Part shown: positions 1-64,000 of the stretch, piece after piece
How the letters are laid out: every line of letters begins with the position of its first letter
Numbering within the stretch: position 1 is the first letter of the stretch
Assembly (NCBI GenBank): GCA_963842925.1
Contig: CAWJIL010000003.1
Span: 249,542-313,541 of the forward strand
Origin: an uncultured delta proteobacterium
Lineage (GTDB): Bacteria; Desulfobacterota; Desulfobacteria; Desulfobacterales; B30-G6
Reading direction: 5' to 3'
DNA: 64,000 nt
The notes under the pieces: generated by a model
Told to the model about the DNA's origin: nothing
The model's input: only the letters and a program-made list of their open reading frames with translations
Database searches by the model: none
Made by a program: the position numbers and the translations under genes

Positions 1-1
1 T

Positions 2-949
2 GAGGGTATCTGGAACTCCGGTCGGGACGAAGGTCCCAATCTCGGTTACAAACCTCGCCACAAGGAAGGCTATTTTCCGGTTCCTCCCATGGATAAATTC
101 CAGGATCTTAGAACCGAAATGCTTCTGGTGCTGGAAGGTCTCGGCATCGAAATCGAAGCACAGCATCACGAGGTGGCCACGGCCGGGCAGTCGGAAATCG
201 ATATGCGTTTCAAACCTCTCCTGCAGATGTCGGATCAGCTCATGTGGTTCAAATATGTGCTGAAAAATGTAGCTTACAAAAACAACCACACGGTGACCTT
301 CATGCCCAAACCGATCTTCGAGGACAACGGAACCGGTATGCACACCCATCTCAGCATCTGGAAAGACGGCAATCCCTTGTTTGCCGGAGACAAATATGCC
401 GGTATATCACAGGAAGCACTTTGGGCTATCGGGGGTATTCTAAATCACGCCAGGGCAATCTGTGCCTTCTCCAATCCCACAACCAACTCTTATAAACGCC
501 TGGTACCGGGGTTTGAAGCGCCGGTCAACCTGGCCTATTCCAGCAGAAACAGAAGTGCGGCTGTGCGGATTCCCATGTACTCGTCCTCACCCAAGGCCAA
601 ACGCCTGGAATTCCGAACGCCGGATCCGTCCTGTAACGGATACCTCGCTTTTTCCGCCCTGCTCATGGCGGCCCTCGACGGTATTGAAAACAAGATGGAT
701 CCGGGAGATCCGCTCGACAAGAATATCTACAATCTTCCACCGGAAGAACTGGCTGACATCCCCTCAGCACCCGGTTCCTTGGACGAGGCGCTTGACGCGC
801 TGAAGCAGGATCAGGATTTTCTTAAAAAGGGTGATGTATTTACCCAGGATGCCATTGATATGTGGATTGACTACAAAATTGAAAACGAGGTCAATCCCGT
901 CAAATTGCGTCCCCATCCCCACGAGTTCTTTCTGTATTATGATATTTAA
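2..949 (+). CDS. glnA: Glutamine synthetase type I, C-terminal ~315 aa (5' end lies outside the window)
   Basis: The frame is open from base 2 (..[17 protein letters not shown]..) into the listed 286-aa ORF. It carries GS-I catalytic-domain motifs ([37 protein letters not shown]). A hairpin terminator follows. Confidence 0.93.
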
Positions 950-959
950 ATCTAAAAAG

Positions 960-987
960 GTGGGGCCCTTCCGGTCCCACTCTTTTT
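960..987 (+). terminator. Rho-independent terminator after glnA
   Basis: gtggggcc/ggtcccac forms an 8-bp stem (one G-U pair) with a 5-nt loop, followed by tcttttt. Confidence 0.7.
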
Positions 988-1025
988 AAGTATGGATCAT
1001 CTCCAAAAAAGTTGATCCCTATTAA

Positions 1026-1437
1026 GGATTCAAGGATTCAAGGGGTCCAGGATTCGAGTGAGATGAGGTGGATCGCCGGCTAAATGTTTAAGAGATTTAT
1101 ATGAAGAAGGAAAAGCTTCAGGAATTAAGAGAGGAGCTCGGGGATGTAGAGAGAATGCTAAAAGCGATGATCAAATCCCTGGAGAACAAACACTTGAATC
1201 CTTGAACCGAAACAGCGAGTGCATTCCCCGTAGCTTGCTGCGGGGCTAGCGAGCGAATCAAACGTAGGCAAAATTCCTTACGGTCGAAGATTCCCTGCAG
1301 CTTGCTGCAGGGTACTCTTCAATCCTGGACTCTTTGTATGCTGGGATGCTAGGAGGCCTGGAAGCTGGGATGCTGCTGTCCGCTTGTAGCTGTCAGCCAC
1401 CCTCGAACCCTTGTATCACCCTTGGACCCTTGAACCC
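1026..1437. repeat. Mosaic modular repeat locus between glnA and gltB, containing a decayed four-helix-bundle gene cassette
   Basis: Modules ggattcaaggattcaaggggtccaggattcgag, gaaccgaaacagcgagtgcattcc..agcttgctg, tgctgggatgctaggaggcctggaagctgggatgctg and ccaccctcgaacccttgtatcacccttggacccttgaaccc. The same module order occurs in reverse complement at 44271-44570. Confidence 0.75.
1101..1205 (+). pseudogene. Remnant (C-terminal ~34 codons) of a four-helix-bundle protein gene (23S rRNA intervening-sequence protein / Avd-like family)
   Basis: Hand translation gives MKKEKLQELREELGDVERMLKAMIKSLENKHLNP*, which resembles the C-terminal helix of that family. The complementary N-terminal remnant is at 44342-44527. 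The upstream leader gagtgagatga(g/a)gtg is shared by both loci. Confidence 0.5.
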
Positions 1438-1488
1438 TTTCTCCCAACGAATTGGGAGAAGAACCTTAATTATTAACAGGTCTGAAAA

Positions 1489-4400
1489 ATGACATCTTTT
1501 ACAAGCACAAGATCAGGACATTTTCCACCCAGCCAGGGTTTGTATAATCCGATAAACGAACATGACGCCTGCGGAGTCGGGTTTGTTGCAAACATCAATG
1601 GTGAAAAAAGCCATGAAATTGTGCAAAACGGAATTAAAATCCTTGAAAACCTGCTTCATCGGGGTGCCGTGGGAGGTGATCTAACAACAGGGGATGGCGC
1701 AGGTATCCTTGTTCAAATTCCGCATGTTTTTTTTAAGAATACATGTCAACCGCTGCATATCGAATTGCCGGGCCAGGGGGAATACGGTGTGGGTATGATC
1801 TTTATGCCCCGGGATAAAGAACCTTTTCGGGAATTGACCCAAATAGTGGAAAAGACGGTTTCAGCTGAAGGTCTTGCGTTCATTGGCTGGCGCGAAGTTC
1901 CCGTGGATATGGATGCAATCCATGGCCAGGCCAGAGAGCAGCGGCCAAGCGTCATGCAGTGTTTCATTAAGGGTAAAAATATCGCCGGGTCATCCCTTGA
2001 ACGTAAGCTTTACATACTCAGAAGGGTTATTGAGAAAAAAACTGAAGCTATCCATATTGAAAAAGGGTGTTTTTATATTGCCAGCCTTTCCTGCAGAACG
2101 ATCATTTACAAGGGGCTTTTTACCGCACCCCAGCTTTCAGGATTTTACAAGGACCTGTCAAACAGCGCATTTGGCAGCGCGGTGGCTGTTGTGCACCAAC
2201 GATACAGCACGAACACCTTTCCCTCCTGGGAACTGGCACAACCATTTCGATATCTGGCCCATAACGGCGAGATAAATACCCTGCGTGGCAATCTCAACCA
2301 CATCCGTTCACGGGAATCTTCTCTAAAGTCAAGCCTGCTGGGAAGCGATATTCAAAAAACCCTTCCTGTTATCAACGAAAAAGGCAGTGATAGTTCATGT
2401 CTGGACAATATTCTGGAACATTTGGTGAGTGCCGGGCGTTCGCTTCCCCATGCCATGCTCATGCTTGTGCCGGAAGCCTGGGGGGACAAATATCCCATGG
2501 GACCGGACCTGCGCGGGTTCTTTGAATACCATGCCGGCATGATGGAGCCCTGGGACGGACCGGCGGCCATTGCATTTTCAGACGGAACCCAGACCGGCGC
2601 ACTACTGGACAGAAACGGCTTGCGTCCAGCCCGTTATACGGTCACCAAAAACGGCTTGATTGTTTTTGCTTCAGAAACCGGTGTACTGGAAATTCCCGAG
2701 AACGAAATTGTTGACAAAGGTGCTCTTCGGCCAGGTGAGATCATCCTGATTGATTTTAATGAGAAACGGCTTTTAAAAAATGGTGAAGTCAAAACCCTTT
2801 GTGCCAGAAAACAGCCTTACAGACGATGGGTGGATGAAAACAGGGTTTACCTCAGGGGGTTTTATTCGGATGTATCGGTTATCAAACCTGATTTGGAGAA
2901 CCTTCTCTTTACCCAAAGACTTTTCGGATATACACGGGAAGATCTTCAAATGATACTCGACCCCATGGCGACAACCGGGCAGGAACCTGTGGGATCCATG
3001 GGAACCGACACGCCCCTAGCCGTTCTTTCCGAGAAAAATCAACTGCTTTATAACTATTTCAAGCAACTTTTTGCCCAGGTCACCAACCCGCCAATTGACC
3101 CTGTTCGAGAAGAGTTGGTCATGTCCCTGATGACCTTTATCGGCAATGCGGGAAATATCTTATCGGAAATACCGCAAAACAGCCGTTTAATTAAACTGCA
3201 GCACCCCATACTTGCCAACGAAGATCTGAACCGTATCCAGCAACTTAATATTAAAGACTTTCGAAGTGTCAGCATTCCCATTGGTTTTCCTGCCCAAGGA
3301 GATGGACAGGCCCTTGAAAATGCGATTTCCGCCATATGCGATAGCGCCGAAGAAGCCATCGCCAATGGGAGCACGTTGATTATCCTGTCCGATCGGAACT
3401 TGCCCGAAGGACAGGCCCCGATCCCGGTGCTTTTAGCTGTTTCCGCCGTGAACAGGAGATTGGTTTTGGCAGGCGTCCGCACCGGTGCGGGTATCATTGT
3501 CGAAACGGGCGAAGCACGGGAAGTCATGCATATCGCACTTCTTCTGGGCTATGGGGCCACGGCTGTAAATCCCTATTTTGCCTTTGAAACCATTGCTGCC
3601 ATGGTGATAAAAAACCAGCTTTCTAAAAATCTCGGCATTGCGGAAGCAATCGAAAAATATATAAAGGCCCTCTGCAAAGGACTGCTTAAAACCATGTCCA
3701 AAATGGGAATATCCACATTGAGAAGTTATCGCAGTGCCCAGGTATTTCAAATCGTAGGTCTGAATAGAAGCGTCGCTGAGAAATATTTTACGGGGACAGC
3801 CTCTGATGTTGAAGGCATCGGTATGGATGAAATTGCAGCCGAAGCAAACCAGCGGTATCATTATGCAAAGAACCCGCCACCCACGTCGCCTGCCGTCCTT
3901 TCAAGTGGTGGGCACTACCGGCAACGATCAGATGGCGAACGCCATTTGTGGACTCCGGTGTCTGTGAGTACCTTACAGCAGGCAGCCAGGACGAATACCT
4001 ACCGTCTTTTCAAAGAGTATACAGGCTTGATCAACGATCAGTCCCGGAAGCAGTCCACCCTTCGGGGTCTGTTTAGGTTTAAAAAAACAACTCCTGTAGC
4101 TCTCCATGAAGTGGAGCCCGTAGAAAATATCTTGAAACGATTTGTCACCGGGGCCATGTCTTTTGGATCAATCAGCAAAGAGGCCCACGAAACAATCGCT
4201 ATTGCCATGAACCGTATTAAAGGAAAGAGCAATAGCGGTGAAGGGGGAGAAGATCCCATACGATACCAGCCGCTTGAAAATGGCGACAGCCGTTCAAGTG
4301 CCATCAAACAGGTGGCAAGCGGCCGGTTCGGGGTGACTGCAGAATATCTGGTAAATGCAAAAGAGCTCCAGATAAAAATTGCCCAGGGTGCCAAACCAGG

Positions 4401-6045
4401 AGAAGGAGGACAGCTCCCCGGACATAAGGTCAATAAAGAGATTGCCAGGGTCCGGCATTCAACCCCCGGTGTTACATTAATTTCACCGCCGCCTCACCAC
4501 GATATCTATTCCATCGAGGACCTGGCGCAACTTATTTTTGATTTGAAGAATATTAATCCCGATGCCCGTGTGTCCGTAAAACTTGTGTCTGAAACAGGGG
4601 TGGGCACCGTGGCTGCCGGAGTGGCAAAAGCCCATGCGGATGTGGTTTTGATTAGTGGATATGATGGTGGAACCGGTGCATCGCCCCTGTCTTCCATCCG
4701 GCATGCAGGCGCGCCCTGGGAGATTGGGCTGGCTGAAACACAACAAACACTGCTACTGAACAAACTTCGCAGCAGAATAAGAATTCAAGTCGATGGACAG
4801 ATAAAAACCGGTCGTGACGTGGTTATCGGAGCGTTGTTGGGGGCGGAAGAGTTTGGCTTTGCCACATCCATCCTGGTGACCATGGGATGTGTTTTAATGC
4901 GAAAGTGCCATAAAAATACCTGCCCGGTAGGTGTGGCGACACAAAATGCCCAACTTCGTAAACTATTTAAAGGAAAACCCGAGCACGTGGTTCATTTTCT
5001 GACAATGATTGCAAGGGATGTCCGAGAAATTATGGCCACCCTCGGTTTTTTAAAAATGGATGACATGATCGGACGGTCGGATCTGCTGGAAATGAATGAT
5101 GCCATCGATTTCTGGAAGTCAAAAGGACTGGATTTCTCAAAGATTTTATTCAACCCGGATCCGGAACATGAGATCGTCCGCCGTCAAGTAGAAAAGCAGC
5201 CTTGTGATACGGAAAATATTCTTGATCGACGGTTGCTAAAGCTTGCGGAACCAGCCATAAAGTCAAAAGTGCCGGTGGAGATCGTTCTGCCGATAAAAAA
5301 TGTAGACCGGACAGTGGGTGCTATGCTTTCCGGAGAGATTGCCAAAAAATACGGTAACAATGGCTTGCCGGGCAACACCATCACCTGCCGGTTCAAAGGT
5401 GCGGCCGGTCAAAGTTTTGGCGCCTTTGCCGCTAAGGGGCTGACGCTTTATTTAGAGGGTGAATCCAATGATTACCTTGGCAAAGGTCTTTCAGGGGCTA
5501 AAATCATCGTTACACCTTATGAAGGAGCTGATTTCAATCCTTCTGAAAACATCATTGCGGGAAATGTTCTTCTCTATGGTGCGACCAGTGGAGAGGTCTA
5601 TTTACAGGGAAAAGTTGGAGAACGGTTTGCCATCAGAAACAGCGGTGCCTATGCTGTCGTAGAAGGTGTTGGCGATCATGGATGCGAATATATGACAGGG
5701 GGAAGGGTGGTCGTTCTGGGCAGCACGGGCATCAATTTTGGTGCCGGCATGAGTGGCGGTCTTGCCTATGTCTATGACCCGCACCAGGAATTTGATGGTC
5801 GCTGTAATCTTGACATGGTGGACCTGGAGCTTGTAACTGATCTTCAGGATATTCATGAACTCAAAGAAATGATTACAAAACACCACGCGTATACCGCAAG
5901 CGAAAAATCAAAGCATATTTTATCCGAGTGGGAAAAATGTCTGCCCTTTTTTGTCAAGGTGTTTCCCATGGAGTATCGAAAGATTCTCGGTAAAATGAGC
6001 AAAGAAGATGAGGCAATAGAAAGACAAGAGGTTTGGCATGGGTAA
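1489..6045 (+). CDS. gltB: Glutamate synthase large subunit (1518 aa)
   Basis: N-terminal CGVGFVA amidotransferase start, an FMN/3Fe-4S central domain and a C-terminal GXGXG beta-helix region. It overlaps gltD by 8 nt. Confidence 0.97.
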   Translation: MTSFTSTRSGHFPPSQGLYNPINEHDACGVGFVANINGEKSHEIVQNGIKILENLLHRGAVGGDLTTGDGAGILVQIPHVFFKNTCQPLHIELPGQGEYGVGMIFMPRDKEPFRELTQIVEKTVSAEGLAFIGWREVPVDMDAIHGQAREQRPSVMQCFIKGKNIAGSSLERKLYILRRVIEKKTEAIHIEKGCFYIASLSCRTIIYKGLFTAPQLSGFYKDLSNSAFGSAVAVVHQRYSTNTFPSWELAQPFRYLAHNGEINTLRGNLNHIRSRESSLKSSLLGSDIQKTLPVINEKGSDSSCLDNILEHLVSAGRSLPHAMLMLVPEAWGDKYPMGPDLRGFFEYHAGMMEPWDGPAAIAFSDGTQTGALLDRNGLRPARYTVTKNGLIVFASETGVLEIPENEIVDKGALRPGEIILIDFNEKRLLKNGEVKTLCARKQPYRRWVDENRVYLRGFYSDVSVIKPDLENLLFTQRLFGYTREDLQMILDPMATTGQEPVGSMGTDTPLAVLSEKNQLLYNYFKQLFAQVTNPPIDPVREELVMSLMTFIGNAGNILSEIPQNSRLIKLQHPILANEDLNRIQQLNIKDFRSVSIPIGFPAQGDGQALENAISAICDSAEEAIANGSTLIILSDRNLPEGQAPIPVLLAVSAVNRRLVLAGVRTGAGIIVETGEAREVMHIALLLGYGATAVNPYFAFETIAAMVIKNQLSKNLGIAEAIEKYIKALCKGLLKTMSKMGISTLRSYRSAQVFQIVGLNRSVAEKYFTGTASDVEGIGMDEIAAEANQRYHYAKNPPPTSPAVLSSGGHYRQRSDGERHLWTPVSVSTLQQAARTNTYRLFKEYTGLINDQSRKQSTLRGLFRFKKTTPVALHEVEPVENILKRFVTGAMSFGSISKEAHETIAIAMNRIKGKSNSGEGGEDPIRYQPLENGDSRSSAIKQVASGRFGVTAEYLVNAKELQIKIAQGAKPGEGGQLPGHKVNKEIARVRHSTPGVTLISPPPHHDIYSIEDLAQLIFDLKNINPDARVSVKLVSETGVGTVAAGVAKAHADVVLISGYDGGTGASPLSSIRHAGAPWEIGLAETQQTLLLNKLRSRIRIQVDGQIKTGRDVVIGALLGAEEFGFATSILVTMGCVLMRKCHKNTCPVGVATQNAQLRKLFKGKPEHVVHFLTMIARDVREIMATLGFLKMDDMIGRSDLLEMNDAIDFWKSKGLDFSKILFNPDPEHEIVRRQVEKQPCDTENILDRRLLKLAEPAIKSKVPVEIVLPIKNVDRTVGAMLSGEIAKKYGNNGLPGNTITCRFKGAAGQSFGAFAAKGLTLYLEGESNDYLGKGLSGAKIIVTPYEGADFNPSENIIAGNVLLYGATSGEVYLQGKVGERFAIRNSGAYAVVEGVGDHGCEYMTGGRVVVLGSTGINFGAGMSGGLAYVYDPHQEFDGRCNLDMVDLELVTDLQDIHELKEMITKHHAYTASEKSKHILSEWEKCLPFFVKVFPMEYRKILGKMSKEDEAIERQEVWHG

Positions 6046-7471
6046 AGATACAGGGTTTTTGGAATATTGCCGGAAAGATCCGGGTTATCGTCCGAAAGAG
6101 GAGCGTCTCAAGGATTTTAAAGCAGTCGATCTTGTGCTGGATGAAAAAGCCATAATTGAACAGGCCGCAAGATGCATGGACTGCGGAATCCCTTTTTGTC
6201 ACGCGTATGGATGCCCAATATCAAATATTATTCCGGAATTTAATGATCTTGTGTACAGAGGCCAATGGCAGGAAGCACTGGATATTTTGTGTTCAACCAA
6301 TAATTTTCCAGAATTTACCGGGCGTCTTTGCCCGGCCACCTGTGAAGCCGCCTGTGTTGCAGGCATCAACACAGAACCGGTGACCATCAGACAGATTGAG
6401 CTTGCCGTTATTGAAAAAGGCTTTGAAAAAGGCTTGATACAGCCAAATCCTCCGGACACCTATTTTAATGAAAGCGTTGCGGTTGTCGGCTCCGGTCCGG
6501 CCGGTCTGGCAGCAGCAGACACCTTAAACAAATCCGGCTATCATGTGACTGTCTATGACGATGCCCTTCATCCCGGCGGTATACTCAGGTATGGAATACC
6601 GGACTTTAAGATGGAAAAAAAGATTGTGGAACGTCGAATCAATCTGATGAAAGATGAAGGTGTCGTATTTGAAACAGATGTATGCGTTGGTACGGATATC
6701 TCTTTTAGATATCTCAAAAAACATTTTGAGGCCGTCTGTCTTGCCTGTGGTTCCAGGCAACCCAGGGATCTGCCCATACCCGGACGGGATCTTTCAGGGA
6801 TTGTGTTTGCCATGGATTATTTGATTCAGCAAAATAAAAGAATCATCAATGACAGTGATAAACAGGCACCTTCCATAACCGCTTCCGGTAAGTCGGTGGT
6901 GGTGATTGGCGGTGGTGATACGGGCTCGGATTGTCTTGGAACGGCACTGAGGCAGGGTGCAAAAAATGTTTTTCAACTTGAAATAATGCCCAGCCCCCCC
7001 CTTGAAAGACCGGATTCAACACCCTGGCCTGGGTGGCCCATGATCCTTCGGGAATCCCATGCCCACAAAGAAGGCGGTCAGAGAAAATGGGCTGTAACGA
7101 CCAAAACCTTTATGGGAGAAAAGGGGGCCGTTAAAAAACTTCTTTGCGCCGAAATAGAGTGGATAACCGGAACAAACAATGCAATGACACCAAAAGAAAA
7201 ACCAGGTACCGAATTTCAGATAGAAGCGGATCTCGTCATTCTTGCCATGGGATTTGTCGGGCCTGGAAACAGCACGCTGATTGAAAATTTTCAATTAACA
7301 CTGGACAAGAGAGGGCATATCAACGCAAACCGGACGATGATGACCAATGTGGACGGTATTTTTGTTGCCGGCGACATGACAAACGGTCAGTCTCTTGTTG
7401 TTCATGCGATTGCGTCTGGAAGAAAGGCGGCACACAGCATCATTGCGTATTTGCAAAACAGGCGGGAATAA
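6038..7471 (+). CDS. gltD: Glutamate synthase small subunit (NAD(P)H-dependent)
   Basis: CMDCGIPFC and CPATCEAAC Fe-S motifs, a VAVVGSGPAGLAAA dinucleotide fold, and translational coupling to gltB. Confidence 0.95.
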   Translation: MGKDTGFLEYCRKDPGYRPKEERLKDFKAVDLVLDEKAIIEQAARCMDCGIPFCHAYGCPISNIIPEFNDLVYRGQWQEALDILCSTNNFPEFTGRLCPATCEAACVAGINTEPVTIRQIELAVIEKGFEKGLIQPNPPDTYFNESVAVVGSGPAGLAAADTLNKSGYHVTVYDDALHPGGILRYGIPDFKMEKKIVERRINLMKDEGVVFETDVCVGTDISFRYLKKHFEAVCLACGSRQPRDLPIPGRDLSGIVFAMDYLIQQNKRIINDSDKQAPSITASGKSVVVIGGGDTGSDCLGTALRQGAKNVFQLEIMPSPPLERPDSTPWPGWPMILRESHAHKEGGQRKWAVTTKTFMGEKGAVKKLLCAEIEWITGTNNAMTPKEKPGTEFQIEADLVILAMGFVGPGNSTLIENFQLTLDKRGHINANRTMMTNVDGIFVAGDMTNGQSLVVHAIASGRKAAHSIIAYLQNRRE

Positions 7472-7601
7472 TACCTGCGGTTTCAGGCTGAAATAGCTTG
7501 TGCCGGAACCGATCAGGTTCACAAAATGTTCAGACTAAATTAGCAGATATGCAAACGGGGAGAGGATAAAATGATAAACGTAATTGCATCGATATATATT
7601 C

Positions 7602-8207
7602 ATGATTAAAATAATCTTATTTGATTTAGGTGGTGTACTGGTCGAGTTGACCGGCGTGCCCATCATGCTTAAATGGACAAAGCATCGGTATGATGAAGCA
7701 TCGCTTTGGGAAGCATGGCTCAACTCCCCTGCTGTTCGTTCCTTTGAGAAAGGTTACTCAAGCCCCGAGCAATTTGCGGATGCATTAATCAGGGAAATGG
7801 ATTTACCGGTAGGAAAAGATGAATTTATTCAAAGATTTAAGGAATGGCCAAGAGGATTGTTTCCCGGTGTATTGGGTCTCATGGAAAGCCTGAAAAACAG
7901 GTATACCCTTGCCTGTTTAAGCAATTCCAATGTCTTGCACTGGCCGATTCTCATGAAAAACATGGGACTCGAGGAAATGTTTCAATACCATTTCGCCTCT
8001 CACCTCATACATAAGGTTAAACCGGATCGAGAATCGTTTGAATATGTTTTTAAACATATCGGGTGCAAAGCTTCTTCAGTTCTCTTTCTGGATGATAATG
8101 ACATCAATGTAAAAAGTGCCAGAGAAATCGGAATGACTGCATACAGAGTTGCGGGTGCCGGGGACATTGCGCACGCCTTTAAACAGTCCGGGATACGCTT
8201 GGGTTAA
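7602..8207 (+). CDS. HAD-superfamily hydrolase (subfamily IA-like)
   Basis: IILFDLGGVLV motif I and LSNSN and DDN motifs. The ATG at 7602 is preferred over the TTG at 7584. Confidence 0.8.
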   Translation: MIKIILFDLGGVLVELTGVPIMLKWTKHRYDEASLWEAWLNSPAVRSFEKGYSSPEQFADALIREMDLPVGKDEFIQRFKEWPRGLFPGVLGLMESLKNRYTLACLSNSNVLHWPILMKNMGLEEMFQYHFASHLIHKVKPDRESFEYVFKHIGCKASSVLFLDDNDINVKSAREIGMTAYRVAGAGDIAHAFKQSGIRLG

Positions 8208-8488
8208 TCCTCATAGGTGGTGATGACAACATCAGCCGCCTTTTCCCTGAGAGCGATCAGTGACTGATATTTTTCGGAATGATACCAATCCTTGAGCGTG
8301 GGATAGTCAATAAATTCGATTACGACGACACGATCGTGTTCATGTTTGCCCGCAAGAATCGAAACAAGCTGTCCTCTGAAAATAATCTTAGATTCATAGG
8401 AAGAAAGTGATTCTCGAACACCTGCCACATAGGCCTGCCAAAGCTCACCATTTTTTACTGAAATATGACCAATTAGATATGCAGACAT
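8204..8488 (-). CDS. DUF1330-like small protein
   Basis: A 94-aa ORF with the typical pattern (YLIGHISVKN..W..Y...V....Y......RG). It is convergent with the HAD gene. Confidence 0.7.
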   Translation of the reverse strand: MSAYLIGHISVKNGELWQAYVAGVRESLSSYESKIIFRGQLVSILAGKHEHDRVVVIEFIDYPTLKDWYHSEKYQSLIALREKAADVVITTYED

Positions 8489-8619
8489 TTGTTTCTCCTA
8501 TAAATTGGCGCGCTTAGTTTCATTTTAGTAGATTGATATCTTGTGTAAATGATGTCATATCAAAAGCAGGATACCCTATACCCAAAGATTCACATATCAT
8601 ATCAACCGCAGGAGACAAC

Positions 8620-8964
8620 ATGTCAGAAGATATCATCGAAAAATTTCAGAAAGAACGGAAAACCCTGAACGATCTTGTCATGCAATACGCGGGTCTCGGT
8701 ACCAAACGCTTTTACAGTCTGGACTCCCAGGCCTACCGTGAAGGGGCCCTGCCGGTTAAGACAAAGGAATTGCTGGGTCTTGTGGCATCCTTTGTCCTGC
8801 GCTGCGATGACTGCATCAAATACCATGTTATCCGCTGCCACGAGGAAGGCGTCACGGATGCAGAATTCGAAGAGGCTCTGTGCATCGGTCTGCTGGTGGG
8901 CGGCTCCATCACCATCCCCCACCAACGTCGAGCATTTCAGGCCTGGGAAGCAGTTTCGAAATAA
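8620..8964 (+). CDS. Carboxymuconolactone decarboxylase / AhpD-like family protein
   Basis: CDDCIKYH (CxxC..H) core motif. aggag lies upstream of the ATG at 8620, and the ORF-track start at 8533 lacks an RBS. Confidence 0.8.
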   Translation: MSEDIIEKFQKERKTLNDLVMQYAGLGTKRFYSLDSQAYREGALPVKTKELLGLVASFVLRCDDCIKYHVIRCHEEGVTDAEFEEALCIGLLVGGSITIPHQRRAFQAWEAVSK

Positions 8965-8990
8965 AATCGCTGCACGATTTTATTTCGAAA
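8954..8990. repeat. Perfect 16-bp-stem hairpin overlapping the stop codon of the AhpD-like gene
   Basis: tttcgaaataaaatcg / cgattttatttcgaaa with loop ctgca. The core AATAAAATCG..CGATTTTATT recurs at 38253-38280. Confidence 0.8.
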
Positions 8991-9043
8991 GTCATTTACA
9001 CTTCGTGTGTCAATTAGTCCTGCGGGCGATATTAAGCCTGCGG

Positions 9044-9496
9044 CTGTCATTTGCGCTTCGCGCGGCATTTATTGTTGCTAAGGGCATGGAGCTTACTTAA
9101 AACTTAACACCTCAACTTTCGGGTTTCACCAAAGATAGAGCGAAATGGGTGATCCAATGGCGATTTGCGCTGTTTGAGCCGTTTAGGGCACCTTACATCA
9201 GCGCATGACAATGGACAATCCAATATGAAAACATGGTCATTTATCAGCCATTCCTGTTTAACATTATGGCCAGCGCTGATGTTAGGTGCCCTTGCGGCGA
9301 GTTCGCAAAGCGCCAGGGGATTATTCGTTTCGCGTTCGCTGAACCCCGAAAGTTGAATTAACACCTAAAACCATTTATGATTCCCTCGAACCCTGTATAG
9401 ACATTTAGGTGTTTAGGCTGTAGACTATTAGGTGCCTTTCGCTCATGGCTGTCAGCTACCCTTGTATCACCCTTGAACCCTCGAACCCTCAAACCC
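9044..9496. repeat. Mosaic repeat locus interrupted by a MITE-like element
   Basis: It contains a degenerate copy of the ctgtcatttg..gcgcttcgcgcg.catttattgttgc module, the taggtgtttaggctgtagactattaggtgcc module and gctgtcagctacccttgtatcacccttgaaccctcgaaccc. Confidence 0.7.
9112..9357. mobile_element. MITE-like non-autonomous element (~246 bp)
   Basis: Terminal inverted repeats caactttcgggtttcacc / gctgaaccccgaaagttg match at 16 of 18 positions. It is flanked by the direct 9-mer ttaacacct (9103-9111 and 9358-9366). The interior is a long imperfect palindrome (ggcaccttacatcagcgc / gcgctgatgttaggtgcc). A related terminus fragment lies at 54905-54948. Confidence 0.55.
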
Positions 9497-9501
9497 TGCT
9501 C

Positions 9502-9960
9502 TTAATCCCCGTGCAAAACCTTCAACTTGGCATCGATGAGCTGTTTTTGAGACAGACGCAGGAGGTTTTTGAGCTTGTTCATCAGATAATGTTCATACTG
9601 ATCCATCTTCCCGTCCACATAAACAACCCGCCACAAGGTTTCGACAATTTCGATCTTTTCCTCATTTGAATAGTTCTCGTTGATCAGCTTGGCAAACTGC
9701 CACAGATCAAGACTCTTATTCAACTCGGCTTCGGCTTCGGCAATCAGTGCATCGGCGTGTTCATTTGACAAATCGTATTTATCCTTGAGTATCGACAGAA
9801 CGATTTCCAGTTCCTCTTTGGTAAATGTCTCATCGATACGTGCAATCTCCACCAGAAGCGCACATGTGGCCACCCGGATATCGTGTTCCCTGGGCACCGG
9901 CACCCCATGGGGGGTGTCTGCCGAGACTTTGTTGAAAAATCGTTTCAATGAATCCAGCAT
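9502..9960 (-). CDS. TerB-like (tellurite-resistance TerB / DjlA N-domain family) protein
   Basis: A 152-aa ORF with two repeated helical halves (ATCALLVEIARIDETFTKEE ... ETLWRVVYVDGKMDQYE), typical of the TerB fold. Confidence 0.65.
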   Translation of the reverse strand: MLDSLKRFFNKVSADTPHGVPVPREHDIRVATCALLVEIARIDETFTKEELEIVLSILKDKYDLSNEHADALIAEAEAELNKSLDLWQFAKLINENYSNEEKIEIVETLWRVVYVDGKMDQYEHYLMNKLKNLLRLSQKQLIDAKLKVLHGD

Positions 9961-10071
9961 ATCTATCCCTTTTTGATCATTACGCTAATAGGGTGAAATA
10001 TTTTACCCGCTTTGAGGCTGATGATTCTCCGCGGGCTAAAAACCGTTTGGGTTATTGGTAATTGAAGGACA

Positions 10072-11595
10072 CTATCTATAATCACGATAGTCTACGCCAT
10101 ACTGCTTGGCCTTGTAAGCAAATTTGCGTACCGTCGTCTGGAGGAGTCCCGCAGCCAGGGTGATATTGCCCCGCATGTTTTTCAGGGCATCGATGATCAT
10201 TTCCCGCTCGAGCTTATTCACGGCATCTTCCAGGGACAGGGCCGGCATGGTATTGGTTTCCTTGCCGGTCTGCAGCGTCGGAGGCAAGTGATAACTGTGA
10301 ATGACGCCCTCGTCACACAATAGGACCGCCCGTTCGATACAATTCTCGAGTTCCCTGACATTTCCGGGCCAATGGTATTCCACCATCATATCGATGGCCG
10401 GCGTTGAAAGCCGCTTGATCTCCTTGTTGTTCTCCAGTACATATTTTTCAAGAAAATAGTCCGCCAGGAGCAGCACATCGGTCTTGCGTTCCCGCAGCGG
10501 CGGCATATAAATGGGAAATACATTTAGACGGTAATACAAATCTCCCCTGAAGCTGCCGTCCTCAACCGATTCTTCCAAATTCTTATTTGTGGCAGCAATG
10601 ACCCGGACGTCACATTTGATGGTTCGATGACCGCCGACACGTTCGAATTCTCTCTCCTGGAGAACCCTCAGGAGTCGAACCTGGACATCGAGACCGATGG
10701 CTCCAATTTCATCCAGAAAGATAGTGCCCTTGTGTGCCTGTTCAAACTTGCCGAGTTTTTGATTGATAGCACCGGTAAAAGCCCCTTTCTCATGACCAAA
10801 CAACTCGCTTTCAATCAGGTTGGCCGGCAGTGCTGCACAGTTGACTTTGACAAAGGGGTTTTTGACTCTCAGGCTGTTGTAGTGAATCGAATTGGCCACC
10901 AGCTCTTTGCCGGTACCACTTTCTCCCCTGATCAGTACGGTGGCGTTGCTCTTGGAAACCTGAGATATCATCTGGAAGACGTCCCGCATCTTGTTGCTGT
11001 TGCCGATGATGTCGGTAACACGGTATTTCTTTTCAAGCTCACCCCGCAGGCGTTTGTTTTCTTCGCGAAGACGGTCTTTTTCCAGTCGAATGGTCTCCAG
11101 ATTGATCACGTGTCTCGCCAACATGGTGGCAATAACGGTCATTAATTTTTCACCTTCCTTCAGATCGTAGGTTTCATCATATGGTTTGTCTACGCTGAAG
11201 GCACCGATGACCTGATTTCTCTTTTTTATGGGGGCACAGATAAAGGACATCTCCTGGTCCATTTTTTTCTTGCGGGATGCTGTGCGGTTGAGAAACAGGG
11301 GCTCTTGACTTATTTTTGGGATTGTCAAGACTTTGCCTGTCTGGAAAACCCGTCCGGTGATGCCTTCCCCGATCTTATACCTGACACTTTCGACATCTCT
11401 TTTTGACAGGCCGTGGGCCACCTCGATATTTATTTCATTTTTAAGTGGGTCCAGTATGGTAACGGTTCCGCGAACCATGTTCATAGAATTGGACAAAATA
11501 TCCAGAACCCGGTATAAAGATTTTTTTAGATCCAGATGCGCATTCAAAGCGACACTGATTTCGTAAAGGAGGGTTACCTCTTCAATTTTTTTCAT
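10072..11595 (-). CDS. Sigma-54-dependent transcriptional activator with N-terminal GAF domain (NifA-like architecture)
   Basis: A GAF region, an AAA+ sigma-54 interaction domain ([14 protein letters not shown], Walker B FLDEIG) and a C-terminal Fis-type HTH. Confidence 0.9.
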
Positions 11596-11726
11596 CTTAC
11601 GTCCTTAACCCGGACAAGCTTGAAAAGAAATAGATCTTCTGCCAAATTAATTTAAAGAGCCAATTAATAACATTTTTGTAATATATTGCAACAACCAACT
11701 CACTTTTGTAACATAGGTATTTTTTC

Positions 11727-12905
11727 ATGATCATTCACGTGGACATGGACGCCTTCTATGCATCGGTGGAACAGCTGGACAATCCAGACCTGAAAGGCCA
11801 ATGCGTTATGGTTGGCGGCACCACAAACCGGGGTGTGGTATCGGCTGCCAGTTATGAGGCTCGAAAATTCGGTGTCCATTCCGCCATGCCCATTTTTCAG
11901 GCTAAAAAGAAATGCCCCCAGGGTGTATTTGTGCCGCCCCGAATGTCCCGCTACAAGGCTGTTTCACAACGCATCATGGCGATACTGAAAGGATATTCCC
12001 CCCTGGTTGAGATGGTGTCCATCGACGAGGCGTATATCGACATCGCCGGGTGCACCGGCATCCTGGGCTCCCCCCGGGAAATCGCCCTCACCATAAAGAA
12101 AAAAATCCAGAAAGAGACGTGTCTTACCTGCTCGGTGGGAATTGCCCCCGTGCGGTTTCTGGCCAAGATTGCCTCTGACCTGGACAAACCGGACGGGCTC
12201 ACCATTATTCAGCCGGGACAGGTGTATGACTTCATCGATACCCTGGCGATTCAAAAAGTCCCCGGCATCGGCAAAAAAAGTTCCGAGCAACTGAACAGGA
12301 TCGGCATCCGATTTCTTGGAGACATCAAACATTACCCCAGAGAAATGCTGAACAGACGACTGGGTAAACTCGGATATCGACTGATCGATCTTTCCAATGG
12401 AATTGACCCAACGCCGGTCTCCCCCGAATCGGAACATAAATCTGTCAGTTCGGAGCTTACCCTGGCAAAAAATACCCTGGACACACCCTATCTAAAACAG
12501 ACGCTTTTGAAACAATCAGAACGGGTCAGCAGGGAACTCAGAAAAATGGGTGTCAAGGCCAAGGTCGTAACCCTGAAACTGAAACATGATGATTTTAAAC
12601 AGATCACACGCCGCATTACCATCCAATCCCCGACACAGTCTACAGACACTATCTATAAAGAAGCGGCCAGGCTTCTGGATCAATACAGTCTGACCCGAAA
12701 AGTCCGCTTGGTGGGTGTAGGGGCTTCCGGTTTTGTCAGCGCCACTCAACCCGTTCAGATGGACATCTTTGGCAAAACCCCGGCCACAAACAAGAACTGG
12801 GAAAAAGTAGATAAAACCCTCGACCATATCGGCAAGAAGTTTGGAAAGGGCGTTGTTCAGCGGGCATCCTTGTCAGACCGTTCCGACAAAGAATCATCTT
12901 CTTGA
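11727..12905 (+). CDS. dinB: DNA polymerase IV (Y-family)
   Basis: MIIHVDMDAFYASVEQ start, SIDEAY, and a little-finger domain. Confidence 0.93.
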   Translation: MIIHVDMDAFYASVEQLDNPDLKGQCVMVGGTTNRGVVSAASYEARKFGVHSAMPIFQAKKKCPQGVFVPPRMSRYKAVSQRIMAILKGYSPLVEMVSIDEAYIDIAGCTGILGSPREIALTIKKKIQKETCLTCSVGIAPVRFLAKIASDLDKPDGLTIIQPGQVYDFIDTLAIQKVPGIGKKSSEQLNRIGIRFLGDIKHYPREMLNRRLGKLGYRLIDLSNGIDPTPVSPESEHKSVSSELTLAKNTLDTPYLKQTLLKQSERVSRELRKMGVKAKVVTLKLKHDDFKQITRRITIQSPTQSTDTIYKEAARLLDQYSLTRKVRLVGVGASGFVSATQPVQMDIFGKTPATNKNWEKVDKTLDHIGKKFGKGVVQRASLSDRSDKESSS

Positions 12906-13079
12906 ACCGGCAATAGCAGGCTATCCCGGTTATTTAACAGACCTGATCGGTTCTGGCGCAAGGCATTTCAGCCTGAAGCCGTAGTAATCTACTGCGAAGG
13001 CTGAATAACACAGTGCCAGGGCCGATCAGAAAAGCCCGAAAGGTGAAACTTGACAAGTCAAGTTTTATTAAATGCTGGG

Positions 13080-14681
13080 TTAGTTGGCAGCTGTGCTCTG
13101 CAGCACCTGGGTCGCCTGCTCGAGAATCCCGTCCGGAAAACCAACGATGGGATAAATCACAAGAAACCCAACGATCCACAGCAACAGCATGGACAGGATA
13201 AAAAATCCAAAACCGTATTTTACAAAATCTATCGCTTCAAGGACCCGCTTGTTGGTATCCGGATAAACACCCAGGGCAAATGTCAACGCATTGGCGGGAG
13301 AGCCCACGATAAGAAAGTGGGCATACGAAGACGCCAAGGCTACGGCCATGCCGATGGCCCAGGGCTCGCCTGCAACCTGGGTCATGATCCCCATGGGAAC
13401 CACAATGGGACCGATAAGGGCTACCGTTGCAGCATCAGACATAAAGTTGGTAACAAGCCCCGAAAAGCCGGACATCCCGACCCACAACCCGTAACCTTTA
13501 TCCATACCAACCTGCGAAAGTCCGTTTAGAAAGGTTTTGGCAAGCCACAGGGCTCCGCCGCTTTCCTTGAGAAGTGCCCCCAGGGTCAAAGCGCCACAAT
13601 ACATGAACCAGGCGTTAAAGGATATGCGCCCTAATATATTTTCAAACTTAACACTCTTAAATATGACCGGAACAACCAGGGCCAGAAGCGCCGGTCCGCC
13701 CAAGCCCGTTGCTTCTCCGCCAAATATCCACAGGGCGACAATACAGAAAAGCGTTAGTGCAGTAACCCACTCTGCATAACTCATTTTACCCATTTTACGG
13801 GTTTCATCCTTGATATATTGCAGCCCGGGAGTAAGATCCCGGGTCTTTATATTTTTACTGAAGAAAGTCGCCATATAGAGCAGTAACATGGCACCGCCAA
13901 GCGGCACCAGGCCCCACCCGTATTTCATCCACCCCGAATATGTGATGGGGATACCATAATCAGTGAAAAAGCCCATCATAATCACGTTACGACCCCCGGC
14001 TGAAGGCGTTCCGGGTCCTCCCATATTCAAGGCAAAGCAAAGGGAAAAAAGCAGATATTTGGCAAGTGCCGGATCGTGAATCACTTTTTCCTCCGGGCTG
14101 GTGGCCTTCACCGATCCATAATAGACGGCCATCATCACTGGCACCATAAAAGAACACATGGCAGGAGCCGACATAAATGAACCCACGATTGACATACTGA
14201 AACACAGAACAATCATGGGCACCCAGAAACCCTTGGTCCACCCCAGCAACCAGACAGCCAGCCGTTTGTGGAAACCAACCTCCACCACCGTCCCCCCCAG
14301 GGCAAAGACACCCAGCATGAACAGCGGTGCATCACCGGCAAATGTTTTCCCGATCATGTTGAAAGGAAGAAGCCCAAAAAAATAGGCCAAAATGGGCATC
14401 AAAAGACCCGTTGCACCAATGGGAAGGGCCTCCACAGCAAAAAAGATGACCGCCATGGGGACGATCCCCAGTACGATCATCGTTTTTTTGGAAGCCTCCT
14501 CGATGTTATGGGCGATCTCCCAGTCTATCATCTTTTCGACATAACCGTATTCTTGCAAGACATCGGTAAGAGACTGGGGTGTTGGCAGTATAAATGCAAT
14601 TACGATAAAAATACCTACACCAACACCGAGCCACAACCCTTTCTTTGCAAATATTCCAGTCTTTTCCCCATGAGTGTCCAT
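13080..14681 (-). CDS. Anion permease of the ArsB/NhaD (SLC13/DASS-like) superfamily
   Basis: A 533-aa polytopic membrane protein with an internally duplicated transporter-like organisation. The specific substrate cannot be told. Confidence 0.7.
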   Translation of the reverse strand: MDTHGEKTGIFAKKGLWLGVGVGIFIVIAFILPTPQSLTDVLQEYGYVEKMIDWEIAHNIEEASKKTMIVLGIVPMAVIFFAVEALPIGATGLLMPILAYFFGLLPFNMIGKTFAGDAPLFMLGVFALGGTVVEVGFHKRLAVWLLGWTKGFWVPMIVLCFSMSIVGSFMSAPAMCSFMVPVMMAVYYGSVKATSPEEKVIHDPALAKYLLFSLCFALNMGGPGTPSAGGRNVIMMGFFTDYGIPITYSGWMKYGWGLVPLGGAMLLLYMATFFSKNIKTRDLTPGLQYIKDETRKMGKMSYAEWVTALTLFCIVALWIFGGEATGLGGPALLALVVPVIFKSVKFENILGRISFNAWFMYCGALTLGALLKESGGALWLAKTFLNGLSQVGMDKGYGLWVGMSGFSGLVTNFMSDAATVALIGPIVVPMGIMTQVAGEPWAIGMAVALASSYAHFLIVGSPANALTFALGVYPDTNKRVLEAIDFVKYGFGFFILSMLLLWIVGFLVIYPIVGFPDGILEQATQVLQSTAAN

Positions 14682-14744
14682 ATAAAAACGCCTCCATCAG
14701 TTTCTCAACAACATGTAATAACCTATCTCAAAGATTATCTAGGC

Positions 14745-15299
14745 TCAGGATTTACAATCGTTGATCTTGTCGCTAATTGTTGCGAATACATCCGACAGTC
14801 TCAATATTCCCACGACTTTTTTATTTCTGGTCACAAGCAGGGATTGATGAGGATGCACAACCAGTTGATGTATGGCCTCACCCAATGATGCATTTTCATC
14901 CACATGCTCACTATCCGCAGGAGGCTTGACAAAGTCTCTCACTTTCAGCTGAATTGCCCGTTCGCAAACAAACTGCAAAGGTTCCAGCCAAAGCGCATTT
15001 TCTTCGAGCATGGATTTGATTAATTCTGCACTGTGCCCTGAGCGAGACAGCACTTCCATGCCTTCCAATTTCCCGTAATTGGGCTCGAGTGCGACCAGGA
15101 TATCTTTCATGGTTAATTTACCCAAAACGTTTTCACTCCTGTCAAGAACCAATATGGCACGGTGCCGATACTTCATCGGTTCAAGAGCTAATTGCGCTTT
15201 TTCCAAAGCACAAACAGCCTCTTGCAAGGTCGCCTCAAGGGAAACCGTTGCATACTCTTTGAGCGGTACCATCAACGCTTTTACGTTTATTTTTTTCAT
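14745..15299 (-). CDS. CBS-domain pair protein
   Basis: A 184-aa ORF with two CBS-like repeats (..AILVLDRSENVLGKLTMKDIL.., ..LLVTRNKKVVGILRLSDVF..). It lies upstream of the permease on the same strand. Confidence 0.75.
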   Translation of the reverse strand: MKKINVKALMVPLKEYATVSLEATLQEAVCALEKAQLALEPMKYRHRAILVLDRSENVLGKLTMKDILVALEPNYGKLEGMEVLSRSGHSAELIKSMLEENALWLEPLQFVCERAIQLKVRDFVKPPADSEHVDENASLGEAIHQLVVHPHQSLLVTRNKKVVGILRLSDVFATISDKINDCKS

Positions 15300-15611
15300 C
15301 TTATTTCTCCCCTGCTCTTTTTATATAGAAGCCATCTTAAAAACAGGATTTTTGTTCAAAGTCAAGGCGGATCCGAGTTTCAAGCCGCAGGCGCCCCGCA
15401 GGAATACTGCAGCATTTTGAGGATTGGAAACGAGAGCCCAACACAGGATTTGGACCAAAAGGCACATTAAGATGGCTTCTACACAAACCAGACGAATCAT
15501 TGCCCTTAGCAGAACCAAAAGGGTTTCACAAGCGATAACTTCTTAACCCCTTTGAATTGTCTATTAACAAAGCTTCTTGTTGACGCAGGCCAGGCAATCA
15601 TTTATTGAAGG

Positions 15612-16030
15612 CGGGGGAGAATAAGGGTTCGAGGGAAAACCAAACCGTTTTAAGTTTTAGGTGTTAAGTATAGCTGTTAGCAGAAGACTGATCACAGCGT
15701 CCCTGTATGGAAGGGTTCGAGGGTCCGAGGGTGATACAAGGGTTTGAGGGTAGCTGACTGCTAAATGCGGACAGCGGCATTACAGCGTCCAAGCATCCTA
15801 GCCTCCCAGCATGGAAGGGTTGGAGGGTCTGAGGGTGATACAAAGGTTGGAGGGTGGCTGACAGCAATTGAGCGGTAAGCCATAAGCGTTAAGCTATAAG
15901 TGGCTCATCGCTAGTGGCAACAATAAATGACGCGCGAAGCGCTAATGTCGTCCGCTAGGACAAATGACAGTCATAGACTAAATTTCGCCCACAGGGCAGA
16001 AGGCACCGAATAGTTTACAATCTAAACAGC
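15612..16030. repeat. Mosaic repeat locus, the longer partner of an inverted pair with 28141-28377
   Basis: The reverse complement of 15852-15999 matches 28176-28320 with about 5 mismatches in ~143 nt by hand alignment. The extra internal modules (gggttcgagggtccgagggtgatacaaggg.., gcatcctagcctcccagc) are absent from the partner. Confidence 0.85.
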
Positions 16031-16112
16031 AAACGAAGATAACCCAAGGGAACTCAACAAGCACAACAAACACAATGAACACCAGAAGCATGTTTATAGG
16101 GAGACGTTGAAT

Positions 16113-18059
16113 ATGGCCGGTGGATATATGGGCAAATATTGTATTATCGATCTTGGATCTCAAGCTGTGGAAACGGTTGAGCCAGGGGATGCATTCTATC
16201 GCAAATACCTGTCCGGGTATGGATTGGGTGCAGCCGTCATCCTGGAAAGGCAAAAACCGGGCCTTGATCCTTTGTCACCGGAAAGCTACCTCGGATTCTG
16301 TTCCGGTCTTTTAACCGGAACCAAGGCTTTTTTCTCCGGGCGCTTCATGGTTGTGGGCAAATCGCCCTTGACCGGCGGATGGGGGGATGCCAATGCCGGA
16401 GGGTTTTTATCCAGGGAATTGAAGCGGTCCGGATATGATGCCATCTTCTTTACCGGAAAATCGGTAAGCCCCATCTGGTTGGATATCACGGAGCAGGGCA
16501 TCACTTTCCACGACGCTACAAATCTCTGGGGTAAGGATATCATCGAAACAGAACGACTCATCAAGGATAAGATCGAGGATAAATGGACCCAGATCGCTTC
16601 CATCGGCCAAGGCGGTGAAAGGCTTTCACGAATATCCGGTATTACCACCGACCGCGGCAGGATCGCGGCAAGATCTGGTCTGGGTGCCGTCATGGGTGCC
16701 AAAAACCTGAAAGCCGTGGCATTTCATGGGCAGGCAAAAATCCCCGTTGCACGGCCCGATGAACTCAAATCCATCAACCGTAAATTTCTGGAAGACTATA
16801 AAAAATCCAAATTGTCCGACAGACTCACGGTTCGTTATATGCATACGGTAAGTAAAATCATTGCCCGAACGGGCATTTCAGTTCCGTCACAGCCCTCTAT
16901 GCTGCGGGAGCTGTACAAGCAATACGGAACACCGGGTCTGACAGTTTACTCTGCCTTGACAGGAGATATGCCAATCAAAAACTGGAGTGGTGTGGGAATC
17001 ACTGACTATTCATACGAAAGTGCCGCCAGAAATTCGGACAGAAATGTCACCAGGTATCAGAAACGAAAATATGCCTGCCAGTCCTGTCCCCTGGGATGCG
17101 GAGGTATCATCGATATCGAGAAAGGCCGCTTTGAAGGTACCCAGGGGCATAAACCCGAATATGAAACCCTGGGCGCTTTCGGCGGTCTGCTTCTGAACGA
17201 CGACCTGGATACCATTATCGAGCTGAACGAAATGTGCAATCGCGCCGGTATCGACACCATTTCCGTCGGAGGTGTCATGGCTTTTGCCATCGAATGCTTT
17301 GAAAATGGTCTCATCGACGCAACAGATACGGATGGTTTAATACTTGAATGGGGGCAAGCGGATGTCCTTGTTCAACTGCTTGAAAAAATCATCGACCGAA
17401 AGGGCATCGGCGACACCTTGGCCGACGGTGTCAAGATAGCCGCTGAAAAAATAGGAAAGGGTTCTGAAAAATATGCCATACATGCCGGCGGCCAAGAACT
17501 CCCCATGCATGATTCCAGGCTCGACCCCGGATATGCCATCGCTTATGAATGCGAGCCCACCCCGGGACGGCACACCATATCCTGCTATCTTTATGCCGGA
17601 TTGTTCGGTGTCAAGCACAGCTTTCCGGCTGCCAAGCGCATGATGAAAAAAACAAAAGGCAAAAAGGCCAGAAATGTCCGTCTCTATGCAGCAGGTTCCT
17701 TTTATATGCAGTTGATAAACTGTGCCGGCATGTGCATGTTTGGCGCCATGACCAGCCGGCTGCCACTGGTGGAGTACTTCAATGCCGTGACCGGGTGGGA
17801 TTTTTCTGCAGATGCGTACTTCAAGACCGGTGAACGCATTTTGAGCCTGCGCAAGGCATTCAACGCGCGGGAAGGCATCAGGCCCGAAGACCATGAATTG
17901 AACGGTCGGGCAATCGGAAAGACCCCTCTTTCCGGTGGGCCTTTAAAAGGTGTCACCATCGACATACAAAATCTCAGGGAAGAATTTTTTAAGGTGGTGG
18001 GGTGGGATATAGCCACTGGCGGGCCTACACCCGACAAGATGAAGGAACTTGGGATTTAA
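16113..18059 (+). CDS. aor: Aldehyde:ferredoxin oxidoreductase family (tungstopterin enzyme)
   Basis: AOR N-terminal domain (GKYCIIDLGS..), a CQSCPLGCGG cluster region and a 648-aa length. gggaga RBS lies 8 nt upstream of the ATG at 16113. Confidence 0.9.
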   Translation: MAGGYMGKYCIIDLGSQAVETVEPGDAFYRKYLSGYGLGAAVILERQKPGLDPLSPESYLGFCSGLLTGTKAFFSGRFMVVGKSPLTGGWGDANAGGFLSRELKRSGYDAIFFTGKSVSPIWLDITEQGITFHDATNLWGKDIIETERLIKDKIEDKWTQIASIGQGGERLSRISGITTDRGRIAARSGLGAVMGAKNLKAVAFHGQAKIPVARPDELKSINRKFLEDYKKSKLSDRLTVRYMHTVSKIIARTGISVPSQPSMLRELYKQYGTPGLTVYSALTGDMPIKNWSGVGITDYSYESAARNSDRNVTRYQKRKYACQSCPLGCGGIIDIEKGRFEGTQGHKPEYETLGAFGGLLLNDDLDTIIELNEMCNRAGIDTISVGGVMAFAIECFENGLIDATDTDGLILEWGQADVLVQLLEKIIDRKGIGDTLADGVKIAAEKIGKGSEKYAIHAGGQELPMHDSRLDPGYAIAYECEPTPGRHTISCYLYAGLFGVKHSFPAAKRMMKKTKGKKARNVRLYAAGSFYMQLINCAGMCMFGAMTSRLPLVEYFNAVTGWDFSADAYFKTGERILSLRKAFNAREGIRPEDHELNGRAIGKTPLSGGPLKGVTIDIQNLREEFFKVVGWDIATGGPTPDKMKELGI

Positions 18060-18150
18060 CCAAGCTAATAAGCGGGAAAAAACAAGCCAAGGGCCCAGCG
18101 GCGATAATAAGCAAGGCCTAATTGCACATTGTTTCGATTGCAGGCGTCAA

Positions 18151-19356
18151 TCATTCGCTATCCAACCACTGCTTGATGGTCTCATATACTTCAGAATTAT
18201 TAAGTAAGTCCAGATGGTTCATATCACGGGCGATCCACTGATGAGTCACCGGAAATAAAAGATTCAAATCGGCATTTTTATGACGCCCCAAGGCGCTGTT
18301 TAATGTTACCAGTCCGTCTCCGATAAGCTGATCACCAAGTATGCTCGTTTCTTCACTGGTGGTTGCAGCTATTGTATAGCACTGCAAGCCGTTCGGTAAA
18401 GGTACAGCGCTTCGGTGATCTCGCGAATATTCGAAACGGTCGCGTCCTTTCCAATCTTCATCCAATATATTGCCATAACGCAGATCTGTAATCCCGGCAC
18501 TCCGGATTTTCCCAAGGCGAGAAAAAGGCGCACTGTACGGGCTTATTTCAAGGATGATGTCGAGCCAGTTGCCGGCACGCTCCAAAGGCGCCCCATGATG
18601 TGGTGTGCCGAGAAAAATGATTTTTTGCAGATGATCTAACCAAGAATGACCGGCAACCTTTCCGTAATGGCAGCCGCTTCGGGAAACGAGTCCACCCATG
18701 CTGTGAGAAATGATTACAAGTTCTATTGGCTGTGGCAATTGATTAATGAACACTTCAATCAGATTGGCAAACTCACGGCCATTTTGGGATATGTGAAGAC
18801 CTGTATTATAATGCAGATAAACCGGAAGGTATCCCAGATCGCGGGCAAGCGCTGCTCCATGGTCATGCCCTTGCCTGTTCCATAGCAAATCGTTCATACA
18901 GGATCCATGTACCATCAAAGCAATTTTCCCATCAGATTGACGAACGAATTGCTTAAAGGCTTGATCGTCCATGGCTAATGGCACCCCATTCAGGCGAAAT
19001 TTCATTGGGATGGCAAGTGGATTGTTCCTCGCTGCAAGGTGGTCACCCAAGACGCCATTTAACGCAGCCAGAACCACTTCACGTTCTGGTGATGAACACT
19101 TTTCTCCGAGTAGTGATGAGAACTGTTTAAGCAATAAGTCAATGCTACCCCCCACCAATCCTGATACTGTGCGAATGTTACGGTAAACCAGTCCTGTGAT
19201 GCCTGTCGCCCGATTTTGATTCGATTCGCTGAGTATTCCACCTAAACTGGCAATCGTATGATGCATGGCTTCTACCAAGTTGGTAATACCGGTAATAGCG
19301 TCAATCGTTAAATTTCCAGCGCCACGAATGTCAGACTCGTTTTTAATATTTGCCAT
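18151..19356 (-). CDS. Alpha/beta-hydrolase (lipase/esterase-like) protein
   Basis: Nucleophile elbow ISHSMGG and GTPHHG, 401 aa. Confidence 0.7.
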   Translation of the reverse strand: MANIKNESDIRGAGNLTIDAITGITNLVEAMHHTIASLGGILSESNQNRATGITGLVYRNIRTVSGLVGGSIDLLLKQFSSLLGEKCSSPEREVVLAALNGVLGDHLAARNNPLAIPMKFRLNGVPLAMDDQAFKQFVRQSDGKIALMVHGSCMNDLLWNRQGHDHGAALARDLGYLPVYLHYNTGLHISQNGREFANLIEVFINQLPQPIELVIISHSMGGLVSRSGCHYGKVAGHSWLDHLQKIIFLGTPHHGAPLERAGNWLDIILEISPYSAPFSRLGKIRSAGITDLRYGNILDEDWKGRDRFEYSRDHRSAVPLPNGLQCYTIAATTSEETSILGDQLIGDGLVTLNSALGRHKNADLNLLFPVTHQWIARDMNHLDLLNNSEVYETIKQWLDSE

Positions 19357-19456
19357 TATTTCACGTCTTGACTATTTAAGATTATAATAGAAAGGAGATC
19401 TACCAAAACAATGTTTACAAAAAGCGATGGAACCTCTTGGATGTTTATCACTGAAA

Positions 19457-21187
19457 CTATCCGGATGTCATTTCCATCTGCCGTTGATAAAGCTGGTTGT
19501 AGAGCCCGCCGCGCCGCATCAATTCCGCGTGATTGCCGACCTCGGCGATCCGTCCGCGATCGAGCACAATGATTTTATCCGCATTGCGAATCGTACTCAG
19601 GCGGTGAGCGATAACCAGAGCGGTGCGACCCTTGAGTACTCTTTCCAGGGCCTTCTGAATCTGGTACTCGGCCTCGGCATCCACGGATGAGGTGGCTTCA
19701 TCCAGAATCAAGATTCGCGGATTGGCCAGAATCGCCCGGGCCAACGCGAGACGCTGTTTTTGCCCGCCGCTCAACTTGACTCCCCGTTCGCCTACTTCGG
19801 TGTCATATCCGTCCGGTAGTTGCATGATAAAATCATGTGCATTGGCGGCCCGGGCAGCTGCGATCAACTCATGCCTGGTGGCGTCCGGCTGGCCGTAGTT
19901 CAGGTTCTCGGCCACAGTATTATTGAAAAGAAATGAGTCCTGCAACACCACCGCCACCTGGCGTCGCAACGACGTTAACTTAATGCTGCGCAGATTGTAA
20001 CCGTCGACAAGGACATGACCTTTGACGGGATCATAAAAGCGGCAGATCAGGTTGGCGATACTGGTTTTGCCGGCTCCACTGGGACCGACAAGAGCTACCA
20101 CTTCGCCCGGTGCCATCGTAAAACTGACGGAATGCAGTACCGGATCGCCGCTGCCGTATTTGAAGTGGACTTGGTCAAAAACCATCTCGCCCTGGATAAT
20201 GGGTAATCCAATCGCATCCGGAGCGTCTTTAACTTCCATCGTTTCATCCAGCAACTCGAAGATGCGTTCACCAGCGGCGATGGCTTCCTGAAATATATTA
20301 TCCACTTCCGTCAGACGATTGATGGGATCATAAATTGAAGCGATATACGCAATAAAGGCCACAAGAGTACCCAGAGACATTTGGTCTTTTACCACCATGA
20401 TAGATCCGACTCCCAGCACAATGACGGTTCCCATTGCCCCGAAAAACCGGATAGCAGGAAAAAAGATGGACCAATAGCGGATACCCTTCACCCGCGCCCG
20501 ATAGTAGCGCTCACTTTCTTTTGAAAAACGCTTATACTCGATGTCTTCACGGGCAAAGGCCTGAATGACCCGAATACCGGAAAGATTATCCTGCAGTTTG
20601 GCATTGATGTTTCCCAGGCGTGCGCGCACCTGTCGATAAACCGGTCGTATTTTGGTGTTATAGTGGCGAAATGCCAGGGCCAGAATCGGCACTGGGATCA
20701 TAACCAGGGCGGCTAATCGCCAATCCAGCACAAAGAGAATGGTTGCGCCGCCGATCAGGCGCATACAGTCAACAGCGGTCAATGCCGAGCCGTGGGTGAC
20801 GAAGCTTTCCAAGGCGCTGAGATCATTGGTGACGCGGGACATCAGCTCTCCGGTTGACGTGCGTTCAAAAAATGATAGAGACATTTTCTGAAGGTAGGCA
20901 TACAAGCGAACCCGCAAATCGAAAATGAATTTTTCTCCCAATGAATGTCGGATATAGTTATCACCAACTTGAACCAGTTGATTCAGCGCGTAGGCGCTTA
21001 TTAAAGCAGTGATGACTATCCCCAGGTAGGACAGATTCCGCGCCGTGATGATTTCATCGATGATCTCTCTTTGAATCAGCGGCGGCACAAGTTCCAGGCA
21101 GGCACGTCCGACCAGCAATAGTGCACTGATGGCGATGGTCTTCCAATAGGGTGAAAGCAGCAAAATCAATCTCTTTAAAACTTCCAC
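19457..21187 (-). CDS. ABC exporter, fused permease/ATPase (MsbA/MdlB-like)
   Basis: An N-terminal six-TM domain, Walker A GPSGAGKTS, signature LSGGQKQR and Walker B ILILDEATS. Confidence 0.92.
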   Translation of the reverse strand: MEVLKRLILLLSPYWKTIAISALLLVGRACLELVPPLIQREIIDEIITARNLSYLGIVITALISAYALNQLVQVGDNYIRHSLGEKFIFDLRVRLYAYLQKMSLSFFERTSTGELMSRVTNDLSALESFVTHGSALTAVDCMRLIGGATILFVLDWRLAALVMIPVPILALAFRHYNTKIRPVYRQVRARLGNINAKLQDNLSGIRVIQAFAREDIEYKRFSKESERYYRARVKGIRYWSIFFPAIRFFGAMGTVIVLGVGSIMVVKDQMSLGTLVAFIAYIASIYDPINRLTEVDNIFQEAIAAGERIFELLDETMEVKDAPDAIGLPIIQGEMVFDQVHFKYGSGDPVLHSVSFTMAPGEVVALVGPSGAGKTSIANLICRFYDPVKGHVLVDGYNLRSIKLTSLRRQVAVVLQDSFLFNNTVAENLNYGQPDATRHELIAAARAANAHDFIMQLPDGYDTEVGERGVKLSGGQKQRLALARAILANPRILILDEATSSVDAEAEYQIQKALERVLKGRTALVIAHRLSTIRNADKIIVLDRGRIAEVGNHAELMRRGGLYNQLYQRQMEMTSG

Positions 21188-21247
21188 TTGAAACTCCCGT
21201 TTTCTAATATAGCTTTGCTATGGTAGTCTTTGCTGGAGGCAGATGCA

Positions 21248-22198
21248 TCATGAAGCAAGATTCAACAAGGGATCGCCCTTTTTAAGCCTCTGAACATTTT
21301 CTGCTACGCCCTGCCCCAAGGCGTCAAAAGATTGCCGTGTGATGCCGGCCGTATGAGGTGTTACAATGACTTTTTCGTGGTTGACCAAGGGGTGATTCGA
21401 ACCAGGCGGTTCTTGGTTGAGCACATCCAGACCGGCTCCAGCAATTTGGCCTTCATTGAGAGCCACTAGCAAATCTTTTTCATTTACGATAGGACCACGG
21501 CTGATATTGATCACGTATGCAGTCGGTTTCATACGTTCAAAAACGATGTGATTCAAAAGTCCTCGAGTGTTGGGGGTCAGGGTAACCGTTGAAATAACGA
21601 AGTCAGCCTCGTGAAGTAAATCGTTCATCTTAGATGGGTCGAACAAGCTTTCCAAACCTAGCTTTTCGGCTGTTTCAGACAATGCGACAACATCAGTAGC
21701 CACCACCCGCATCCCTAAGGCCACCAGGCGTTTTGCCAGGGCCTGACCCACAGCACCCAGACCGACAATCAGAGCCGAACGATCGATGAGCGCTATTCCG
21801 GAAGGACGTCCCCACTCGCCACGAGCTAAAGTCTGCTGGCAGGAATTATACTGACGAGCGCAAGCCATCATTAAAAAAACGCCCCCTTCGGCTGTACACT
21901 CAGCATGCACAGGCGCCTGGTCTCCAGGCACATTTGCTACAGGTATCCCCCTGGCAGAAGCGGCTTCCAGGTCGACCCCTTCAAGCCCCACTCCGAATTG
22001 TTGAATTAGTTTCAGCTCCGGGGCGGATTGGATAATCTCCGCAGTGATAGGCGTCATGGCGGGAATCAACACTTCGGCCCAGGGCGCCTGAGAAGGTACC
22101 TCTTTCTGCAGACACACACGCACCTCATCTTCAGGCAGTAGTCTGATGACGGTTTCTATCATGGCAGGAAACATGTTGGCACATAACAATATTTTCAA
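21248..22198 (-). CDS. D-isomer-specific 2-hydroxyacid dehydrogenase family protein
   Basis: NAD fold GLGAVGQALAKRL and a catalytic-region pattern (..NISRG.., ..TPHTAG..). Confidence 0.88.
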   Translation of the reverse strand: MKILLCANMFPAMIETVIRLLPEDEVRVCLQKEVPSQAPWAEVLIPAMTPITAEIIQSAPELKLIQQFGVGLEGVDLEAASARGIPVANVPGDQAPVHAECTAEGGVFLMMACARQYNSCQQTLARGEWGRPSGIALIDRSALIVGLGAVGQALAKRLVALGMRVVATDVVALSETAEKLGLESLFDPSKMNDLLHEADFVISTVTLTPNTRGLLNHIVFERMKPTAYVINISRGPIVNEKDLLVALNEGQIAGAGLDVLNQEPPGSNHPLVNHEKVIVTPHTAGITRQSFDALGQGVAENVQRLKKGDPLLNLAS

Positions 22199-22351
22199 AA
22201 TACCCCTCCATGGAATACACGTCTAAACCGATTTCAGGCGCTGGTCAGTATGGGAATTCTAAGGTTATTATTTTGGAGGAGTTTAAAATTTGTATTTAGA
22301 AGACGCAAGTATTTTATGAGTTAACATGTAAAGCTAATTGATAAGGGTTTC

Positions 22352-22810
22352 TTAGCTTTCAAGATAAAACAATTCTTTTGTGTTTTCATCTGCTGGAAAA
22401 AGGGACTCTAGACGGAGTTCCTGGGTGGTTAAGTCAAGCGGTGTACCCAGCGTGGTGATCGTAGTAAAGAAGCTGGCTTTTATGGCGTCCTTTTTAAAGG
22501 TCAAACTCATTATCGGCAGATTATCATCAGTTTGAAAATCCACTTGGTTCTCACTGGATCGCGGCCGTGAAACTTCCTTATATAATGAAAATAACTCGCT
22601 GTTTTGAGTCGACGCAGCCTCGTCCAACCGTCGATTAAGCATAAATTGTTCCATTCTCGGCCAATCTTTAATGTACGGCCGCAAGCCATCTTCGGCAAAC
22701 GTCAGACGATACACGTTGTCGTACTTCTTTAGCGCATGTTCCCCCACGAGGGATTTGATCATTCGCTCATAGCCGGGATTGGTCATCAATATATTTTGAA
22801 GGGAGAACAA
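22352..22810 (-). CDS. Hypothetical protein (start uncertain: TTG at 22810 or ATG at 22786)
   Basis: The ORF is intact and not low-complexity, but no family was recognised. Confidence 0.45.
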   Translation of the reverse strand: MFSLQNILMTNPGYERMIKSLVGEHALKKYDNVYRLTFAEDGLRPYIKDWPRMEQFMLNRRLDEAASTQNSELFSLYKEVSRPRSSENQVDFQTDDNLPIMSLTFKKDAIKASFFTTITTLGTPLDLTTQELRLESLFPADENTKELFYLES

Positions 22811-22812
22811 TT

Positions 22813-23157
22813 ATGAGTGCGTTTCGAGTTTTGTTGGCCATTTTCATTATTGGCATCATCGGCTTTACAAGTATTGTGATTTTTAATCATGGCTGGAACC
22901 TGCTACCCATCTTTTTTGGTGATATGGTGGCCATGACCTGGCCCGGCCAGTTCAATTTTGATTTTTTGTGCTTCCTTATACTTTCCGGACTATGGCTTGC
23001 TTGGCGTCACCATTTCTCCCCAGGTGGACTTGCCTTAGGTTTGCTGGGGCTTTTTGGTGGGATAATGTTTCTCGCCCCATACCTCATTATTGCGAGTTTC
23101 AAATCAAATGGAGACATGAAAATACTATTTTTAGGAAGGGTCAGGGCAAATAGCTAA
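22813..23157 (+). CDS. Small integral membrane protein (3-4 TM)
   Basis: gggag RBS. Hydrophobic segments include LLAIFIIGIIGFTSIVIF and LCFLILSGLWLAW. Confidence 0.55.
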   Translation: MSAFRVLLAIFIIGIIGFTSIVIFNHGWNLLPIFFGDMVAMTWPGQFNFDFLCFLILSGLWLAWRHHFSPGGLALGLLGLFGGIMFLAPYLIIASFKSNGDMKILFLGRVRANS

Positions 23158-23353
23158 TGCCTGTTTTGTAATGATATGAAAAGGGACCTTTGTCGGGCCC
23201 CTCATTTCCAGGGACTAATAGCCGTATTGTTCACTTTTGAATACCGGAAAAAGCTGAAGAATATTTGCTGTGGTGCTTTCAGTCTCTTGGTCAATTGGAC
23301 AGGTAGCGGCAAATCTAATAGATGATAGTGGAACAGTAGGTTCAAGTACCGAT

Positions 23354-23668
23354 TCAAAGCTCGGGATGCAGAACATGATCGGGTATTGGCCTGACGCTTT
23401 TCCAAGCACTAGAGTCTTTTTCAGCATTCCATAGATCATAATTGTTCTGCAGATTGAGCCACAAATCCGGTGTTGTCCCAAAGGCGCGGGAAAGCCTCAG
23501 CGCCATTTCAGGTGAGATACCGCCATTCCCATTCAATATTTTCGATAAAGTTTTCCGGGATACTCCAAGCATTGCGGCCATGTCCGTTATAGTAATTTCC
23601 AATGGTACCAGATAATCTTCCCTCAAAATTGTGCCGGGGTGGGTGGGTTGTCTTTTCATTTTCTTCAT
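23354..23668 (-). CDS. higA: HigA-family antitoxin (XRE-type HTH)
   Basis: HPGTILREDYL...ITITDMAAMLGVSRKTLSKILNG...ISPEMALRLSRAFGTTPDLWLNLQ is the classic HigA/VapA-type antidote pattern. It lies 13 nt downstream of higB. Confidence 0.88.
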   Translation of the reverse strand: MKKMKRQPTHPGTILREDYLVPLEITITDMAAMLGVSRKTLSKILNGNGGISPEMALRLSRAFGTTPDLWLNLQNNYDLWNAEKDSSAWKSVRPIPDHVLHPEL

Positions 23669-23681
23669 ATTATCTTACCTT

Positions 23682-23960
23682 TCAATGATAATCGCCATAA
23701 TTGACGACATATGCGTTGCCATCTACGAATTCGAAGAATATGCGCCAGTTCCCGGACACACGAACTGAATATTGTCCATCTAAATTCCCAGATAGCTTAT
23801 GGAGGTAAGCGCCTGGATAGTTCATATCAATAATGTCACTGGCAGCATTCAAACGATCAAGAATCCTTTCGATTTTTCCAGCGTGTTCCGGTCGAATTCC
23901 CTTTTTTGTCCCGTTGCAAAAAAAGGATTCGAGTCCTTTGTGTTTGAAGCTTTTTATCAT
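23682..23960 (-). CDS. higB: HigB-family toxin (RelE/ParE superfamily, plasmid-maintenance killer protein)
   Basis: MIKSFKHKGLE.FF..G...GI.P.HA.K....LD.L........M..PG..LH.L.G...G.YS.RVSGNWRI.F.F. The toxin-first gene order is typical of higBA. Confidence 0.88.
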   Translation of the reverse strand: MIKSFKHKGLESFFCNGTKKGIRPEHAGKIERILDRLNAASDIIDMNYPGAYLHKLSGNLDGQYSVRVSGNWRIFFEFVDGNAYVVNYGDYH

Positions 23961-23969
23961 AGGCTTGTA

Positions 23970-23990
23970 TTGTAACCCATAAGGTTACAA
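23970..23990. promoter_or_regulatory. Candidate HigA operator palindrome
   Basis: TTGTAACC-cataa-GGTTACAA is a perfect 8-bp inverted repeat 10-30 nt upstream of the higB start. Confidence 0.4.
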
Positions 23991-24515
23991 ATGTCAATGG
24001 ATAGTTGTCAATAGGGAGCGAGTAAAACAGAGGCTGAATTGTGGAGCTGAATCATACTTGCCATAGTCAATTTCCCAAATGCTTTTTCAAAGATTTGAAA
24101 CGGCAATATCAATGTTGATAGGACCGAGGCCGATAAAGATTACAGCAAATTCTGAGAATACTACCAAGTTTGGGCTCTATGATTGAACTTCAAAATCCGT
24201 TAATATCTGACGGGAATGATCAAGTCATTACTGTTTTAGGACCTGCATGGTAAAAAGACGCCTTTATTAAGTTTACATATCTGTAATAATCCTGGTCTGC
24301 AAAAATCTTTGGTAGCTCCAACAAAAACAAGAGAAATATTTGAGTTGGCCTATAATCAAATCGCTTCACCGGATCCATAGAGATGGGCGGCTACCGGTCA
24401 AAGTGAGCTTGGCATTACCTATTCTCCAACACTTCAGCATAATTTGCCCTATCGAAATAGCTATGATTTTTTTCAATATCAGAGTTTCAATTCTATCTAT
24501 CTATTTAGTTTTAGT

Positions 24516-24544
24516 TTGACATCCAGCATTACAAAGTGTTATAT
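24516..24544 (+). promoter_or_regulatory. Candidate sigma-70-type promoter
   Basis: TTGACA, a 17-nt spacer, then TTATAT, in the A+T-rich spacer upstream of the 24790 ORF. Confidence 0.25.
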
Positions 24545-24789
24545 ATTAATTTTATTTATTTTTCTAATGGGATCCACATCGGCTCAACTTAGGCTTACCA
24601 CACCTCTCCTCGCCATTTTTCAGGATCCTCAAAGCTCCAATCAACACCAGTTCCTGTCTATTTATGCGCTTTTTAAAATATCAGCACAGGTGCTTTTTCG
24701 TAAACAACAGTTTTAATACGCATTCGATTAGAATGCAGAATATTGGATGACCATCTGACAATGAAACTTAACACCCTGGAGGTGACACA

Positions 24790-25107
24790 ATGAATGACAA
24801 TCAATCGACAGAAGAACTTTGGCTAACTGCCCGGCTAAATACATTCCATAACCAGGTGAGAGATGGGGACACCAGTGAATTTGATGCACATAACATGCTT
24901 GAATGGCTTAGAGAAAACTATATGGATGATTTGATGGCATACCAAGAATCGACGGCCATTCAAGATGATAAGGTTCTGCACAACAGGGTTGCAAAAATGA
25001 TGGACGAACTTGTCCTTCGGAAAAATGATTTCACCAAGAGTAAGGATAAGGCGAAAGATATGGATATTGGTGGCGTGACGTCACCCAAAACCATTTGGAG
25101 GAAATAA
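24790..25107 (+). CDS. Hypothetical acidic 105-aa protein
   Basis: ggaggtg RBS 6 nt upstream of the ATG. No family was recognised. Confidence 0.5.
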   Translation: MNDNQSTEELWLTARLNTFHNQVRDGDTSEFDAHNMLEWLRENYMDDLMAYQESTAIQDDKVLHNRVAKMMDELVLRKNDFTKSKDKAKDMDIGGVTSPKTIWRK

Positions 25108-25210
25108 GATCAACGAAATCGAGTCGCTATGAGGAATGTTCTGTTGCAGCCAGAAAACACGGGGAATGCTCTCGCAGTTGCGGTTCAGGCATAGGCCAGG
25201 ACACATAAAA

Positions 25211-25906
25211 TTATATGGTCAGGGCATATTCCACGGCTGCTTCAGCATGGATAACGGTGGTGTCAAACAAGGGAATTGGGCTGTCCGACTGCTTAATCAG
25301 CAAGCCGATCTCCGTACATCCCAGAATCACGCCTTCTGCGCCGGCTGCCTCCAGACGTTTGATGACCGAAATGTATTTTTCCCTCGAAGAATCCTGGATC
25401 AAACCCAGACACAACTCCTCAAAGATGACATGGTGAATCATATCCATGTCCGTCTCGCCTGGCGTCAACACTTCCAGCCCATGGCCCTGAACCAGCTTTC
25501 CCTTATAGAAATCCTCCTGCATGGTAAACCGTGTTCCCAACAATGCAATATTCCGGATGCCCCGGGACAGGACGCTCTTGGCTGTGGGATCGGCAATGTG
25601 CAGCAGTGGAATACTGATCTGCTGCTGGACAACAGGCGCAACCTTATGCATGGTGTTTGTGCATATCAGCAGAAAATCAGCCCCGCCCTTCTGTAGTGCA
25701 CTCGCGGCTTCGCCCAGGAGTCTGCCGGCCTCATCCCATAAACCCTGGTGTTGAAGGGTTTCGATTTCCTGAAAGTCCACTGAGTACAACAGGCATTTGG
25801 CGGAATGCAATCCGCCCAGACGTTCCTTAACCCGTTGATTGATGATGCGATAGTACTCCAGAGACGATTCCCAGCTCATGCCGCCCAGCAGACCAATGGT
25901 TTTCAT
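25211..25906 (-). CDS. Aspartate/glutamate racemase family protein (aspartate racemase-like)
   Basis: IGLLGGMSWESS and the two catalytic-Cys regions (LLICTNTMH, ILGCTEI). Confidence 0.88.
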   Translation of the reverse strand: MKTIGLLGGMSWESSLEYYRIINQRVKERLGGLHSAKCLLYSVDFQEIETLQHQGLWDEAGRLLGEAASALQKGGADFLLICTNTMHKVAPVVQQQISIPLLHIADPTAKSVLSRGIRNIALLGTRFTMQEDFYKGKLVQGHGLEVLTPGETDMDMIHHVIFEELCLGLIQDSSREKYISVIKRLEAAGAEGVILGCTEIGLLIKQSDSPIPLFDTTVIHAEAAVEYALTI

Positions 25907-25920
25907 GAGTATTGCTCCGT

Positions 25921-26030
25921 TTTAGCTGTAAGTTGTAAGCCCTAAGCTATAAGCAGCTTACCGCTTATAGCTTAGGGCTTATTGCTCATTCCTATCCCAA
26001 AACTTAAACCTAAAACAATGTCATCCTTTG
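25921..26030. repeat. REP-like hairpin module plus an aaacttaaacctaaaac module
   Basis: gccctaagctataagc (25939-25954) and gcttatagcttagggc (25963-25978) form a perfect 16-bp stem. Confidence 0.8.
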
Positions 26031-26040
26031 AACCCAAAAA

Positions 26041-26949
26041 TCACTTCTCGTAAATCATCGTTCTGCTGAAAAAAATGACTATGTTTTTGGTAAACAGATA
26101 AAGTACCACGAAAAAAGTTAAGGGAAAAATAATGCAGTCAAAAACGTACCCGGCAATGAGCTTCAAGGTCAGAACTGCCATGTGGTGGGTCCTTTCTTTG
26201 AAAAAACTGCCGATGTATTGAATGCGATCTCTTGTGTTCTCATATTTTGCCTTAAAATCAAAACCAGGAAACAACGACCCTTCCTTGACATCCTCCGGAA
26301 AAAATCCCTTGTTCATATATCCAGGTGAAAACTCTTTGTGGATATCTTCAAAGCCTGCCTGGGTCTCTTCAATCATCGGCTGGGTAATTTTTTTTGATAA
26401 ATATGAAGCACCGGTAATGGAGATGGGAAGGATCACATACAAGATCACGGTCAGGACAACCAGAAAAAGGGTCGTTTCCCGAAAAATTCGTGTCGTCCGT
26501 AGACACCCTGCCAAAAACCAGTGAAAAATCAGATAAATGAGGACTCCCAGCAGCATCAATGCCAGACACCAGTGATCGATTAAAGCCACGGCCTCCAGAC
26601 ACAAACGGGTCATCAGCAGAACTGTGCCCCCGGCCAATGCTGTTTTCCAGGCCACGTCCACATAATCGTAAACCGCTTGCACGATATCACCGATTTCCAG
26701 ATTGAACCCGATGCCCACCTCAGAGCCTTCAATGATGGCCAGTCCGCTCTTGATGCCGGACAAGATCAGGAAGCCGGATAGACTCCGGTCAAAGGCGTCA
26801 TCCAAATAGGCCAGGTTGACCTCTGAAATTTTTCCCATACCGACACCGTCCATAAGAAGGTCTGTATGTCCGGCAGCCGCCAGAATACCAGCGCCCAAAA
26901 TGACAACCAGCAGCAGAATTTTTTTGGCATATTGCTTTGTCATTTGCAT
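26041..26949 (-). CDS. Hypothetical polytopic membrane protein (302 aa)
   Basis: Multiple hydrophobic helices. No family was recognised. Confidence 0.5.
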   Translation of the reverse strand: MQMTKQYAKKILLLVVILGAGILAAAGHTDLLMDGVGMGKISEVNLAYLDDAFDRSLSGFLILSGIKSGLAIIEGSEVGIGFNLEIGDIVQAVYDYVDVAWKTALAGGTVLLMTRLCLEAVALIDHWCLALMLLGVLIYLIFHWFLAGCLRTTRIFRETTLFLVVLTVILYVILPISITGASYLSKKITQPMIEETQAGFEDIHKEFSPGYMNKGFFPEDVKEGSLFPGFDFKAKYENTRDRIQYIGSFFKERTHHMAVLTLKLIAGYVFDCIIFPLTFFVVLYLFTKNIVIFFSRTMIYEK

Positions 26950-27283
26950 ATCAATTTTGCGGGTTCTTTACGATCATATATAATAGCGGTATCTCGGTCT
27001 CTTGTCAAAATCATATCGCAATAAAATCGTATCTTAATTTTTTGGCACTGGTGTTCTTTAAGAACGCTTATTTGCAAGTTAGAGCGGTTGTTTGACGTTA
27101 TTTGCCGAAGCAGTTTCGGAACGTTATTCTGGCAAACGCTAAAGATCTCGCTGTCGCGGTTCAAATCCTCGACAGAGGACATCCCTTCTGGTATGATAGA
27201 TGTTCCGTTTTATTCCTCGCAATATCAGAAAAACGCAACTTGCATCACCCTATTTCAGGAAATGCTTGCATTAGGGGTCAGCC

Positions 27284-28135
27284 ATGTTTTCTGTTCACCC
27301 AGGTGCAACACATATCATTTTGAAGATAGTTCTCTGGTTTCTCGTGCTCTATGCAGGATACTGCCTGCTTCTTTTTCTGGCCCAAAGACACATGCTGTTT
27401 CCCCGAAGCATGATGCCACCCTTATCCGGGGAGGAACGTCAGAAAAACCCTTCCCTGGAAACCCTATGGATTCAAACCAGTTTTGGAAAAATAGAGGCGT
27501 GGTATATACCGCCTGCAAGACGATCTGAAAATCAGCCTGTTCCCCTGGTCATCTTTGCCCACGGGAATGCAGAAACCATCGATTTCTGTGCCCAGGAAAT
27601 GTCTCAGTTTTCGCTTTGGGGTATTGGAACCCTGCTGGTGGAATTTCCAGGTTATGGTCGATCCGAAGGAAAGCCTTCCCAGGCAAGCATCACAGAGGCA
27701 TTTATAAACGCTTATGATTTGATGGCCCTTCGGAAAGATATTGATGCGTCAAAAATCATTCTGTACGGACGTTCCATGGGTGGCGGTGCCATCTGCTCTT
27801 TGTCAAAACATCGTCCGGCTGCAGCATTAATCTTGATGTCCACTTTCACGAGTGTCCGTTCGTTTTCCTCAAGATATCTTGTTCCCGCTTTTCTTGTACG
27901 AGACCCCTTTGACAACATAGATGCCGTACGCACTTTTCCGGGCCCGGTGTTAATCATTCACGGAAAACATGACGAGATCATTCCCATTAACCACGGAAAG
28001 TCTCTTTACCAAGTGTCCCCGAACGCCCGGTTCCTCTCCTATGCATGTGGTCATAACGATTGCCCGCCGGATTGGCCCCGGTTCTGGGAAGATGTGAAAG
28101 GATTTATAGCGGATGCCGGTCTGATCAACGGATAG
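27284..28135 (+). CDS. Alpha/beta hydrolase with N-terminal membrane anchor
   Basis: HGNAE, nucleophile elbow GRSMGG, and a C-terminal GHND histidine region. Confidence 0.8.
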   Translation: MFSVHPGATHIILKIVLWFLVLYAGYCLLLFLAQRHMLFPRSMMPPLSGEERQKNPSLETLWIQTSFGKIEAWYIPPARRSENQPVPLVIFAHGNAETIDFCAQEMSQFSLWGIGTLLVEFPGYGRSEGKPSQASITEAFINAYDLMALRKDIDASKIILYGRSMGGGAICSLSKHRPAAALILMSTFTSVRSFSSRYLVPAFLVRDPFDNIDAVRTFPGPVLIIHGKHDEIIPINHGKSLYQVSPNARFLSYACGHNDCPPDWPRFWEDVKGFIADAGLING

Positions 28136-28140
28136 GCTTT

Positions 28141-28377
28141 TAGGCGTTTAGACTGAAGGCTGTTAGGTGACCATTGCCCTGTGGGCGAAATTTAGTCTTT
28201 GACTGTCATTTGTCCTAACGGACGACATTCGCGCTTCGCGCGTCATTTATTGTTGCTACTAGCGATGAGCCACTTATAGCTTAACGCTTATGGCTTACCG
28301 CTCAATTGCTGTCAGCTACCCTAAAACCTAACACCTAATACCTAAAACTTAAAACGGTTTGGTTTCCCCTCGAACCC
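28141..28377. repeat. Mosaic repeat locus, the shorter inverted partner of 15612-16030
   Basis: See 15612-16030. It ends with aacacctaatacctaaaacttaaaacggtttggtttcccctcgaaccc, which matches the reverse complement of 15620-15670. Confidence 0.85.
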
Positions 28378-28382
28378 TATTA

Positions 28383-29051
28383 TTATTTCGCTATCATCGC
28401 CCGCATCATGTCACCTGCATTTTCAGCATGATCAGCAATGGCACCGATAATTTCGGCCAGTCTGACAATATAAAAAATGGTAGTGGGATCGACCTCCATA
28501 TTGAATACTTTGGTCTTTATGGTGTGTTCTACACGGTCAGCTTCCCTTTCTTGAAGACGCAGCGTCCGGATGATGTCTTTGACAATAATGCGTTGTTTCT
28601 CTTTAAAACTATTAAAGTATTTCCTGGCTTCCGTCACCATGCTGCTCAATTCATCAATGGGGTCTACCACCGTGTCCACCAGGTGAAAAATGTCTTGCTG
28701 CAGATCCATGGGAATCTTTTCATCAGGTCTGAGGGCAAGCCAGTTCAGGGCATCTTCCACAGAATCCATTACACTGTCCTGTTCCCGTAAATATCGAAAC
28801 AGCTGGAACTTATCCACGGGCATAAGTGTTCCTTTTGGAAGATGTCCCCGAATTCTCCGCTTGATGGTATCGGCCTCTCTTTCCATCTCGATAATGTCTC
28901 CCCGCAGGGAGTCAAAACGGGAACATTTATAAGAAATATGGCATTCCACTGCTTCCTGGAACGACCATGCACAGTCTTTCACAACCTCGGCATGCTCCTG
29001 CAAACCCTCAAACGGTGATGTCATGAACATGGACAAGAAAGGTAATCTCAT
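28383..29051 (-). CDS. DUF47 / PhoU-like phosphate-transport regulator (TIGR00153-type)
   Basis: A 222-aa helical protein immediately downstream of a PiT transporter, which is the conserved pairing. Confidence 0.85.
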   Translation of the reverse strand: MRLPFLSMFMTSPFEGLQEHAEVVKDCAWSFQEAVECHISYKCSRFDSLRGDIIEMEREADTIKRRIRGHLPKGTLMPVDKFQLFRYLREQDSVMDSVEDALNWLALRPDEKIPMDLQQDIFHLVDTVVDPIDELSSMVTEARKYFNSFKEKQRIIVKDIIRTLRLQEREADRVEHTIKTKVFNMEVDPTTIFYIVRLAEIIGAIADHAENAGDMMRAMIAK

Positions 29052-29063
29052 GGCCCTTCTCCT

Positions 29064-30296
29064 TTAATAAAAGATCCGGATAATTTTATAAATAATCATA
29101 CTGGTTATAGCTGCTGCCGGAACCGTCAGAACCCAGTAGATCATGATCTGAAAGATAATCCTGAAATTCACAGCCTCGAAACCCCGGGCAAGACCGACAC
29201 CCATGACCCCGCCCACGGCCGCATGGGTCGTAGAAACGGGCAAGCCCATCTTTGAGGCAATCAGGACCGTCGTGGCGGCTGCAAAATCGACTGAAAACCC
29301 GCGGGTATTGGTGAGCGTGGTAATCTTGGTCCCGATGGTTGTCATCACACGCTTTCCTGCCATGGCGATACCCAAGGCAATACCGACACCACCGAACAGT
29401 AGCAGGAAGATCGGCACAGGAACCTTGGCACCGATGGTACCCGTCTTGACCAGAAAATAAATCACGGCCAGGGGGCCGATGGCATTTGCCACATCATTGG
29501 CACCTTGTGCCAGTGCCACATAGCAGGATGTACCGATTTGAATCCTTCGGAAAACCGTTTCGGCACCGTTGTTGTTATCCTGGTTTTCCACAAGATATTT
29601 CCGCAGTAAGACCTTGCCAATATACCCCAAAAAACCCGCCAAAACAAACGCAATGATCAGGGCCATGGGCATTGATATGGAAAATTTCTTGCCAAGGGGG
29701 GTCTTAAAAAGAAACGAAAGAACCACCACAAAAACGGCCATACCGATAAAAAAGGGAGACAGACGTATGGATCGGTCGAACACGGCATCTTTTGAGAGAA
29801 TGACCCGGACAATCACCTTGAACATCACAAAGGCGATAACAAGACTGAAGACAGGTGAAATAACCCAGCTCAGCACCACCGCCCCCAATTTTCCCCAATT
29901 GATCACGGAGAACCCCCCTGCCATGATACCAAAACCGATCATGGCCCCGACGATGGAATGGGTCGTGGAAACCGGGAGAGAGCGCCAGGTGGCAAAACTG
30001 ACCCATAATGCAGCAGCCAGCAGGGCTGCAAGTGCACCGGCCAGAGCAACAACAGGATCCGACATCACCTCGGTGGAAATGATGCCTTTACGAATGGTGT
30101 TGGTGACATGTGAGCCGATAAAGGTCGCGCCCACAATATTCAGGATACCGGCAATAAAAACAGCCTGGCGAATGGTAATTGCCTTGGCCCCGACAGCCGA
30201 TGCCATTGAATTGGCAACATCATTGGCACCGATATTCCAGGCCATATAAAAACCGAACACAAAACCAATGATGAGAATCACGTATTCAGCCGACAT
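29064..30296 (-). CDS. Inorganic phosphate transporter, PiT family
   Basis: Duplicated GANDVANS / GANDVANA signature motifs, 410 aa. Confidence 0.92.
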   Translation of the reverse strand: MSAEYVILIIGFVFGFYMAWNIGANDVANSMASAVGAKAITIRQAVFIAGILNIVGATFIGSHVTNTIRKGIISTEVMSDPVVALAGALAALLAAALWVSFATWRSLPVSTTHSIVGAMIGFGIMAGGFSVINWGKLGAVVLSWVISPVFSLVIAFVMFKVIVRVILSKDAVFDRSIRLSPFFIGMAVFVVVLSFLFKTPLGKKFSISMPMALIIAFVLAGFLGYIGKVLLRKYLVENQDNNNGAETVFRRIQIGTSCYVALAQGANDVANAIGPLAVIYFLVKTGTIGAKVPVPIFLLLFGGVGIALGIAMAGKRVMTTIGTKITTLTNTRGFSVDFAAATTVLIASKMGLPVSTTHAAVGGVMGVGLARGFEAVNFRIIFQIMIYWVLTVPAAAITSMIIYKIIRIFY

Positions 30297-30405
30297 TGTT
30301 CCATTTTATCCTTGTGTTTTGCATGGTCCATACCATTTGATAAAAGTTAAGGCAACGCAAAATAAGGTTTGCCATTCTGCAAAGAATAAAAATAGAAGAA
30401 CCTCA

Positions 30406-30442
30406 CAGCAAGCTGCGAGGAATGCGCTCGCTGTTTCGGTTC
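30406..30442. repeat. Solo copy of a repeat module
   Basis: The reverse complement matches 1204-1240 (gaaccgaaacagcgag.gcattcc..cg.agcttgctg). Confidence 0.7.
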
Positions 30443-30712
30443 ACGCAACCCATGTGGCCTGTTTCACCTGACGGATTTCCGACCTTGTGCCTATCAGACC
30501 GCCATGGCATTTTGCTCAATAGAAATTTTAAACTTGTTGTTTTTGGTTAACATTGGTTATTATAAAGATTATATTGTTAATTGAAAATAATATTATTGAC
30601 CAAAAATAACTTTAAATATAAATGCTGCCTGTGTTGACCCTAAGTGCTCACCAGGCGCTGCAAACGAACCATGGCTGCACAAATCTGTTTTTATGGAAAG
30701 GATCCGCCACCG

Positions 30713-31618
30713 ATGAAAGACCTGATGACCACCAAGCAAGTCTCTGCCTTCCTCAACATCAACGAGAAGATGGTGTATACCCTCATATCGGAAAAAGGTT
30801 TGCCGGCAACCAAAGTGACAGGCAAATGGCTGTTTCCGAGGCACCTCGTGGAACAGTGGATTGAAGCCAACACAAAAAATTATCCGGAAACAGGAAATCG
30901 GATGCCGCCATACCAGGGTTTGCTCATCATCGCCGGCAGCAATGATCTGCTCCTGGACAAAACCATATCCCTGTTCAACACCCGCTACCCGGATCACCTG
31001 GCTGTTTTCGGAAACCTGGGCAGCATGGGCGGGTTAAGGGCACTCAAAAGGGATATGTGCCACATCGCGTCGAGCCATCTTCTTCAAGACAATGAAAACG
31101 AATACAATTTTTCCTTTGCCTCTGAAGAACTCCGTAAAATGCCGGCTGTTGTCAATTTTTGCAAGCGCGAACAGGGAATCCTTCTGCAGAAAGATAACCC
31201 CAGGCGCATAACCAGCGTAGCCGACCTCGGGAAAATAGGTCTTCGGGTTGTCAATCGTGATCTTGGCACAGGTACCCGCCTCCTTTTTGACAAGGAGTTG
31301 AAAACTGCCGGCCTCACGGGTGATAAAATTGACGGTTACCATCATATCGTAAACCGGCACATGGATATCGGTCTTGAGATATTGTCAGGAAATGCCGATG
31401 CCGGCCCTGGAATCCGGCCGGTTGCGTCGCTTCTGGGTCTTGATTTCATGCCCCTGCGTTGGGAACGATACGATCTGCTCATATCCCGGGACCGCTTTTT
31501 TGAACCGGGGGTACAGTATTTCCAGGCACTCCTGCATGAAGACGCCTTCCTCAAGATTTCAAAAAATCTTGAAGGTTACGATATCAGCGAACGGGGGAAA
31601 ATGCGATTCTCCCAATAA
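30713..31618 (+). CDS. TunR-like regulator: excisionase/MerR-type HTH fused to a periplasmic-binding-protein-like oxyanion-binding domain
   Basis: N-terminal TTKQVSAFLNINEKMVYTLISEKGLPATKVTGKWLF HTH and a PBP-like C-terminus. It sits directly upstream of tupABC. The start is uncertain (30644, 30713 or 30725). Confidence 0.75.
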   Translation: MKDLMTTKQVSAFLNINEKMVYTLISEKGLPATKVTGKWLFPRHLVEQWIEANTKNYPETGNRMPPYQGLLIIAGSNDLLLDKTISLFNTRYPDHLAVFGNLGSMGGLRALKRDMCHIASSHLLQDNENEYNFSFASEELRKMPAVVNFCKREQGILLQKDNPRRITSVADLGKIGLRVVNRDLGTGTRLLFDKELKTAGLTGDKIDGYHHIVNRHMDIGLEILSGNADAGPGIRPVASLLGLDFMPLRWERYDLLISRDRFFEPGVQYFQALLHEDAFLKISKNLEGYDISERGKMRFSQ

Positions 31619-31726
31619 ATTTGTTCACAAATTTACCTGAAACGACCTTGTCACTTTTTTCAAATTATATAGGCGCTTTTATTTAAAGACTAAGATCAAT
31701 TGAGTTCAAACGAAAAGGAGAGTTTT

Positions 31727-32554
31727 ATGAAAAAGGTAATTGTAGCTGGGTTCATCGCTTGTTTGTTGATGGGAATGTTCAGCGGTGTTTCATTGGGAGC
31801 GGAGAAAGTACTGATGATGGCCACCACCACGAGTACGGACAACACCGGCTTGCTCGACTATCTGGCGCCGGCCTTTACCAAGACCACGGGCATCGATTTG
31901 CGCTGGACCGCAGTGGGAACCGGCAAGGCTTTGAAGATGGGCGAAAACTGCGATGTGGATGTTCTGCTGGTTCACGCACCCGCGGCTGAAAAGAAATTTG
32001 TCGATGCCGGCTTCGGCACCAAGCGTCGAGAGCTCATGTACAACGATTTTGTTATCATCGGACCTGCGCCCGACCCTGCCGGAATCAAAGGGCTGCCCAT
32101 CGGCAAAGCCATGACGGGCATCCAAAAGTCAAAAGCGTTATTTGTCAGCAGAGGGGACAATTCCGGCACCAACAAAAAAGAAATTCTTCTCTGGAAAAAT
32201 GCCGGCATGGCGGTTCCGGATAAAGATCCCTGGTACATCCAGGCCGGCCAGGGAATGCTGGCGACCATTCAAATTGCCGAACAGCGCAACGGCTATACTA
32301 TGACAGACAGAGGCACCTATATCAAATACAGCCACAACAGTGGCGGCAAGCCTGCACTGAAGGTCATTGTGGAGGGCGATGCTATCCTCCTCAACCAGTA
32401 CAGCGCCATTGCCATCAACACCGGCAACTGTCCTGAAGCAAAGTTTGAACTGGCCATGACATTCAGCGACTGGATGGCTAGCTCCGAAGCGCAGCAGATG
32501 ATCAAGGATTTCAGGCTTCTGGGACAACAGTTGTTTACGCCGAATGCAAAATAG
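31727..32554 (+). CDS. tupA: Tungstate ABC transporter substrate-binding protein
   Basis: A signal peptide followed by MATTTSTDNTGLLDYL, the TupA-type anion-binding signature. aaggagag RBS. Confidence 0.85.
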   Translation: MKKVIVAGFIACLLMGMFSGVSLGAEKVLMMATTTSTDNTGLLDYLAPAFTKTTGIDLRWTAVGTGKALKMGENCDVDVLLVHAPAAEKKFVDAGFGTKRRELMYNDFVIIGPAPDPAGIKGLPIGKAMTGIQKSKALFVSRGDNSGTNKKEILLWKNAGMAVPDKDPWYIQAGQGMLATIQIAEQRNGYTMTDRGTYIKYSHNSGGKPALKVIVEGDAILLNQYSAIAINTGNCPEAKFELAMTFSDWMASSEAQQMIKDFRLLGQQLFTPNAK

Positions 32555-32555
32555 A

Positions 32556-32867
32556 GGGTCCGAGGGTCCGAGGGGGATACAAGGGTTGGAGGGTGGCTGA
32601 TGGCTAAACGCAAACAGCAGCGTCCCAGCTTCCAAACATCCTAGCTTCCCAGCATAAAAGGGTCCGAGGGTCCGAGGGGGATACAAGGGTTGGAGGGTGG
32701 CTGATGGCTAAACGCAAACAGCAGCGTCCCAGCTTCCAAGCATCCTAGCTTCCCAGCATAAAAGGGTCCGAGGGTCCGAGGGGGATACAAGGGTTGGAGG
32801 GTAGCTAACAGCTAAAAGCGGACAGCTACATCACAGCTTCTAAGCATCATAACCTCCCAGCTTATAA
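32556..32867. repeat. Three tandem copies of a 104-bp unit between tupA and tupB
   Basis: Unit starts are at 32556, 32660 and 32764. Copies 1 and 2 differ at 1 position, and copy 3 diverges in its second half. The unit is built from the gggtccgagggtccgagggggatacaagggttggagggtggctga and gcgtcccagcttccaa.catcctagcttcccagc modules. Confidence 0.9.
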
Positions 32868-33061
32868 GGATCCGAAGGTTCAAGGTGGTGGGTTCATTGC
32901 GTTTGTTGAGTTTCTTGTGTTCATTGGGTTGATGAAACGAAAACGAACTAAAGGCTCTATACCGATGGCCACAAGCAACCCAATGAACCCAAAAAGCACA
33001 ATGAACCCAATAACCCAAAAGCGGCGAAGCCGCATTTAATAAATTCGTGGAACGAATTTAT

Positions 33062-33748
33062 ATGGATTACATCTTCACAGGGTTTATTCAGGCATTTCAA
33101 CTCCTGTTCAACGGGGATGAGCAGACCTATTCCGCCATTTTCGTGACGGTCCGGGTGACAAGCTATTCCATGGCAGTCAGTCTGTTGATGGGCATTCCCT
33201 TAGGATTTATGCTCGGCCACTTCGAATTTAAAGGCAAACGACCATTACGTCTTCTGGTGGACACTGCCCTGGCGCTGCCTACGGTCTTTATCGGACTCGT
33301 GGTCTATGCGTTCCTTTCCAACCGGGGGCCCCTGGGACACATGGGCCTCTTGTTTACACTGCCTGGCATCGCCATCGGCCAGACAATTCTGGCACTGCCC
33401 ATTGTTATCGCCTTGACGGCAGCAGCCGTCGAAGATATGGACCGCCACCTGAGGATAACCCTCATATCACTGGGTGCCGACCGGAGGCAGCTTGTTCTCA
33501 GTAGCCTCTGGGAGGTTCGCTTCAGCATTACAGCAGCTGCATTAACCGCCTTCGGCAGGGTCATGACGGAAGTGGGCATATCCATGATGGTGGGTGGCAA
33601 TATCAAATGGCACACCCGGACCATAACGACGGCCATTGCCCTGGAAACCAACAAGGGACTCTTTGGCATGGGGATTGCTCTTGGCCTGGTCCTCTTGATG
33701 ATCGCCTTTGCGGTGAATTTGTCAGTTGCCTTGGTGAATAAACGATAA
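33062..33748 (+). CDS. tupB: Tungstate ABC transporter permease
   Basis: Five or six TM segments and an ABC permease EAA-like loop (SLGADRRQL). Confidence 0.85.
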   Translation: MDYIFTGFIQAFQLLFNGDEQTYSAIFVTVRVTSYSMAVSLLMGIPLGFMLGHFEFKGKRPLRLLVDTALALPTVFIGLVVYAFLSNRGPLGHMGLLFTLPGIAIGQTILALPIVIALTAAAVEDMDRHLRITLISLGADRRQLVLSSLWEVRFSITAAALTAFGRVMTEVGISMMVGGNIKWHTRTITTAIALETNKGLFGMGIALGLVLLMIAFAVNLSVALVNKR

Positions 33749-33816
33749 GCTGTAAGCTATATGCTTTAAGCAGTAAGCTGTGAGCCGCTTATTGCTTACG
33801 GCTTACTGCTTATCGC
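33744..33816. repeat. REP-like aagc/gctta module between tupB and tupC
   Basis: aagcagtaagc (33768-33778) pairs with gcttactgctt (33802-33812). An outer cgataagc/gcttatcg pair is also present. Confidence 0.65.
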
Positions 33817-33843
33817 TAAAAAAATCTAAAATTGAGTTAAATA

Positions 33844-34848
33844 GTGCGACCTCTTTACCAAATACATAAGCTCCAGCATCATTACAATGGCCATCCGGCC
33901 CTGGACATCGACAGTTTTTCGATCCAACCGGGCACCATCACCGGTATCATCGGCCCCAATGGCAGTGGTAAAAGCACTTTGCTTAAAATGCTGGCTTTCA
34001 TCGATAAGCCCGGGAAAGGTAAAATTCTCTTTAAAGGCAAATCTGCCGAGCCTTTTGCCGAGAATGTCAGATTCCAGGTCACGCTTCTGAGCCAGGAGCC
34101 CTATCTCATGAAACGGTCGGTCTTCAAAAACATATCATACGGGCTTGAACTGCGCAGGGATATCCATGACCTTCCAAACCGTGTGCATGATGCCTTGTCT
34201 CTGGTGGGCTTACCCGGAAATGATTTTTTGCATCGGAAATGGTATGAGCTTTCCGGCGGCGAAGCACAACGTGTAGCCCTGGCCGCACGCCTGATTCTAA
34301 AACCGGAAGTGCTTTTGCTGGACGAACCCACAGCCAGTATCGATGCCGCCAGCGCCCAGGTAATCAAAGATACCGTTCTTCTGGCCCAAAACAAGTGGGG
34401 AACAACACTGGTAATTGCCAGCCATGACTGGGAATGGCTGTATGATATCTGTGAACATGTGGCACATTTGTTCAGGGGTCGTTTTTTTGGTACCGGCCGC
34501 CAGAATTTTATTTTCGGCCCATGGTCAGAACCAGCGCCCGGCAAATGGGTTAAAAAACTCCAAGATGGTCAATCTCTTGAGGTGCCATGTCCCCCCTCAA
34601 AAGATGCCATCGCCATCATCAACCCGGAAAACATGCGACTATCCACAGACAAAAAAGCCTGTACGATCCAAGGAACAGTCACACGGCTGGTTCTGGAAAA
34701 ACATACCCGGGAAATCATCATCATTGTTCAGGCTGCAAATCAAGCCATTACCGCCAGGTTGTCACCGGAAAACACGCACAGACACACCCCCTACCCCGGT
34801 CAAAAGATCCGGCTTTCCTATTTACCGGAAGATATTACCTGGTATTGA
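33844..34848 (+). CDS. tupC: Tungstate ABC transporter ATP-binding protein with C-terminal TOBE-like extension
   Basis: Walker A GPNGSGKST, signature LSGGEAQR and Walker B LLLDEPTA. GTG start. Confidence 0.85.
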   Translation: MRPLYQIHKLQHHYNGHPALDIDSFSIQPGTITGIIGPNGSGKSTLLKMLAFIDKPGKGKILFKGKSAEPFAENVRFQVTLLSQEPYLMKRSVFKNISYGLELRRDIHDLPNRVHDALSLVGLPGNDFLHRKWYELSGGEAQRVALAARLILKPEVLLLDEPTASIDAASAQVIKDTVLLAQNKWGTTLVIASHDWEWLYDICEHVAHLFRGRFFGTGRQNFIFGPWSEPAPGKWVKKLQDGQSLEVPCPPSKDAIAIINPENMRLSTDKKACTIQGTVTRLVLEKHTREIIIIVQAANQAITARLSPENTHRHTPYPGQKIRLSYLPEDITWY

Positions 34849-35081
34849 TACAAATGGATCCAACCGTAGCAAACAGTTTAGAAGATTTATAATTGCAGAC
34901 GGGTAATTCCCATTCTGAGTGATTCGTATTTTTTGCATTTTCATAAGAAAGTTGATATCTGCAACAAGGTGTGTTTGATTTCTATTGCAGATATGCTCAG
35001 AAAACACAGTTATCTGGGCAAGGTGATATTTGCAGGATCTCTCCATCTATCAGTATTCCAATATCGAACATAAATCTATAA

Positions 35082-35456
35082 ATGTCAGGAATAAATATGA
35101 CTGATAAAGAAAATCGCTCTCTCAGCATGGATCAATTGGTGCAGGTGTTAGATAAAACTCCTGCCGGTATAACTGTAATAGATAATGAAGGCCGTATTCT
35201 TTACTATAATGAATATTGTGCGAAATTTGTAGACAGAAAACCTGAATATATTGGGAAAAATATAAGTTTCTGTCATCAAAAACCTGAAAGCATGGTGAAA
35301 ATAAGAAAAATCTTATCTGAGCTGAATGAAGACAAAAAGAAAGAATTTTATTATGAGGCGGAGCGAGGCGAGAACAAATTAGGAGTAACTGTTTCGCCGT
35401 TTATTGCTGGTGGAAAACAAATAGGATTCATCCAGTGTTTTTCAATAATCCGGTGA
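35082..35456 (+). CDS. Stand-alone PAS-domain protein (124 aa)
   Basis: PAS-like pattern (LDKTPAGITVIDNEGRILYYN ... ISFCHQ). No output domain. Confidence 0.6.
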   Translation: MSGINMTDKENRSLSMDQLVQVLDKTPAGITVIDNEGRILYYNEYCAKFVDRKPEYIGKNISFCHQKPESMVKIRKILSELNEDKKKEFYYEAERGENKLGVTVSPFIAGGKQIGFIQCFSIIR

Positions 35457-36051
35457 TGCCTGGTACCTTTCCTATAGGTAGATGTTGGGGAGGCGAACGA
35501 GCCCGAAGGGTGTAGCTCGCGGAGCCTCCGCAACTCTATCGATAGGGGATTTCAAGTCAAAATTCTCCAACGTATCAACAGGTAGGGCGAACCTGTGATA
35601 ACATTCTGGAGATGTAGATGGGCCATATTTTTTAGTGTTGTGTTTTCGTGTTATCAATCTATTGCCGACAGAATCAAAATTGGTAATCACCACAAATGAT
35701 TATCAAAACAAACCTTCGCGTTTTGACCTCAGCCGAAAATTAAAGATTACATCAAGGTTGACGATCCACACAAACAAATGACTTTGTAACACATTATAAT
35801 AGTAGCGTAAATTCATTAGGTTGACATAATCCGAGGGGGATCTATATGTCACTGATTGAGCGAATATACCGTGATTTGATTTGTAAATCCAAAGCCTCAA
35901 ACACCCATAGACCTTCCCTTATCCCTGTGGCGTGAAAGAGGCTCCTGGTAAACATTATAAGAGAAATCTCCTGCTCGCTCATAGTGGAGAGCCTATTCAG
36001 GCATCGTTTCAAAAGAATCAATTCGTGCTCAAAAATCTAAAGGATAATACA

Positions 36052-36924
36052 ATGAATTATGAAGTGGTTTTAACCTGTGCTGTGACCGGTGGAAGCGACA
36101 TAATAGACAAACACCCGGGGCTGCCGTCAAGCCCGGCTGAAATTGCCGCGGCAGCAGTAGAAGCTGCAAAAACAGGTGCTGCAGTTGCTCATATCCATGT
36201 CAGAGAGCCGGAGACCGGCGCCCCGAGCAGGGATTTGGAACTGTACAAAGAAACGGCAAAATTAATCAGGGAAAGTGATGTTGATGTGATTCTAAATATC
36301 ACCACCGGTATGGGCGGGGACCTGGTGCCAAGCGAGGAAAACCCGGCTGTGGGGGGCCCGGGAACCGACATGATTTCAGCGGCTGAACGCGTGGCCCACA
36401 TTGAAAAGATAAAACCAGAAATCTGTTCTTTGGACTGTGGCTCATTCAATTATGCCGCCACCGCATACGTGGCAACCATGGAAATGCTTCGGGAAAGCGC
36501 CGTAAGAATCCGGCGCGCGGGTGTTAAGCCGGAGTTGGAGGTCTTCGAGCTGGGGCATATCTGGCAGGCAAAACAGTTGATGGCTGAAAATATTGTTGAT
36601 AAAGATGCCGTCTTTCAACTGTGCATGGGAATTCCCTATGGTGCCGAAGGGACAACTGCCAATATGGTCGCCATGCATCAAGCGCTGCCGCCGGGCGTAG
36701 TCTGGGGAGCCTTCGGGATCGGCAAACAGGAGATGCCCATGGTAGCCCAATCGGTCATCATGGGGGGTAACGCCAGGGTCGGGTTAGAGGATAACATCTA
36801 CCTTGATAAAGGTGTGCTTGCCGACAATGCTGATTTGGTTAACAGAGCCAGGGAAATCGTCGAACGGCTGGGTGCCCGGCTGTTAAACGTCGATCAGGCC
36901 CGTGAGAAGCTCAAGCTTACTTAG
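36052..36924 (+). CDS. Beta-keto acid cleavage enzyme (BKACE / DUF849, 3-keto-5-aminohexanoate cleavage enzyme family)
   Basis: LTCAVTGG, HIHVR (Zn ligands) and a GLEDN glutamate motif. The ATG at 36052 is preferred over the upstream GTG at 35932. Confidence 0.88.
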   Translation: MNYEVVLTCAVTGGSDIIDKHPGLPSSPAEIAAAAVEAAKTGAAVAHIHVREPETGAPSRDLELYKETAKLIRESDVDVILNITTGMGGDLVPSEENPAVGGPGTDMISAAERVAHIEKIKPEICSLDCGSFNYAATAYVATMEMLRESAVRIRRAGVKPELEVFELGHIWQAKQLMAENIVDKDAVFQLCMGIPYGAEGTTANMVAMHQALPPGVVWGAFGIGKQEMPMVAQSVIMGGNARVGLEDNIYLDKGVLADNADLVNRAREIVERLGARLLNVDQAREKLKLT

Positions 36925-36954
36925 TGTCCATTCATAATTGAAAATTGAGGTAAC

Positions 36955-37986
36955 ATGAGAATTGCATTGCTTGGCGCGGGTTCCATAGGAACCATAATGG
37001 GTGCGCTATTATGCCAAAACGGACAAGATGTCGTGCTCGTGGACAATTTTACAGAGCATGTGACGGTACTGAATCAGTGCGGGGCGACAATCAAGGGCAA
37101 GATGGACTGCACGATACCGGTTCAGGCAATATCGCCGGAAGAAATGCAAGGCTGTTACGATTTGATCATATCGTTGGCCAAGCAGACAACCCTGCGCTTA
37201 TCCCTGAAAAACGCCTTGCCGCATATGCATGCTGATACCATTGTCCTGACGCTTCAAAATGGGATACCCGAAGATATTTCCAGAGAGTTTGTCCGTGAAG
37301 ACAGGATTATGGGCGGTGGGGTGGAGTTTGGTGCGACATGGCTCGAACCCGGCGTATCGGAATTAACCACAGATCCACAAACATTGGGAATCACCTTCGG
37401 TCCCTTGAACGGCCGCATCACAGAAGATACCAAAAGAGTTCAACGCGCCTTTTCAGGTATGCACCATGCCCATGTGGTGGATAACATTCTTGGTCTCAGG
37501 TATTCGAAGCTGACAGACAATTCAACCTTCAGCGCCATGTCCACGGCCCTGGGGTGCTGCTGGGGCGAAATATTGGACAGCTATGCGGCCATGACCTGCA
37601 TCGCCCATCTGGGGCGGGAAGCTGCACTGATTATTGAAAAGACTGGCATTCGGCCTAAAAAAATATTCGGTTTTCAGCCGCTGCTTAAACATCTCGGATT
37701 TTCATCTCAAAATGAGATGGACAACGTCATTTACAACTACTGGGCTCCGCTCTATACTCCTTTTAGGAGATGCAAAGCCAGTATGCTGCAGGACATAGAA
37801 AAGGGAAGACTGTGCGAGGTTGATTATATCAACGGAAAGTTTGTGACTTTGGGGAAACAATATGGGGTGGCTACGCCCTTCATGAAATCTGCTGTTCGCA
37901 TCATAACCATGCTCCAAAATAAGGAATTGTCACTCTCCAACGCCTGGGACAATCTAAACGCATTTCCAATGCCTGTTTGGGCATGA
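36955..37986 (+). CDS. 2-dehydropantoate 2-reductase (ApbA/PanE) family oxidoreductase
   Basis: MRIALLGAGSIGT Rossmann start and a KPR-like C-terminal domain. gagg RBS. Confidence 0.78.
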   Translation: MRIALLGAGSIGTIMGALLCQNGQDVVLVDNFTEHVTVLNQCGATIKGKMDCTIPVQAISPEEMQGCYDLIISLAKQTTLRLSLKNALPHMHADTIVLTLQNGIPEDISREFVREDRIMGGGVEFGATWLEPGVSELTTDPQTLGITFGPLNGRITEDTKRVQRAFSGMHHAHVVDNILGLRYSKLTDNSTFSAMSTALGCCWGEILDSYAAMTCIAHLGREAALIIEKTGIRPKKIFGFQPLLKHLGFSSQNEMDNVIYNYWAPLYTPFRRCKASMLQDIEKGRLCEVDYINGKFVTLGKQYGVATPFMKSAVRIITMLQNKELSLSNAWDNLNAFPMPVWA

Positions 37987-38252
37987 ATACAACGTCCGCT
38001 TTTACAGTATTCATCTTGCCCCACTCATAGGGCAGTATGGGGGCCGGCTCGGACTATGTTCGAGTATTGGGTGAAAATGACGAAGTGGCAATTTCTCCAT
38101 GTACAAGACGACTAGTTTGTCATGTGGAATCAATATTTTTCATTATTTGTCTGGCGAGATACACCCATGGCTTTAGCCATTGAAGAGGTGCTCAGATCAA
38201 AAGCCCTCAATGACAATCGGACATTTCAACTGGCAATAAGCGATAACTTTTG

Positions 38253-38280
38253 ATAATAAAATCGAAAACGATTTTATTAT
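38253..38280. repeat. Perfect 12-bp-stem A+T-rich hairpin abutting the RBS of the selenoprotein gene
   Basis: ataataaaatcg-aaaa-cgattttattat. It shares the AATAAAATCG..CGATTTTATT core with 8954-8990. Confidence 0.75.
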
Positions 38281-38292
38281 TGGGAGGTAAAA

Positions 38293-39174
38293 ATGCCCGT
38301 ATCAGCCAAAAAAGTAAATGGATTCTATTTCATGCCGCCATCACTCAGCGCCTGGATCGGGCAAACCATACCCGACAAGGAATTCGATGGTCAAATCCCC
38401 TGGACACCTCTGAAAAAACCGGTTTCTGAAACCGTTTTTTCTTTGATGACCTCCGCCGGCATCAACATGAAAACTGATCCGGATTTTGACATGCAACGGG
38501 AAAAACAGAAACCCACGTGGGGAGATCCCTCGTACAGAAAAATACCGAAATCAGCTAAGGAAACCGACATCCATATCAATCATCTGCATGTCAACACGGA
38601 TTATATACAACAGGATATGAATGTGACCCTGCCTTTGGAACGCTTTCGGGAATTCGAAAGCGATGGTGTTATCGGCGCGTTGGCCCCCACCACCTATTCC
38701 TACTATGGATATCAAACAGATCCAACCGTTCTGCTGGAAGAAACCATGCCCAAGGTTGTGGCGGCCATGAAATCTGAAGGGGTGGAAGCCGTTTTTCTCA
38801 CCCCGGCCTGACCCTTGTGCTGCCGGTCCGTGGGACTGGTTGCACGGTTTCTTGAAGAAAATGGACTCTCCACCATCCTTCTCACCATGACACCCGAATT
38901 CAACAGGGAAATCGGGATACCCCGTATTGCGGCCATCGAATACCCTTATGGGCGGGTCGTGGGTGAAGTGAACGATGCAGAGGGTCAACGGCAAGTGCTC
39001 ATGGAAGCACTGTCGGTTCTGGATGCCGCAGAAAAACCGGGTGAGGTGGTTCATCTGCCATACACCTGGCATGAAGACCCTAGGGATACAAAATGGCATC
39101 CGCCCGAGGCTTCCCCCATCATCAAAATGTATTTGGAAGCCATAAAGAAAGCCGGATCCGAAGCACGTAAGTAA
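38293..39174 (+). CDS. PrdB/GrdB-family (Stickland reductase selenoprotein B-like) selenoprotein with selenocysteine at UGA 38809-38811
   Basis: ORFs 38293-38811 and 38815-39174 are in the same frame and are separated only by TGA plus one codon. The read-through gives ..EAVFLTPA-U-PLCCRSVGLVARFLEENGLSTILL.., which resembles the ..LLTAG-U-GTCHRS..AGIPTI.. Sec region of PrdB as I recall it. The second ORF has no ATG or RBS of its own. A hairpin follows the UGA. Confidence 0.8.
38817..38845 (+). promoter_or_regulatory. Candidate bacterial SECIS hairpin
   Basis: gtgctgccggtcc-gtg-ggactggttgcac forms a 13-position stem (10 Watson-Crick pairs, 2 G-U pairs, 1 mismatch) starting 6 nt after the UGA. 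Confidence 0.5.
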
Positions 39175-39253
39175 AACGACGCCTAAATCGAATTTTTTTG
39201 TCCACGTCAGAACGTGGAGTCTATGAGAAATATTTAAAAAAAGGAGAAGGGAT

Positions 39254-40264
39254 ATGAAAAGATCAATCCGTTTTATGTTTGTGCTAATTGCAGGATTACT
39301 GCTCTTCTTTATCGCAGGTCCTGCAACGGGAAAAACTGTTGAGTTGAAATTGGCTCACTTTATGCCGGCCATGCATGTTCAGCATGTAAAAGCTTTTGAG
39401 CCTTTTGCAAAGCAGGTTGCAAAAGAATCTGGTGGGGAAGTTACTATAAAAATCTACCCTGGCGGAGCACTTGGCAACCCAAAAACCATGGTAGATGCGA
39501 TTCGTATGGGTATTACAGATATTGGTTTTGTTCTCCCCAGCTATGTACCTGGACGGTTCGAGAGAAGCTCTGTGTTTGAACTGCCATTTATTTTTAACAA
39601 TGCAGAACATGTAACAAGAGTAGTTTATGATATCTATGATGAGTACCTGGCTGAAGACTATAAAGAATTTAAGACGCTCTGGTTTCTTTCCGCCCCTCTG
39701 AGTCAGGTTCATACTACAAAAGCACCTCTTCTGACACTTGCCGATTTTAAAGGTGTGAAAATTAGAGGTGGTAATGCCCTTGAATCAAAAGCGATAAAAC
39801 TTCTCGGTGGCAATCCGGTTGGCCTACCAATTTCAGAACTTTCAATCGCAATGCAAAAAGGTGTTGTTGATGGTTGTTTTACTCCCTATGCGGCGCTTAG
39901 AAGTTATAAACTGATTGATGTTTCTAAATATATTACTGAATTTAATTTTTCTGGTGCTTTAATGTGTGTATTAATGAACAAAGCCAAATGGAATAGCCTT
40001 TCAGATAATGGTAAAAATGCAATTAATGTTGTTGCGACAAAACAATTTGGCATGAGGGCGGCCATGGCTTTTGATGAAGAAGATTCGGAAAACAAGGCCA
40101 TGGCTGCAGAAAAAGGGATGAAATCATATATGCTTTCAGATGTTGACAGAGCCGCTATAAAAGAAAAATTCAGTATATTCTATTCGGATTGGGTAAAAAA
40201 GAACTCATCAAAGTTTGATGCCCAAAAACTTCTTGACGCCGTTTTTGAGTCCGCTGCAAAATAA
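39254..40264 (+). CDS. dctP: TRAP transporter substrate-binding protein (DctP family)
   Basis: A signal peptide followed by ELKLAHFMP, a DctP-type fold pattern. ggagaaggg RBS. Confidence 0.9.
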   Translation: MKRSIRFMFVLIAGLLLFFIAGPATGKTVELKLAHFMPAMHVQHVKAFEPFAKQVAKESGGEVTIKIYPGGALGNPKTMVDAIRMGITDIGFVLPSYVPGRFERSSVFELPFIFNNAEHVTRVVYDIYDEYLAEDYKEFKTLWFLSAPLSQVHTTKAPLLTLADFKGVKIRGGNALESKAIKLLGGNPVGLPISELSIAMQKGVVDGCFTPYAALRSYKLIDVSKYITEFNFSGALMCVLMNKAKWNSLSDNGKNAINVVATKQFGMRAAMAFDEEDSENKAMAAEKGMKSYMLSDVDRAAIKEKFSIFYSDWVKKNSSKFDAQKLLDAVFESAAK

Positions 40265-40372
40265 TAGCAATGTCTCTATTCGCATTAGAAAAAAATCGCT
40301 CCGTTCAAGAGAATATAAAATAGTTTTCGTTTGGAGCTGCCTTGTATTCTCCTCTATTGTAAGGACAAATAA

Positions 40373-40873
40373 ATGGTACAACAAAAGAATCCAATCTGGG
40401 TTGAAAAAGGACTTTATCCCTTGGTCAAAATCCTTGACTATTTATCATGGATAACACTTTTTTCAATGATGGCAATAACTATATTAGATGTTTTTCTAAG
40501 AAAATTATTTAATACATCTATTCTCGGGACAGTTGAGCTTACCGAATTTATGATGGTTATTGTAGTCTTTAGCTCCCTTGCTCAGTGTGAAGTTGACAAT
40601 GGCCACATCAGAGTTGAACTGATCATAGACAAATTCGGACCCAAAGTTAGAACCTGTGCGAATATTTTCACTCAAACGTTATGTACTGCTCTTTTTGCTA
40701 TGATGTCCACATCCATTTATCATCATGCAATAAACATGAAGTCCTCCGGTGAAGTGTCAATGGATCTTGGGCTTCCAATGTATCCATTTGTCTACATTGC
40801 ATTTTTCGGATGCATTGTAATGACTGTAGTTCTGTTTTTTAAAACAATCCTAATAATTTCAAAGGCAGTATAA
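40373..40873 (+). CDS. dctQ: TRAP transporter small permease (DctQ family)
   Basis: 166 aa with 4 TM segments, positioned between the dctP and dctM genes. Confidence 0.85.
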   Translation: MVQQKNPIWVEKGLYPLVKILDYLSWITLFSMMAITILDVFLRKLFNTSILGTVELTEFMMVIVVFSSLAQCEVDNGHIRVELIIDKFGPKVRTCANIFTQTLCTALFAMMSTSIYHHAINMKSSGEVSMDLGLPMYPFVYIAFFGCIVMTVVLFFKTILIISKAV

Positions 40874-40875
40874 TC

Positions 40876-42180
40876 ATGAGCCCCTTAGTTATAGGCGTGT
40901 TAGGGATAGGAGCTCTGTTTATTCTTCTGGCTTTAAGAATGCAAATTGGCTTTGCAATGGCTATTATTGGATTTGCCGGGTTTGCAATCTTAAATAGTTT
41001 CAGCTCAAGCCTTGCCATCCTTGGCTTTGAGCCTTATCAAACAGCATCTTCATACACCCTAAGTGTCATTCCATTATTTATGCTTATGGGACAATTTGCC
41101 AACCATTCCAATTTGGGCACGGAAATATATGAAACTGTCAACAAATGGATTGGGTTTTTGCCAGGGGGGCTTGCCATGGCAACGGTCGGGGCATGTGCCA
41201 TGTTTGCGGCGATCTCCGGTTCATCTCTTGCCACTGCTGCAATGTTCGGAACAATCGCACTTCCTGAAATGCAAAAACTGGACTATTCTGAAAAACTTGC
41301 AACAGGATGTATTGCTGCCGGTGGGACATTGGGTATTTTAATCCCCCCAAGTTCCGTACTGATTCTCTACGGTATTCTTACTGAACAAAGTATAGGAAGA
41401 CTCTTTATTGCAGGCATAATACCTGGAATATTACTAAGCTTGATGTTTATAGGTACAATATATGTCCTGACCAAAATAAATCCCAGCATAGGAAAACCTG
41501 GTCCCGCATATGCATTTAAACAAAAAGTTGCTTCCTTAAAAAACACATGGGCAATAATTACTCTATTTGGTCTTGTTATTGGTGGACTGTATGCTGGTTG
41601 GTTTACACCAACAGCTGCTGCCGGAGTTGGCGCATTTGGTGCATTTTTAATAACCCTGCTCAAACGCAGGCTGACATGGAATACCTTAATAATCTCATTA
41701 AAAGAAGCAGCCTCGTCTACGGCAATGATTTTCGGAATTTTAATAGGAGCAATGATTTTTCAGTATTTTATGACATTGAGCCAGATACCGACAACTTTAG
41801 CATCACTGGTGGTTGACTCCGGGATGGGAAAGTATCTTGTTATTAGTTGCATAATAATAGGATTCATCATTTTGGGTTGTTTTATGGAAGGTCTTTCCAT
41901 AATGGTCCTGGCAGTGCCAATTATTTTCCCTATTATCATAAATATGGGTTTTGATCCTATCTGGTTTGGAATTATCATTACGTTGACCATGGAAATGAGC
42001 CTTATCACACCACCTGTTGGCGTGAATGTTTTTGTTTTAAGCGGTGTTGCCAAGGATATACCCATGTCGACAATGTTTAAAGGAATTTTACCTTTCTGGA
42101 TTGCCATGCTGATTTGTATTATTCTTCTTGCTTGCTTTCCTGAAATAGTAACATATTTACCGAATAGAATGATGGGATAG
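40876..42180 (+). CDS. dctM: TRAP transporter large permease (DctM family)
   Basis: A 434-aa polytopic protein with DctM-typical motifs (AISGSSLATAA, LIPPS). Confidence 0.92.
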   Translation: MSPLVIGVLGIGALFILLALRMQIGFAMAIIGFAGFAILNSFSSSLAILGFEPYQTASSYTLSVIPLFMLMGQFANHSNLGTEIYETVNKWIGFLPGGLAMATVGACAMFAAISGSSLATAAMFGTIALPEMQKLDYSEKLATGCIAAGGTLGILIPPSSVLILYGILTEQSIGRLFIAGIIPGILLSLMFIGTIYVLTKINPSIGKPGPAYAFKQKVASLKNTWAIITLFGLVIGGLYAGWFTPTAAAGVGAFGAFLITLLKRRLTWNTLIISLKEAASSTAMIFGILIGAMIFQYFMTLSQIPTTLASLVVDSGMGKYLVISCIIIGFIILGCFMEGLSIMVLAVPIIFPIIINMGFDPIWFGIIITLTMEMSLITPPVGVNVFVLSGVAKDIPMSTMFKGILPFWIAMLICIILLACFPEIVTYLPNRMMG

Positions 42181-42186
42181 TCTTAA

Positions 42187-43584
42187 ATGGATGTTGTAAC
42201 TAAATTATTACTTATTGCTGATATTTTTTTATTTTCCGCTTTCTTATATTTTGCATTTGAGTCTTACCGTGAGCAAGAAGCACGCGCCACGAAAATCGGT
42301 CTCGTGGGTGCAGCAATCGCCATAATCATCGGAATTTTTATATTTATCCCAGACCTAAAAAATGCAGTCGTATACCTTTTCTCCACAGGATGCATACTTT
42401 CCCTAAGCCTGCTGATTCCAGCCAACCCGAATAAAAAGGCCCTGAAAGGAACAAAGGGTTATCTTGTGGGCCAGGCACAGCGATTTGACGAAAGGAATTC
42501 TGTTTTTGCAAGGTATAGGAGTTTGACCCCGGGAACCGAGCGCTATGATTATTTTTATAGGAAGATGCATCCTGAAAAAGAAGAACACGATGCAAAAAGA
42601 CGAAAAACAGGTTTTATTGGTACCAATGGAAGTATCGACAATGGATATCAACCCAATGTTGCCATGATGCATGCTTCTTTTTCAATACCGCCCTATCTGG
42701 GCCATTATGCATTTAATGATCCTGAATCTGATGTTCCTGCTGCAAACTTAAGCCCTGAAAAAGCGACCCTGATTGTTAAAAACCTTGCCAGACATATTGG
42801 CGCTGATCTGGTAGGAATCACAAAGGTTGATACGGATCTTCTTTATTCACATAGAGGGGAAATCCATTATGACAACGAAAAAGACTGGGGCAAAGAAATA
42901 AAAGACCTACCGCCGTATGCTGTGGTTCTTATCACGCAAATGAGCCACGGTCATGTCATATCAGCTCCGCATACGCCAACGGTGGCCGAGAGTGCCCACC
43001 TTTATGCAAAAGGCGCCTATATGGCGACCTTGCTTGCCAGATGGTTTTCATACATGGGGTATAAAGGTATTGCTGAACACACACGTAACTATAATCTTGT
43101 GTTGCCACCTCTTGCAGTTGATGCAGGGCTCGGAGAAGTTGGTCGTCAAGGCTACCTGATTGCGCCCAAGTTTGGAGCAAGGGTCCGTATTTTTGCAGTA
43201 TTAACCGATATGCCTCTTTTAACTGACAAGCCTATTTCCCTCGGTGTTGAGGAATTCTGTCAGGCTTGTAAAAAATGCGCTGATGCCTGCCCTTCAAAAT
43301 CAATACCCCAGGGCGCTAAAACTGTCTACAACGGCTTTGAAAAATGGAAGCTTGATGAAGATTCCTGCTTTGCGTACTGGAGTAAAGTGGGTACTGATTG
43401 CTCAATCTGTATGGCTATCTGCCCTTTTAGCCGACCAGATACGTTTTTACATAAAATTGTAAAGCTGCTTGTTGCCAAATCAAGGATTGCACAAATAACA
43501 TTCCCCTATATTGACAATTTCTTGTATGGTAAACATTGGCGGTCCAAAACGGTTCTACCATGGTTAAATTACAACGATAAATAA
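42187..43584 (+). CDS. Reductive-dehalogenase-like (RdhA/QueG superfamily) Fe-S protein with N-terminal transmembrane anchor
   Basis: It has about three N-terminal hydrophobic helices and no RRxFLK twin-arginine motif. The C-terminal region carries CQACKKCADACP and C..W....DCSICMAICP (2x[4Fe-4S]). It starts 6 nt after dctM. Confidence 0.72.
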   Translation: MDVVTKLLLIADIFLFSAFLYFAFESYREQEARATKIGLVGAAIAIIIGIFIFIPDLKNAVVYLFSTGCILSLSLLIPANPNKKALKGTKGYLVGQAQRFDERNSVFARYRSLTPGTERYDYFYRKMHPEKEEHDAKRRKTGFIGTNGSIDNGYQPNVAMMHASFSIPPYLGHYAFNDPESDVPAANLSPEKATLIVKNLARHIGADLVGITKVDTDLLYSHRGEIHYDNEKDWGKEIKDLPPYAVVLITQMSHGHVISAPHTPTVAESAHLYAKGAYMATLLARWFSYMGYKGIAEHTRNYNLVLPPLAVDAGLGEVGRQGYLIAPKFGARVRIFAVLTDMPLLTDKPISLGVEEFCQACKKCADACPSKSIPQGAKTVYNGFEKWKLDEDSCFAYWSKVGTDCSICMAICPFSRPDTFLHKIVKLLVAKSRIAQITFPYIDNFLYGKHWRSKTVLPWLNYNDK

Positions 43585-43705
43585 CATAAAACCGGGACCG
43601 GGAGACGTAAATAATTTTTCATTTTAAATCGATTGTGCTATGTAGAATCGATCCATAATAGTGTATGTTTTTGCCACCCCAATCAAGATTGAGATAGGAG
43701 CCTGT

Positions 43706-44260
43706 ATGAATAAGATTCAAGTGCAAAAAACAATGATCCCCATTTCGAATTACGTGACCGTTCAAAAAGAAAACAGCCTGGTGGAGGTTTTGCAGTTTTT
43801 GGAGCAGACCCGGAAATCCGATATCGGACACGCCCATAGAGATGCCATTGTGGTAGATGCAGAGGGTGTTTTTATTGGCAAGATAACCATGCTCGATGTT
43901 TTTCGGACCCTGGAGCCCAATTATAAAAAGGTCGAACAACAGCAGGAACTGGGCACCCTTACTGCCGATTTTGTCATGAAAGCCGTCAAAGATTTTAATT
44001 TATGGATTGAACCCACACAAACCATTTGCGATCGCGGCGGTCGCCTGACGGTTTCCGATGTAATGCATGTTCCTGAAAAAGCAGAATATATCAATGAAAC
44101 AGACACCCTTGAAAAAGCAATGCATTTATTTGTCATGGGCGTCCATCAGCCACTAATAGTGAAAAATGCAGACGGTAAGGTTACAGGTGTTTTGCGGTTT
44201 GGTGATGTTTTTGAATCCGTCAGACAGCGTTTACTGGACGTAAGCTGTTCTCCCAACTAG
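43706..44260 (+). CDS. CBS-domain pair protein
   Basis: Paralogous in pattern to 14745-15299 (..AIVVDAEGVFIGKITMLDVFRTLEPNY.., ..LIVKNADGKVTGVLRFGDVF..). ataggag RBS upstream of the ATG at 43706. Confidence 0.75.
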   Translation: MNKIQVQKTMIPISNYVTVQKENSLVEVLQFLEQTRKSDIGHAHRDAIVVDAEGVFIGKITMLDVFRTLEPNYKKVEQQQELGTLTADFVMKAVKDFNLWIEPTQTICDRGGRLTVSDVMHVPEKAEYINETDTLEKAMHLFVMGVHQPLIVKNADGKVTGVLRFGDVFESVRQRLLDVSCSPN

Positions 44261-44270
44261 TTGGGAAAAA

Positions 44271-44570
44271 GGGTTCAAGGGTCCAAGGGTGATACAAGGG
44301 TTCGAGGGTGGCGGACAGCAGCATCCCAGCTTTCAGGCCTCCTAGCATCCCAGCATACAAGGCGTCCAGGATTCAAGTGTTTGTTTTCCTCTGATTTGTA
44401 AGGTCAAACCGTATATTTCTTCTTTTGGGAAACGCTTCGTTACGGTATATATATCCAAACAAAGTTTATACGCTTTTTTCCAGACTTTTAACTCTTTATA
44501 TTTTTTAGCATTTAGCTGATACCTCACTTCATCTCACTCGAATCCTGGACCCCTGGAATCCTTGAATCCT
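44271..44570. repeat. Mosaic repeat locus, reverse-orientation counterpart of 1026-1437
   Basis: gggttcaagggtccaagggtgatacaagggttcgagggtgg.., ..cagcatcccagctttcaggcctcctagcatcccagca.., ..ctcgaatcctggacccctggaatccttgaatcc. Confidence 0.8.
44342..44527 (-). pseudogene. Truncated four-helix-bundle protein gene (N-terminal ~45 codons, then runs into repeat sequence)
   Basis: YKELKVWKKAYKLCLDIYTVTKRFPKEEIYGLT.QIR is the hallmark N-terminus of the 23S-rRNA-IVS/Avd-like family. The expected AAVSIPANIAEG continuation is replaced by repeat-derived sequence. Confidence 0.65.
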
Positions 44571-44620
44571 AAATTTGGATTAACTCTTTTGGAGATGATC
44601 CAGAAATATAGATATCCAGG

Positions 44621-45379
44621 TCAAAAACGTAAGGATAAACAGGTCAGACCGCCATCCATTTTGGCCACTTCGCTTACATCCAGCTCGATGATCGGCACCC
44701 CAATCCCGGACAGCTTTTCTTTTGTGACCGGGAAACCCCTGGGCATGATCAGAGAATCGTTAAGTCCCAGCGTGTTGGCAGCGTATGTCTCTTTTTCACC
44801 CAGGACAATTTTTTCAAAGCTGTCAAAAAGATTCAGATCCTGAAATGCTTGCGTTAGAATCAGGGTGTTTTTCCCCACAAAGTTGACGCTTGATTTCAGG
44901 TGCAGCCCCTCCCCTACGGAGATGGTGTCCCAGACATAGCCGTATGATTCAAGAATGGCACCCAGTTGATGGGCACCCTCGGTATTGGTCCGGTCGGAAA
45001 TGCCGATAAAGAAACGATCTCCCGCCATGAGTACATCCCCGCCATCCACAGTTCCGGGCGACTGGATCTTCTCGATTTTTCGAAATCGTGACAAGACCGG
45101 TTCGATACTCGTTTGTTCACCCTGCCGGGAGATGGCACCGGGGATGGTGATCACAGCCACTTCCGGTGTCACCACGGCCGTATCCTCCACAAAATAAGCG
45201 TCCGGATAATCGGGCTGCGGATCCAGGAGTATCACCTCGAGACCGAGTTTCTCCAGTGTCTTCACATAGGCATCGTGCTGTTTTTTGATCAGTGTAAAGC
45301 TGGGTGTTCCGAGAAGTGAGGTTGTCAAACCCTGGCTGAAATCAGGACCGGGTTTTCTTGTGAGTGCATGAGTGAACAT
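44621..45379 (-). CDS. Dimethylarginine dimethylaminohydrolase (DDAH) / amidinotransferase-fold enzyme
   Basis: FVEDTAVV, DGGDVL and C-terminal GGLTCLSLRF with the catalytic Cys. Confidence 0.85.
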   Translation of the reverse strand: MFTHALTRKPGPDFSQGLTTSLLGTPSFTLIKKQHDAYVKTLEKLGLEVILLDPQPDYPDAYFVEDTAVVTPEVAVITIPGAISRQGEQTSIEPVLSRFRKIEKIQSPGTVDGGDVLMAGDRFFIGISDRTNTEGAHQLGAILESYGYVWDTISVGEGLHLKSSVNFVGKNTLILTQAFQDLNLFDSFEKIVLGEKETYAANTLGLNDSLIMPRGFPVTKEKLSGIGVPIIELDVSEVAKMDGGLTCLSLRF

Positions 45380-45411
45380 ATTTTACCCTATCGTTGCATA
45401 AACAACTATCA

Positions 45412-45456
45412 GCTGTAAGCGATAAGCCTTAAGCAGCTTATCGCTTATAGCTTATC
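45412..45456. repeat. REP-like hairpin module
   Basis: aagcgataagc (45418-45428) and gcttatcgctt (45437-45447) form a perfect 11-bp stem. Confidence 0.75.
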
Positions 45457-45465
45457 GCTTAATGC

Positions 45466-47067
45466 TCAAATTACCCCATCCCTGTTTTCCGGCACAGGAA
45501 TATCTTCTGAATAGCTCACCACCTGATTCCGCCCGTTTTCCTTGGCTGCATACAAAGCCGCATCGGCCCGTTGCAGCAAGTCATCAATGTTCTTGCCATC
45601 ATCAGGAAACGTTGCGATACCCAGACTGATGGTCACCGGCGGCAGGTTGCCGACTTTGATTTCGGAGACACCCTTGCGTATACGGTCAGCTAGAATAAAA
45701 GCGGCTTCTTTGACGGTTTCGGGAAGAAACATGATAAATTCTTCGCCGCCGTATCGGCCGACACTGTCCACGTCTCGAACGCTTTTCTGCAGAAAGACGC
45801 CAACGGCTTTCAACACTTTGTCACCGGCAGTATGCCCGTATGAGTCATTCACGGTCTTAAACTGATCCAGATCTCCCATGACCAAAGACAAACTTTTTTT
45901 ATACCGTTGGGTACGGTGGATTTCATCCTGAAGCTTGGCCATGAAATAGCGCCTCACATGCAGACCGGTCAATGAGTCATTGATGGCCATTTCCCACAAT
46001 TGCGCCTTACTGATTGAGATCGCTGCCTGGTCTGCCACCGCACCCAGCATCTCGATATCCTCATCCGTAAAACCATCTCCGATCTTCTTGTTGGTGACAT
46101 TGATAACACCAATGATGTCATCGTACACTTTCATTGGAATGCAGGCAATGGAGTTAGCAAAAGATGCATTGCCCCCGATAAACCTTTTGTCTTCAACTGT
46201 TTTGTTGATAAAGGTCGGTTCCCCTGTTTGAAACACGGTTCCGGCTACACCTTCTCCCGGCTCGAAGGTTTTGCATTTGATTTCATTGTTGTTGACTTTC
46301 TGCTGATACTCTTTGTCTCGCAGGCCTGCCAGTACGCGAACGCTCAACTGGTTCGTATCCGGGTCGTGAAGCATGATGGAACCCTTTTCGGCAACAGTCA
46401 CCTCTATAGCCTGGTTCAGTATGTACTTTAAAAGGCTCTTGAGGTCGCTGATATAGGTCATGGCCCGTCCGATATTATAAAGGAGAGAAAGGTTGTTAAG
46501 GGTCTTGTCCAGATCCTCCTTTTCCTTCTTATGTCGTTCATACAGGAGGCAACTGTTGATGGAGGCCGCCGCATGCATGCAGATACGTGTCAAAAAATCG
46601 AGACAAAATTCATTTTTTGAAATCTCGGTCAGAGATTTGTTCAAGGCCATCAGACCGATGACATTCTCCTTCATGTTCAACAAGGCCCACGTTACCGATT
46701 CCAGGCTTTTCGGTTTCTTCTCTCTGAAAAACGACTTCACTTCAGGCATGTCATAAAAAACTTCCATGGGTTGAAAGTCCTTTTGGCGCAACCTGGACAA
46801 AAAACCATTCCCACTCTTGAGTTCATTTTTCCAAATTTTGAATCCCTGATTGTAGACAAGGCTAAAGCTGTTGATCTCTTGATTGAAATTGAAAATAGCA
46901 ATGGCGTCGGTACCCAGTTTTCTGCTGATAATATCAGCAAAAGTTCCATATAATTCATCTGAACACCGGGTGTCGCTCAACTGATGTACGGCATCCAGAA
47001 GTTCACTCAGCTCTTTAATATGGGAATGCATGCTGTCTTGAGACTTGCTGTTGGCTTTGTCTGTCAT
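45466..47067 (-). CDS. Diguanylate cyclase with N-terminal GAF-type sensory domains
   Basis: GGEEF active site (RYGGEEFIMFL) and a GAF-like region (..GEGVAGTVFQTGEP..). Confidence 0.88.
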   Translation of the reverse strand: MTDKANSKSQDSMHSHIKELSELLDAVHQLSDTRCSDELYGTFADIISRKLGTDAIAIFNFNQEINSFSLVYNQGFKIWKNELKSGNGFLSRLRQKDFQPMEVFYDMPEVKSFFREKKPKSLESVTWALLNMKENVIGLMALNKSLTEISKNEFCLDFLTRICMHAAASINSCLLYERHKKEKEDLDKTLNNLSLLYNIGRAMTYISDLKSLLKYILNQAIEVTVAEKGSIMLHDPDTNQLSVRVLAGLRDKEYQQKVNNNEIKCKTFEPGEGVAGTVFQTGEPTFINKTVEDKRFIGGNASFANSIACIPMKVYDDIIGVINVTNKKIGDGFTDEDIEMLGAVADQAAISISKAQLWEMAINDSLTGLHVRRYFMAKLQDEIHRTQRYKKSLSLVMGDLDQFKTVNDSYGHTAGDKVLKAVGVFLQKSVRDVDSVGRYGGEEFIMFLPETVKEAAFILADRIRKGVSEIKVGNLPPVTISLGIATFPDDGKNIDDLLQRADAALYAAKENGRNQVVSYSEDIPVPENRDGVI

Positions 47068-47069
47068 AA

Positions 47070-48461
47070 TTAAAATCCCTCAAACGGTTCCCGTTTGACG
47101 AATCGTCCCCTGCCGATTTGGCCGACAAATGCAAGCTGCTCACCATTCCATTCTGCAACCCGTTTGCCTCTGGAATAGACAGCATAGGGCATACCGGTCA
47201 TTTTCATGCCCTCATAAGGTGTGTAATCGACATTCATGTGAAGTTTATCCTGGGTAATTGTAAATTCCTGCTCCGGATCGAATACAACAATATCGGCATC
47301 CTTGCCCACGATGATTTCACCCTTGTCTTTCAATCCAAACATCCGGGCAGTTCCCGTAGAAAGAACATCCACCATTCGTTCGAGACTGATACGACCTTTG
47401 ACAACACCTTCCGTATGCATCAGCATGAGAAGTGTCTCGATGCCTGGCGCACCGTTGGGAATTTTTTTGTAGTCATCTTTTCCAAACATGTCCTTTTTAC
47501 CATGGAAGTCAAACGGACAATGATCCGTTGCGACCACCTGGACATCCCCACCCTTCAAGCCCCCCCACAAGGCTTCACTGCTCTCTTCTGTTCTCAGCGG
47601 TGGTGACATGACGTACTTGGCACCGTTAAAATCCGCCTCCTTATAGCGATCTTCATTTAGAAGTAAATACTGGGGACAGGTTTCTGCAAACACGTCAATA
47701 CCGTGGTCTCGGGCTTCTTTTACCTTGAAAAGCCCTTCTTTGGAAGAAAGATGGACAATATAGATCCTTGAACCGGTCAACTCCACCATTTTGGCGGCCC
47801 TGGAAACAGCCTCTTCTTCGGCAATATTGGGCCGGCTGACAGCATGGTAATAGGGTGCCAGCTTTCCTTCCCTTTCTAGCACTTCGTTCATGTGCTGAAT
47901 GATATAGACATTTTCCGCGTGGACCTGTACCAACCCTCCATATTTTTTTGTCTCCTCCAGGAGTTTGATCATGGTGGCATCATCCACTCTGAAATCATAT
48001 ACCATAAATATTTTAAAACTGGGGGTACCATAGTCCAGGATTGCCTTTTTGACCTCCTCGATGACCTCCGGTCTCGGATCCATGATAGCTGGATGCAACG
48101 AGAAGTCTACCGCCGCTTTTCCTTCTGCCCATGATTTTTTTCGCTCCAGAGCCTCCAACAGGGATTCACCTTTTTGCTGGAGATCAAAGTCAACCACCGT
48201 GGTGACACCACCGCACGCGGCTGAAATGGTGCCGGTTTCATAGTCGTCCTGGGCACTTGTTCCCATAAACGGCATGGAGATATGGGTGTGGGGATCGATG
48301 GCGCCGGGTAGCACATATTTCCCGGCTGCATCGATGGCTTCATCTGCCTCGACGTCAAGATTCTTTCCAATGGATTTGATCTTATCATCTTCCGCATACA
48401 CGTCCGCGACATAACGCCCGGTCGAGGTAACAATCGTACCACCTTTAATAAGTACACTCAT
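47070..48461 (-). CDS. Dihydropyrimidinase / D-hydantoinase
   Basis: LIKGGTIV.., GAIDPHTH metal-binding motif and cyclic-amidohydrolase length. aggaggg RBS upstream of the ATG at 48461. Confidence 0.92.
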   Translation of the reverse strand: MSVLIKGGTIVTSTGRYVADVYAEDDKIKSIGKNLDVEADEAIDAAGKYVLPGAIDPHTHISMPFMGTSAQDDYETGTISAACGGVTTVVDFDLQQKGESLLEALERKKSWAEGKAAVDFSLHPAIMDPRPEVIEEVKKAILDYGTPSFKIFMVYDFRVDDATMIKLLEETKKYGGLVQVHAENVYIIQHMNEVLEREGKLAPYYHAVSRPNIAEEEAVSRAAKMVELTGSRIYIVHLSSKEGLFKVKEARDHGIDVFAETCPQYLLLNEDRYKEADFNGAKYVMSPPLRTEESSEALWGGLKGGDVQVVATDHCPFDFHGKKDMFGKDDYKKIPNGAPGIETLLMLMHTEGVVKGRISLERMVDVLSTGTARMFGLKDKGEIIVGKDADIVVFDPEQEFTITQDKLHMNVDYTPYEGMKMTGMPYAVYSRGKRVAEWNGEQLAFVGQIGRGRFVKREPFEGF

Positions 48462-49758
48462 TGGGTCCCTCCTTGGTAAATGCTTCAAGCTTGATCTCAT
48501 TTTTCAGGTTTTTATCCATTACCTGGGTTTCATCACGGCTCCATGTTGCGGGCATCTCCTTAAATGAGATCAACCCGGGCACGGGGCAAACAAAGCTGCA
48601 GAGCATGCAGCTCAAACACTTCTCTTCCATCAGTTTGGGTCTGCGCTCTACTGCTTCCCACTCGATGGCCTGGCCAGCGGCATCGGTACATACGGTGTAG
48701 CACTGACCACACCCCACACATTTATCCAGATCATACTGAGCAATACCCTGGCGGGCCAGATCAAAATGATCGGTGGTTTTCAGATTTGGCAGTGCCTTGC
48801 CCACCAGGTCGCCGACCTTTGTTACATTGCGTTGCGTCATAAAGTCCGACAACCCTTCGATCATGTCTTCAACGATTTTGTAGCCATAGTGCATGATGCC
48901 GGTGGTGATTTGTATCGTCGATGCACCCAGCAGGATGTATTCCAGGGCATCAACCCAGGTCTCGATGCCCCCGATGCCCGAGAGTGGCAGCGCGAGTCCT
49001 TCACACCTGGCCATGTCGGCAATGAAATGCAGCCCGATGGGTTTGATAGCCGGCCCGGATGTCCCGCTGACAGCGCCGATGCCGAAAATATTGGGTTTTG
49101 GAACCAGATCTTCCAGACCGATCTCTGATATGCCGCTCACCGTGTTAATGGCGGAGATGGCATCAGCACCGCCATTTTTAGCATATATAGCCGGTTCCGT
49201 CATATCCGTAATATTGGGAGTCATCTTGGCAATCACCGGGATAGAAACCGTATCCTTGACCGTGTTAGTGAATTTTTCAATCAGGTCAAAAGCCTGGCCC
49301 ACATGATGTCCCGACCCCTCGATGCACATATGGGGGCAGGAAAAATTGAGTTCCAGCATGTCTGCACCATTGTCCTCGGACACCTTGGCCAGGTAGGCCC
49401 ACTCTTCATTCGAAAACCCCATGATACTGGATATCAAAACGTGTGCCGGATAATGTTTTTTCAGATAGAGAAAATCGGCCAGGTTGTCCTTCAACGGCCG
49501 ATCGGAAATCTGTTCCACGTTCTGAACCCCCACAACCCGTTTGGCACCATAGTGATAAGCGTTCATCCGTGGGGATGGATGAATGATTTCCAGCCGATCT
49601 GAGTTCAAAGTTTTGAACACCACGCCGGACCAACCAGCCTCAAAAGACCGGGCAACCATCTCGGCACTGTTGGATACCGGAGACGAAGAGAGCAGAAAAG
49701 GGTTCTGAAAGGTCTTCCCGCAGAATTCAATGGATAGATCGATGGCTTGACTGGACAC
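48445..49758 (-). CDS. preA: Dihydropyrimidine dehydrogenase subunit PreA-like (DHOD-fold plus 2x[4Fe-4S])
   Basis: DHOD-like TIM barrel (NFSCPH) and a C-terminal CVGCGQCYTVC / CLSCMLCSFVCP ferredoxin domain. Confidence 0.9.
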   Translation of the reverse strand: MSSQAIDLSIEFCGKTFQNPFLLSSSPVSNSAEMVARSFEAGWSGVVFKTLNSDRLEIIHPSPRMNAYHYGAKRVVGVQNVEQISDRPLKDNLADFLYLKKHYPAHVLISSIMGFSNEEWAYLAKVSEDNGADMLELNFSCPHMCIEGSGHHVGQAFDLIEKFTNTVKDTVSIPVIAKMTPNITDMTEPAIYAKNGGADAISAINTVSGISEIGLEDLVPKPNIFGIGAVSGTSGPAIKPIGLHFIADMARCEGLALPLSGIGGIETWVDALEYILLGASTIQITTGIMHYGYKIVEDMIEGLSDFMTQRNVTKVGDLVGKALPNLKTTDHFDLARQGIAQYDLDKCVGCGQCYTVCTDAAGQAIEWEAVERRPKLMEEKCLSCMLCSFVCPVPGLISFKEMPATWSRDETQVMDKNLKNEIKLEAFTKEGPNECTY

Positions 49759-49850
49759 GATATTACCTCCTGTTACTTTGTAAATAGACCTGGCAGACAG
49801 GTTGGAATGAAGCGAAATGACGGTTTGCTTGGAAAAAGGTCTATTATTTT

Positions 49851-49931
49851 ATCACGAAAACACGAAAGAATAAAAACACGGACTAGAGCACAGAAATATT
49901 TCGCGCTTTCGTACTTTCGTGTTTTCGTGAT
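49851..49931. repeat. Perfect 18-bp inverted repeat in the preT-preA spacer
   Basis: atcacgaaaacacgaaag (49851-49868) and ctttcgtgttttcgtgat (49914-49931), separated by 45 nt. Confidence 0.85.
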
Positions 49932-49969
49932 GTTTTTTATATTAACCGCAATCACTTATACTTGAAACG

Positions 49970-51301
49970 CTACAACGAGCTCAAATACGTTTTGATCGAC
50001 CGGGCTGCTATTTTCCCGTCCTGTACGGCGTTAACCACCAGCGCCGGTCCCCTGACGATATCACCGCCGGCAAAAATTCCCTCCACCGACGTTTTGCCTG
50101 TCTCGGAATCCGTCTGAATCAGATTTTTCGCGTTCAGCTTGATGTTTGGATACCACGCCGGTGACTGGTCATCAGCCTTGTTGCCGATGGCCTCTATGAC
50201 CACGTCGGTGTTCAGAACCCATTCGGAGTTCTCGATGTTGACAGGCGACCGCCGACCGGAAGCATCCACGCCAGCCAGAGACGTACGGACAAGTTTAAGA
50301 CCTTTTATACACCTGTTGTCATCGATGACAAAATCCATGGGCTGGTTCAATAGCAGAAAGTGGATGCCCTTTTGCAGTGCCTCGATTCTTTCATCCTCTT
50401 CAGCCGGCATCTGGGTGTAAGAGCGTCGGTAGACAAGGTAAACATCTTTGGCCCCCAGCCTGGCAGCCGATTCCACACAATCCATCGCCACAGAACCACC
50501 ACCGATGACGGCCACCGTCCTGTTTTCAATTTCCTCTGCCAAGGATTCCAACTGCCCGTCACGCAATCCCTCCAGATACTTCACAGAACTGTAAAGTCCC
50601 TTAATGGGTGGCCCCGCATCTTTCAGACTAACGGCATCCCACAATCCAGGCGCCAGAAACACGGCCTGATAGCCTTTCTTGAGAAGATCCTCTGCACCTT
50701 CCCGGCTGTCTATGGGAGAGGAACATTTGAATTCAACCCCCAGATCTTTGATGTCCGCCATCTCCGCCGCCAGGAAATCCAGGTCAAAACGGAACGAAAC
50801 AACGCCATAGCGCAGCACACCCCCGGGCTCTTTGCGTGCTTCGAAGATCGTGACCCGATAACCGTCCTTGGCCAGCTCCGCGGCACAGCTCAATCCCGCC
50901 GGCCCGGATCCCACCACAGCAATTCTCTCCGGCCGTGAATCTGCTTTCTTTAACACCCTGAAGTCCATTTCCCGGGCATGCTCAACAAGAAATCGCTGGA
51001 TCTTGCCGATAGCGATAGGTTGACCGATACCCGTTGCACTACACTCTTTTTCACACAGCTCGGCTGTGGGACAGAGCACGCCGCAGGCGCCACCTAGAAT
51101 GTTGTTTTCCTTTATGGTTCGAATGGCCCCGGTGATATTTCGAAACCGGAATTTTCGGATGAATCCAGCCGGGTCTGTTTCTGCAGGGCATGCCTTGGAA
51201 CAGGGTGCATCATGGCATAGAAGACAGCGGTCAACCTCTGCCATGGCCTGTCCAAAATCGAATCCTTTGTTCATCTGCTTGAAAAGATCTGCACAATTCA
51301 C
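49970..51301 (-). CDS. preT: Dihydropyrimidine dehydrogenase subunit PreT-like (GltD-family NAD(P)H oxidoreductase)
   Basis: CLLCHDAPCSKACP, CEKECS and IAVVGSGPAGLSCA. Confidence 0.9.
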   Translation of the reverse strand: MNCADLFKQMNKGFDFGQAMAEVDRCLLCHDAPCSKACPAETDPAGFIRKFRFRNITGAIRTIKENNILGGACGVLCPTAELCEKECSATGIGQPIAIGKIQRFLVEHAREMDFRVLKKADSRPERIAVVGSGPAGLSCAAELAKDGYRVTIFEARKEPGGVLRYGVVSFRFDLDFLAAEMADIKDLGVEFKCSSPIDSREGAEDLLKKGYQAVFLAPGLWDAVSLKDAGPPIKGLYSSVKYLEGLRDGQLESLAEEIENRTVAVIGGGSVAMDCVESAARLGAKDVYLVYRRSYTQMPAEEDERIEALQKGIHFLLLNQPMDFVIDDNRCIKGLKLVRTSLAGVDASGRRSPVNIENSEWVLNTDVVIEAIGNKADDQSPAWYPNIKLNAKNLIQTDSETGKTSVEGIFAGGDIVRGPALVVNAVQDGKIAARSIKTYLSSL

Positions 51302-51470
51302 TCAATGGCCTCCTTTTTGAAAAGACTCAGGGCACATCACAATGCCCGACAATAAAAACATATAGAAAATATGCCACATTTTTACAATACAAATCACACC
51401 AAAAACACTTGACGCCGAATCCCTACATAAGATACATGTTGAACCGAAAATAGCTACAATTTAGATACGA

Positions 51471-51518
51471 CCTGAACTGAGCGATTTTTCCCGAAGAAAT
51501 GTGCCAAGATCTTGATGG
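51471..51518. repeat. 48-nt conserved motif, copy 1
   Basis: cctgaactgagcgatttttcccgaagaaatgtgccaagatcttgatgg matches 63565-63612 at 45 of 48 positions. Confidence 0.85.
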
Positions 51519-51650
51519 AGGAGGTTTCGCAAAAACCGCAGGCATACCCGTGGATCTGTCGAGGCTTTTTGCGAACCCTTGATCCGCAAGAGATTGGTGC
51601 AGATCGAGATAAAAAATCATTCAGTTCAGATAATAGAAAAGGGGATCGAC

Positions 51651-52520
51651 ATGTCAAGACTTATTAAGTGTGCCCACATTCAAGCCTCGAATCCAAAACA
51701 CGACGGAACACCTTCTGAAATCAAGCAGGCCATGATCGAAAAACACATTCCCCTCATTCAAGAGGCCGGGGAAAAAGGTGTGAACATCCTCTGTCTACAG
51801 GAAATATTTTATGGGCCCTATTTCTGTTGTGAGCAGGATACCAAGTGGTATGCCACGGCCGAGACCGTACCCGGCCCCACCACCGATCTTCTGGCCGAGT
51901 ACGCCAAAAAATATAATATGGTGATGATAATACCGGTTTACGAAGAAGCCATCGATGGTGTTTACTACAACACGGCTGCCGTTGTGGACGCGGATGGCAA
52001 ATACCTGGGTAAGTTCAGAAAAATACAGATCCCGCACACCTGGCCCGGTTTCTGGGAAAAATTCTATTTCAAACCGGGCAATCTCGGCTTTCCGGTATTT
52101 CAAACCGCCTATGCAAAGATCGGCATCTATATCTGCTATGACAGACACTTCCCCGAGTGTGCAAGGGTGCTGGCCCTAAACGGCGCCGAAATCCTTTTCA
52201 ATCCTTCCGCAACCACGGCCGGAAAATCCCAGTATCTCTGGGAGCTGGAGCAGCCCGCCCAGGCCGTGGCCAACGGTGTCTTTATCGGTGCAAACAACAG
52301 AATCGGTGTTGAAAAACCCTGGGAGTTCGGACGGTTTTACGGTTCCAGCTACTTTGTCGACCCACGCGGCGAAATGCTGGTAAAGGGCAGCGAAGACAAG
52401 GATGAAGTGGTTATCGCAGACCTGGATCTCGATTTGATTCGGGAAGTCAGGGATGGTTGGCAGTTTTTTCGAGACAGAAGACCCGAAATGTACACGGAAA
52501 TCTGTCAGCAATTGCCGTAA
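51651..52520 (+). CDS. Nitrilase-superfamily carbamoyl-amidohydrolase (beta-ureidopropionase by context)
   Basis: CLQE.F..PYFC, the catalytic Cys region ICYDRHFPE, and genomic context with preTA and dihydropyrimidinase. Confidence 0.85.
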   Translation: MSRLIKCAHIQASNPKHDGTPSEIKQAMIEKHIPLIQEAGEKGVNILCLQEIFYGPYFCCEQDTKWYATAETVPGPTTDLLAEYAKKYNMVMIIPVYEEAIDGVYYNTAAVVDADGKYLGKFRKIQIPHTWPGFWEKFYFKPGNLGFPVFQTAYAKIGIYICYDRHFPECARVLALNGAEILFNPSATTAGKSQYLWELEQPAQAVANGVFIGANNRIGVEKPWEFGRFYGSSYFVDPRGEMLVKGSEDKDEVVIADLDLDLIREVRDGWQFFRDRRPEMYTEICQQLP

Positions 52521-52527
52521 TACAGAA

Positions 52528-52566
52528 GGATTCAAGAATTCCAGGGTCCGAGGGTCCGAGGGTAGT
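52528..52566. repeat. Short copy of the ggattcaag / gggtccgagggtccgaggg modules
   Basis: ggattcaagaattccagggtccgagggtccgagggtag. Confidence 0.7.
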
Positions 52567-52585
52567 TGATAGTGATCAGCTAAAA

Positions 52586-52608
52586 GCAGTCTAAAAGACT
52601 GTCTTTTT
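52586..52608 (+). terminator. Weak terminator-like hairpin after the amidohydrolase gene
   Basis: gcagtc-taaaa-gactgt followed by cttttt. Confidence 0.35.
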
Positions 52609-52667
52609 GTTCTTAATTATTAACCCGACCCAATTGAATGGGCAAACAGGAAGGAGGGGCAAGTACC

Positions 52668-54221
52668 ATGAGTGAAGAAAAAAGTGAACACAAACATTGG
52701 ATTGTTTACCCCATCGGGAGCAAGCCTAAATGGGGCCTTGCCGTACTGCTGGGTATCCAGCAGTATTTGACCATGTTCGGGGCAACCGTGCTCATCCCGT
52801 TCATCGTTGGCGGCGCCATGGGTCTTCCCCCCGAGGAGCTAGCGTTATTAATCTCAACCATCTTTTTTACTTCGGGATTGTGTACGCTGATTCAGCAGTC
52901 CCCCCTTGGGAATAAACTGCCTGTTATTCAAGGCGGGACATTCTCTTTTCTAGGGCCTACATTTGCAATTCTCGGTCTGGTCACCGCAGAAAAATTTTCG
53001 GGCGCTGGCATTCCCCTCTGGCAGGTCAAGATCCAAATGGTTTCCGGTGCCATCATGGTGGCATCTGTTGTGGAAATTGTGCTGGGTTACACCGGCATCA
53101 TGGGCCAGGTGCGCAAAATCATCAGCCCCATCGTCATCGGCCCCACCATCGCCATGATTGGGCTTGCCCTTTTCAATATCGGGGCACCCTGGATGGCAGG
53201 CAACTGGATTATTTCGCTTATCACCCTGCTGGCCCTGATTCTCTATTCCCAGGTATTTTCCCACAAATCCAAGGTCTTCATGCTGTTCCCGGTCCTATTG
53301 GCCATCGCAACGGGGTGGGTGTTCTCCCTTTTGGGCACCATCACAGGTATGATCCCCGCGGGTAATGCCGCCAACCTGGCAGGCAAAATGGATCTGATCG
53401 GCTCAGCCGCATGGTTCAGCTTCAAGCCCATGATGCCTTTCAAATGGGGATTTCCGGATTTTGGCAGTTCAGTACTGTGGGCCGGTGCTTTCGGCATGCT
53501 GGCCGGTTATCTGGCCTCTATGATAGAATCCATCGGTGACTACTATGCCTGCGCGCGTATCTCAGAAGCACCTGTACCCACGGGCAAGATGATATCTCGG
53601 GGACTCGGCGCCGAAGGGTTGGGCTGTTTTATCGCCGGCATACTGCAGACCGCCAACGGTACGACCACCTATTCCGAGAACATCGGCTCCATCGGTCTGA
53701 CTAAGGTGGCCAGCCGGCGTGTGGTGCGCTGCGGAGCGGCCGTCATGCTGTTCATTCCCATTATCGGCAAGTTTGGCGCTGTGTTGGCCACCCTGCCGCA
53801 ACCAGTGGTGGGGGCTATGTTCGTGGGCCTGTTCGGTATGATCGCCTCCGTGGGTCTCTCCAACCTGCAGATCGTCAACCTGAACAACTCCCGGAACCTT
53901 TTTATCATCGGCATCAGCTTCTTTGCCGGTTTGAGTGTGCCCTACCACTTCAACCCGATGCTATCCGCAAATGCCGTACCTATAGATTGGAGTGGGGCCG
54001 GGCAATTCATTGCAGTTCTGGGCAACATCTGCCAGGCAATTCTGACCACCGGTATGGCCGTTACTGCCATCCTGGGCATCATCCTGGACAACTTTCTACC
54101 CGGGGCCTCCCGTGCTGAAAGGGGCCTGGAAGTCTGGGAGAGCGAAGCTTCTGACGAAGCCTGGGAAGAAGCAGAAGGTAAATGGGCAGCCATGGAAGAA
54201 GGCGAAATGAGACCCATATAA
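52668..54221 (+). CDS. Nucleobase:cation symporter (NCS2 / uracil-xanthine permease family)
   Basis: NCS2-type polytopic protein (..VIQGGTFSF.., ..ESIGDYYA.., ..TTYSENIG..). ggaaggagggg RBS upstream of the ATG at 52668. Confidence 0.88.
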   Translation: MSEEKSEHKHWIVYPIGSKPKWGLAVLLGIQQYLTMFGATVLIPFIVGGAMGLPPEELALLISTIFFTSGLCTLIQQSPLGNKLPVIQGGTFSFLGPTFAILGLVTAEKFSGAGIPLWQVKIQMVSGAIMVASVVEIVLGYTGIMGQVRKIISPIVIGPTIAMIGLALFNIGAPWMAGNWIISLITLLALILYSQVFSHKSKVFMLFPVLLAIATGWVFSLLGTITGMIPAGNAANLAGKMDLIGSAAWFSFKPMMPFKWGFPDFGSSVLWAGAFGMLAGYLASMIESIGDYYACARISEAPVPTGKMISRGLGAEGLGCFIAGILQTANGTTTYSENIGSIGLTKVASRRVVRCGAAVMLFIPIIGKFGAVLATLPQPVVGAMFVGLFGMIASVGLSNLQIVNLNNSRNLFIIGISFFAGLSVPYHFNPMLSANAVPIDWSGAGQFIAVLGNICQAILTTGMAVTAILGIILDNFLPGASRAERGLEVWESEASDEAWEEAEGKWAAMEEGEMRPI

Positions 54222-54244
54222 ATTCGCTAAGCGAATTTGTTTTC

Positions 54245-54266
54245 AACGGCCATGCCGTTATTTTTT
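54245..54266 (+). terminator. Rho-independent terminator (first of two)
   Basis: aacggc-cat-gccgtt followed by atttttt. Confidence 0.6.
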
Positions 54267-54283
54267 AAACCATTATACATTAG

Positions 54284-54321
54284 CTGAGGGCAGGTTTGAT
54301 AAACCTGCCCTCAGTTCTTTT
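54284..54321 (+). terminator. Strong rho-independent terminator (second of two)
   Basis: ctgagggcaggttt / aaacctgccctcag is a perfect 14-bp stem with loop gat, followed by ttctttt. Confidence 0.85.
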
Positions 54322-54420
54322 GACATCCGTTTCAAACATGTTCAGGATTTAGCTTGACCATGACTGCAGCCCGAATGTATTGAAGGTAAAATGATACATT
54401 TTGCTTTGCTCTATTATTTT

Positions 54421-54457
54421 CACTTGAGCCCTTGTATCATCCTCGAACCCTTGGATT
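54421..54457. repeat. Short copy of the cccttgtatca.cctcgaaccc module
   Basis: cacttgagcccttgtatcatcctcgaacccttggattc. Confidence 0.65.
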
Positions 54458-54505
54458 CTTTTATTTATTACATTAAGATGGAGTTTCTTCTTGCCCAAAC
54501 CGTTT

Positions 54506-54871
54506 ATGAGCATTGTCTATGCACTGCTGATTGCCGTGGGTTTATTGGCCATGTATACGCTTCTCAATGCAGGCAGTCCAAACAGCCTCCTCAGATCTGT
54601 TTTCCCAGACCCATCCTTGGACATTTATATCGCCGTGACATCATCCTTGGTTGTTTTTGTGCTTGGATTTGTGGTATTTTTCAACCGTGACAGTCAGGGA
54701 TTCCGCAATCTCATCGCTTTGAATGGTGACCGGGTCAAACAACTCAGAAACGACGGCCGCACAGATGAAGAAATTGCCGATTCAATCCTTGCAGCCATGG
54801 GAAGTATCAGCGGCTATAAACACAACATGGCCAAAAAGAAACTGGTGATATATTTAGCTGAATTTAAATAA
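54506..54871 (+). CDS. Hypothetical membrane protein (2 TM plus a charged C-terminal tail)
   Basis: The ORF is intact. The ATG at 54506 is preferred over the TTG at 54491. No family was recognised. Confidence 0.45.
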   Translation: MSIVYALLIAVGLLAMYTLLNAGSPNSLLRSVFPDPSLDIYIAVTSSLVVFVLGFVVFFNRDSQGFRNLIALNGDRVKQLRNDGRTDEEIADSILAAMGSISGYKHNMAKKKLVIYLAEFK

Positions 54872-54904
54872 ACGGGAATAACGAGCAAATCAACTACATA
54901 ATAT

Positions 54905-54989
54905 CATAACCGATTTCGCCCTATCCATGGTGAAACCTGAAAGTTGAGCCAAAAGCTATAAGCGCTTAGCTGCTTACCGCTTATAGCTT
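54905..54989. repeat. Fragment of the MITE terminus followed by a REP-like hairpin
   Basis: gatttcgccctatccatggtgaaacctgaaagttg is about 80% similar to the reverse complement of the 9112-9150 terminus. aagctataagcg (54953-54964) and cgcttatagctt (54978-54989) form a perfect 12-bp stem. Confidence 0.65.
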
Positions 54990-55000
54990 AAGGCTGATTT

Positions 55001-55465
55001 ATGACAAATATTTACGCCAACCAGCAATGGCTTTTCATCGCCATAATATTTTTTGGTATCATTGCCTACATCGCCTTTATTCGATGGCGGGACCGGAAAT
55101 GGATCGAAAAGCGTTTCAGGGAGCAGAAAATTATAGCCATGAGCTTTGGGGTTAACTATTTTGGCAGAACCAGCGAACCGGGAAAGCCAAGCCGGAGCAG
55201 CGGGTTTCTCCTGCTTCTGCCGGACCGGGTTTTTTACCGCAGCCGCACCACCGGGCTGGAGTTGAGCATTTTAGGAAAAAACATCGCCCATGTGTACCCT
55301 GACAACAGCATAAAAGGTGTTGATCTGCACCAATCGGTAGTAAAAATCGATTTCATCAATGAACACAGCGAGCAGGACAGCGCTGCCTTCAAGGTTCCCT
55401 ACCCGCCCCAGTGGATCAGTGCCATAGAGATTAATCTTTTATCCCAACGAAAACATACAAAATAG
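55001..55465 (+). CDS. Hypothetical membrane-anchored protein (154 aa)
   Basis: One N-terminal TM helix and a soluble beta-rich domain. No family was recognised with confidence. Confidence 0.45.
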   Translation: MTNIYANQQWLFIAIIFFGIIAYIAFIRWRDRKWIEKRFREQKIIAMSFGVNYFGRTSEPGKPSRSSGFLLLLPDRVFYRSRTTGLELSILGKNIAHVYPDNSIKGVDLHQSVVKIDFINEHSEQDSAAFKVPYPPQWISAIEINLLSQRKHTK

Positions 55466-55552
55466 ATATTGCGATCTTAAACTTTCCTGATATATGTAAG
55501 GTTTGAGGAAAAAAAGGAATATAATATTTAACAATGTATTAAAGGAGGAATC

Positions 55553-57007
55553 ATGACCGTACCAATCATAAAGAATTACATCAACGGTGAGTGGGTTGAG
55601 TCGAATTCTACAACATTCGGTGATGTGTATAACCCAGCAACCGGTGAAAAGATTGCCAAAGTTGCTTACGGAACAAAAGAGGATGTAGATGCAGCGGCAA
55701 AGGCTGCCAAAGAGGCCTATTGGGAGTGGCGAACAACACCCCCCCTTTCCAGGGCCCGATATCTGTTCCGCCTCAAAGATGCTTTTGAAGAAAACTTTGA
55801 AGAAATCGCGGAAGTGCTTACCACCGAGCAGGGCAAGGCCATCGATGAATCCCGGGGTGAAGTCCGCCGTATGATTGAAAATGTAGAGCACGCCACCGGT
55901 GTCACCACACTGATGTGCGGCTACACACTGGAAGATATCGCCAAAGATATCGACTGCTACGGACACCGCCAGCCCATGGGTGTGTTTGCAGCCATTGTTC
56001 CTTACAATTTTCCAGCCATGGTCGCCTGGTGGTTCCTGCCCTATGCGCTGGTCTCCGGGAATACCTACATTGTGAAACCCTCTGAACAGGTGCCCATGAC
56101 CCAAACCAAAATCTTTGAGATCATGGAGGAAATCGGACTCCCCGAAGGCGTCGTGAATATGGTTCACGGTGCTCACGATGTGGTCAATGGCCTGCTGGAT
56201 CATCCCGATATCGAAGGTATTTCATTTGTGGGCGCATCCCCCACGGCAAAATATATTTACCAGCAATGCGGTGCCACCGGCAAACGGGTTCAGTCCCTCG
56301 GTGGGGCAAAGAATATCGTGGCCATCATGCCGGATGCCGATCTGGAGCAGGGCATGCCTTCCCTGACCACATCGTTTTTCGGATGTGCCGGTCAAAGGTG
56401 CCTCTCAGGTTCTGTACTGGTACCCGTCGGTGATATTGCAGACGAATTGGTGGAAAAATTTGTGGCCGCTGCAAAGGACATAAAAGTGGGTAACGGTCTG
56501 GACGAACAGACCTTCATGGGACCGGTCATCAGTGCTGCACACAAGCAACGGGTCCTGGACTATATTGAAAAAGGTATCCAGGAAGGTGCAAAACTCGTTC
56601 TCGATGGTCGTGATTTCCAGGTTGAGGGATACCCCAACGGCTTTTTTGTCGGTCCCACCATCTTTGACAAGGTAACACCGGACATGACCATTGCCAGTGA
56701 AGAGATTTTCGGCCCGGTGGTGAGCATCGTCCGTGCCAAAAATCTTGATGAGGTCATCTCCCTGGTCAACACCCGGAACTATGCCAATGCGTCCTGTATT
56801 TACACCTCGAGTGGCGCAACGGCGCGCGAATTCAAATACCGCGTCAAGCCCAGCATGGTGGGTATCAATATCGGTATTGCCGCGCCCATGAGTTTTTTCC
56901 CCTTCGGTGGCGCCGGTAACTCCATGTTTGGTGATACCAAGGGACACGGTCAGGAAATATTCAATTTCTTCACCGACACCAAAGTTGTCATTGAACGATG
57001 GTTCTAG
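55553..57007 (+). CDS. mmsA: CoA-acylating methylmalonate/malonate-semialdehyde dehydrogenase
   Basis: ALDH superfamily protein with MMSDH-type features (NPATGE, VKPSE, GGAKN, FGCAGQRC). aaggagg RBS. Confidence 0.9.
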   Translation: MTVPIIKNYINGEWVESNSTTFGDVYNPATGEKIAKVAYGTKEDVDAAAKAAKEAYWEWRTTPPLSRARYLFRLKDAFEENFEEIAEVLTTEQGKAIDESRGEVRRMIENVEHATGVTTLMCGYTLEDIAKDIDCYGHRQPMGVFAAIVPYNFPAMVAWWFLPYALVSGNTYIVKPSEQVPMTQTKIFEIMEEIGLPEGVVNMVHGAHDVVNGLLDHPDIEGISFVGASPTAKYIYQQCGATGKRVQSLGGAKNIVAIMPDADLEQGMPSLTTSFFGCAGQRCLSGSVLVPVGDIADELVEKFVAAAKDIKVGNGLDEQTFMGPVISAAHKQRVLDYIEKGIQEGAKLVLDGRDFQVEGYPNGFFVGPTIFDKVTPDMTIASEEIFGPVVSIVRAKNLDEVISLVNTRNYANASCIYTSSGATAREFKYRVKPSMVGINIGIAAPMSFFPFGGAGNSMFGDTKGHGQEIFNFFTDTKVVIERWF

Positions 57008-57100
57008 AAGCCATTCCAGAAACGTTGAGATAACTTCTAAAGAAATGAGATAATACAGGCCACCCAGACAAACCTGGGTGGCCTCAAAAAGGAGACATTC

Positions 57101-57529
57101 ATGCCACTGATCAGCTTTGGAAGTATTTTAAGTTTTGCAGAAGAGTTGGAAAAGCAGGATGAGGCGTTCTATGCTGCCGCAGCCGCCAATCCCGCATTTG
57201 CAGAACTCAAAGACCTTTTTGATCAATTTTTACAAGACACTCGCAAGAACATTAAGAATGTGCAACGTACACGCCGTGAAAATGTAACGGAAATGATCTT
57301 GGAGCCTGTCAAGGATTTTACCCGAGCACCCTTTTGTGAAGAAATTGACCCTGCAGAAGCCAAAACCACCGTAGAAATTCTGGATGCAGCAAGATGTCTT
57401 GAAAAAAAGACCGAGAGATATTACACTGAGGCTTCTGTAAAAATCAAGGCGCTGTCTGAAGTTTCCCGGGCGCTAAAAATGATCGGAAAAAAACATACCG
57501 CACATCTGAAAAAACTGGATACCCTATAA
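57101..57529 (+). CDS. Hypothetical helical protein (142 aa) between mmsA and the aminotransferase gene
   Basis: aaggaga RBS. The helix-rich sequence has two similar halves (..EELEKQDEAFY.., ..CLEKKTERYY..), which hints at a ferritin/rubrerythrin-like four-helix fold without obvious metal ligands. Confidence 0.5.
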   Translation: MPLISFGSILSFAEELEKQDEAFYAAAAANPAFAELKDLFDQFLQDTRKNIKNVQRTRRENVTEMILEPVKDFTRAPFCEEIDPAEAKTTVEILDAARCLEKKTERYYTEASVKIKALSEVSRALKMIGKKHTAHLKKLDTL

Positions 57530-57546
57530 TAAGGAGGATCAGACCG

Positions 57547-58926
57547 ATGAGTGAGATAGAATCCAGGGTTAAAGACATGGCCGCCCATACATTTGGAACA
57601 TGGAATTGGCAAAAAAACTGGCAACAGCCAATGCTGATCAAAGACGCCGAAGGCGTCTATTTCTACGACAGCAACGGCAAACGTTACCTGGATTTTTCTT
57701 CACAACTCATGTGCTCAAATCTTGGTCATAAAAACAAGGCCATTATCAAGGCCATCCAGAAACAGGCTGAAAAACTACCCTATATTGCCCCCGGATTCAC
57801 AACGGAAGTGGCTCTTGAGGCGGTAGAGACCTTGCGTTCCATCATGCCGGAGGGATTGAGCCAGTTTTTCTTTTCCACCAGCGGCACGGAGGCCAATGAT
57901 GGTGCCCTGGCAATGGTACGACAGTCCAAGGCACCGGCCTTTAAGGTCATTTCACGCTACCACTCATATCACGGCGCAACATCAGCTGGTTTGGCATTTA
58001 CGGGTGACCCACGCAGATGGCCCATGGAAAGAGTTCGCTACACCGTAGATGGTGTATGCTTTGCACCTGACTGCTACTGCTACAGATGCCCCTTTGGCCA
58101 GACCTATCCGGATTGCAAGGTCCAGTGCGCTCGCTATCTCGACTACATGATCAAGGAAGAAGGCAATGTGGCGGCAGTCATCGTTGAACCCGTTGTGGGT
58201 ACCAACGGCCGACTCGTTCCACCACCCGAGTACTTCCCCATGTTACGTAAAATCTGTGATGAAAACAATGTCCTCCTCGTCGCGGATGAAGTCATGACAG
58301 GCTGGTACAGAACCGGGACACCGTTTGCCATGCAGAACTGGGATGTCCTTCCGGACATTATGACCACTGCCAAAGGGTGCACCTCCGCCTATACACCTCT
58401 GGGTATTACCGCTACCAACAAAAAGGTGGCCGACTTTTTTGAAGATGAATTCTTCTGTCACGGTCACACCTATGCCTATCACGCCCTCTCATTGTCTGCA
58501 GTCAAACCGGCTGTGGAAGAATACCGCAAGCTGATTGATTCCGGCTTGCCCCAAAAAGTGTCCACATACATGAAGGAAAGACTCATCGACCTGGCCGAAA
58601 AGCACCCCTGCGTGGGTGATGTCCGTGGGCTGGGTCATTTCTGGGGTCTGGAAATCGTCAAAAACAGAGAGACCAAAGAGGCCTTTGACGTCAAAGCCGA
58701 CAAGCTGAGCGGCAAGGCACTCATGACGGCAAAAATCTCTGGAAATGCAATGACAAACGGCCTATATGTGGTCGCCTGGTATGATACACTGACCATTGCA
58801 CCACCCCTCATCATAACGGAAGAAGAGGTAGACGAGGCCTTAACCATACTGGACCAGGCCCTAGAAATCGGAGACCAGGAAGCTGATAAGACGGATGTCG
58901 CCGTATCCATGAGTTCTGAATTCTGA
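57547..58926 (+). CDS. Class-III (omega) aminotransferase, beta-alanine:pyruvate/2-oxoglutarate transaminase by context
   Basis: Class-III PLP fold (SGTEAN, ADEV.TG, TAKG lysine region). taaggagg RBS. Confidence 0.88.
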   Translation: MSEIESRVKDMAAHTFGTWNWQKNWQQPMLIKDAEGVYFYDSNGKRYLDFSSQLMCSNLGHKNKAIIKAIQKQAEKLPYIAPGFTTEVALEAVETLRSIMPEGLSQFFFSTSGTEANDGALAMVRQSKAPAFKVISRYHSYHGATSAGLAFTGDPRRWPMERVRYTVDGVCFAPDCYCYRCPFGQTYPDCKVQCARYLDYMIKEEGNVAAVIVEPVVGTNGRLVPPPEYFPMLRKICDENNVLLVADEVMTGWYRTGTPFAMQNWDVLPDIMTTAKGCTSAYTPLGITATNKKVADFFEDEFFCHGHTYAYHALSLSAVKPAVEEYRKLIDSGLPQKVSTYMKERLIDLAEKHPCVGDVRGLGHFWGLEIVKNRETKEAFDVKADKLSGKALMTAKISGNAMTNGLYVVAWYDTLTIAPPLIITEEEVDEALTILDQALEIGDQEADKTDVAVSMSSEF

Positions 58927-58930
58927 TTCT

Positions 58931-58953
58931 AATATTCGGATAACCCGAATATT
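58931..58953 (+). terminator. Terminator-like hairpin after the aminotransferase gene
   Basis: aatattcgg-ataac-ccgaatatt is a perfect 9-bp stem, but it is followed by an A/T-rich stretch rather than a clean T-run. Confidence 0.4.
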
Positions 58954-59028
58954 AAATAATCATTTTAATTCTATGAGTTCGCGTCTGTAAGAGGTGTTTC
59001 ATAGAAGGACACAGTCAGGTGTTATGGC

Positions 59029-61995
59029 ATGACCCTTGCCATAGATAGTCTATTAAACGATTACGATCCTCGCTTTAAGATTTTCCATGAGCTCATGGCC
59101 AGGAAAATCCGGGAAGTGCTCCTCGTTTCGACCCCCTATGATGCCTGGATCATGGAAGAGGATGTTCGTCTCTCGGAAAGACTTATCCATGAATATCGTG
59201 GCCTCAATCTGAGTAACCCCCCCAGACTCACTTGGGTATCCAGTGTCGAAGAAGCGCTGAAAGCACTCGAGGATAAAAAATTTGACATGGTTATCACCAT
59301 GCCCAGTGTCGTAGATCTGGATTGTCTCTCTCTTGGTGAACGGGTCAAACAAATGGACCCGGATTTACCGGTCATTCTCTTTGCCCATAGTACCGTCGCC
59401 TCGATTGCGTCCTATCCCAGTCATGCGAAACCCCCAGGAATAGATCGTACCTTTGTATGGTCCGGCAATACAGACATTCTTGTTGCACTCATAAAAAGCG
59501 CTGAAGATCGAATGAATGTGGACTATGACACGGCTTCGGCAGGCATTCGGGTGCTCCTGTTTGTGGAAGACTCTCCCCAATATCTTTCCTCACTATTGCC
59601 CATTTTCTACCGGGAATTGGTCAGCCAGACCCAGAATGTCATGGAAGAAGGTCTCAATGAGGAACACCGGCTCCTGACCATGCGCGCCAGACCCAAAATC
59701 CTCATCGCCGACAGTTATGAAAATGCGGTCAGTATATATGAAAAATATAAACCCTATATCTTGGGTGTTATTTCCGATGTTCGCTTTCCCAAAGAAGGAA
59801 AATTATACTCTGATTCCGGGATTGAACTCCTGACAAAAATCAAAGCCGATCGATGGGATATCCCCTTGTTGCTCATGAGTTCGGAACCCTCCAACGCCGA
59901 TAAAGCCGTATCGATCCCTTCTTTTTTTGTCGACAAAAACTCCCCAACACTGCACGCTGATGTTCATGCTTTTTTCATGGATCACCTGGGATTTGGTGAT
60001 TTTGTTTTCAGAATGCCGGACGGCAGGGAGATTTCCCGTGCCACCAATCTGAGGACCCTGGAAAATGAGATGAATAAAATCCCCATCGAATCCTTGATGT
60101 TCCACGCCAACCGGAACGATTTTTCACGATGGCTGTTTGCCCGCACCGAGACCATTCTGGCAGCGAAACTGCGCCCTGCAAGCGCAGAAGATTTTTCATA
60201 CAACGCATACGAAATGCGGAAATTCCTGGTTTCCAACATTCATGTGCGTCGACGCCGCAGGCAAAAAGGGGTTATCGTTAATTTTGATGCGCACGATTTT
60301 GATCCTGATACAGAATTTTTTAAAATTGGCAAAGGCTCAGTGGGGGGTAAGGCAAGGGGACTGGCCTTTGCATCCGATCTGCTTCGTCACCATTCGGAGA
60401 TGGCGCAGACCTTCAAAAATGTCGACATCTGTATACCCAAGTCACTCGTCATAACAACGGATGGTTTTGAAACCTTCATCCATGATAATCATCTGTTAAA
60501 AATTGCCGACATTGACATGCCGGATGAAGAAATAGCCAAAAAATTCCTTGAAGCTCAATTTCCAAAATGGATCAGGGATGATCTGGAGGCTTACCTGAAG
60601 GATATTCAATACCCCATTGCTGTGCGTTCTTCGAGTCTTTTGGAGGATGCACAATTTCGTGCTTATGCCGGTCTCTATCGTACCTATATGCTCCCCAATG
60701 ACTGCCCAAATTCTATCCAAAGAACCGAACATGTTATCAATGCCATAAAACTCGTTTATGCATCCACCTACTTTAAAGGACCCAAATCGTTTTCACGGCG
60801 GGTGGGACACCGGACCGAGGAAGATAAAATGGCCGTCATTATCCAGAGCATGGTGGGAAATACCTATGGCGAACATTTTTACCCTGCCATTTCAGGCGTT
60901 GCCCAATCCCACAATTATTACCCCTTTTCACATATGAAACCGGAAGAAGGCATTGCCACAATTGCTCTGGGGTTGGGGAAAATGGTGGTTGAGGGTGAAA
61001 AGACACTTCGTTTTTCACCCAAATATCCCCAACTGTTACCACAGCGCTCAACCGTTGAAGACATCCTTGAGAATTCCCAGCGTTATTTCTATGCCCTGAA
61101 GCTGGAAAAAACATGCGCAATGCTCAGCATCAACGATACATCTCATTTGGATAAACGTGAGGTTTCCGATGCTGAAACTGAATACCCGGTTTCATTCCTT
61201 TCCAGCACCTACATCCCGAACGAACACCGAATCAGAGACACCTCTCATGGTCCGGGACATCGCATTCTCACATTTTCTCAAATTCTGAAATATAATTCTT
61301 TCCCCCTGGCGGATATTCTCAATACTTTTTTAGCCATCGGCCAAAATGGCATGGGATGTCCGGTGGAACTCGAATTTTCTATCAATCTCAGTCAAAGGCA
61401 GGACATCCGGCCCACATTTGCCCTGCTGCAGCTCAGACCCATGACCGCCAGAGCAGAATTGGAAGTGGTCAATATCAGTGATGAAGAGATCGAAAAAGCC
61501 TTTTGTTATTCATCCAATGCCCTCGGCAATGCACAGAAGAACGACATCACAGATATCGTTTATGTCAAACCGGATGTGTTTGATCCGGCCAAAACCATTG
61601 AAATCGCCCGTGAGATAGGTGAAATGAACAATATTTTCTCCAATGCAGACCGAAAATACCTTTTAATAGGACCTGGGAGGTGGGGTTCTGCTGACCGCTG
61701 GCTGGGAATCCCCGTTGAGTGGACCGACATCTGCAATGTGGATGTCATTGCAGAGACAGCATCAGAACATTTGAATGCAGAGCCTTCTCAAGGATCTCAT
61801 TTTTTTCATAACATCACCACCATGGGAATCAACTACATTACCGTTTCTGAAAAAAATGGTGGTTTTTATAAAGGGGACTGGCTGGCCTCATTACCTGCAA
61901 AAAAAGAATCAGCGCATGTGCGTTACGTCGCCTTGGACAAACCCGTCACCATCAAGGTCGACGGCCGAACATCACGATGTGTGATGATGAGATAG
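59029..61995 (+). CDS. Large protein (988 aa) with N-terminal receiver-like domain(s) and a PEP-synthase/PPDK N-terminal (ATP-grasp, PPDK_N) domain
   Basis: N-terminus KIREVLLVSTPYDAWIMEED.. and a second ..IRVLLFVEDSP.. CheY-like fold. The central region GKGSVGGKARGLAF..VRSSSLLEDA.. is typical of PPDK_N. No recognisable phosphohistidine swivel or PEP-binding TIM domain. Confidence 0.72.
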   Translation: MTLAIDSLLNDYDPRFKIFHELMARKIREVLLVSTPYDAWIMEEDVRLSERLIHEYRGLNLSNPPRLTWVSSVEEALKALEDKKFDMVITMPSVVDLDCLSLGERVKQMDPDLPVILFAHSTVASIASYPSHAKPPGIDRTFVWSGNTDILVALIKSAEDRMNVDYDTASAGIRVLLFVEDSPQYLSSLLPIFYRELVSQTQNVMEEGLNEEHRLLTMRARPKILIADSYENAVSIYEKYKPYILGVISDVRFPKEGKLYSDSGIELLTKIKADRWDIPLLLMSSEPSNADKAVSIPSFFVDKNSPTLHADVHAFFMDHLGFGDFVFRMPDGREISRATNLRTLENEMNKIPIESLMFHANRNDFSRWLFARTETILAAKLRPASAEDFSYNAYEMRKFLVSNIHVRRRRRQKGVIVNFDAHDFDPDTEFFKIGKGSVGGKARGLAFASDLLRHHSEMAQTFKNVDICIPKSLVITTDGFETFIHDNHLLKIADIDMPDEEIAKKFLEAQFPKWIRDDLEAYLKDIQYPIAVRSSSLLEDAQFRAYAGLYRTYMLPNDCPNSIQRTEHVINAIKLVYASTYFKGPKSFSRRVGHRTEEDKMAVIIQSMVGNTYGEHFYPAISGVAQSHNYYPFSHMKPEEGIATIALGLGKMVVEGEKTLRFSPKYPQLLPQRSTVEDILENSQRYFYALKLEKTCAMLSINDTSHLDKREVSDAETEYPVSFLSSTYIPNEHRIRDTSHGPGHRILTFSQILKYNSFPLADILNTFLAIGQNGMGCPVELEFSINLSQRQDIRPTFALLQLRPMTARAELEVVNISDEEIEKAFCYSSNALGNAQKNDITDIVYVKPDVFDPAKTIEIAREIGEMNNIFSNADRKYLLIGPGRWGSADRWLGIPVEWTDICNVDVIAETASEHLNAEPSQGSHFFHNITTMGINYITVSEKNGGFYKGDWLASLPAKKESAHVRYVALDKPVTIKVDGRTSRCVMMR

Positions 61996-63511
<1,516 letters not shown>

Positions 63512-63564
63512 CTCGAACATATCATGAAATTTGAATCAGTACCGTTTATGAAAACTGATGTTAG

Positions 63565-63612
63565 CCTGAACTGAGCAATTTTTCCCGAAGAGATGTGCCG
63601 AGATCTTGATGG
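63565..63612. repeat. 48-nt conserved motif, copy 2
   Basis: Matches 51471-51518 at 45 of 48 positions. It lies between the convergent gdhA and J-domain genes. Confidence 0.85.
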
Positions 63613-63634
63613 TAGAGACTTCTTGATCCCTTTC

Positions 63635-64000
63635 TCACAACCTGTCTTTCCTGTCCCCGGCAGCCAGTTTTTGATATGCGGCTTGAATCTCTTTGAAACG
63701 CTCTTCGGCCAGGGACTGAAACTCTTCTCCCAGATGAAGCACCTTGTCAGGATGGTATTTCCCGGCAAGGTGCTTGTAGGCTGTCTTTATCTCCTCCTGC
63801 GATGCCCCTCGGGGGATTTGAAGCACATCATAGGGATCGTTTAGCGTGTTGCCGTTGGTATCCGGTGACCCGGTCCTGTGAGTATTTTGATCGGATCGCC
63901 CCGCCCCTTGTGGTTGACGATAAAACTGTCCTTTGCTTCTGTAGAAAAAACGCCACAGAAAATATAAAATAACAAGATCGTCTATCCACCCCCATCCGAG
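63635..64000 (-). CDS. J-domain (DnaJ-like) protein, C-terminal part; the N-terminus lies beyond the window
   Basis: DPYDVLQIPRGASQEEIKTAYKHLAGKYHPDK with the HPD motif. By hand translation the reverse frame stays open to base 64000 (..WIDDLVILYFLWRFFY.. hydrophobic segment upstream). Confidence 0.8.
   Translation of the reverse strand, partial: LGWGWIDDLVILYFLWRFFYRSKGQFYRQPQGAGRSDQNTHRTGSPDTNGNTLNDPYDVLQIPRGASQEEIKTAYKHLAGKYHPDKVLHLGEEFQSLAEERFKEIQAAYQKLAAGDRKDRL

Follow-up and report, generated by a model that had tools for sequence, protein, structure and literature searches.

The closest described systems are the selenoprotein PrdB of D-proline reductase, known from the C. difficile and A. 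sticklandii type, and the related selenoprotein subunits GrdB, GrdF, and GrdH. In C. difficile PrdB, the selenocysteine (Sec) is U151, a residue that is catalytically essential (PMC11229817). In environmental selenoproteome surveys, a family named 'proline reductase PrdB' has been listed since 2005 (PMC1088965, PMC2398784), and the passages of these surveys that deal with it describe a pfam07355 family with a UxxC motif, in which Sec is the usual residue and a minority of members carry Cys, the Sec/Cys counts being 42/1 for the Sargasso Sea, 235/110 for GOS, and 5/0 for Olavius (PMC1088965, PMC2398784, PMC1976440, PMC1794560). The carriers named there include the Sargasso Sea and GOS samples, the Olavius delta-1 symbiont, Anaeromyxobacter, and Geobacter uraniireducens. 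Because such a UxxC 'proline reductase PrdB' has been listed in these surveys since 2005, the PrdB-like selenoprotein family cannot be called new. The survey passages on 'PrdB' mention no PrdA-less or stand-alone form and use the PrdB name together with the function of D-proline reductase, and a search of the literature on PrdB-like and GrdB-like proteins returned only unrelated Synergistota papers.

In the present work, a gene of this kind is described in a 64-kb window, by which the whole stretch of DNA analyzed is meant. An earlier note on this DNA had proposed that two adjacent open reading frames are fused by an in-frame UGA into a selenoprotein of the PrdB/GrdB family, followed by a hairpin at the place of a bacterial SECIS element. 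The reading developed below, to which a probability of roughly 90% is assigned, is that the UGA is recoded with the aid of a SECIS element and that the product is a stand-alone paralogue of PrdB, probably not a subunit of D-proline or glycine reductase.

Gene architecture and reading frame

The segment 38293-39174 is translated in frame 1 as 172 codons, a TGA at 38809-38811, 120 further codons, and a TAA stop, and it is best read as one monocistronic gene encoding a 293-residue selenoprotein in which UGA173 is recoded (Table 1). In the list of open reading frames, this gene appears as two entries, 38293-38811 and 38815-39174, of which the second begins with a TTG; as had been proposed, both parts lie in frame 1 with the single TGA between them. 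The TTG has no purine-rich Shine-Dalgarno sequence ahead of it (the preceding sequence reads ...CACCCCGGCCTGACCC-TTG), whereas the true ATG does, and translation of the whole segment reproduces the peptide across the TGA, FLTPA-U-PLCCRSVGLVARFLEENGLSTILL. The earlier expectation that gene callers would yield fragments agrees with the databases, where more than 100 homologues stand as products that end exactly at residue 172. The length of the joined protein indeed falls between those of PrdB and GrdB, with genuine PrdBs having 237-241 aa (n = 3) and GrdB models comprising 431-435 positions.

Table 1. Features of the selenoprotein gene, with positions numbered within the window.
Feature	Position	Strand	Basis or remark
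Shine-Dalgarno GGGAGG	38282..38287	+	5 nt upstream of ATG 38293; read from the sequence
Codons 1-172 (172-aa protein of gene callers)	38293..38808	+	Pfam GRDB at residues 34-170
UGA codon 173 = selenocysteine, U of U-P-L-C	38809..38811	+	Conservation; alignment with PrdB Sec
Codons 174-293 and TAA (39172-39174)	38812..39174	+	Includes the subfamily-specific C-terminal tail ...TKWHPPEASPI...
SECIS-type hairpin	38815..38847	+	Outer stem 38815-38820/38842-38847, U.U mismatch 38821/38841, apical stem, GUG loop
Cys176 codon, resolving cysteine of UxxC	38818..38820	+	Invariant in the family and in genuine PrdB
Conserved SECIS core	38822..38840	+	8-bp apical helix 38822-38829/38833-38840, triloop 38830-38832

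Conservation of the UGA codon and of both halves

The homologue set consists of 81 copies from 80 species-representative genomes, with 41-95% identity, and spans Desulfobacterota, SAR324, Nitrospinota, Chloroflexota, Myxococcota, and Gemmatimonadota; the hosts of the subfamily are sediment and marine bacteria, and about 95% of its members use Sec. Codon 173 is TGA in 77 of the 81 copies and a Cys codon (TGC or TGT) in the other four, beside which three further Cys loci were found, while Cys occupies this position in 12 of the 13 full-length homologues from databases. Sec and Cys are therefore interchanged at position 173, and the orthologues contain neither two independent genes nor a sense codon out of alignment with the TGA.

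Amino acid identity is 58.3% upstream of the TGA versus 60.7% downstream, and the differences at codon positions 1, 2, and 3 amount to 0.31/0.21/0.58 and 0.34/0.23/0.58 in the two halves, the third position exceeding the first and the first exceeding the second. Both sides of the conserved UGA belong to a single frame under purifying selection. The codons just 3' of the TGA vary synonymously, with CCN for Pro and TGC or TGT for Cys, and because the variation at the latter codon is synonymous, Cys176 is taken to be translated. Within the window, 9 of the 33 Pfam-supported genes terminate at TGA, and thus there is no global recoding of UGA.

The SECIS-type hairpin

The hairpin placed at 38817-38845 by the earlier note exists, and the minimum-energy fold extends it by two pairs to the limits given in Table 1, so that a 14-bp stem, interrupted by a single U.U mismatch, carries a GUG triloop. 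The fold of 38812-38850 has an energy of -20.6 kcal/mol (z = -3.62), a stability matched by one of 200 dinucleotide shuffles; in a wider frame of 71 nt around the hairpin, z is only -0.92, and the comparative evidence therefore outweighs the single-sequence fold. The same hairpin fold is shown by the closest relatives. In the RNAalifold consensus of 72 distinct TGA loci, compensatory double changes occur in four of the eight apical pairs. The share of paired cells is 82.6%, compared with 30-47% when the control is slid along the sequence, and 0 of 500 shuffles attained the pairing or the covariation score that was observed, a comparison that is not corrected for phylogeny.

The state of the helix follows that of codon 173. 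In the close clade, a perfect helix is found in 43 of 53 Sec forms versus one of eight non-Sec forms (Mann-Whitney p ~1e-4), and A is the pairing wobble base of the Gly codon in 49 of 53 versus none of eight (Fisher p 1.7e-7, not phylogeny-corrected); altogether, the apical helix is weakened in 7/8 non-Sec homologues, in which the codon is Cys or Arg. The hairpin lies over the strongly conserved peptide C-C-R-S-V-G-L-V, so part of its conservation reflects coding constraint. Even so qualified, the hairpin is conserved, covaries, and is tied to the presence of the UGA.

Bacterial SECIS elements of the type sought by bSECISearch have a stem-loop directly after the UGA, an apical loop about 16-37 nt from it, and a G in the loop. 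At this locus, the stem begins 3-5 nt past the UGA, the loop lies 18 nt past it, and the first triloop base, G, is invariant. A scan of the whole window with Rfam at the gathering threshold returned no SECIS or other relevant family, and a permissive Rfam scan of 38760-38900 returned no SECIS and one chance sRNA match (E 9.8).

Family membership and predicted structure

A profile search with the joined translation gave a match to Pfam GRDB (PF07355) of 39.7 bits, above the cutoff of 22, at residues 34-170; this profile stops just short of Sec, at about residue 172. The best NCBIfam match is PrdB (TIGR04483), with 156 bits and E 1e-45 over residues 37-260, an alignment that spans the UGA and does not reach the equivalog cutoff of 300 bits. 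The remaining models also score below threshold, namely TIGR01917 (37.6 bits against 602), NF040794 (50.6 against 800), NF040795 (43.5 against 775), and TIGR01918 (42.2 against 65.45). The assignment of the Sec to the position of the known PrdB Sec holds, as U173 shares an alignment column with the Sec (codon 151) of two RefSeq-annotated genuine PrdBs. Natural Cys homologues have their Cys in the same column, and C176 and R178 are invariant in the alignment with genuine PrdBs.

The suggestion of a distinct subfamily, made originally from length, is strengthened by the distance between 156 and 300 bits, by about 32% identity to PrdB, and by two insertions and a C-terminal extension of about 30 aa. 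The subfamily is marked by U-P-x-C, a REKxxPxWGDP insertion, a TKWHPPExSPI tail, and the lack of any PrdA/GrdE partner in the loci seen.

An AF2 model was made on a colinear natural Cys homologue (P0004), with a pLDDT of 86 and a pTM of 0.88, and in it residue 173 follows strand 166-170 and precedes helix 174-189. A sequence search of the PDB with the family profile produced no match at E <= 1, and Foldseek of the model against the PDB produced nothing significant (best E 8e-3, TM <= 0.36) and no functional lead.

Genomic neighbourhood and Sec machinery

The neighbours of the gene in the window encode BKACE, ApbA, TRAP DctPQM, an Fe-S protein, and a CBS protein. A conserved operon BKACE-ApbA-PrdB-like-TRAP was considered and rejected because these neighbours are missing from the closest relatives (L001-L006), the nearest of which, L001, shares with the window only 72 nt upstream of the gene (38222-38293). 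Across about 60 loci, the genes on each side represent about 80 Pfam families, none of which is common to more than three loci. Unbiased clustering of the flanking ORFs and a Pfam census pointed to no general partner, the synteny that emerged (MFS transporters, DUF362, SDR) being confined to particular clades. The gene has highly varied neighbourhoods, in which it stands alone.

PrdA, PrdH, PrdD, PrdE, and proline racemase have no tblastn match at E <= 0.01 in the window and 86 related loci (1.28 Mb), a sample in which some genomes are represented only by 20-kb loci, so that a distant PrdA or GrdE would escape; the prd partners are absent nearby. As positive controls, the three genuine prdB loci (L081, L082, and L083) all have prdA directly upstream of prdB. 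Genes grdA, grdE, grdC, and grdD were found neither near the gene nor in other large ORFs of the window, nor among the top 25 recurrent neighbour families.

Neither selA, selB, selD, nor a tRNA-Sec gene occurs within the 64-kb window, and it is therefore the gene itself, together with the lineage, that suggests Sec competence of the source organism and actual insertion of Sec. A tRNA-Sec gene was likewise not found in 60 related loci. No second selenoprotein gene was found in the window, which contains 65 same-frame TGA junctions; among the subset of these that was checked with Pfam, there was no split selenoprotein and no sel gene.

Proposed mechanism

According to the proposed mechanism, the hairpin would act as a bacterial SECIS element, bringing SelB-GTP-Sec-tRNA(Sec) to a ribosome whose A site holds the UGA. 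The product would be a stand-alone protein paralogous to PrdB and to the C-terminal domain of GrdB. U173 and C176 are predicted to lie in the loop that connects a beta-strand to the N-terminal end of a helix, where they may form a selenol/thiol redox pair whose homologous counterpart in the D-proline reductase PrdB is the catalytic U151-x-x-C154. By analogy with that enzyme, the selenolate would attack a substrate as nucleophile and thereby reduce or reductively cleave it, C176 would resolve the adduct with formation of a Se-S bond, and thioredoxin or another cellular dithiol system might reduce this bond again.

Since the gene lacks a pyruvoyl-bearing PrdA/GrdE partner and lies in unrelated neighbourhoods, its product is probably no proline or glycine reductase subunit, and most likely it does not belong to a D-proline or glycine reductase complex. 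It is likely that the stand-alone subfamily of about 290 aa represents a distinct selenoenzyme, self-sufficient or working with another partner, and is not a proline reductase.

Alternative explanations

It is improbable that the protein is a genuine PrdB, or a GrdB-type subunit of glycine, betaine, or sarcosine reductase, with its PrdA or GrdE partner encoded elsewhere. Such a role would agree with PrdB being the best NCBIfam match (E 1e-45), although the 156 bits are about half of the 300-bit cutoff and the GrdB/F/H models and TIGR01918 remain far below theirs. The alignment of Sec and of the UxxC cysteine with those of PrdB would also fit, but it is accompanied by only about 32% identity, two insertions, an altered GFMGGGG region, and an additional tail of 30 aa, and the N-terminal domain of GrdB, about 200 aa, is missing. 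Many homologues are named 'D-proline reductase (dithiol) PrdB' by JGI, and the survey passages list a UxxC 'proline reductase' in similar organisms (PMC1088965, PMC2398784, PMC1976440); yet no PrdA, PrdH, PrdD, PrdE, or racemase was detected in the window and the 86 loci, while prdA adjoins prdB in 3/3 controls. The family is, moreover, found in SAR324, Nitrospinota, Chloroflexota, and further lineages that are not known as Stickland fermenters.

The remaining two alternatives concern the UGA itself, and each is very unlikely. A pseudogene, or two separately translated genes divided by a real stop, might be suspected from the 172-aa product called in hundreds of assemblies, the TTG two codons after the TGA, and the lack of Sec machinery in the window; a nonsense mutation, however, would not be kept so widely, and this TGA is retained in 77/81 copies across phyla, down to 41% identity, with replacement only by Cys codons. 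Conservation of the downstream half equals or exceeds that of the upstream half, and its substitutions are patterned as in coding sequence; a conserved P-x-C, with synonymous variation, is encoded by the three codons that separate the TGA from a plausible restart, and no ribosome-binding site precedes the TTG. Just as unlikely is read-through without Sec, in which a reassigned UGA or near-cognate suppression would insert Trp, Cys, or Gly: the lack of observed Sec machinery in the 64-kb window and the Cys homologues, which indicate that a thiol is tolerated at the site in some members, are compatible with it, but TGA serves as the stop of 9 of the 33 Pfam-supported genes in this window, the conserved hairpin has SECIS geometry and decays where the codon is Cys or Arg, and the position is homologous to the proven Sec of PrdB (PMC11229817).

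Significance

If UGA recoding in a stand-alone PrdB paralogue is accepted, the immediate consequence is a repair of annotation, in which more than 100 homologues deposited as 172-residue 'hypothetical' or 'PrdB' fragments become one selenoprotein of about 293 residues with Sec173. The label 'D-proline reductase PrdB', used by JGI and in the surveys, implies Stickland-type proline reduction, whereas no PrdA is present in the sampled loci. Should the stand-alone reading be true, much of the 'PrdB' counted in surveys would be an enzyme other than proline reductase, and one of the more abundant environmental selenoprotein families would lack a structural template, which would make it a reasonable target for biochemical work. 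Knowledge of Sec decoding is unchanged by this finding.

Comparison with known systems

With PrdB of the C. difficile and A. sticklandii type, the protein shares a homologous fold over residues 37-260 (E 1e-45), a Sec in the identical column (U151), the motif U-x-x-C-x-R-S, and many invariant residues, and in both genes a hairpin is located about 5-12 nt past the UGA, overlapping the next codons. The differences are equally clear. The window protein has 293 aa rather than 237-241 and about 32% identity to PrdB; it has an additional N-terminal FxFxPPxL insertion, REKxxPxW ahead of GDP, and a 30-aa C-terminal tail, TKWHPPExSPI, that is missing from genuine PrdB. Its gene has no adjacent prdA, prdH, prdD, prdE, or proline racemase gene, the sequence and loop of its hairpin differ from those of prdB, and its subfamily occurs in Desulfobacterota, SAR324, Nitrospinota, and other lineages, in contrast to the Clostridia or Lactobacillales that harbor PrdB.

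The GrdB/GrdF/GrdH proteins (PF07355, TIGR01917/01918) are similar in that the Pfam GRDB threshold is passed, the UxxC motif is present, and model positions of about 209-425, spanning the Sec region, align to residues 28-244. Unlike them, the window protein lacks the N-terminal half of about 200 residues of the approximately 435-aa architecture, scores 38-51 bits against cutoffs of 602-800 (42 against 65 for TIGR01918), has no grdA, grdE, grdC, or grdD near its gene, and carries U-P-L-C-C instead of the UxxCxxC motif reported for GrdB (PMC13188914).

Cys-type PF07355 proteins of aerobic Alphaproteobacteria, exemplified by Haematobacter massiliensis WP_035710215.1, differ in that Cys replaces Sec, identity is only 29%, and the WHPPExSPI tail is missing; they resemble the window protein in being stand-alone proteins of about 300 aa with no prdA and in carrying C-P-I-C at the homologous site, followed by ...ARHLEENGIATV.

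Finally, the 'PrdB' family, as described in the survey passages, resembles the present subfamily in its Sec-dominated ratio (77:4 here) and in its marine and deltaproteobacterial hosts, and the two are very probably the same, a match that is based on their descriptions.

Reading frame and decoding of the UGA

A single reading frame runs through a conserved UGA in this gene: translation of frame 1, in which the earlier note had placed both halves, gives 172 codons, the TGA, 120 further codons and a TAA, and the mechanical ORF list divides the same interval into two pieces, the second initiated at a TTG. No Shine-Dalgarno motif was found in the sequence before that TTG, GGGAGG occurring only before the real start, which agrees with the note's description of a downstream half lacking a ribosome binding site, and the peptide across the TGA is recovered as FLTPA-U-PLCCRSVGLVARFLEENGLSTILL, as proposed there.

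Window features of the PrdB-like selenoprotein gene and its surroundings
Feature	Position	Strand	Remarks
Aldehyde:ferredoxin oxidoreductase	16107-18059		tungsten-type; about 12 kb from the ABC transporter
ABC transporter locus	30644-34848		read as tungstate/molybdate-type (putative)
Upstream neighbours	35082-37986		PAS protein, BKACE beta-keto-acid cleavage enzyme, ApbA/PanE-like reductase
Shine-Dalgarno GGGAGG	38282-38287	+	strong; precedes the real start of the selenoprotein gene
Selenoprotein gene	38293-39174	+	293 aa
Listed ORF, first piece	38293-38811
In-frame TGA	38809-38811		codon 173 (U173)
Folded hairpin region	38812-38850
8-bp apical helix	38822-38829 with 38833-38840	+	RNAalifold consensus, 72 Sec loci
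Listed ORF, second piece	38815-39174		TTG-initiated
Downstream neighbours	39254-43584		TRAP DctP/Q/M, DUF456 + 2x[4Fe-4S] protein
Pyrimidine-catabolism cluster	47070-58926		apparent, reductive

A profile search across one genome per species yielded 80 loci with 81 copies, all matching over the whole protein at 41-95% identity; the sources are Desulfobacterota, SAR324, Nitrospinota, Chloroflexota, Myxococcota, Gemmatimonadota and unclassified MAGs. Where U173 aligns, the codon is TGA in 77 of the 81 genomic copies, TGC in three and TGT in one. In the protein database, Cys occurs within TP[AG]-C-PLCCR in 12 of 13 full-length homologues, and more than 100 further homologues end at exactly 172 aa, indicating truncation at the same codon. 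One full-length homologue (protein P0001, locus L084, 2103-2987) carries Arg (AGA) at the Sec position, with the motif altered to TPT-R-PYCSL and a hairpin containing one mismatch, and is a degenerate, non-catalytic paralogue unless it reflects an error of assembly. Tandem PrdB-like copies (9086-9818 and 10001-10816) are present in an unclassified MAG chromosome (OZ244653.1, L060), with TGA at the Sec codon in both.

Mean amino acid identity to the window protein is 58.3% upstream of the TGA and 60.7% downstream, the proportion of bases that differ at codon positions 1/2/3 is 0.34/0.23/0.58 on the upstream side and 0.31/0.21/0.58 on the downstream side, and just 3' of the TGA there is synonymous variation, with CCN encoding Pro and TGC or TGT encoding Cys. 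A pseudogene is excluded by the conserved TGA/Cys codon, the equal conservation on both sides and the coding substitution pattern, and the same evidence, including the synonymous codons after the TGA, excludes two independent genes. Since TGA is the ordinary stop of 9 of the 33 Pfam-supported window genes, there is no global reassignment of this codon.

The downstream hairpin as a probable SECIS element

The hairpin reported downstream of the UGA exists: the folded region forms a stem of 14 bp, interrupted by a single U.U mismatch and capped by a GUG triloop (-20.6 kcal/mol; z = -3.62; one of 200 dinucleotide shuffles equally stable). Widening the frame to 71 nt reduces the z-score to only -0.92, so comparative evidence was relied on, drawn from an alignment of 72 distinct Sec loci that covers the TGA and the next 48 nt. 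In the RNAalifold consensus the first base of the triloop is an invariant G, and four of the eight apical pairs show compensatory double changes. Across the 14-pair stem, sliding the 3' partners by 1-3 columns lowers the share of cells in standard pairs from 82.6% to 30-47%, with covariation scores of 0.184 and 0.05-0.11 respectively, and none of 500 shuffles, a test that takes no account of phylogeny, matched the observed pairing or covariation score. In a distant clade the helix is kept, with outer pairs compensated, despite the peptide being PLCNRSGGL or PLCMRSGGL rather than PLCCRSVGL.

Within the close clade, all eight pairs are intact in 43 of 53 Sec forms (mean -11.6 kcal/mol) versus one of eight non-Sec forms (mean -6.8 kcal/mol), a difference with a Mann-Whitney p of about 1e-4 by a statistic that ignores phylogeny. 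The helix-paired third base of the Gly codon is likewise A in 49/53 Sec forms and 0/8 non-Sec forms (Fisher p 1.7e-7, again ignoring phylogeny). The hairpin overlaps a conserved peptide, and the direction of these tests is consistent even so: this conserved, covarying element is tied to, and depends on, the presence of the UGA. With its stem beginning 3-5 nt past the UGA and a loop that contains G at 18 nt past it, the hairpin has a geometry that fits the description of bacterial SECIS elements; no Rfam model matched it.

Protein family and position of the selenocysteine

The Pfam GRDB profile matches residues 34-170 with 39.7 bits (cutoff 22) and stops just before the Sec. The best NCBIfam model is PrdB TIGR04483 (156 bits, residues 37-260), below its equivalog cutoff of 300 bits, and the GrdB, GrdF, GrdH and broad TIGR01918 models all score under cutoff, matching via their C-terminal halves only. 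The genuine PrdBs used for comparison were RefSeq-annotated prdB genes from plasmid records, in whose CDSs codon 151 is a TGA that is read through; this is the position of U151, the catalytically essential Sec of C. difficile PrdB (PMC11229817). One alignment column holds U173 together with Sec in two genuine PrdBs and Cys in two natural Cys homologues, so the alignment with the known PrdB Sec expected in the earlier note holds; C176, the UxxC cysteine, and R178 are invariant in this alignment. The Sec position is homologous to the catalytic Sec of PrdB.

A confident AlphaFold2 model of the colinear natural Cys form P0004 (pLDDT 86, pTM 0.88) places residue 173 in a predicted loop between strand 166-170 and helix 174-189. 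Such a strand-loop-helix position would be typical of redox-active CxxC/UxxC centres. No solved structure resembling the protein was found by sequence or by fold.

Gene neighbourhood and partner proteins

Each of the three positive-control loci of genuine prdB (L081-L083) has prdA immediately before prdB; L082 and L083 have prdH after prdA, and L083 additionally contains prdD, prdE and proline racemase. In L081 (P. acidaminophilum plasmid NZ_CP007453.1), tblastn places a PrdA-like coding region (5669-6937; 47% identical over about 425 aa, seemingly the C-terminal two-thirds of PrdA only) directly upstream of the annotated prdB; it is unlisted in the PLSDB gene table, probably as a pseudogene or through an omission from the table.

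The window gene has no prd or grd partners nearby, and queries with the PrdA, PrdH, PrdD, PrdE and proline racemase of the controls gave no tblastn match at E <= 0.01 in the window and 86 related loci (1.28 Mb). The window flanking genes are not conserved. The closest relatives, L001-L006 (74-95% identity), lack them, and there the gene has a putative tungstate-type ABC transporter directly on one side and CBS/DDAH genes directly on the other; upstream, L001 has only the 72 nt before the ATG in common with the window. The flanks resemble a pair of insertions, or of losses, on either side of a gene that stayed in place. Among the nearest flanking ORFs of about 60 loci, 81 Pfam families occur upstream and 78 downstream, none common to more than three loci.

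Synteny is clade-specific only. In L065-L080 (a Nitrospinota-like clade of unclassified and Nitrospinota MAGs), the selenoprotein gene comes directly after a tandem pair of MFS transporter genes of its own strand, which lie about 1.3 kb and 24-40 nt before it, suggesting an operon in that clade alone. A DUF362 gene of roughly 400 aa follows, 24-210 nt downstream on the same strand, in all Cys-form members of one clade (L039, L041, L044, L048, L087, L088, L089) and in none of the Sec forms; two of its products, when inspected, showed an apparent Tat-type signal at the start, and it is a possible clade-specific partner. A Haematobacter massiliensis plasmid (L090, 4899-5825) encodes a stand-alone Cys-type PF07355 protein with C-P-I-C at the homologous site, whose gene has as neighbours a large gene of the class-III aminotransferase fold and genes for cobalamin biosynthesis, so that PrdA-less relatives also occur in cultured aerobic Alphaproteobacteria. 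Given the lack of prd genes nearby, the non-conserved neighbours and this stand-alone relative, the gene behaves as a self-contained unit. A role as a proline or glycine reductase subunit is made unlikely by the absence of prd/grd partners nearby in the sampled loci and the varied neighbourhoods.

Elsewhere in the window, the pyrimidine-catabolism cluster comprises a dihydropyrimidinase-like amidohydrolase, PreA/PreT-like dihydropyrimidine dehydrogenase (DPD) subunits (the dihydropyrimidinase and PreA labels being read from translations), a CN-hydrolase (beta-ureidopropionase-like), xanthine/uracil permease, aldehyde dehydrogenase and class-III aminotransferase; L001-L005 show synteny for its dihydropyrimidinase and DPD genes. 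The ABC transporter locus includes an HTH_17 + PBP_like regulator by Pfam, and its ATPase homologue in L002 is assigned to ABC_tran.

Proposed function and comparison with D-proline reductase

The finding is real, and the earlier note's overall interpretation is correct, the conserved UGA, the SECIS-type hairpin and the alignment with the PrdB Sec all bearing it out. In the source organism, Sec would be inserted at U173 in a SelB-dependent manner; by analogy with PrdB, U173 may act as the nucleophile, C176 could resolve the adduct to give a Se-S bond, and a dithiol system would re-reduce that bond. D-proline activated on the pyruvoyl group of a PrdA is an improbable substrate. The stand-alone subfamily is likely, at a probability of roughly 0.7, to be a distinct selenoenzyme of its own.

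Published selenoproteome surveys count 'proline reductase (PrdB), pfam07355, UxxC' as one of the most abundant selenoprotein families of the environment: the Sargasso Sea contributes 42 Sec and one Cys sequences (PMC1088965), GOS contributes 235 Sec and 110 Cys (PMC2398784), the Olavius delta-1 symbiont has five copies (PMC1976440), and members occur in Anaeromyxobacter and Geobacter uraniireducens (PMC1794560). The consulted passages of these papers yielded no description of a PrdA-less subfamily. In the protein database, NCBI and nr sources already give two truncated members the name 'glycine/betaine/sarcosine/D-proline family reductase selenoprotein B'. The finding amounts to an annotation repair and a caution on the 'PrdB' label. 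Compared with genuine PrdB, the window protein is about 32% identical, and its subfamily has an N-terminal insertion, a REKxxPxW insertion ahead of GDP and a 30-residue C-terminal tail with TKWHPPExSPI, and lacks the GFMGGGG stretch.

Follow-up and report, generated by a model that had tools for sequence, protein, structure and literature searches.

A membrane-anchored reductive dehalogenase homologue with a conserved link to a TRAP importer is predicted to face the cytoplasm

Introduction

What does a reductive dehalogenase homologue do if it carries its own membrane helices and is encoded directly behind a complete importer? Such a gene, rdhA (465 aa; positions 42187..43584), is found in a 64,000-nucleotide stretch of DNA from an uncultured delta proteobacterium (contig CAWJIL010000003.1). 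This whole stretch is called the window here, all coordinates are positions in it, and all genes and protein features given below lie on its + strand.

The original prediction, made from the letters of the window, regarded this architecture as nearly unknown. That view has to be dropped. Proteins of this kind, named hybrid or transmembrane RdhA, have been described from genomes (Jochum 2018, PMC6129605; Atashgahi 2019, PMC6797604; Han 2025, PMC12219181), and the window RdhA belongs to this class and is not new. Dehalogenation has been demonstrated for no member of the class (PMC6797604, PMC10624902, PMC12090745). With 1963 of 3993 sequences in 33 phyla, it exceeds all other RdhA-like groups in abundance and spread in pristine anoxic sediments (PMC12219181), and its genes are reported as the most numerous of the RdhA-like genes in cold-seep sediments. 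The substrate, orientation and role of transmembrane RdhA are posed as questions in PMC6797604 and PMC12219181.

Results

The protein is of the RdhA type

Judged by profile scores, the rdhA product is an RdhA-type protein and not a QueG. It scored 195 bits against the NCBIfam reductive dehalogenase model TIGR02486 (cut-off 160.35), and 41.8 bits against the QueG profile TIGR00276 (cut-off 200). Its matches among PDB sequences were PceA (E = 2.8e-40), NpRdhA (E = 8.6e-39) and, far behind, QueG (E = 4.5e-7). Foldseek searches with an AlphaFold2 model (mean pLDDT 94.1) gave 8q4h_A as the best hit (E = 2.3e-21) and QueG at about 1e-6; the predicted fold matches corrinoid-containing RdhAs. The best solved relatives by sequence and fold are PceA, NpRdhA and DhPceA, and QueG falls short of them by about 15 orders of magnitude. 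The grouping with QueG that would have spoken against the original prediction did not occur.

The two predicted 4Fe-4S motifs are both present. The first, CxxCxxCxxxCP (C358-QA-C361-KK-C364-ADA-C368-P369; 43258..43293), is also detected by Pfam Fer4_7. The second, CxxCxxxCP (C405-SI-C408-MAI-C412-P413; 43399..43425), is accompanied by an upstream C394, and the iron-sulfur cysteines are invariant in family alignments. HMMER alignments to PDB chains place Tyr273 (43003..43005) at the position of the catalytic tyrosine (SmPceA Y246, NpRdhA Y426, DhPceA Y337) and Arg334 (43186..43188) at that of SmPceA R305, NpRdhA K488 and DhPceA R396. Both residues are invariant across 141 family members. No extra cobalamin-like or reductase domains were found in the 465 residues by Pfam or NCBIfam, and rdhA has no reductase module fused to it or beside it of the kind seen with NpRdhA and BhbA.

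Membrane domain, orientation and electron entry

Hydropathy and the AlphaFold2 model agree on three transmembrane helices (residues 3-28, 32-51 and 55-74; 42193..42408), in line with the roughly three that had been proposed. The expectation that twin-arginine signal and anchor gene are lacking was borne out as well. There is no Tat motif: the N-terminus reads MDVVTKLLLI... and the sole RR, at residues 138-139, lies within the soluble part. No rdhB candidate, defined as an ORF of 40-160 aa with at least two hydrophobic segments, was found between 36 and 47 kb.

Orientation was assessed with a positive-inside count, in which the lysines and arginines of loop 1 and of the 15 residues that follow helix 3 were compared with those of the N-terminus and loop 2. 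The means were 6.4 and 1.07, and the first value was the larger one in 67/67 homologues. This charge distribution predicts an outside N-terminus and a cytoplasmic catalytic domain in all 67 family members. Published TMHMM orientations are mixed across the family, with an exoplasmic C-terminus for about half (PMC6797604), which counts against the inward reading.

The loop between helices 1 and 2 contains E29-Q-E31-A-R33 (42271..42285), the EXE motif plus an arginine, on the predicted cytoplasmic side. The EXE loop of hybrid RdhA has been described (PMC6797604). E29, E31 and R33 are invariant or nearly so, both in the family alignments (A1 and A2) and across clades A, B and C. The invariance of the membrane domain and its E-x-E-x-R loop points to electrons arriving from the membrane. 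A fusion of rdhB to rdhA has been proposed as the source of the hybrid class. A search of the N-terminal 182 residues against the PDB returned no match to PceB, the anchor subunit of 8q4h, at E-values up to 10, with the caveat that short membrane proteins may diverge past detection. His422 aligns with DhPceA His495, a residue beside the quinone head group; a separate search with the last 61 residues did not carry the alignment as far as DhPceA D515 and Y520. H422, D443 and Y447, which align or may align with quinone-site residues of PceA, were considered as a diagnostic and rejected. Two paralogues that are cytosolic (L042 and L043) have the same residues, which are therefore no proof of a quinol site.

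The link to an importer is conserved

The TRAP system upstream of rdhA is complete. It consists of dctP (39254..40264), encoding a periplasmic solute-binding protein of 336 aa (Pfam DctP E = 3e-53), dctQ (40373..40873), encoding the small membrane subunit of 166 aa (Pfam DctQ E = 8e-27), and dctM (40876..42180), encoding the large permease subunit of 434 aa (Pfam DctM E = 3e-95; TIGR00786 333.6 bits, cut-off 268). Scores for NF037995 and TIGR00786 are above their cut-offs. Between the end of the dctM stop codon at 42180 and the rdhA ATG at 42187 lie 6 nt, which confirms the gap from which coupling to the importer had originally been proposed.

Comparative evidence now gives that proposal a broader basis. 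An importer (TRAP or TTT) is linked to rdhA in 45/97 informative loci. The clade A loci comprise 30 that are TRAP-linked, 1 that is TTT-linked, 3 that are unlinked and 9 that are uninformative. In nearly all linked loci of clade A, dctPQM lies immediately 5' of rdhA on the same strand, at 11-117 nt, and the subclade of the window RdhA has the conserved order dctP-dctQ-dctM-rdhA-(gntR). One close relative (L051) carries tctCBA, a TTT system, in place of dctPQM and keeps gntR. A second deep clade has the order rdhA-dctPQM. Across 23 loci, RdhA identity correlates with DctM and DctP identity (r = 0.92). DctM-like matches are few in the window genome, only 8 in 4.9 Mb. No common neighbour family was found among the importer-unlinked family members. 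Judged by gene order and sequence comparison, the link between rdhA and the importer is real and evolutionarily conserved, and this conservation supports coupling far more strongly than the 6-nt gap alone.

None of the compared loci has catabolic genes within the cassette, and the cassette flanks vary among genomes. The closest rdhA relatives come from uncultured Desulfobacula and Desulfobacteraceae. A single seven-gene module (BKACE-PanE-PrdB-TRAP-RdhA) was considered for the window and rejected, as only dctPQM-rdhA is conserved elsewhere and the block is inserted beside native genes.

The binding protein groups with aromatic-acid receptors

Among PDB sequences, DctP is matched best by TRAP receptors for aromatic acids. 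A Foldseek search with the DctP model (pLDDT 88.7) gave this block of receptors as its top 27 matches, and those of their titles that could be read mention "aromatic acid ligands", ferulate, coumarate, caffeate, cinnamate and 4-hydroxyphenylacetate. In sequence and in predicted fold, DctP groups with aromatic-carboxylic-acid TRAP receptors. It is 23-32% identical to, and shares the fold of, the TarP family, the marine-metagenome protein 5i7i/5iga, and Dde_0634. None of these receptors is known as the partner of a dehalogenase, unlike the window DctP, which is encoded beside rdhA. The most likely substrate class would be a halogenated aromatic carboxylic acid. A comparison of RdhA from clades A and C gave 13 differing positions, with no obvious carboxylate-binding residue among them.

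The block is a recent insertion

The dctP-dctQ-dctM-rdhA block (39175..43605; 4431 bp) was inserted recently and stems from a lineage of sulfate-reducer relatives with low GC, a foreign origin that the original prediction had not recognised. In two genomes of the same genus (G005 and G006) the orthologous site is empty: the PrdB-like gene is followed by about 90 nt and then the CBS gene. Flank alignment placed the junctions and uncovered a 9-nt direct repeat, to which no strand is assigned. Its left copy, CGTAAGTAA (39166..39174), spans the final codons and stop of the PrdB-like gene, and its right copy is CGTAAATAA (43606..43614). The empty site contains one CGTAAATAA, and both flank alignments overlap there by 9 nt. 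The four block genes have a GC3 of 0.31-0.38, whereas the genome averages 0.543 (sd 0.058). No rdhA ortholog was found in nine congeners.

Local DNA alignments to the cassettes of the closest relatives (L001 and L044) cover 39222..43591, from 32 nt before the dctP ATG to 7 nt past the rdhA stop. In the relatives, dctP is preceded by a TTGACA promoter, behind which lies a FadR-like palindrome (ATAGGTCAGACCTAT-type). The promoter, the GntR operator and gntR of the relatives fall outside the homologous stretch and are missing at the window block. With these missing, expression would need read-through from the PrdB-like gene or a new promoter. Compared with the relatives, none of the four reading frames is broken or shortened, and the ribosome-binding region is retained. 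A same-strand gene lies 79 nt upstream of the block, and a scan detected no terminator-like site at that junction.

Capacities of the host

The benzoyl-CoA ring-cleavage markers Oah and Had were not found above cut-offs in the host genome. Among menaquinone markers, MenD, MenB and MqnC scored below cut-offs, MqnA had no match, and only MenA scored above. CobS and CbiD are absent. A cobalamin riboswitch and at least 15 proteins with B12-binding domains are encoded in the genome, so the host handles cobamides. The menaquinone-marker result, the missing CobS and CbiD, and the missing promoter, operator and regulator were counted against the reading preferred below.

Comparison with known systems

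The hybrid RdhA proteins of NaphS2, Dethiosulfatarculus sandiegensis and Desulfatiglans SAG2 share with the window RdhA the three N-terminal helices, the EXE loop between helices 1 and 2, the two FeS motifs, and the lack of Tat motif and rdhB. The window RdhA is 50-54% identical over its full length to the NaphS2 and D. sandiegensis references, and they fall into one family in trees. However, it belongs to a separate, well-supported subclade (SH-aLRT 93-99) with the dctPQM-rdhA-gntR cassette, whereas no transporter is found next to rdhA in NaphS2 and D. sandiegensis.

The top structural match, the PceA2B2 menaquinol:organohalide oxidoreductase of Desulfitobacterium hafniense (8q4h; PMC10624902), has the catalytic tyrosine and arginine in common with the window RdhA. 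Each has a glutamate pair in a membrane-domain loop on the side of the catalytic domain, but the PceB glutamates are in the helix 2-3 loop (PMC10624902) and those of the window RdhA in the helix 1-2 loop. PceA is Tat-exported, outward-facing and held by the separate anchor PceB, whereas the window RdhA has its own helices and is predicted to face inward. The PceA substrate is an uncharged chloroethene for which no importer is required.

NpRdhA (4ras, 6zy1) and BhbA also lack Tat and RdhB, and they act inside the cell on brominated hydroxybenzoic acids (title of 6zy1). The window RdhA is about as similar to NpRdhA (E = 8.6e-39) as to PceA. However, NpRdhA is soluble, NAD(P)H-linked and about 700 aa long, and it carries a duplicated, vestigial cobalamin-binding domain; the window RdhA is a membrane-anchored protein of 465 aa without such domains.

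Discussion

The reading we prefer is that RdhA is a cobamide reductase that faces inward and takes as substrate an imported aromatic acid, probably a halogenated one. Taken together with the mechanism proposed here and the insertion history, we give it a somewhat better than even chance of being correct. We infer that the enzyme would depend on a cobamide and iron-sulfur clusters, and that its three N-terminal helices would anchor it in the cytoplasmic membrane with the catalytic domain towards the cytoplasm. As the substrate would be unable to reach RdhA from outside, the co-inherited DctPQM would bring it in. This substrate would most likely be of the halogenated hydroxybenzoate, hydroxyphenylacetate or cinnamate type. 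Electrons would probably come from the membrane, most likely from a quinol. The two iron-sulfur clusters would hand them on to the corrinoid, and the Tyr273/Arg334 pair would finish the removal of the halide. In the host, activity would rely on scavenged cobamide.

Parts of this arrangement have precedents. Quinol:fumarate reductase is membrane-anchored with a cytoplasmic active site, and its carboxylate acceptor is imported through a C4-dicarboxylate carrier. RdhA and DctPQM may work in the same manner, as an importer-dependent inward reductase serving as an electron sink or in detoxification. The likeness is one of function only: the proteins and cofactors are unrelated, and quinol use by the window RdhA is presumed. 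In the 3-chlorobenzoate dehalorespiration of Desulfomonile tiedjei, a halogenated aromatic acid enters the cell before it is dehalogenated. The fcb TRAP system takes up 4-chlorobenzoate, although it feeds a hydrolytic and not a reductive dehalogenase.

The original prediction had RdhA as a cytoplasm-facing catabolic enzyme and not a respiratory one. The inward-facing half of this claim agrees with the charge counts; the catabolic half was not established. A purely catabolic RdhA would dehalogenate the imported aromatic acid for carbon, with ferredoxin, or NAD(P)H via a partner, as its soluble donor, and the helices would be a mere anchor. The cytoplasmic orientation and the importer coupling would suit it, as would the GntR/FCD regulator of the cassette, which is typical of organic-acid catabolic operons, and the kinship to uncultured Desulfobacula and Desulfobacteraceae, a group that includes degraders of aromatic compounds. 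We nonetheless consider it unlikely: the cassette has variable flanks and no catabolic genes, the host has no Oah or Had above cut-offs, a reductase module like that of NpRdhA and BhbA is neither fused nor adjacent, and the membrane domain with its ExExR loop is invariant over a very deep divergence, beyond what an anchor needs. It is similarly improbable that RdhA is no dehalogenase at all, and instead a cobamide/iron-sulfur reductase of the RdhA-QueG superfamily which carries out some other reduction of an imported non-halogenated aromatic acid. For this speak the lack of any known activity in the transmembrane class, the ordinary lignin-type acids taken by the closest characterised binding proteins, the capability of the fold for non-halide chemistry as proven by QueG, and the abundance and spread of the class in pristine anoxic sediments (PMC12219181). 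Yet RdhA scores above the curated RDH cut-off, is far nearer to the solved dehalogenases than to QueG, and retains the tyrosine and arginine pair for halide elimination found in all three of those structures.

An outward-facing respiratory dehalogenase, with a transporter that serves some other purpose, would fit the label "transmembrane respiratory RdhA" given to the class in PMC12219181, as well as the exoplasmic half of the TMHMM predictions (PMC6797604). This is very improbable in our assessment, since RdhA is without a Tat motif and no export route is known for a folded cobamide/FeS domain, the positive-inside rule is unanimous in 67/67 homologues, and the transporter linkage recurs and survives both gene-order shuffling and non-orthologous replacement. 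The remaining alternative concerns the host and is compatible with any of the biochemical readings: the block, being recent, may be silent cargo, unexpressed or inactive. The missing promoter, operator and gntR, the absence of CobS and CbiD, and the failure to find an ortholog in nine congeners are consistent with this. Against it stand the four intact, full-length reading frames, the retained ribosome-binding region, the same-strand gene 79 nt upstream with no terminator-like site at the junction, and the cobalamin riboswitch with at least 15 B12-binding-domain proteins. Silent cargo appears quite unlikely, if less so than an outward-facing enzyme.

The transmembrane RdhA class itself was known. 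Within the literature searched, and leaving aside the supplementary neighbour table of PMC12219181, the importer linkage in a cassette, the unanimously predicted inward orientation, the aromatic-acid clue from DctP and the recent insertion were not found and appear to be new. The insertion indicates that the module moves between lineages as one unit. A wider and decidedly tentative generalisation, which we hold to be possible but not probable, is that much of the transmembrane RdhA family consists of inward, membrane-fed reductases whose substrates are natural aromatic carboxylic acids, with or without halogen, supplied by TRAP or TTT importers, and not of outward respiratory enzymes for hydrophobic pollutants. 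These reductases would use their acceptors in the manner of fumarate reductase and would be mobile among sediment bacteria as a self-contained importer-reductase-regulator cassette. For the clade of the window RdhA, the label "respiratory, periplasmic" current in environmental surveys may be misplaced, and so may docking against chlorobenzenes or chloroethenes. The recurring importer pairing is a first concrete clue to the substrate of transmembrane RdhA, and the carboxylate importer, the aromatic-acid DctP and the GntR operator together make the role of these proteins experimentally tractable.

A hybrid reductive dehalogenase homologue behind a TRAP transporter

The rdhA open reading frame (42187..43584, plus strand) encodes 465 amino acids. 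Its ATG at 42187 follows the end of the dctM stop codon (42180) by 6 nt, and the three genes 5' of it form a complete TRAP transporter. The protein contains two iron-sulfur motifs (C358-x2-C-x2-C-x3-C-P and C405-x2-C-x3-C-P, plus C394) and, by hydropathy, three hydrophobic segments, all in the first 78 residues and none beyond. The RdhA-type frame, iron-sulfur motifs, roughly three N-terminal helices and short spacing to dctM are all present as the original prediction described them. It had also claimed that a twin-arginine signal and a nearby rdhB are missing, and both points are borne out: the protein lacks an RRxFxK motif (the sole RR is at residues 138-139), and an ORF scan of 36-47 kb of the window found no rdhB-like gene (a small ORF with at least two hydrophobic segments). 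The overall finding was real and correctly described.

The protein passes TIGR02486, the NCBI curated reductive-dehalogenase model (195 bits, cut-off 160.35), and fails the QueG model (41.8 bits, cut-off 200). Among solved structures, the top sequence match is Sulfurospirillum PceA (E = 2.8e-40); the catabolic NpRdhA scores 8.6e-39, Desulfitobacterium PceA of the PceA2B2 complex 1.3e-37, and QueG only 4.5e-7. An AlphaFold2 model built with 67 homologues (mean pLDDT 94.1, pTM 0.92) has helices at residues 3-28, 32-51 and 55-74. In Foldseek the top match was 8q4h_A (2.3e-21); SmPceA came next and NpRdhA after it (about 2e-19), with QueG far weaker (about 1e-6). Since profile, sequence and fold matches all favour RdhAs, the protein does not cluster with QueG, a possibility that had been flagged for checking. 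In the three solved dehalogenases (SmPceA, DhPceA and NpRdhA) Tyr273 aligns with the catalytic tyrosine and Arg334 with its Arg/Lys partner. His422 aligns with DhPceA His495, the residue closest to the menaquinone head group (residue roles from PMC10624902).

Genes for RdhAs with membrane helices were first noted by Jochum et al. 2018 (PMC6129605). Atashgahi 2019 (PMC6797604) then listed about 70 "hybrid" RdhAs, which lack both a Tat signal and an rdhB gene and carry three N-terminal helices, the first two joined by a loop with an EXE motif; that paper raised the question whether their role is catabolic, fermentative or respiratory. Their likeness to PceA2B2 was suggested by Cimmino et al. 2023 (PMC10624902), and Han et al. 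2025 (PMC12219181) named them "transmembrane respiratory RdhA", the largest cold-seep group (1963 of 3993 sequences). The window protein is a further member of this already described class. It shares the EXE motif (E29-Q-E31), and the hybrid RdhAs of NaphS2 and D. sandiegensis are 50-54% identical to it. Scoring of 8000 candidates yielded more than 1483 homologues. Dehalogenation is predicted from membership in this family.

Linkage to importers across the family

In each of six metagenomic loci (rdhA homologues with 58-80% identity), a dctP-dctQ-dctM set immediately precedes rdhA in the same orientation; the loci represent at least four distinct genomic contexts, and in three of them a GntR/FCD regulator gene lies directly downstream. 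In species-representative genomes, dctM directly precedes rdhA in 18 of 80 loci, at 12-117 nt. The maximum-likelihood tree placed all 24 TRAP-linked proteins in a single clade of 35 (SH-aLRT 99), with TRAP linkage in none of the remaining 57, NaphS2 and D. sandiegensis included. In a combined tree of 162 proteins, with 80 metagenome loci added, clade A (that of the window protein, 43 rows) has 30 members with TRAP genes upstream, one TTT-linked, three unlinked and nine uninformative. Clade B (39 rows) has eight with TRAP genes downstream, one TTT-linked, seven unlinked and 23 uninformative; its order is rdhA-dctPQM, in some loci with gntR upstream. Clade C (the NaphS2 group, 59 rows) has two with TRAP genes upstream, two TTT-linked, 30 unlinked and 25 uninformative. 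In total, a TRAP or TTT importer accompanies rdhA in 45 of the 97 informative loci.

In an uncultured Desulfobacula (locus L051, 68% identical) tctC-tctB-tctA stands in place of dctPQM with gntR retained, so that one carboxylate importer has been exchanged for a non-orthologous one. Among clade A loci, identities to the window proteins are correlated between RdhA and DctM/DctP (r = 0.92, 23 loci), so rdhA and dctPQM travel together. The host genome has only eight DctM-like matches in 4.9 Mb, making chance adjacency of dctM and rdhA negligible. Unlinked rdhA members have no shared neighbour family, the commonest occurring in 4 of 98. The link to an importer, first proposed from the 6-nt spacing, thus extends to relatives. 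No title or abstract on an RdhA-TRAP link was found in the literature searched; Han 2025 mentions GntR neighbours, and the word "transporter" is absent from its main text (PMC12219181).

A further, distant TRAP-RdhA linkage occurs in the same-genus genome G007 (contig 21, L042:8692-9858), where dctQ-dctM is immediately followed, in the same orientation, by the gene for an RdhA homologue of cytosolic type (388 aa, 33% identical; one internal TAA in the genome search). In a clade A locus from a Desulfosarcinaceae MAG (L120:2909-7921), genes for Nuo/Mrp-type antiporter-like membrane subunits, in place of a transporter, precede rdhA, an arrangement that may hint at how the enzyme is coupled to electron or ion flow.

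In members of the conserved cassette, a TTGACA-type promoter lies 5' of dctP, and after it comes a palindrome with the pattern ATAGGTCAGACCTAT, in one copy in most and two in loci L047 and L050. This candidate operator resembles FadR/GntR operators and fits the adjacent GntR/FCD gene.

Recent insertion in the host genome

The four-gene block is a recent insertion in the host genome. GC3 is 0.31 in dctP, 0.34 in dctQ, 0.35 in dctM and 0.38 in rdhA, against a mean of 0.543 (sd 0.058) for long ORFs of the host, among which dctP, dctM and rdhA fall at percentiles of 0.2-1.5%; genes flanking the insert have normal GC3. None of nine same-genus genomes contains an ortholog of rdhA (best match 45% identical). 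Two of them, G005 and G006, have an empty site: a PrdB-like gene (95% and 90% identical, respectively), about 90 nt, then a CBS gene, with the same gene set downstream as in the window. Flank homology ends at 39174 and restarts at 43606, and the 9 nt on which the two flank alignments overlap are CGTAAATAA, present once at the empty site. The insert (39175-43605) is therefore 4431 bp long and bounded by direct repeats, CGTAAGTAA at 39166-39174 and CGTAAATAA at 43606-43614. No transposase gene or terminal inverted repeat was seen for it. The recent insertion rules out one ancestral module of BKACE, PanE, PrdB-like selenoprotein, TRAP and RdhA.

At the DNA level, the insert matches the closest relatives' cassette only over 39222-43591. 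The cassette's promoter, operator and gntR are missing from it, and no cassette-type GntR is encoded in the host genome. In the closest relatives, cassette GC (0.37-0.39) matches that of its flanks, which points to a low-GC donor lineage.

The 47-nt insert leader (39175-39221) has no counterpart in the relatives' cassette or the empty site, and contains, after a run of T, the perfect hairpin TCCACG-TCAGAA-CGTGGA (39201-39218). The PrdB-like selenoprotein gene (38293-39174) has an in-frame TGA (U173, TPAUPLCC); orthologs in seven of nine same-genus genomes (74-95% identity) have exactly one in-frame TGA each, and a paralogue match in the host genome (G000:C3:385156-385905, 34% identical) has one TGA plus one TAA. 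A second presence/absence difference in the neighbourhood is the GGDEF/GAF gene between the DDAH-like and dihydropyrimidinase genes (window 45466-47067), without a match in the G005 locus L217.

Membrane topology

Lys+Arg residues were counted per loop across 67 homologues (45-80% identity). Loop 1 together with the 15 residues that follow helix 3 averages 6.4 and the N-terminus plus loop 2 averages 1.07, the former exceeding the latter in all 67. This distribution predicts the N-terminus outside and the catalytic domain inside, in agreement with the originally proposed cytoplasm-facing enzyme, and an inside location fits the lack of a route for exporting a folded cobamide/FeS domain. Published TMHMM orientation calls for hybrid RdhAs are mixed (PMC6797604), which the charge counts suggest is predictor noise.

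PceB has a glutamate pair in the loop joining helices 2 and 3, on the outer side and adjoining PceA (PMC10624902). The pair in the window protein likewise adjoins the catalytic domain, but is found in the loop joining helices 1 and 2, predicted to be on the inner side. Because the glutamate pair is in another loop and a sequence search with the N-terminal 182 residues found no PceB similarity, a literal RdhB-RdhA fusion is not demonstrated. The family has an invariant ExExR loop and a strictly conserved three-helix domain, and D101-E-R103 lies just past the membrane domain. This conservation argues that the membrane part is more than an anchor, with electron input most plausibly from quinol. 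H422, D443 and Y447 are conserved in cytosolic paralogues too and are not diagnostic of a quinol site.

Substrate and host metabolism

The modelled DctP (pLDDT 88.7) was compared structurally with Foldseek. Its best PDB sequence matches and 27 best structural matches (E = 3e-30 to 7e-27) form one block of TRAP receptors, most with aromatic carboxylates in their entry titles; the next receptor class is about three orders of magnitude weaker. The block includes a marine-metagenome protein "specific for aromatic acid ligands" and TarP, with entries containing ferulate, coumarate, caffeate, cinnamate or 4-hydroxyphenylacetate. Titles of Dde_0634, Bordetella bronchiseptica 4p56, Desal_3247 and Rfer_2570 name no ligand as listed; aromatic ligands are known for two of these. 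TRAP transporters of the DctP type and TTT systems are both specialised carboxylate importers. Together with the DctP matches, this makes an aromatic carboxylic acid the most likely import. The family to which the enzyme belongs makes a halogenated acid probable, similar in type to the NpRdhA substrate (3-bromo-4-hydroxybenzoate in the title of 6zy1).

The original prediction favoured a catabolic role. Neither Oah nor Had of the benzoyl-CoA pathway was found above cut-offs in the host genome (96.9% complete), which argues against the host using the aromatic product for carbon. No CobS or CbiD was detected either; the genome has one cobalamin riboswitch (C5:256240-256466) and at least 15 proteins with B12-binding domains, and the host is probably a cobamide scavenger. 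MenA is present, and none of the menaquinone head-group markers MenD, MenB, MqnA and MqnC was found in the genome above cut-offs. The host also encodes a second RdhA homologue on contig 15 (about 39780-40980; L043:8763-9965, minus strand), of 400 aa (TIGR02486 170 bits) and of cytosolic type, without membrane helices or a Tat motif.

The reading with most support is a cobamide reductase that faces inward and would be supplied with substrate by an importer, a logic like that of fumarate reductase and its carrier. Electrons would most plausibly enter from quinol through the membrane part of the enzyme. Three additions to the described class were not found in the literature searched: the conserved, mobile cassette of importer, reductase and regulator genes, the clue to an aromatic acid, and the clean insertion. 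Should quinol oxidation take place at the inner face, no proton gradient would arise from the enzyme itself, and energy conservation would rest on the donor side.
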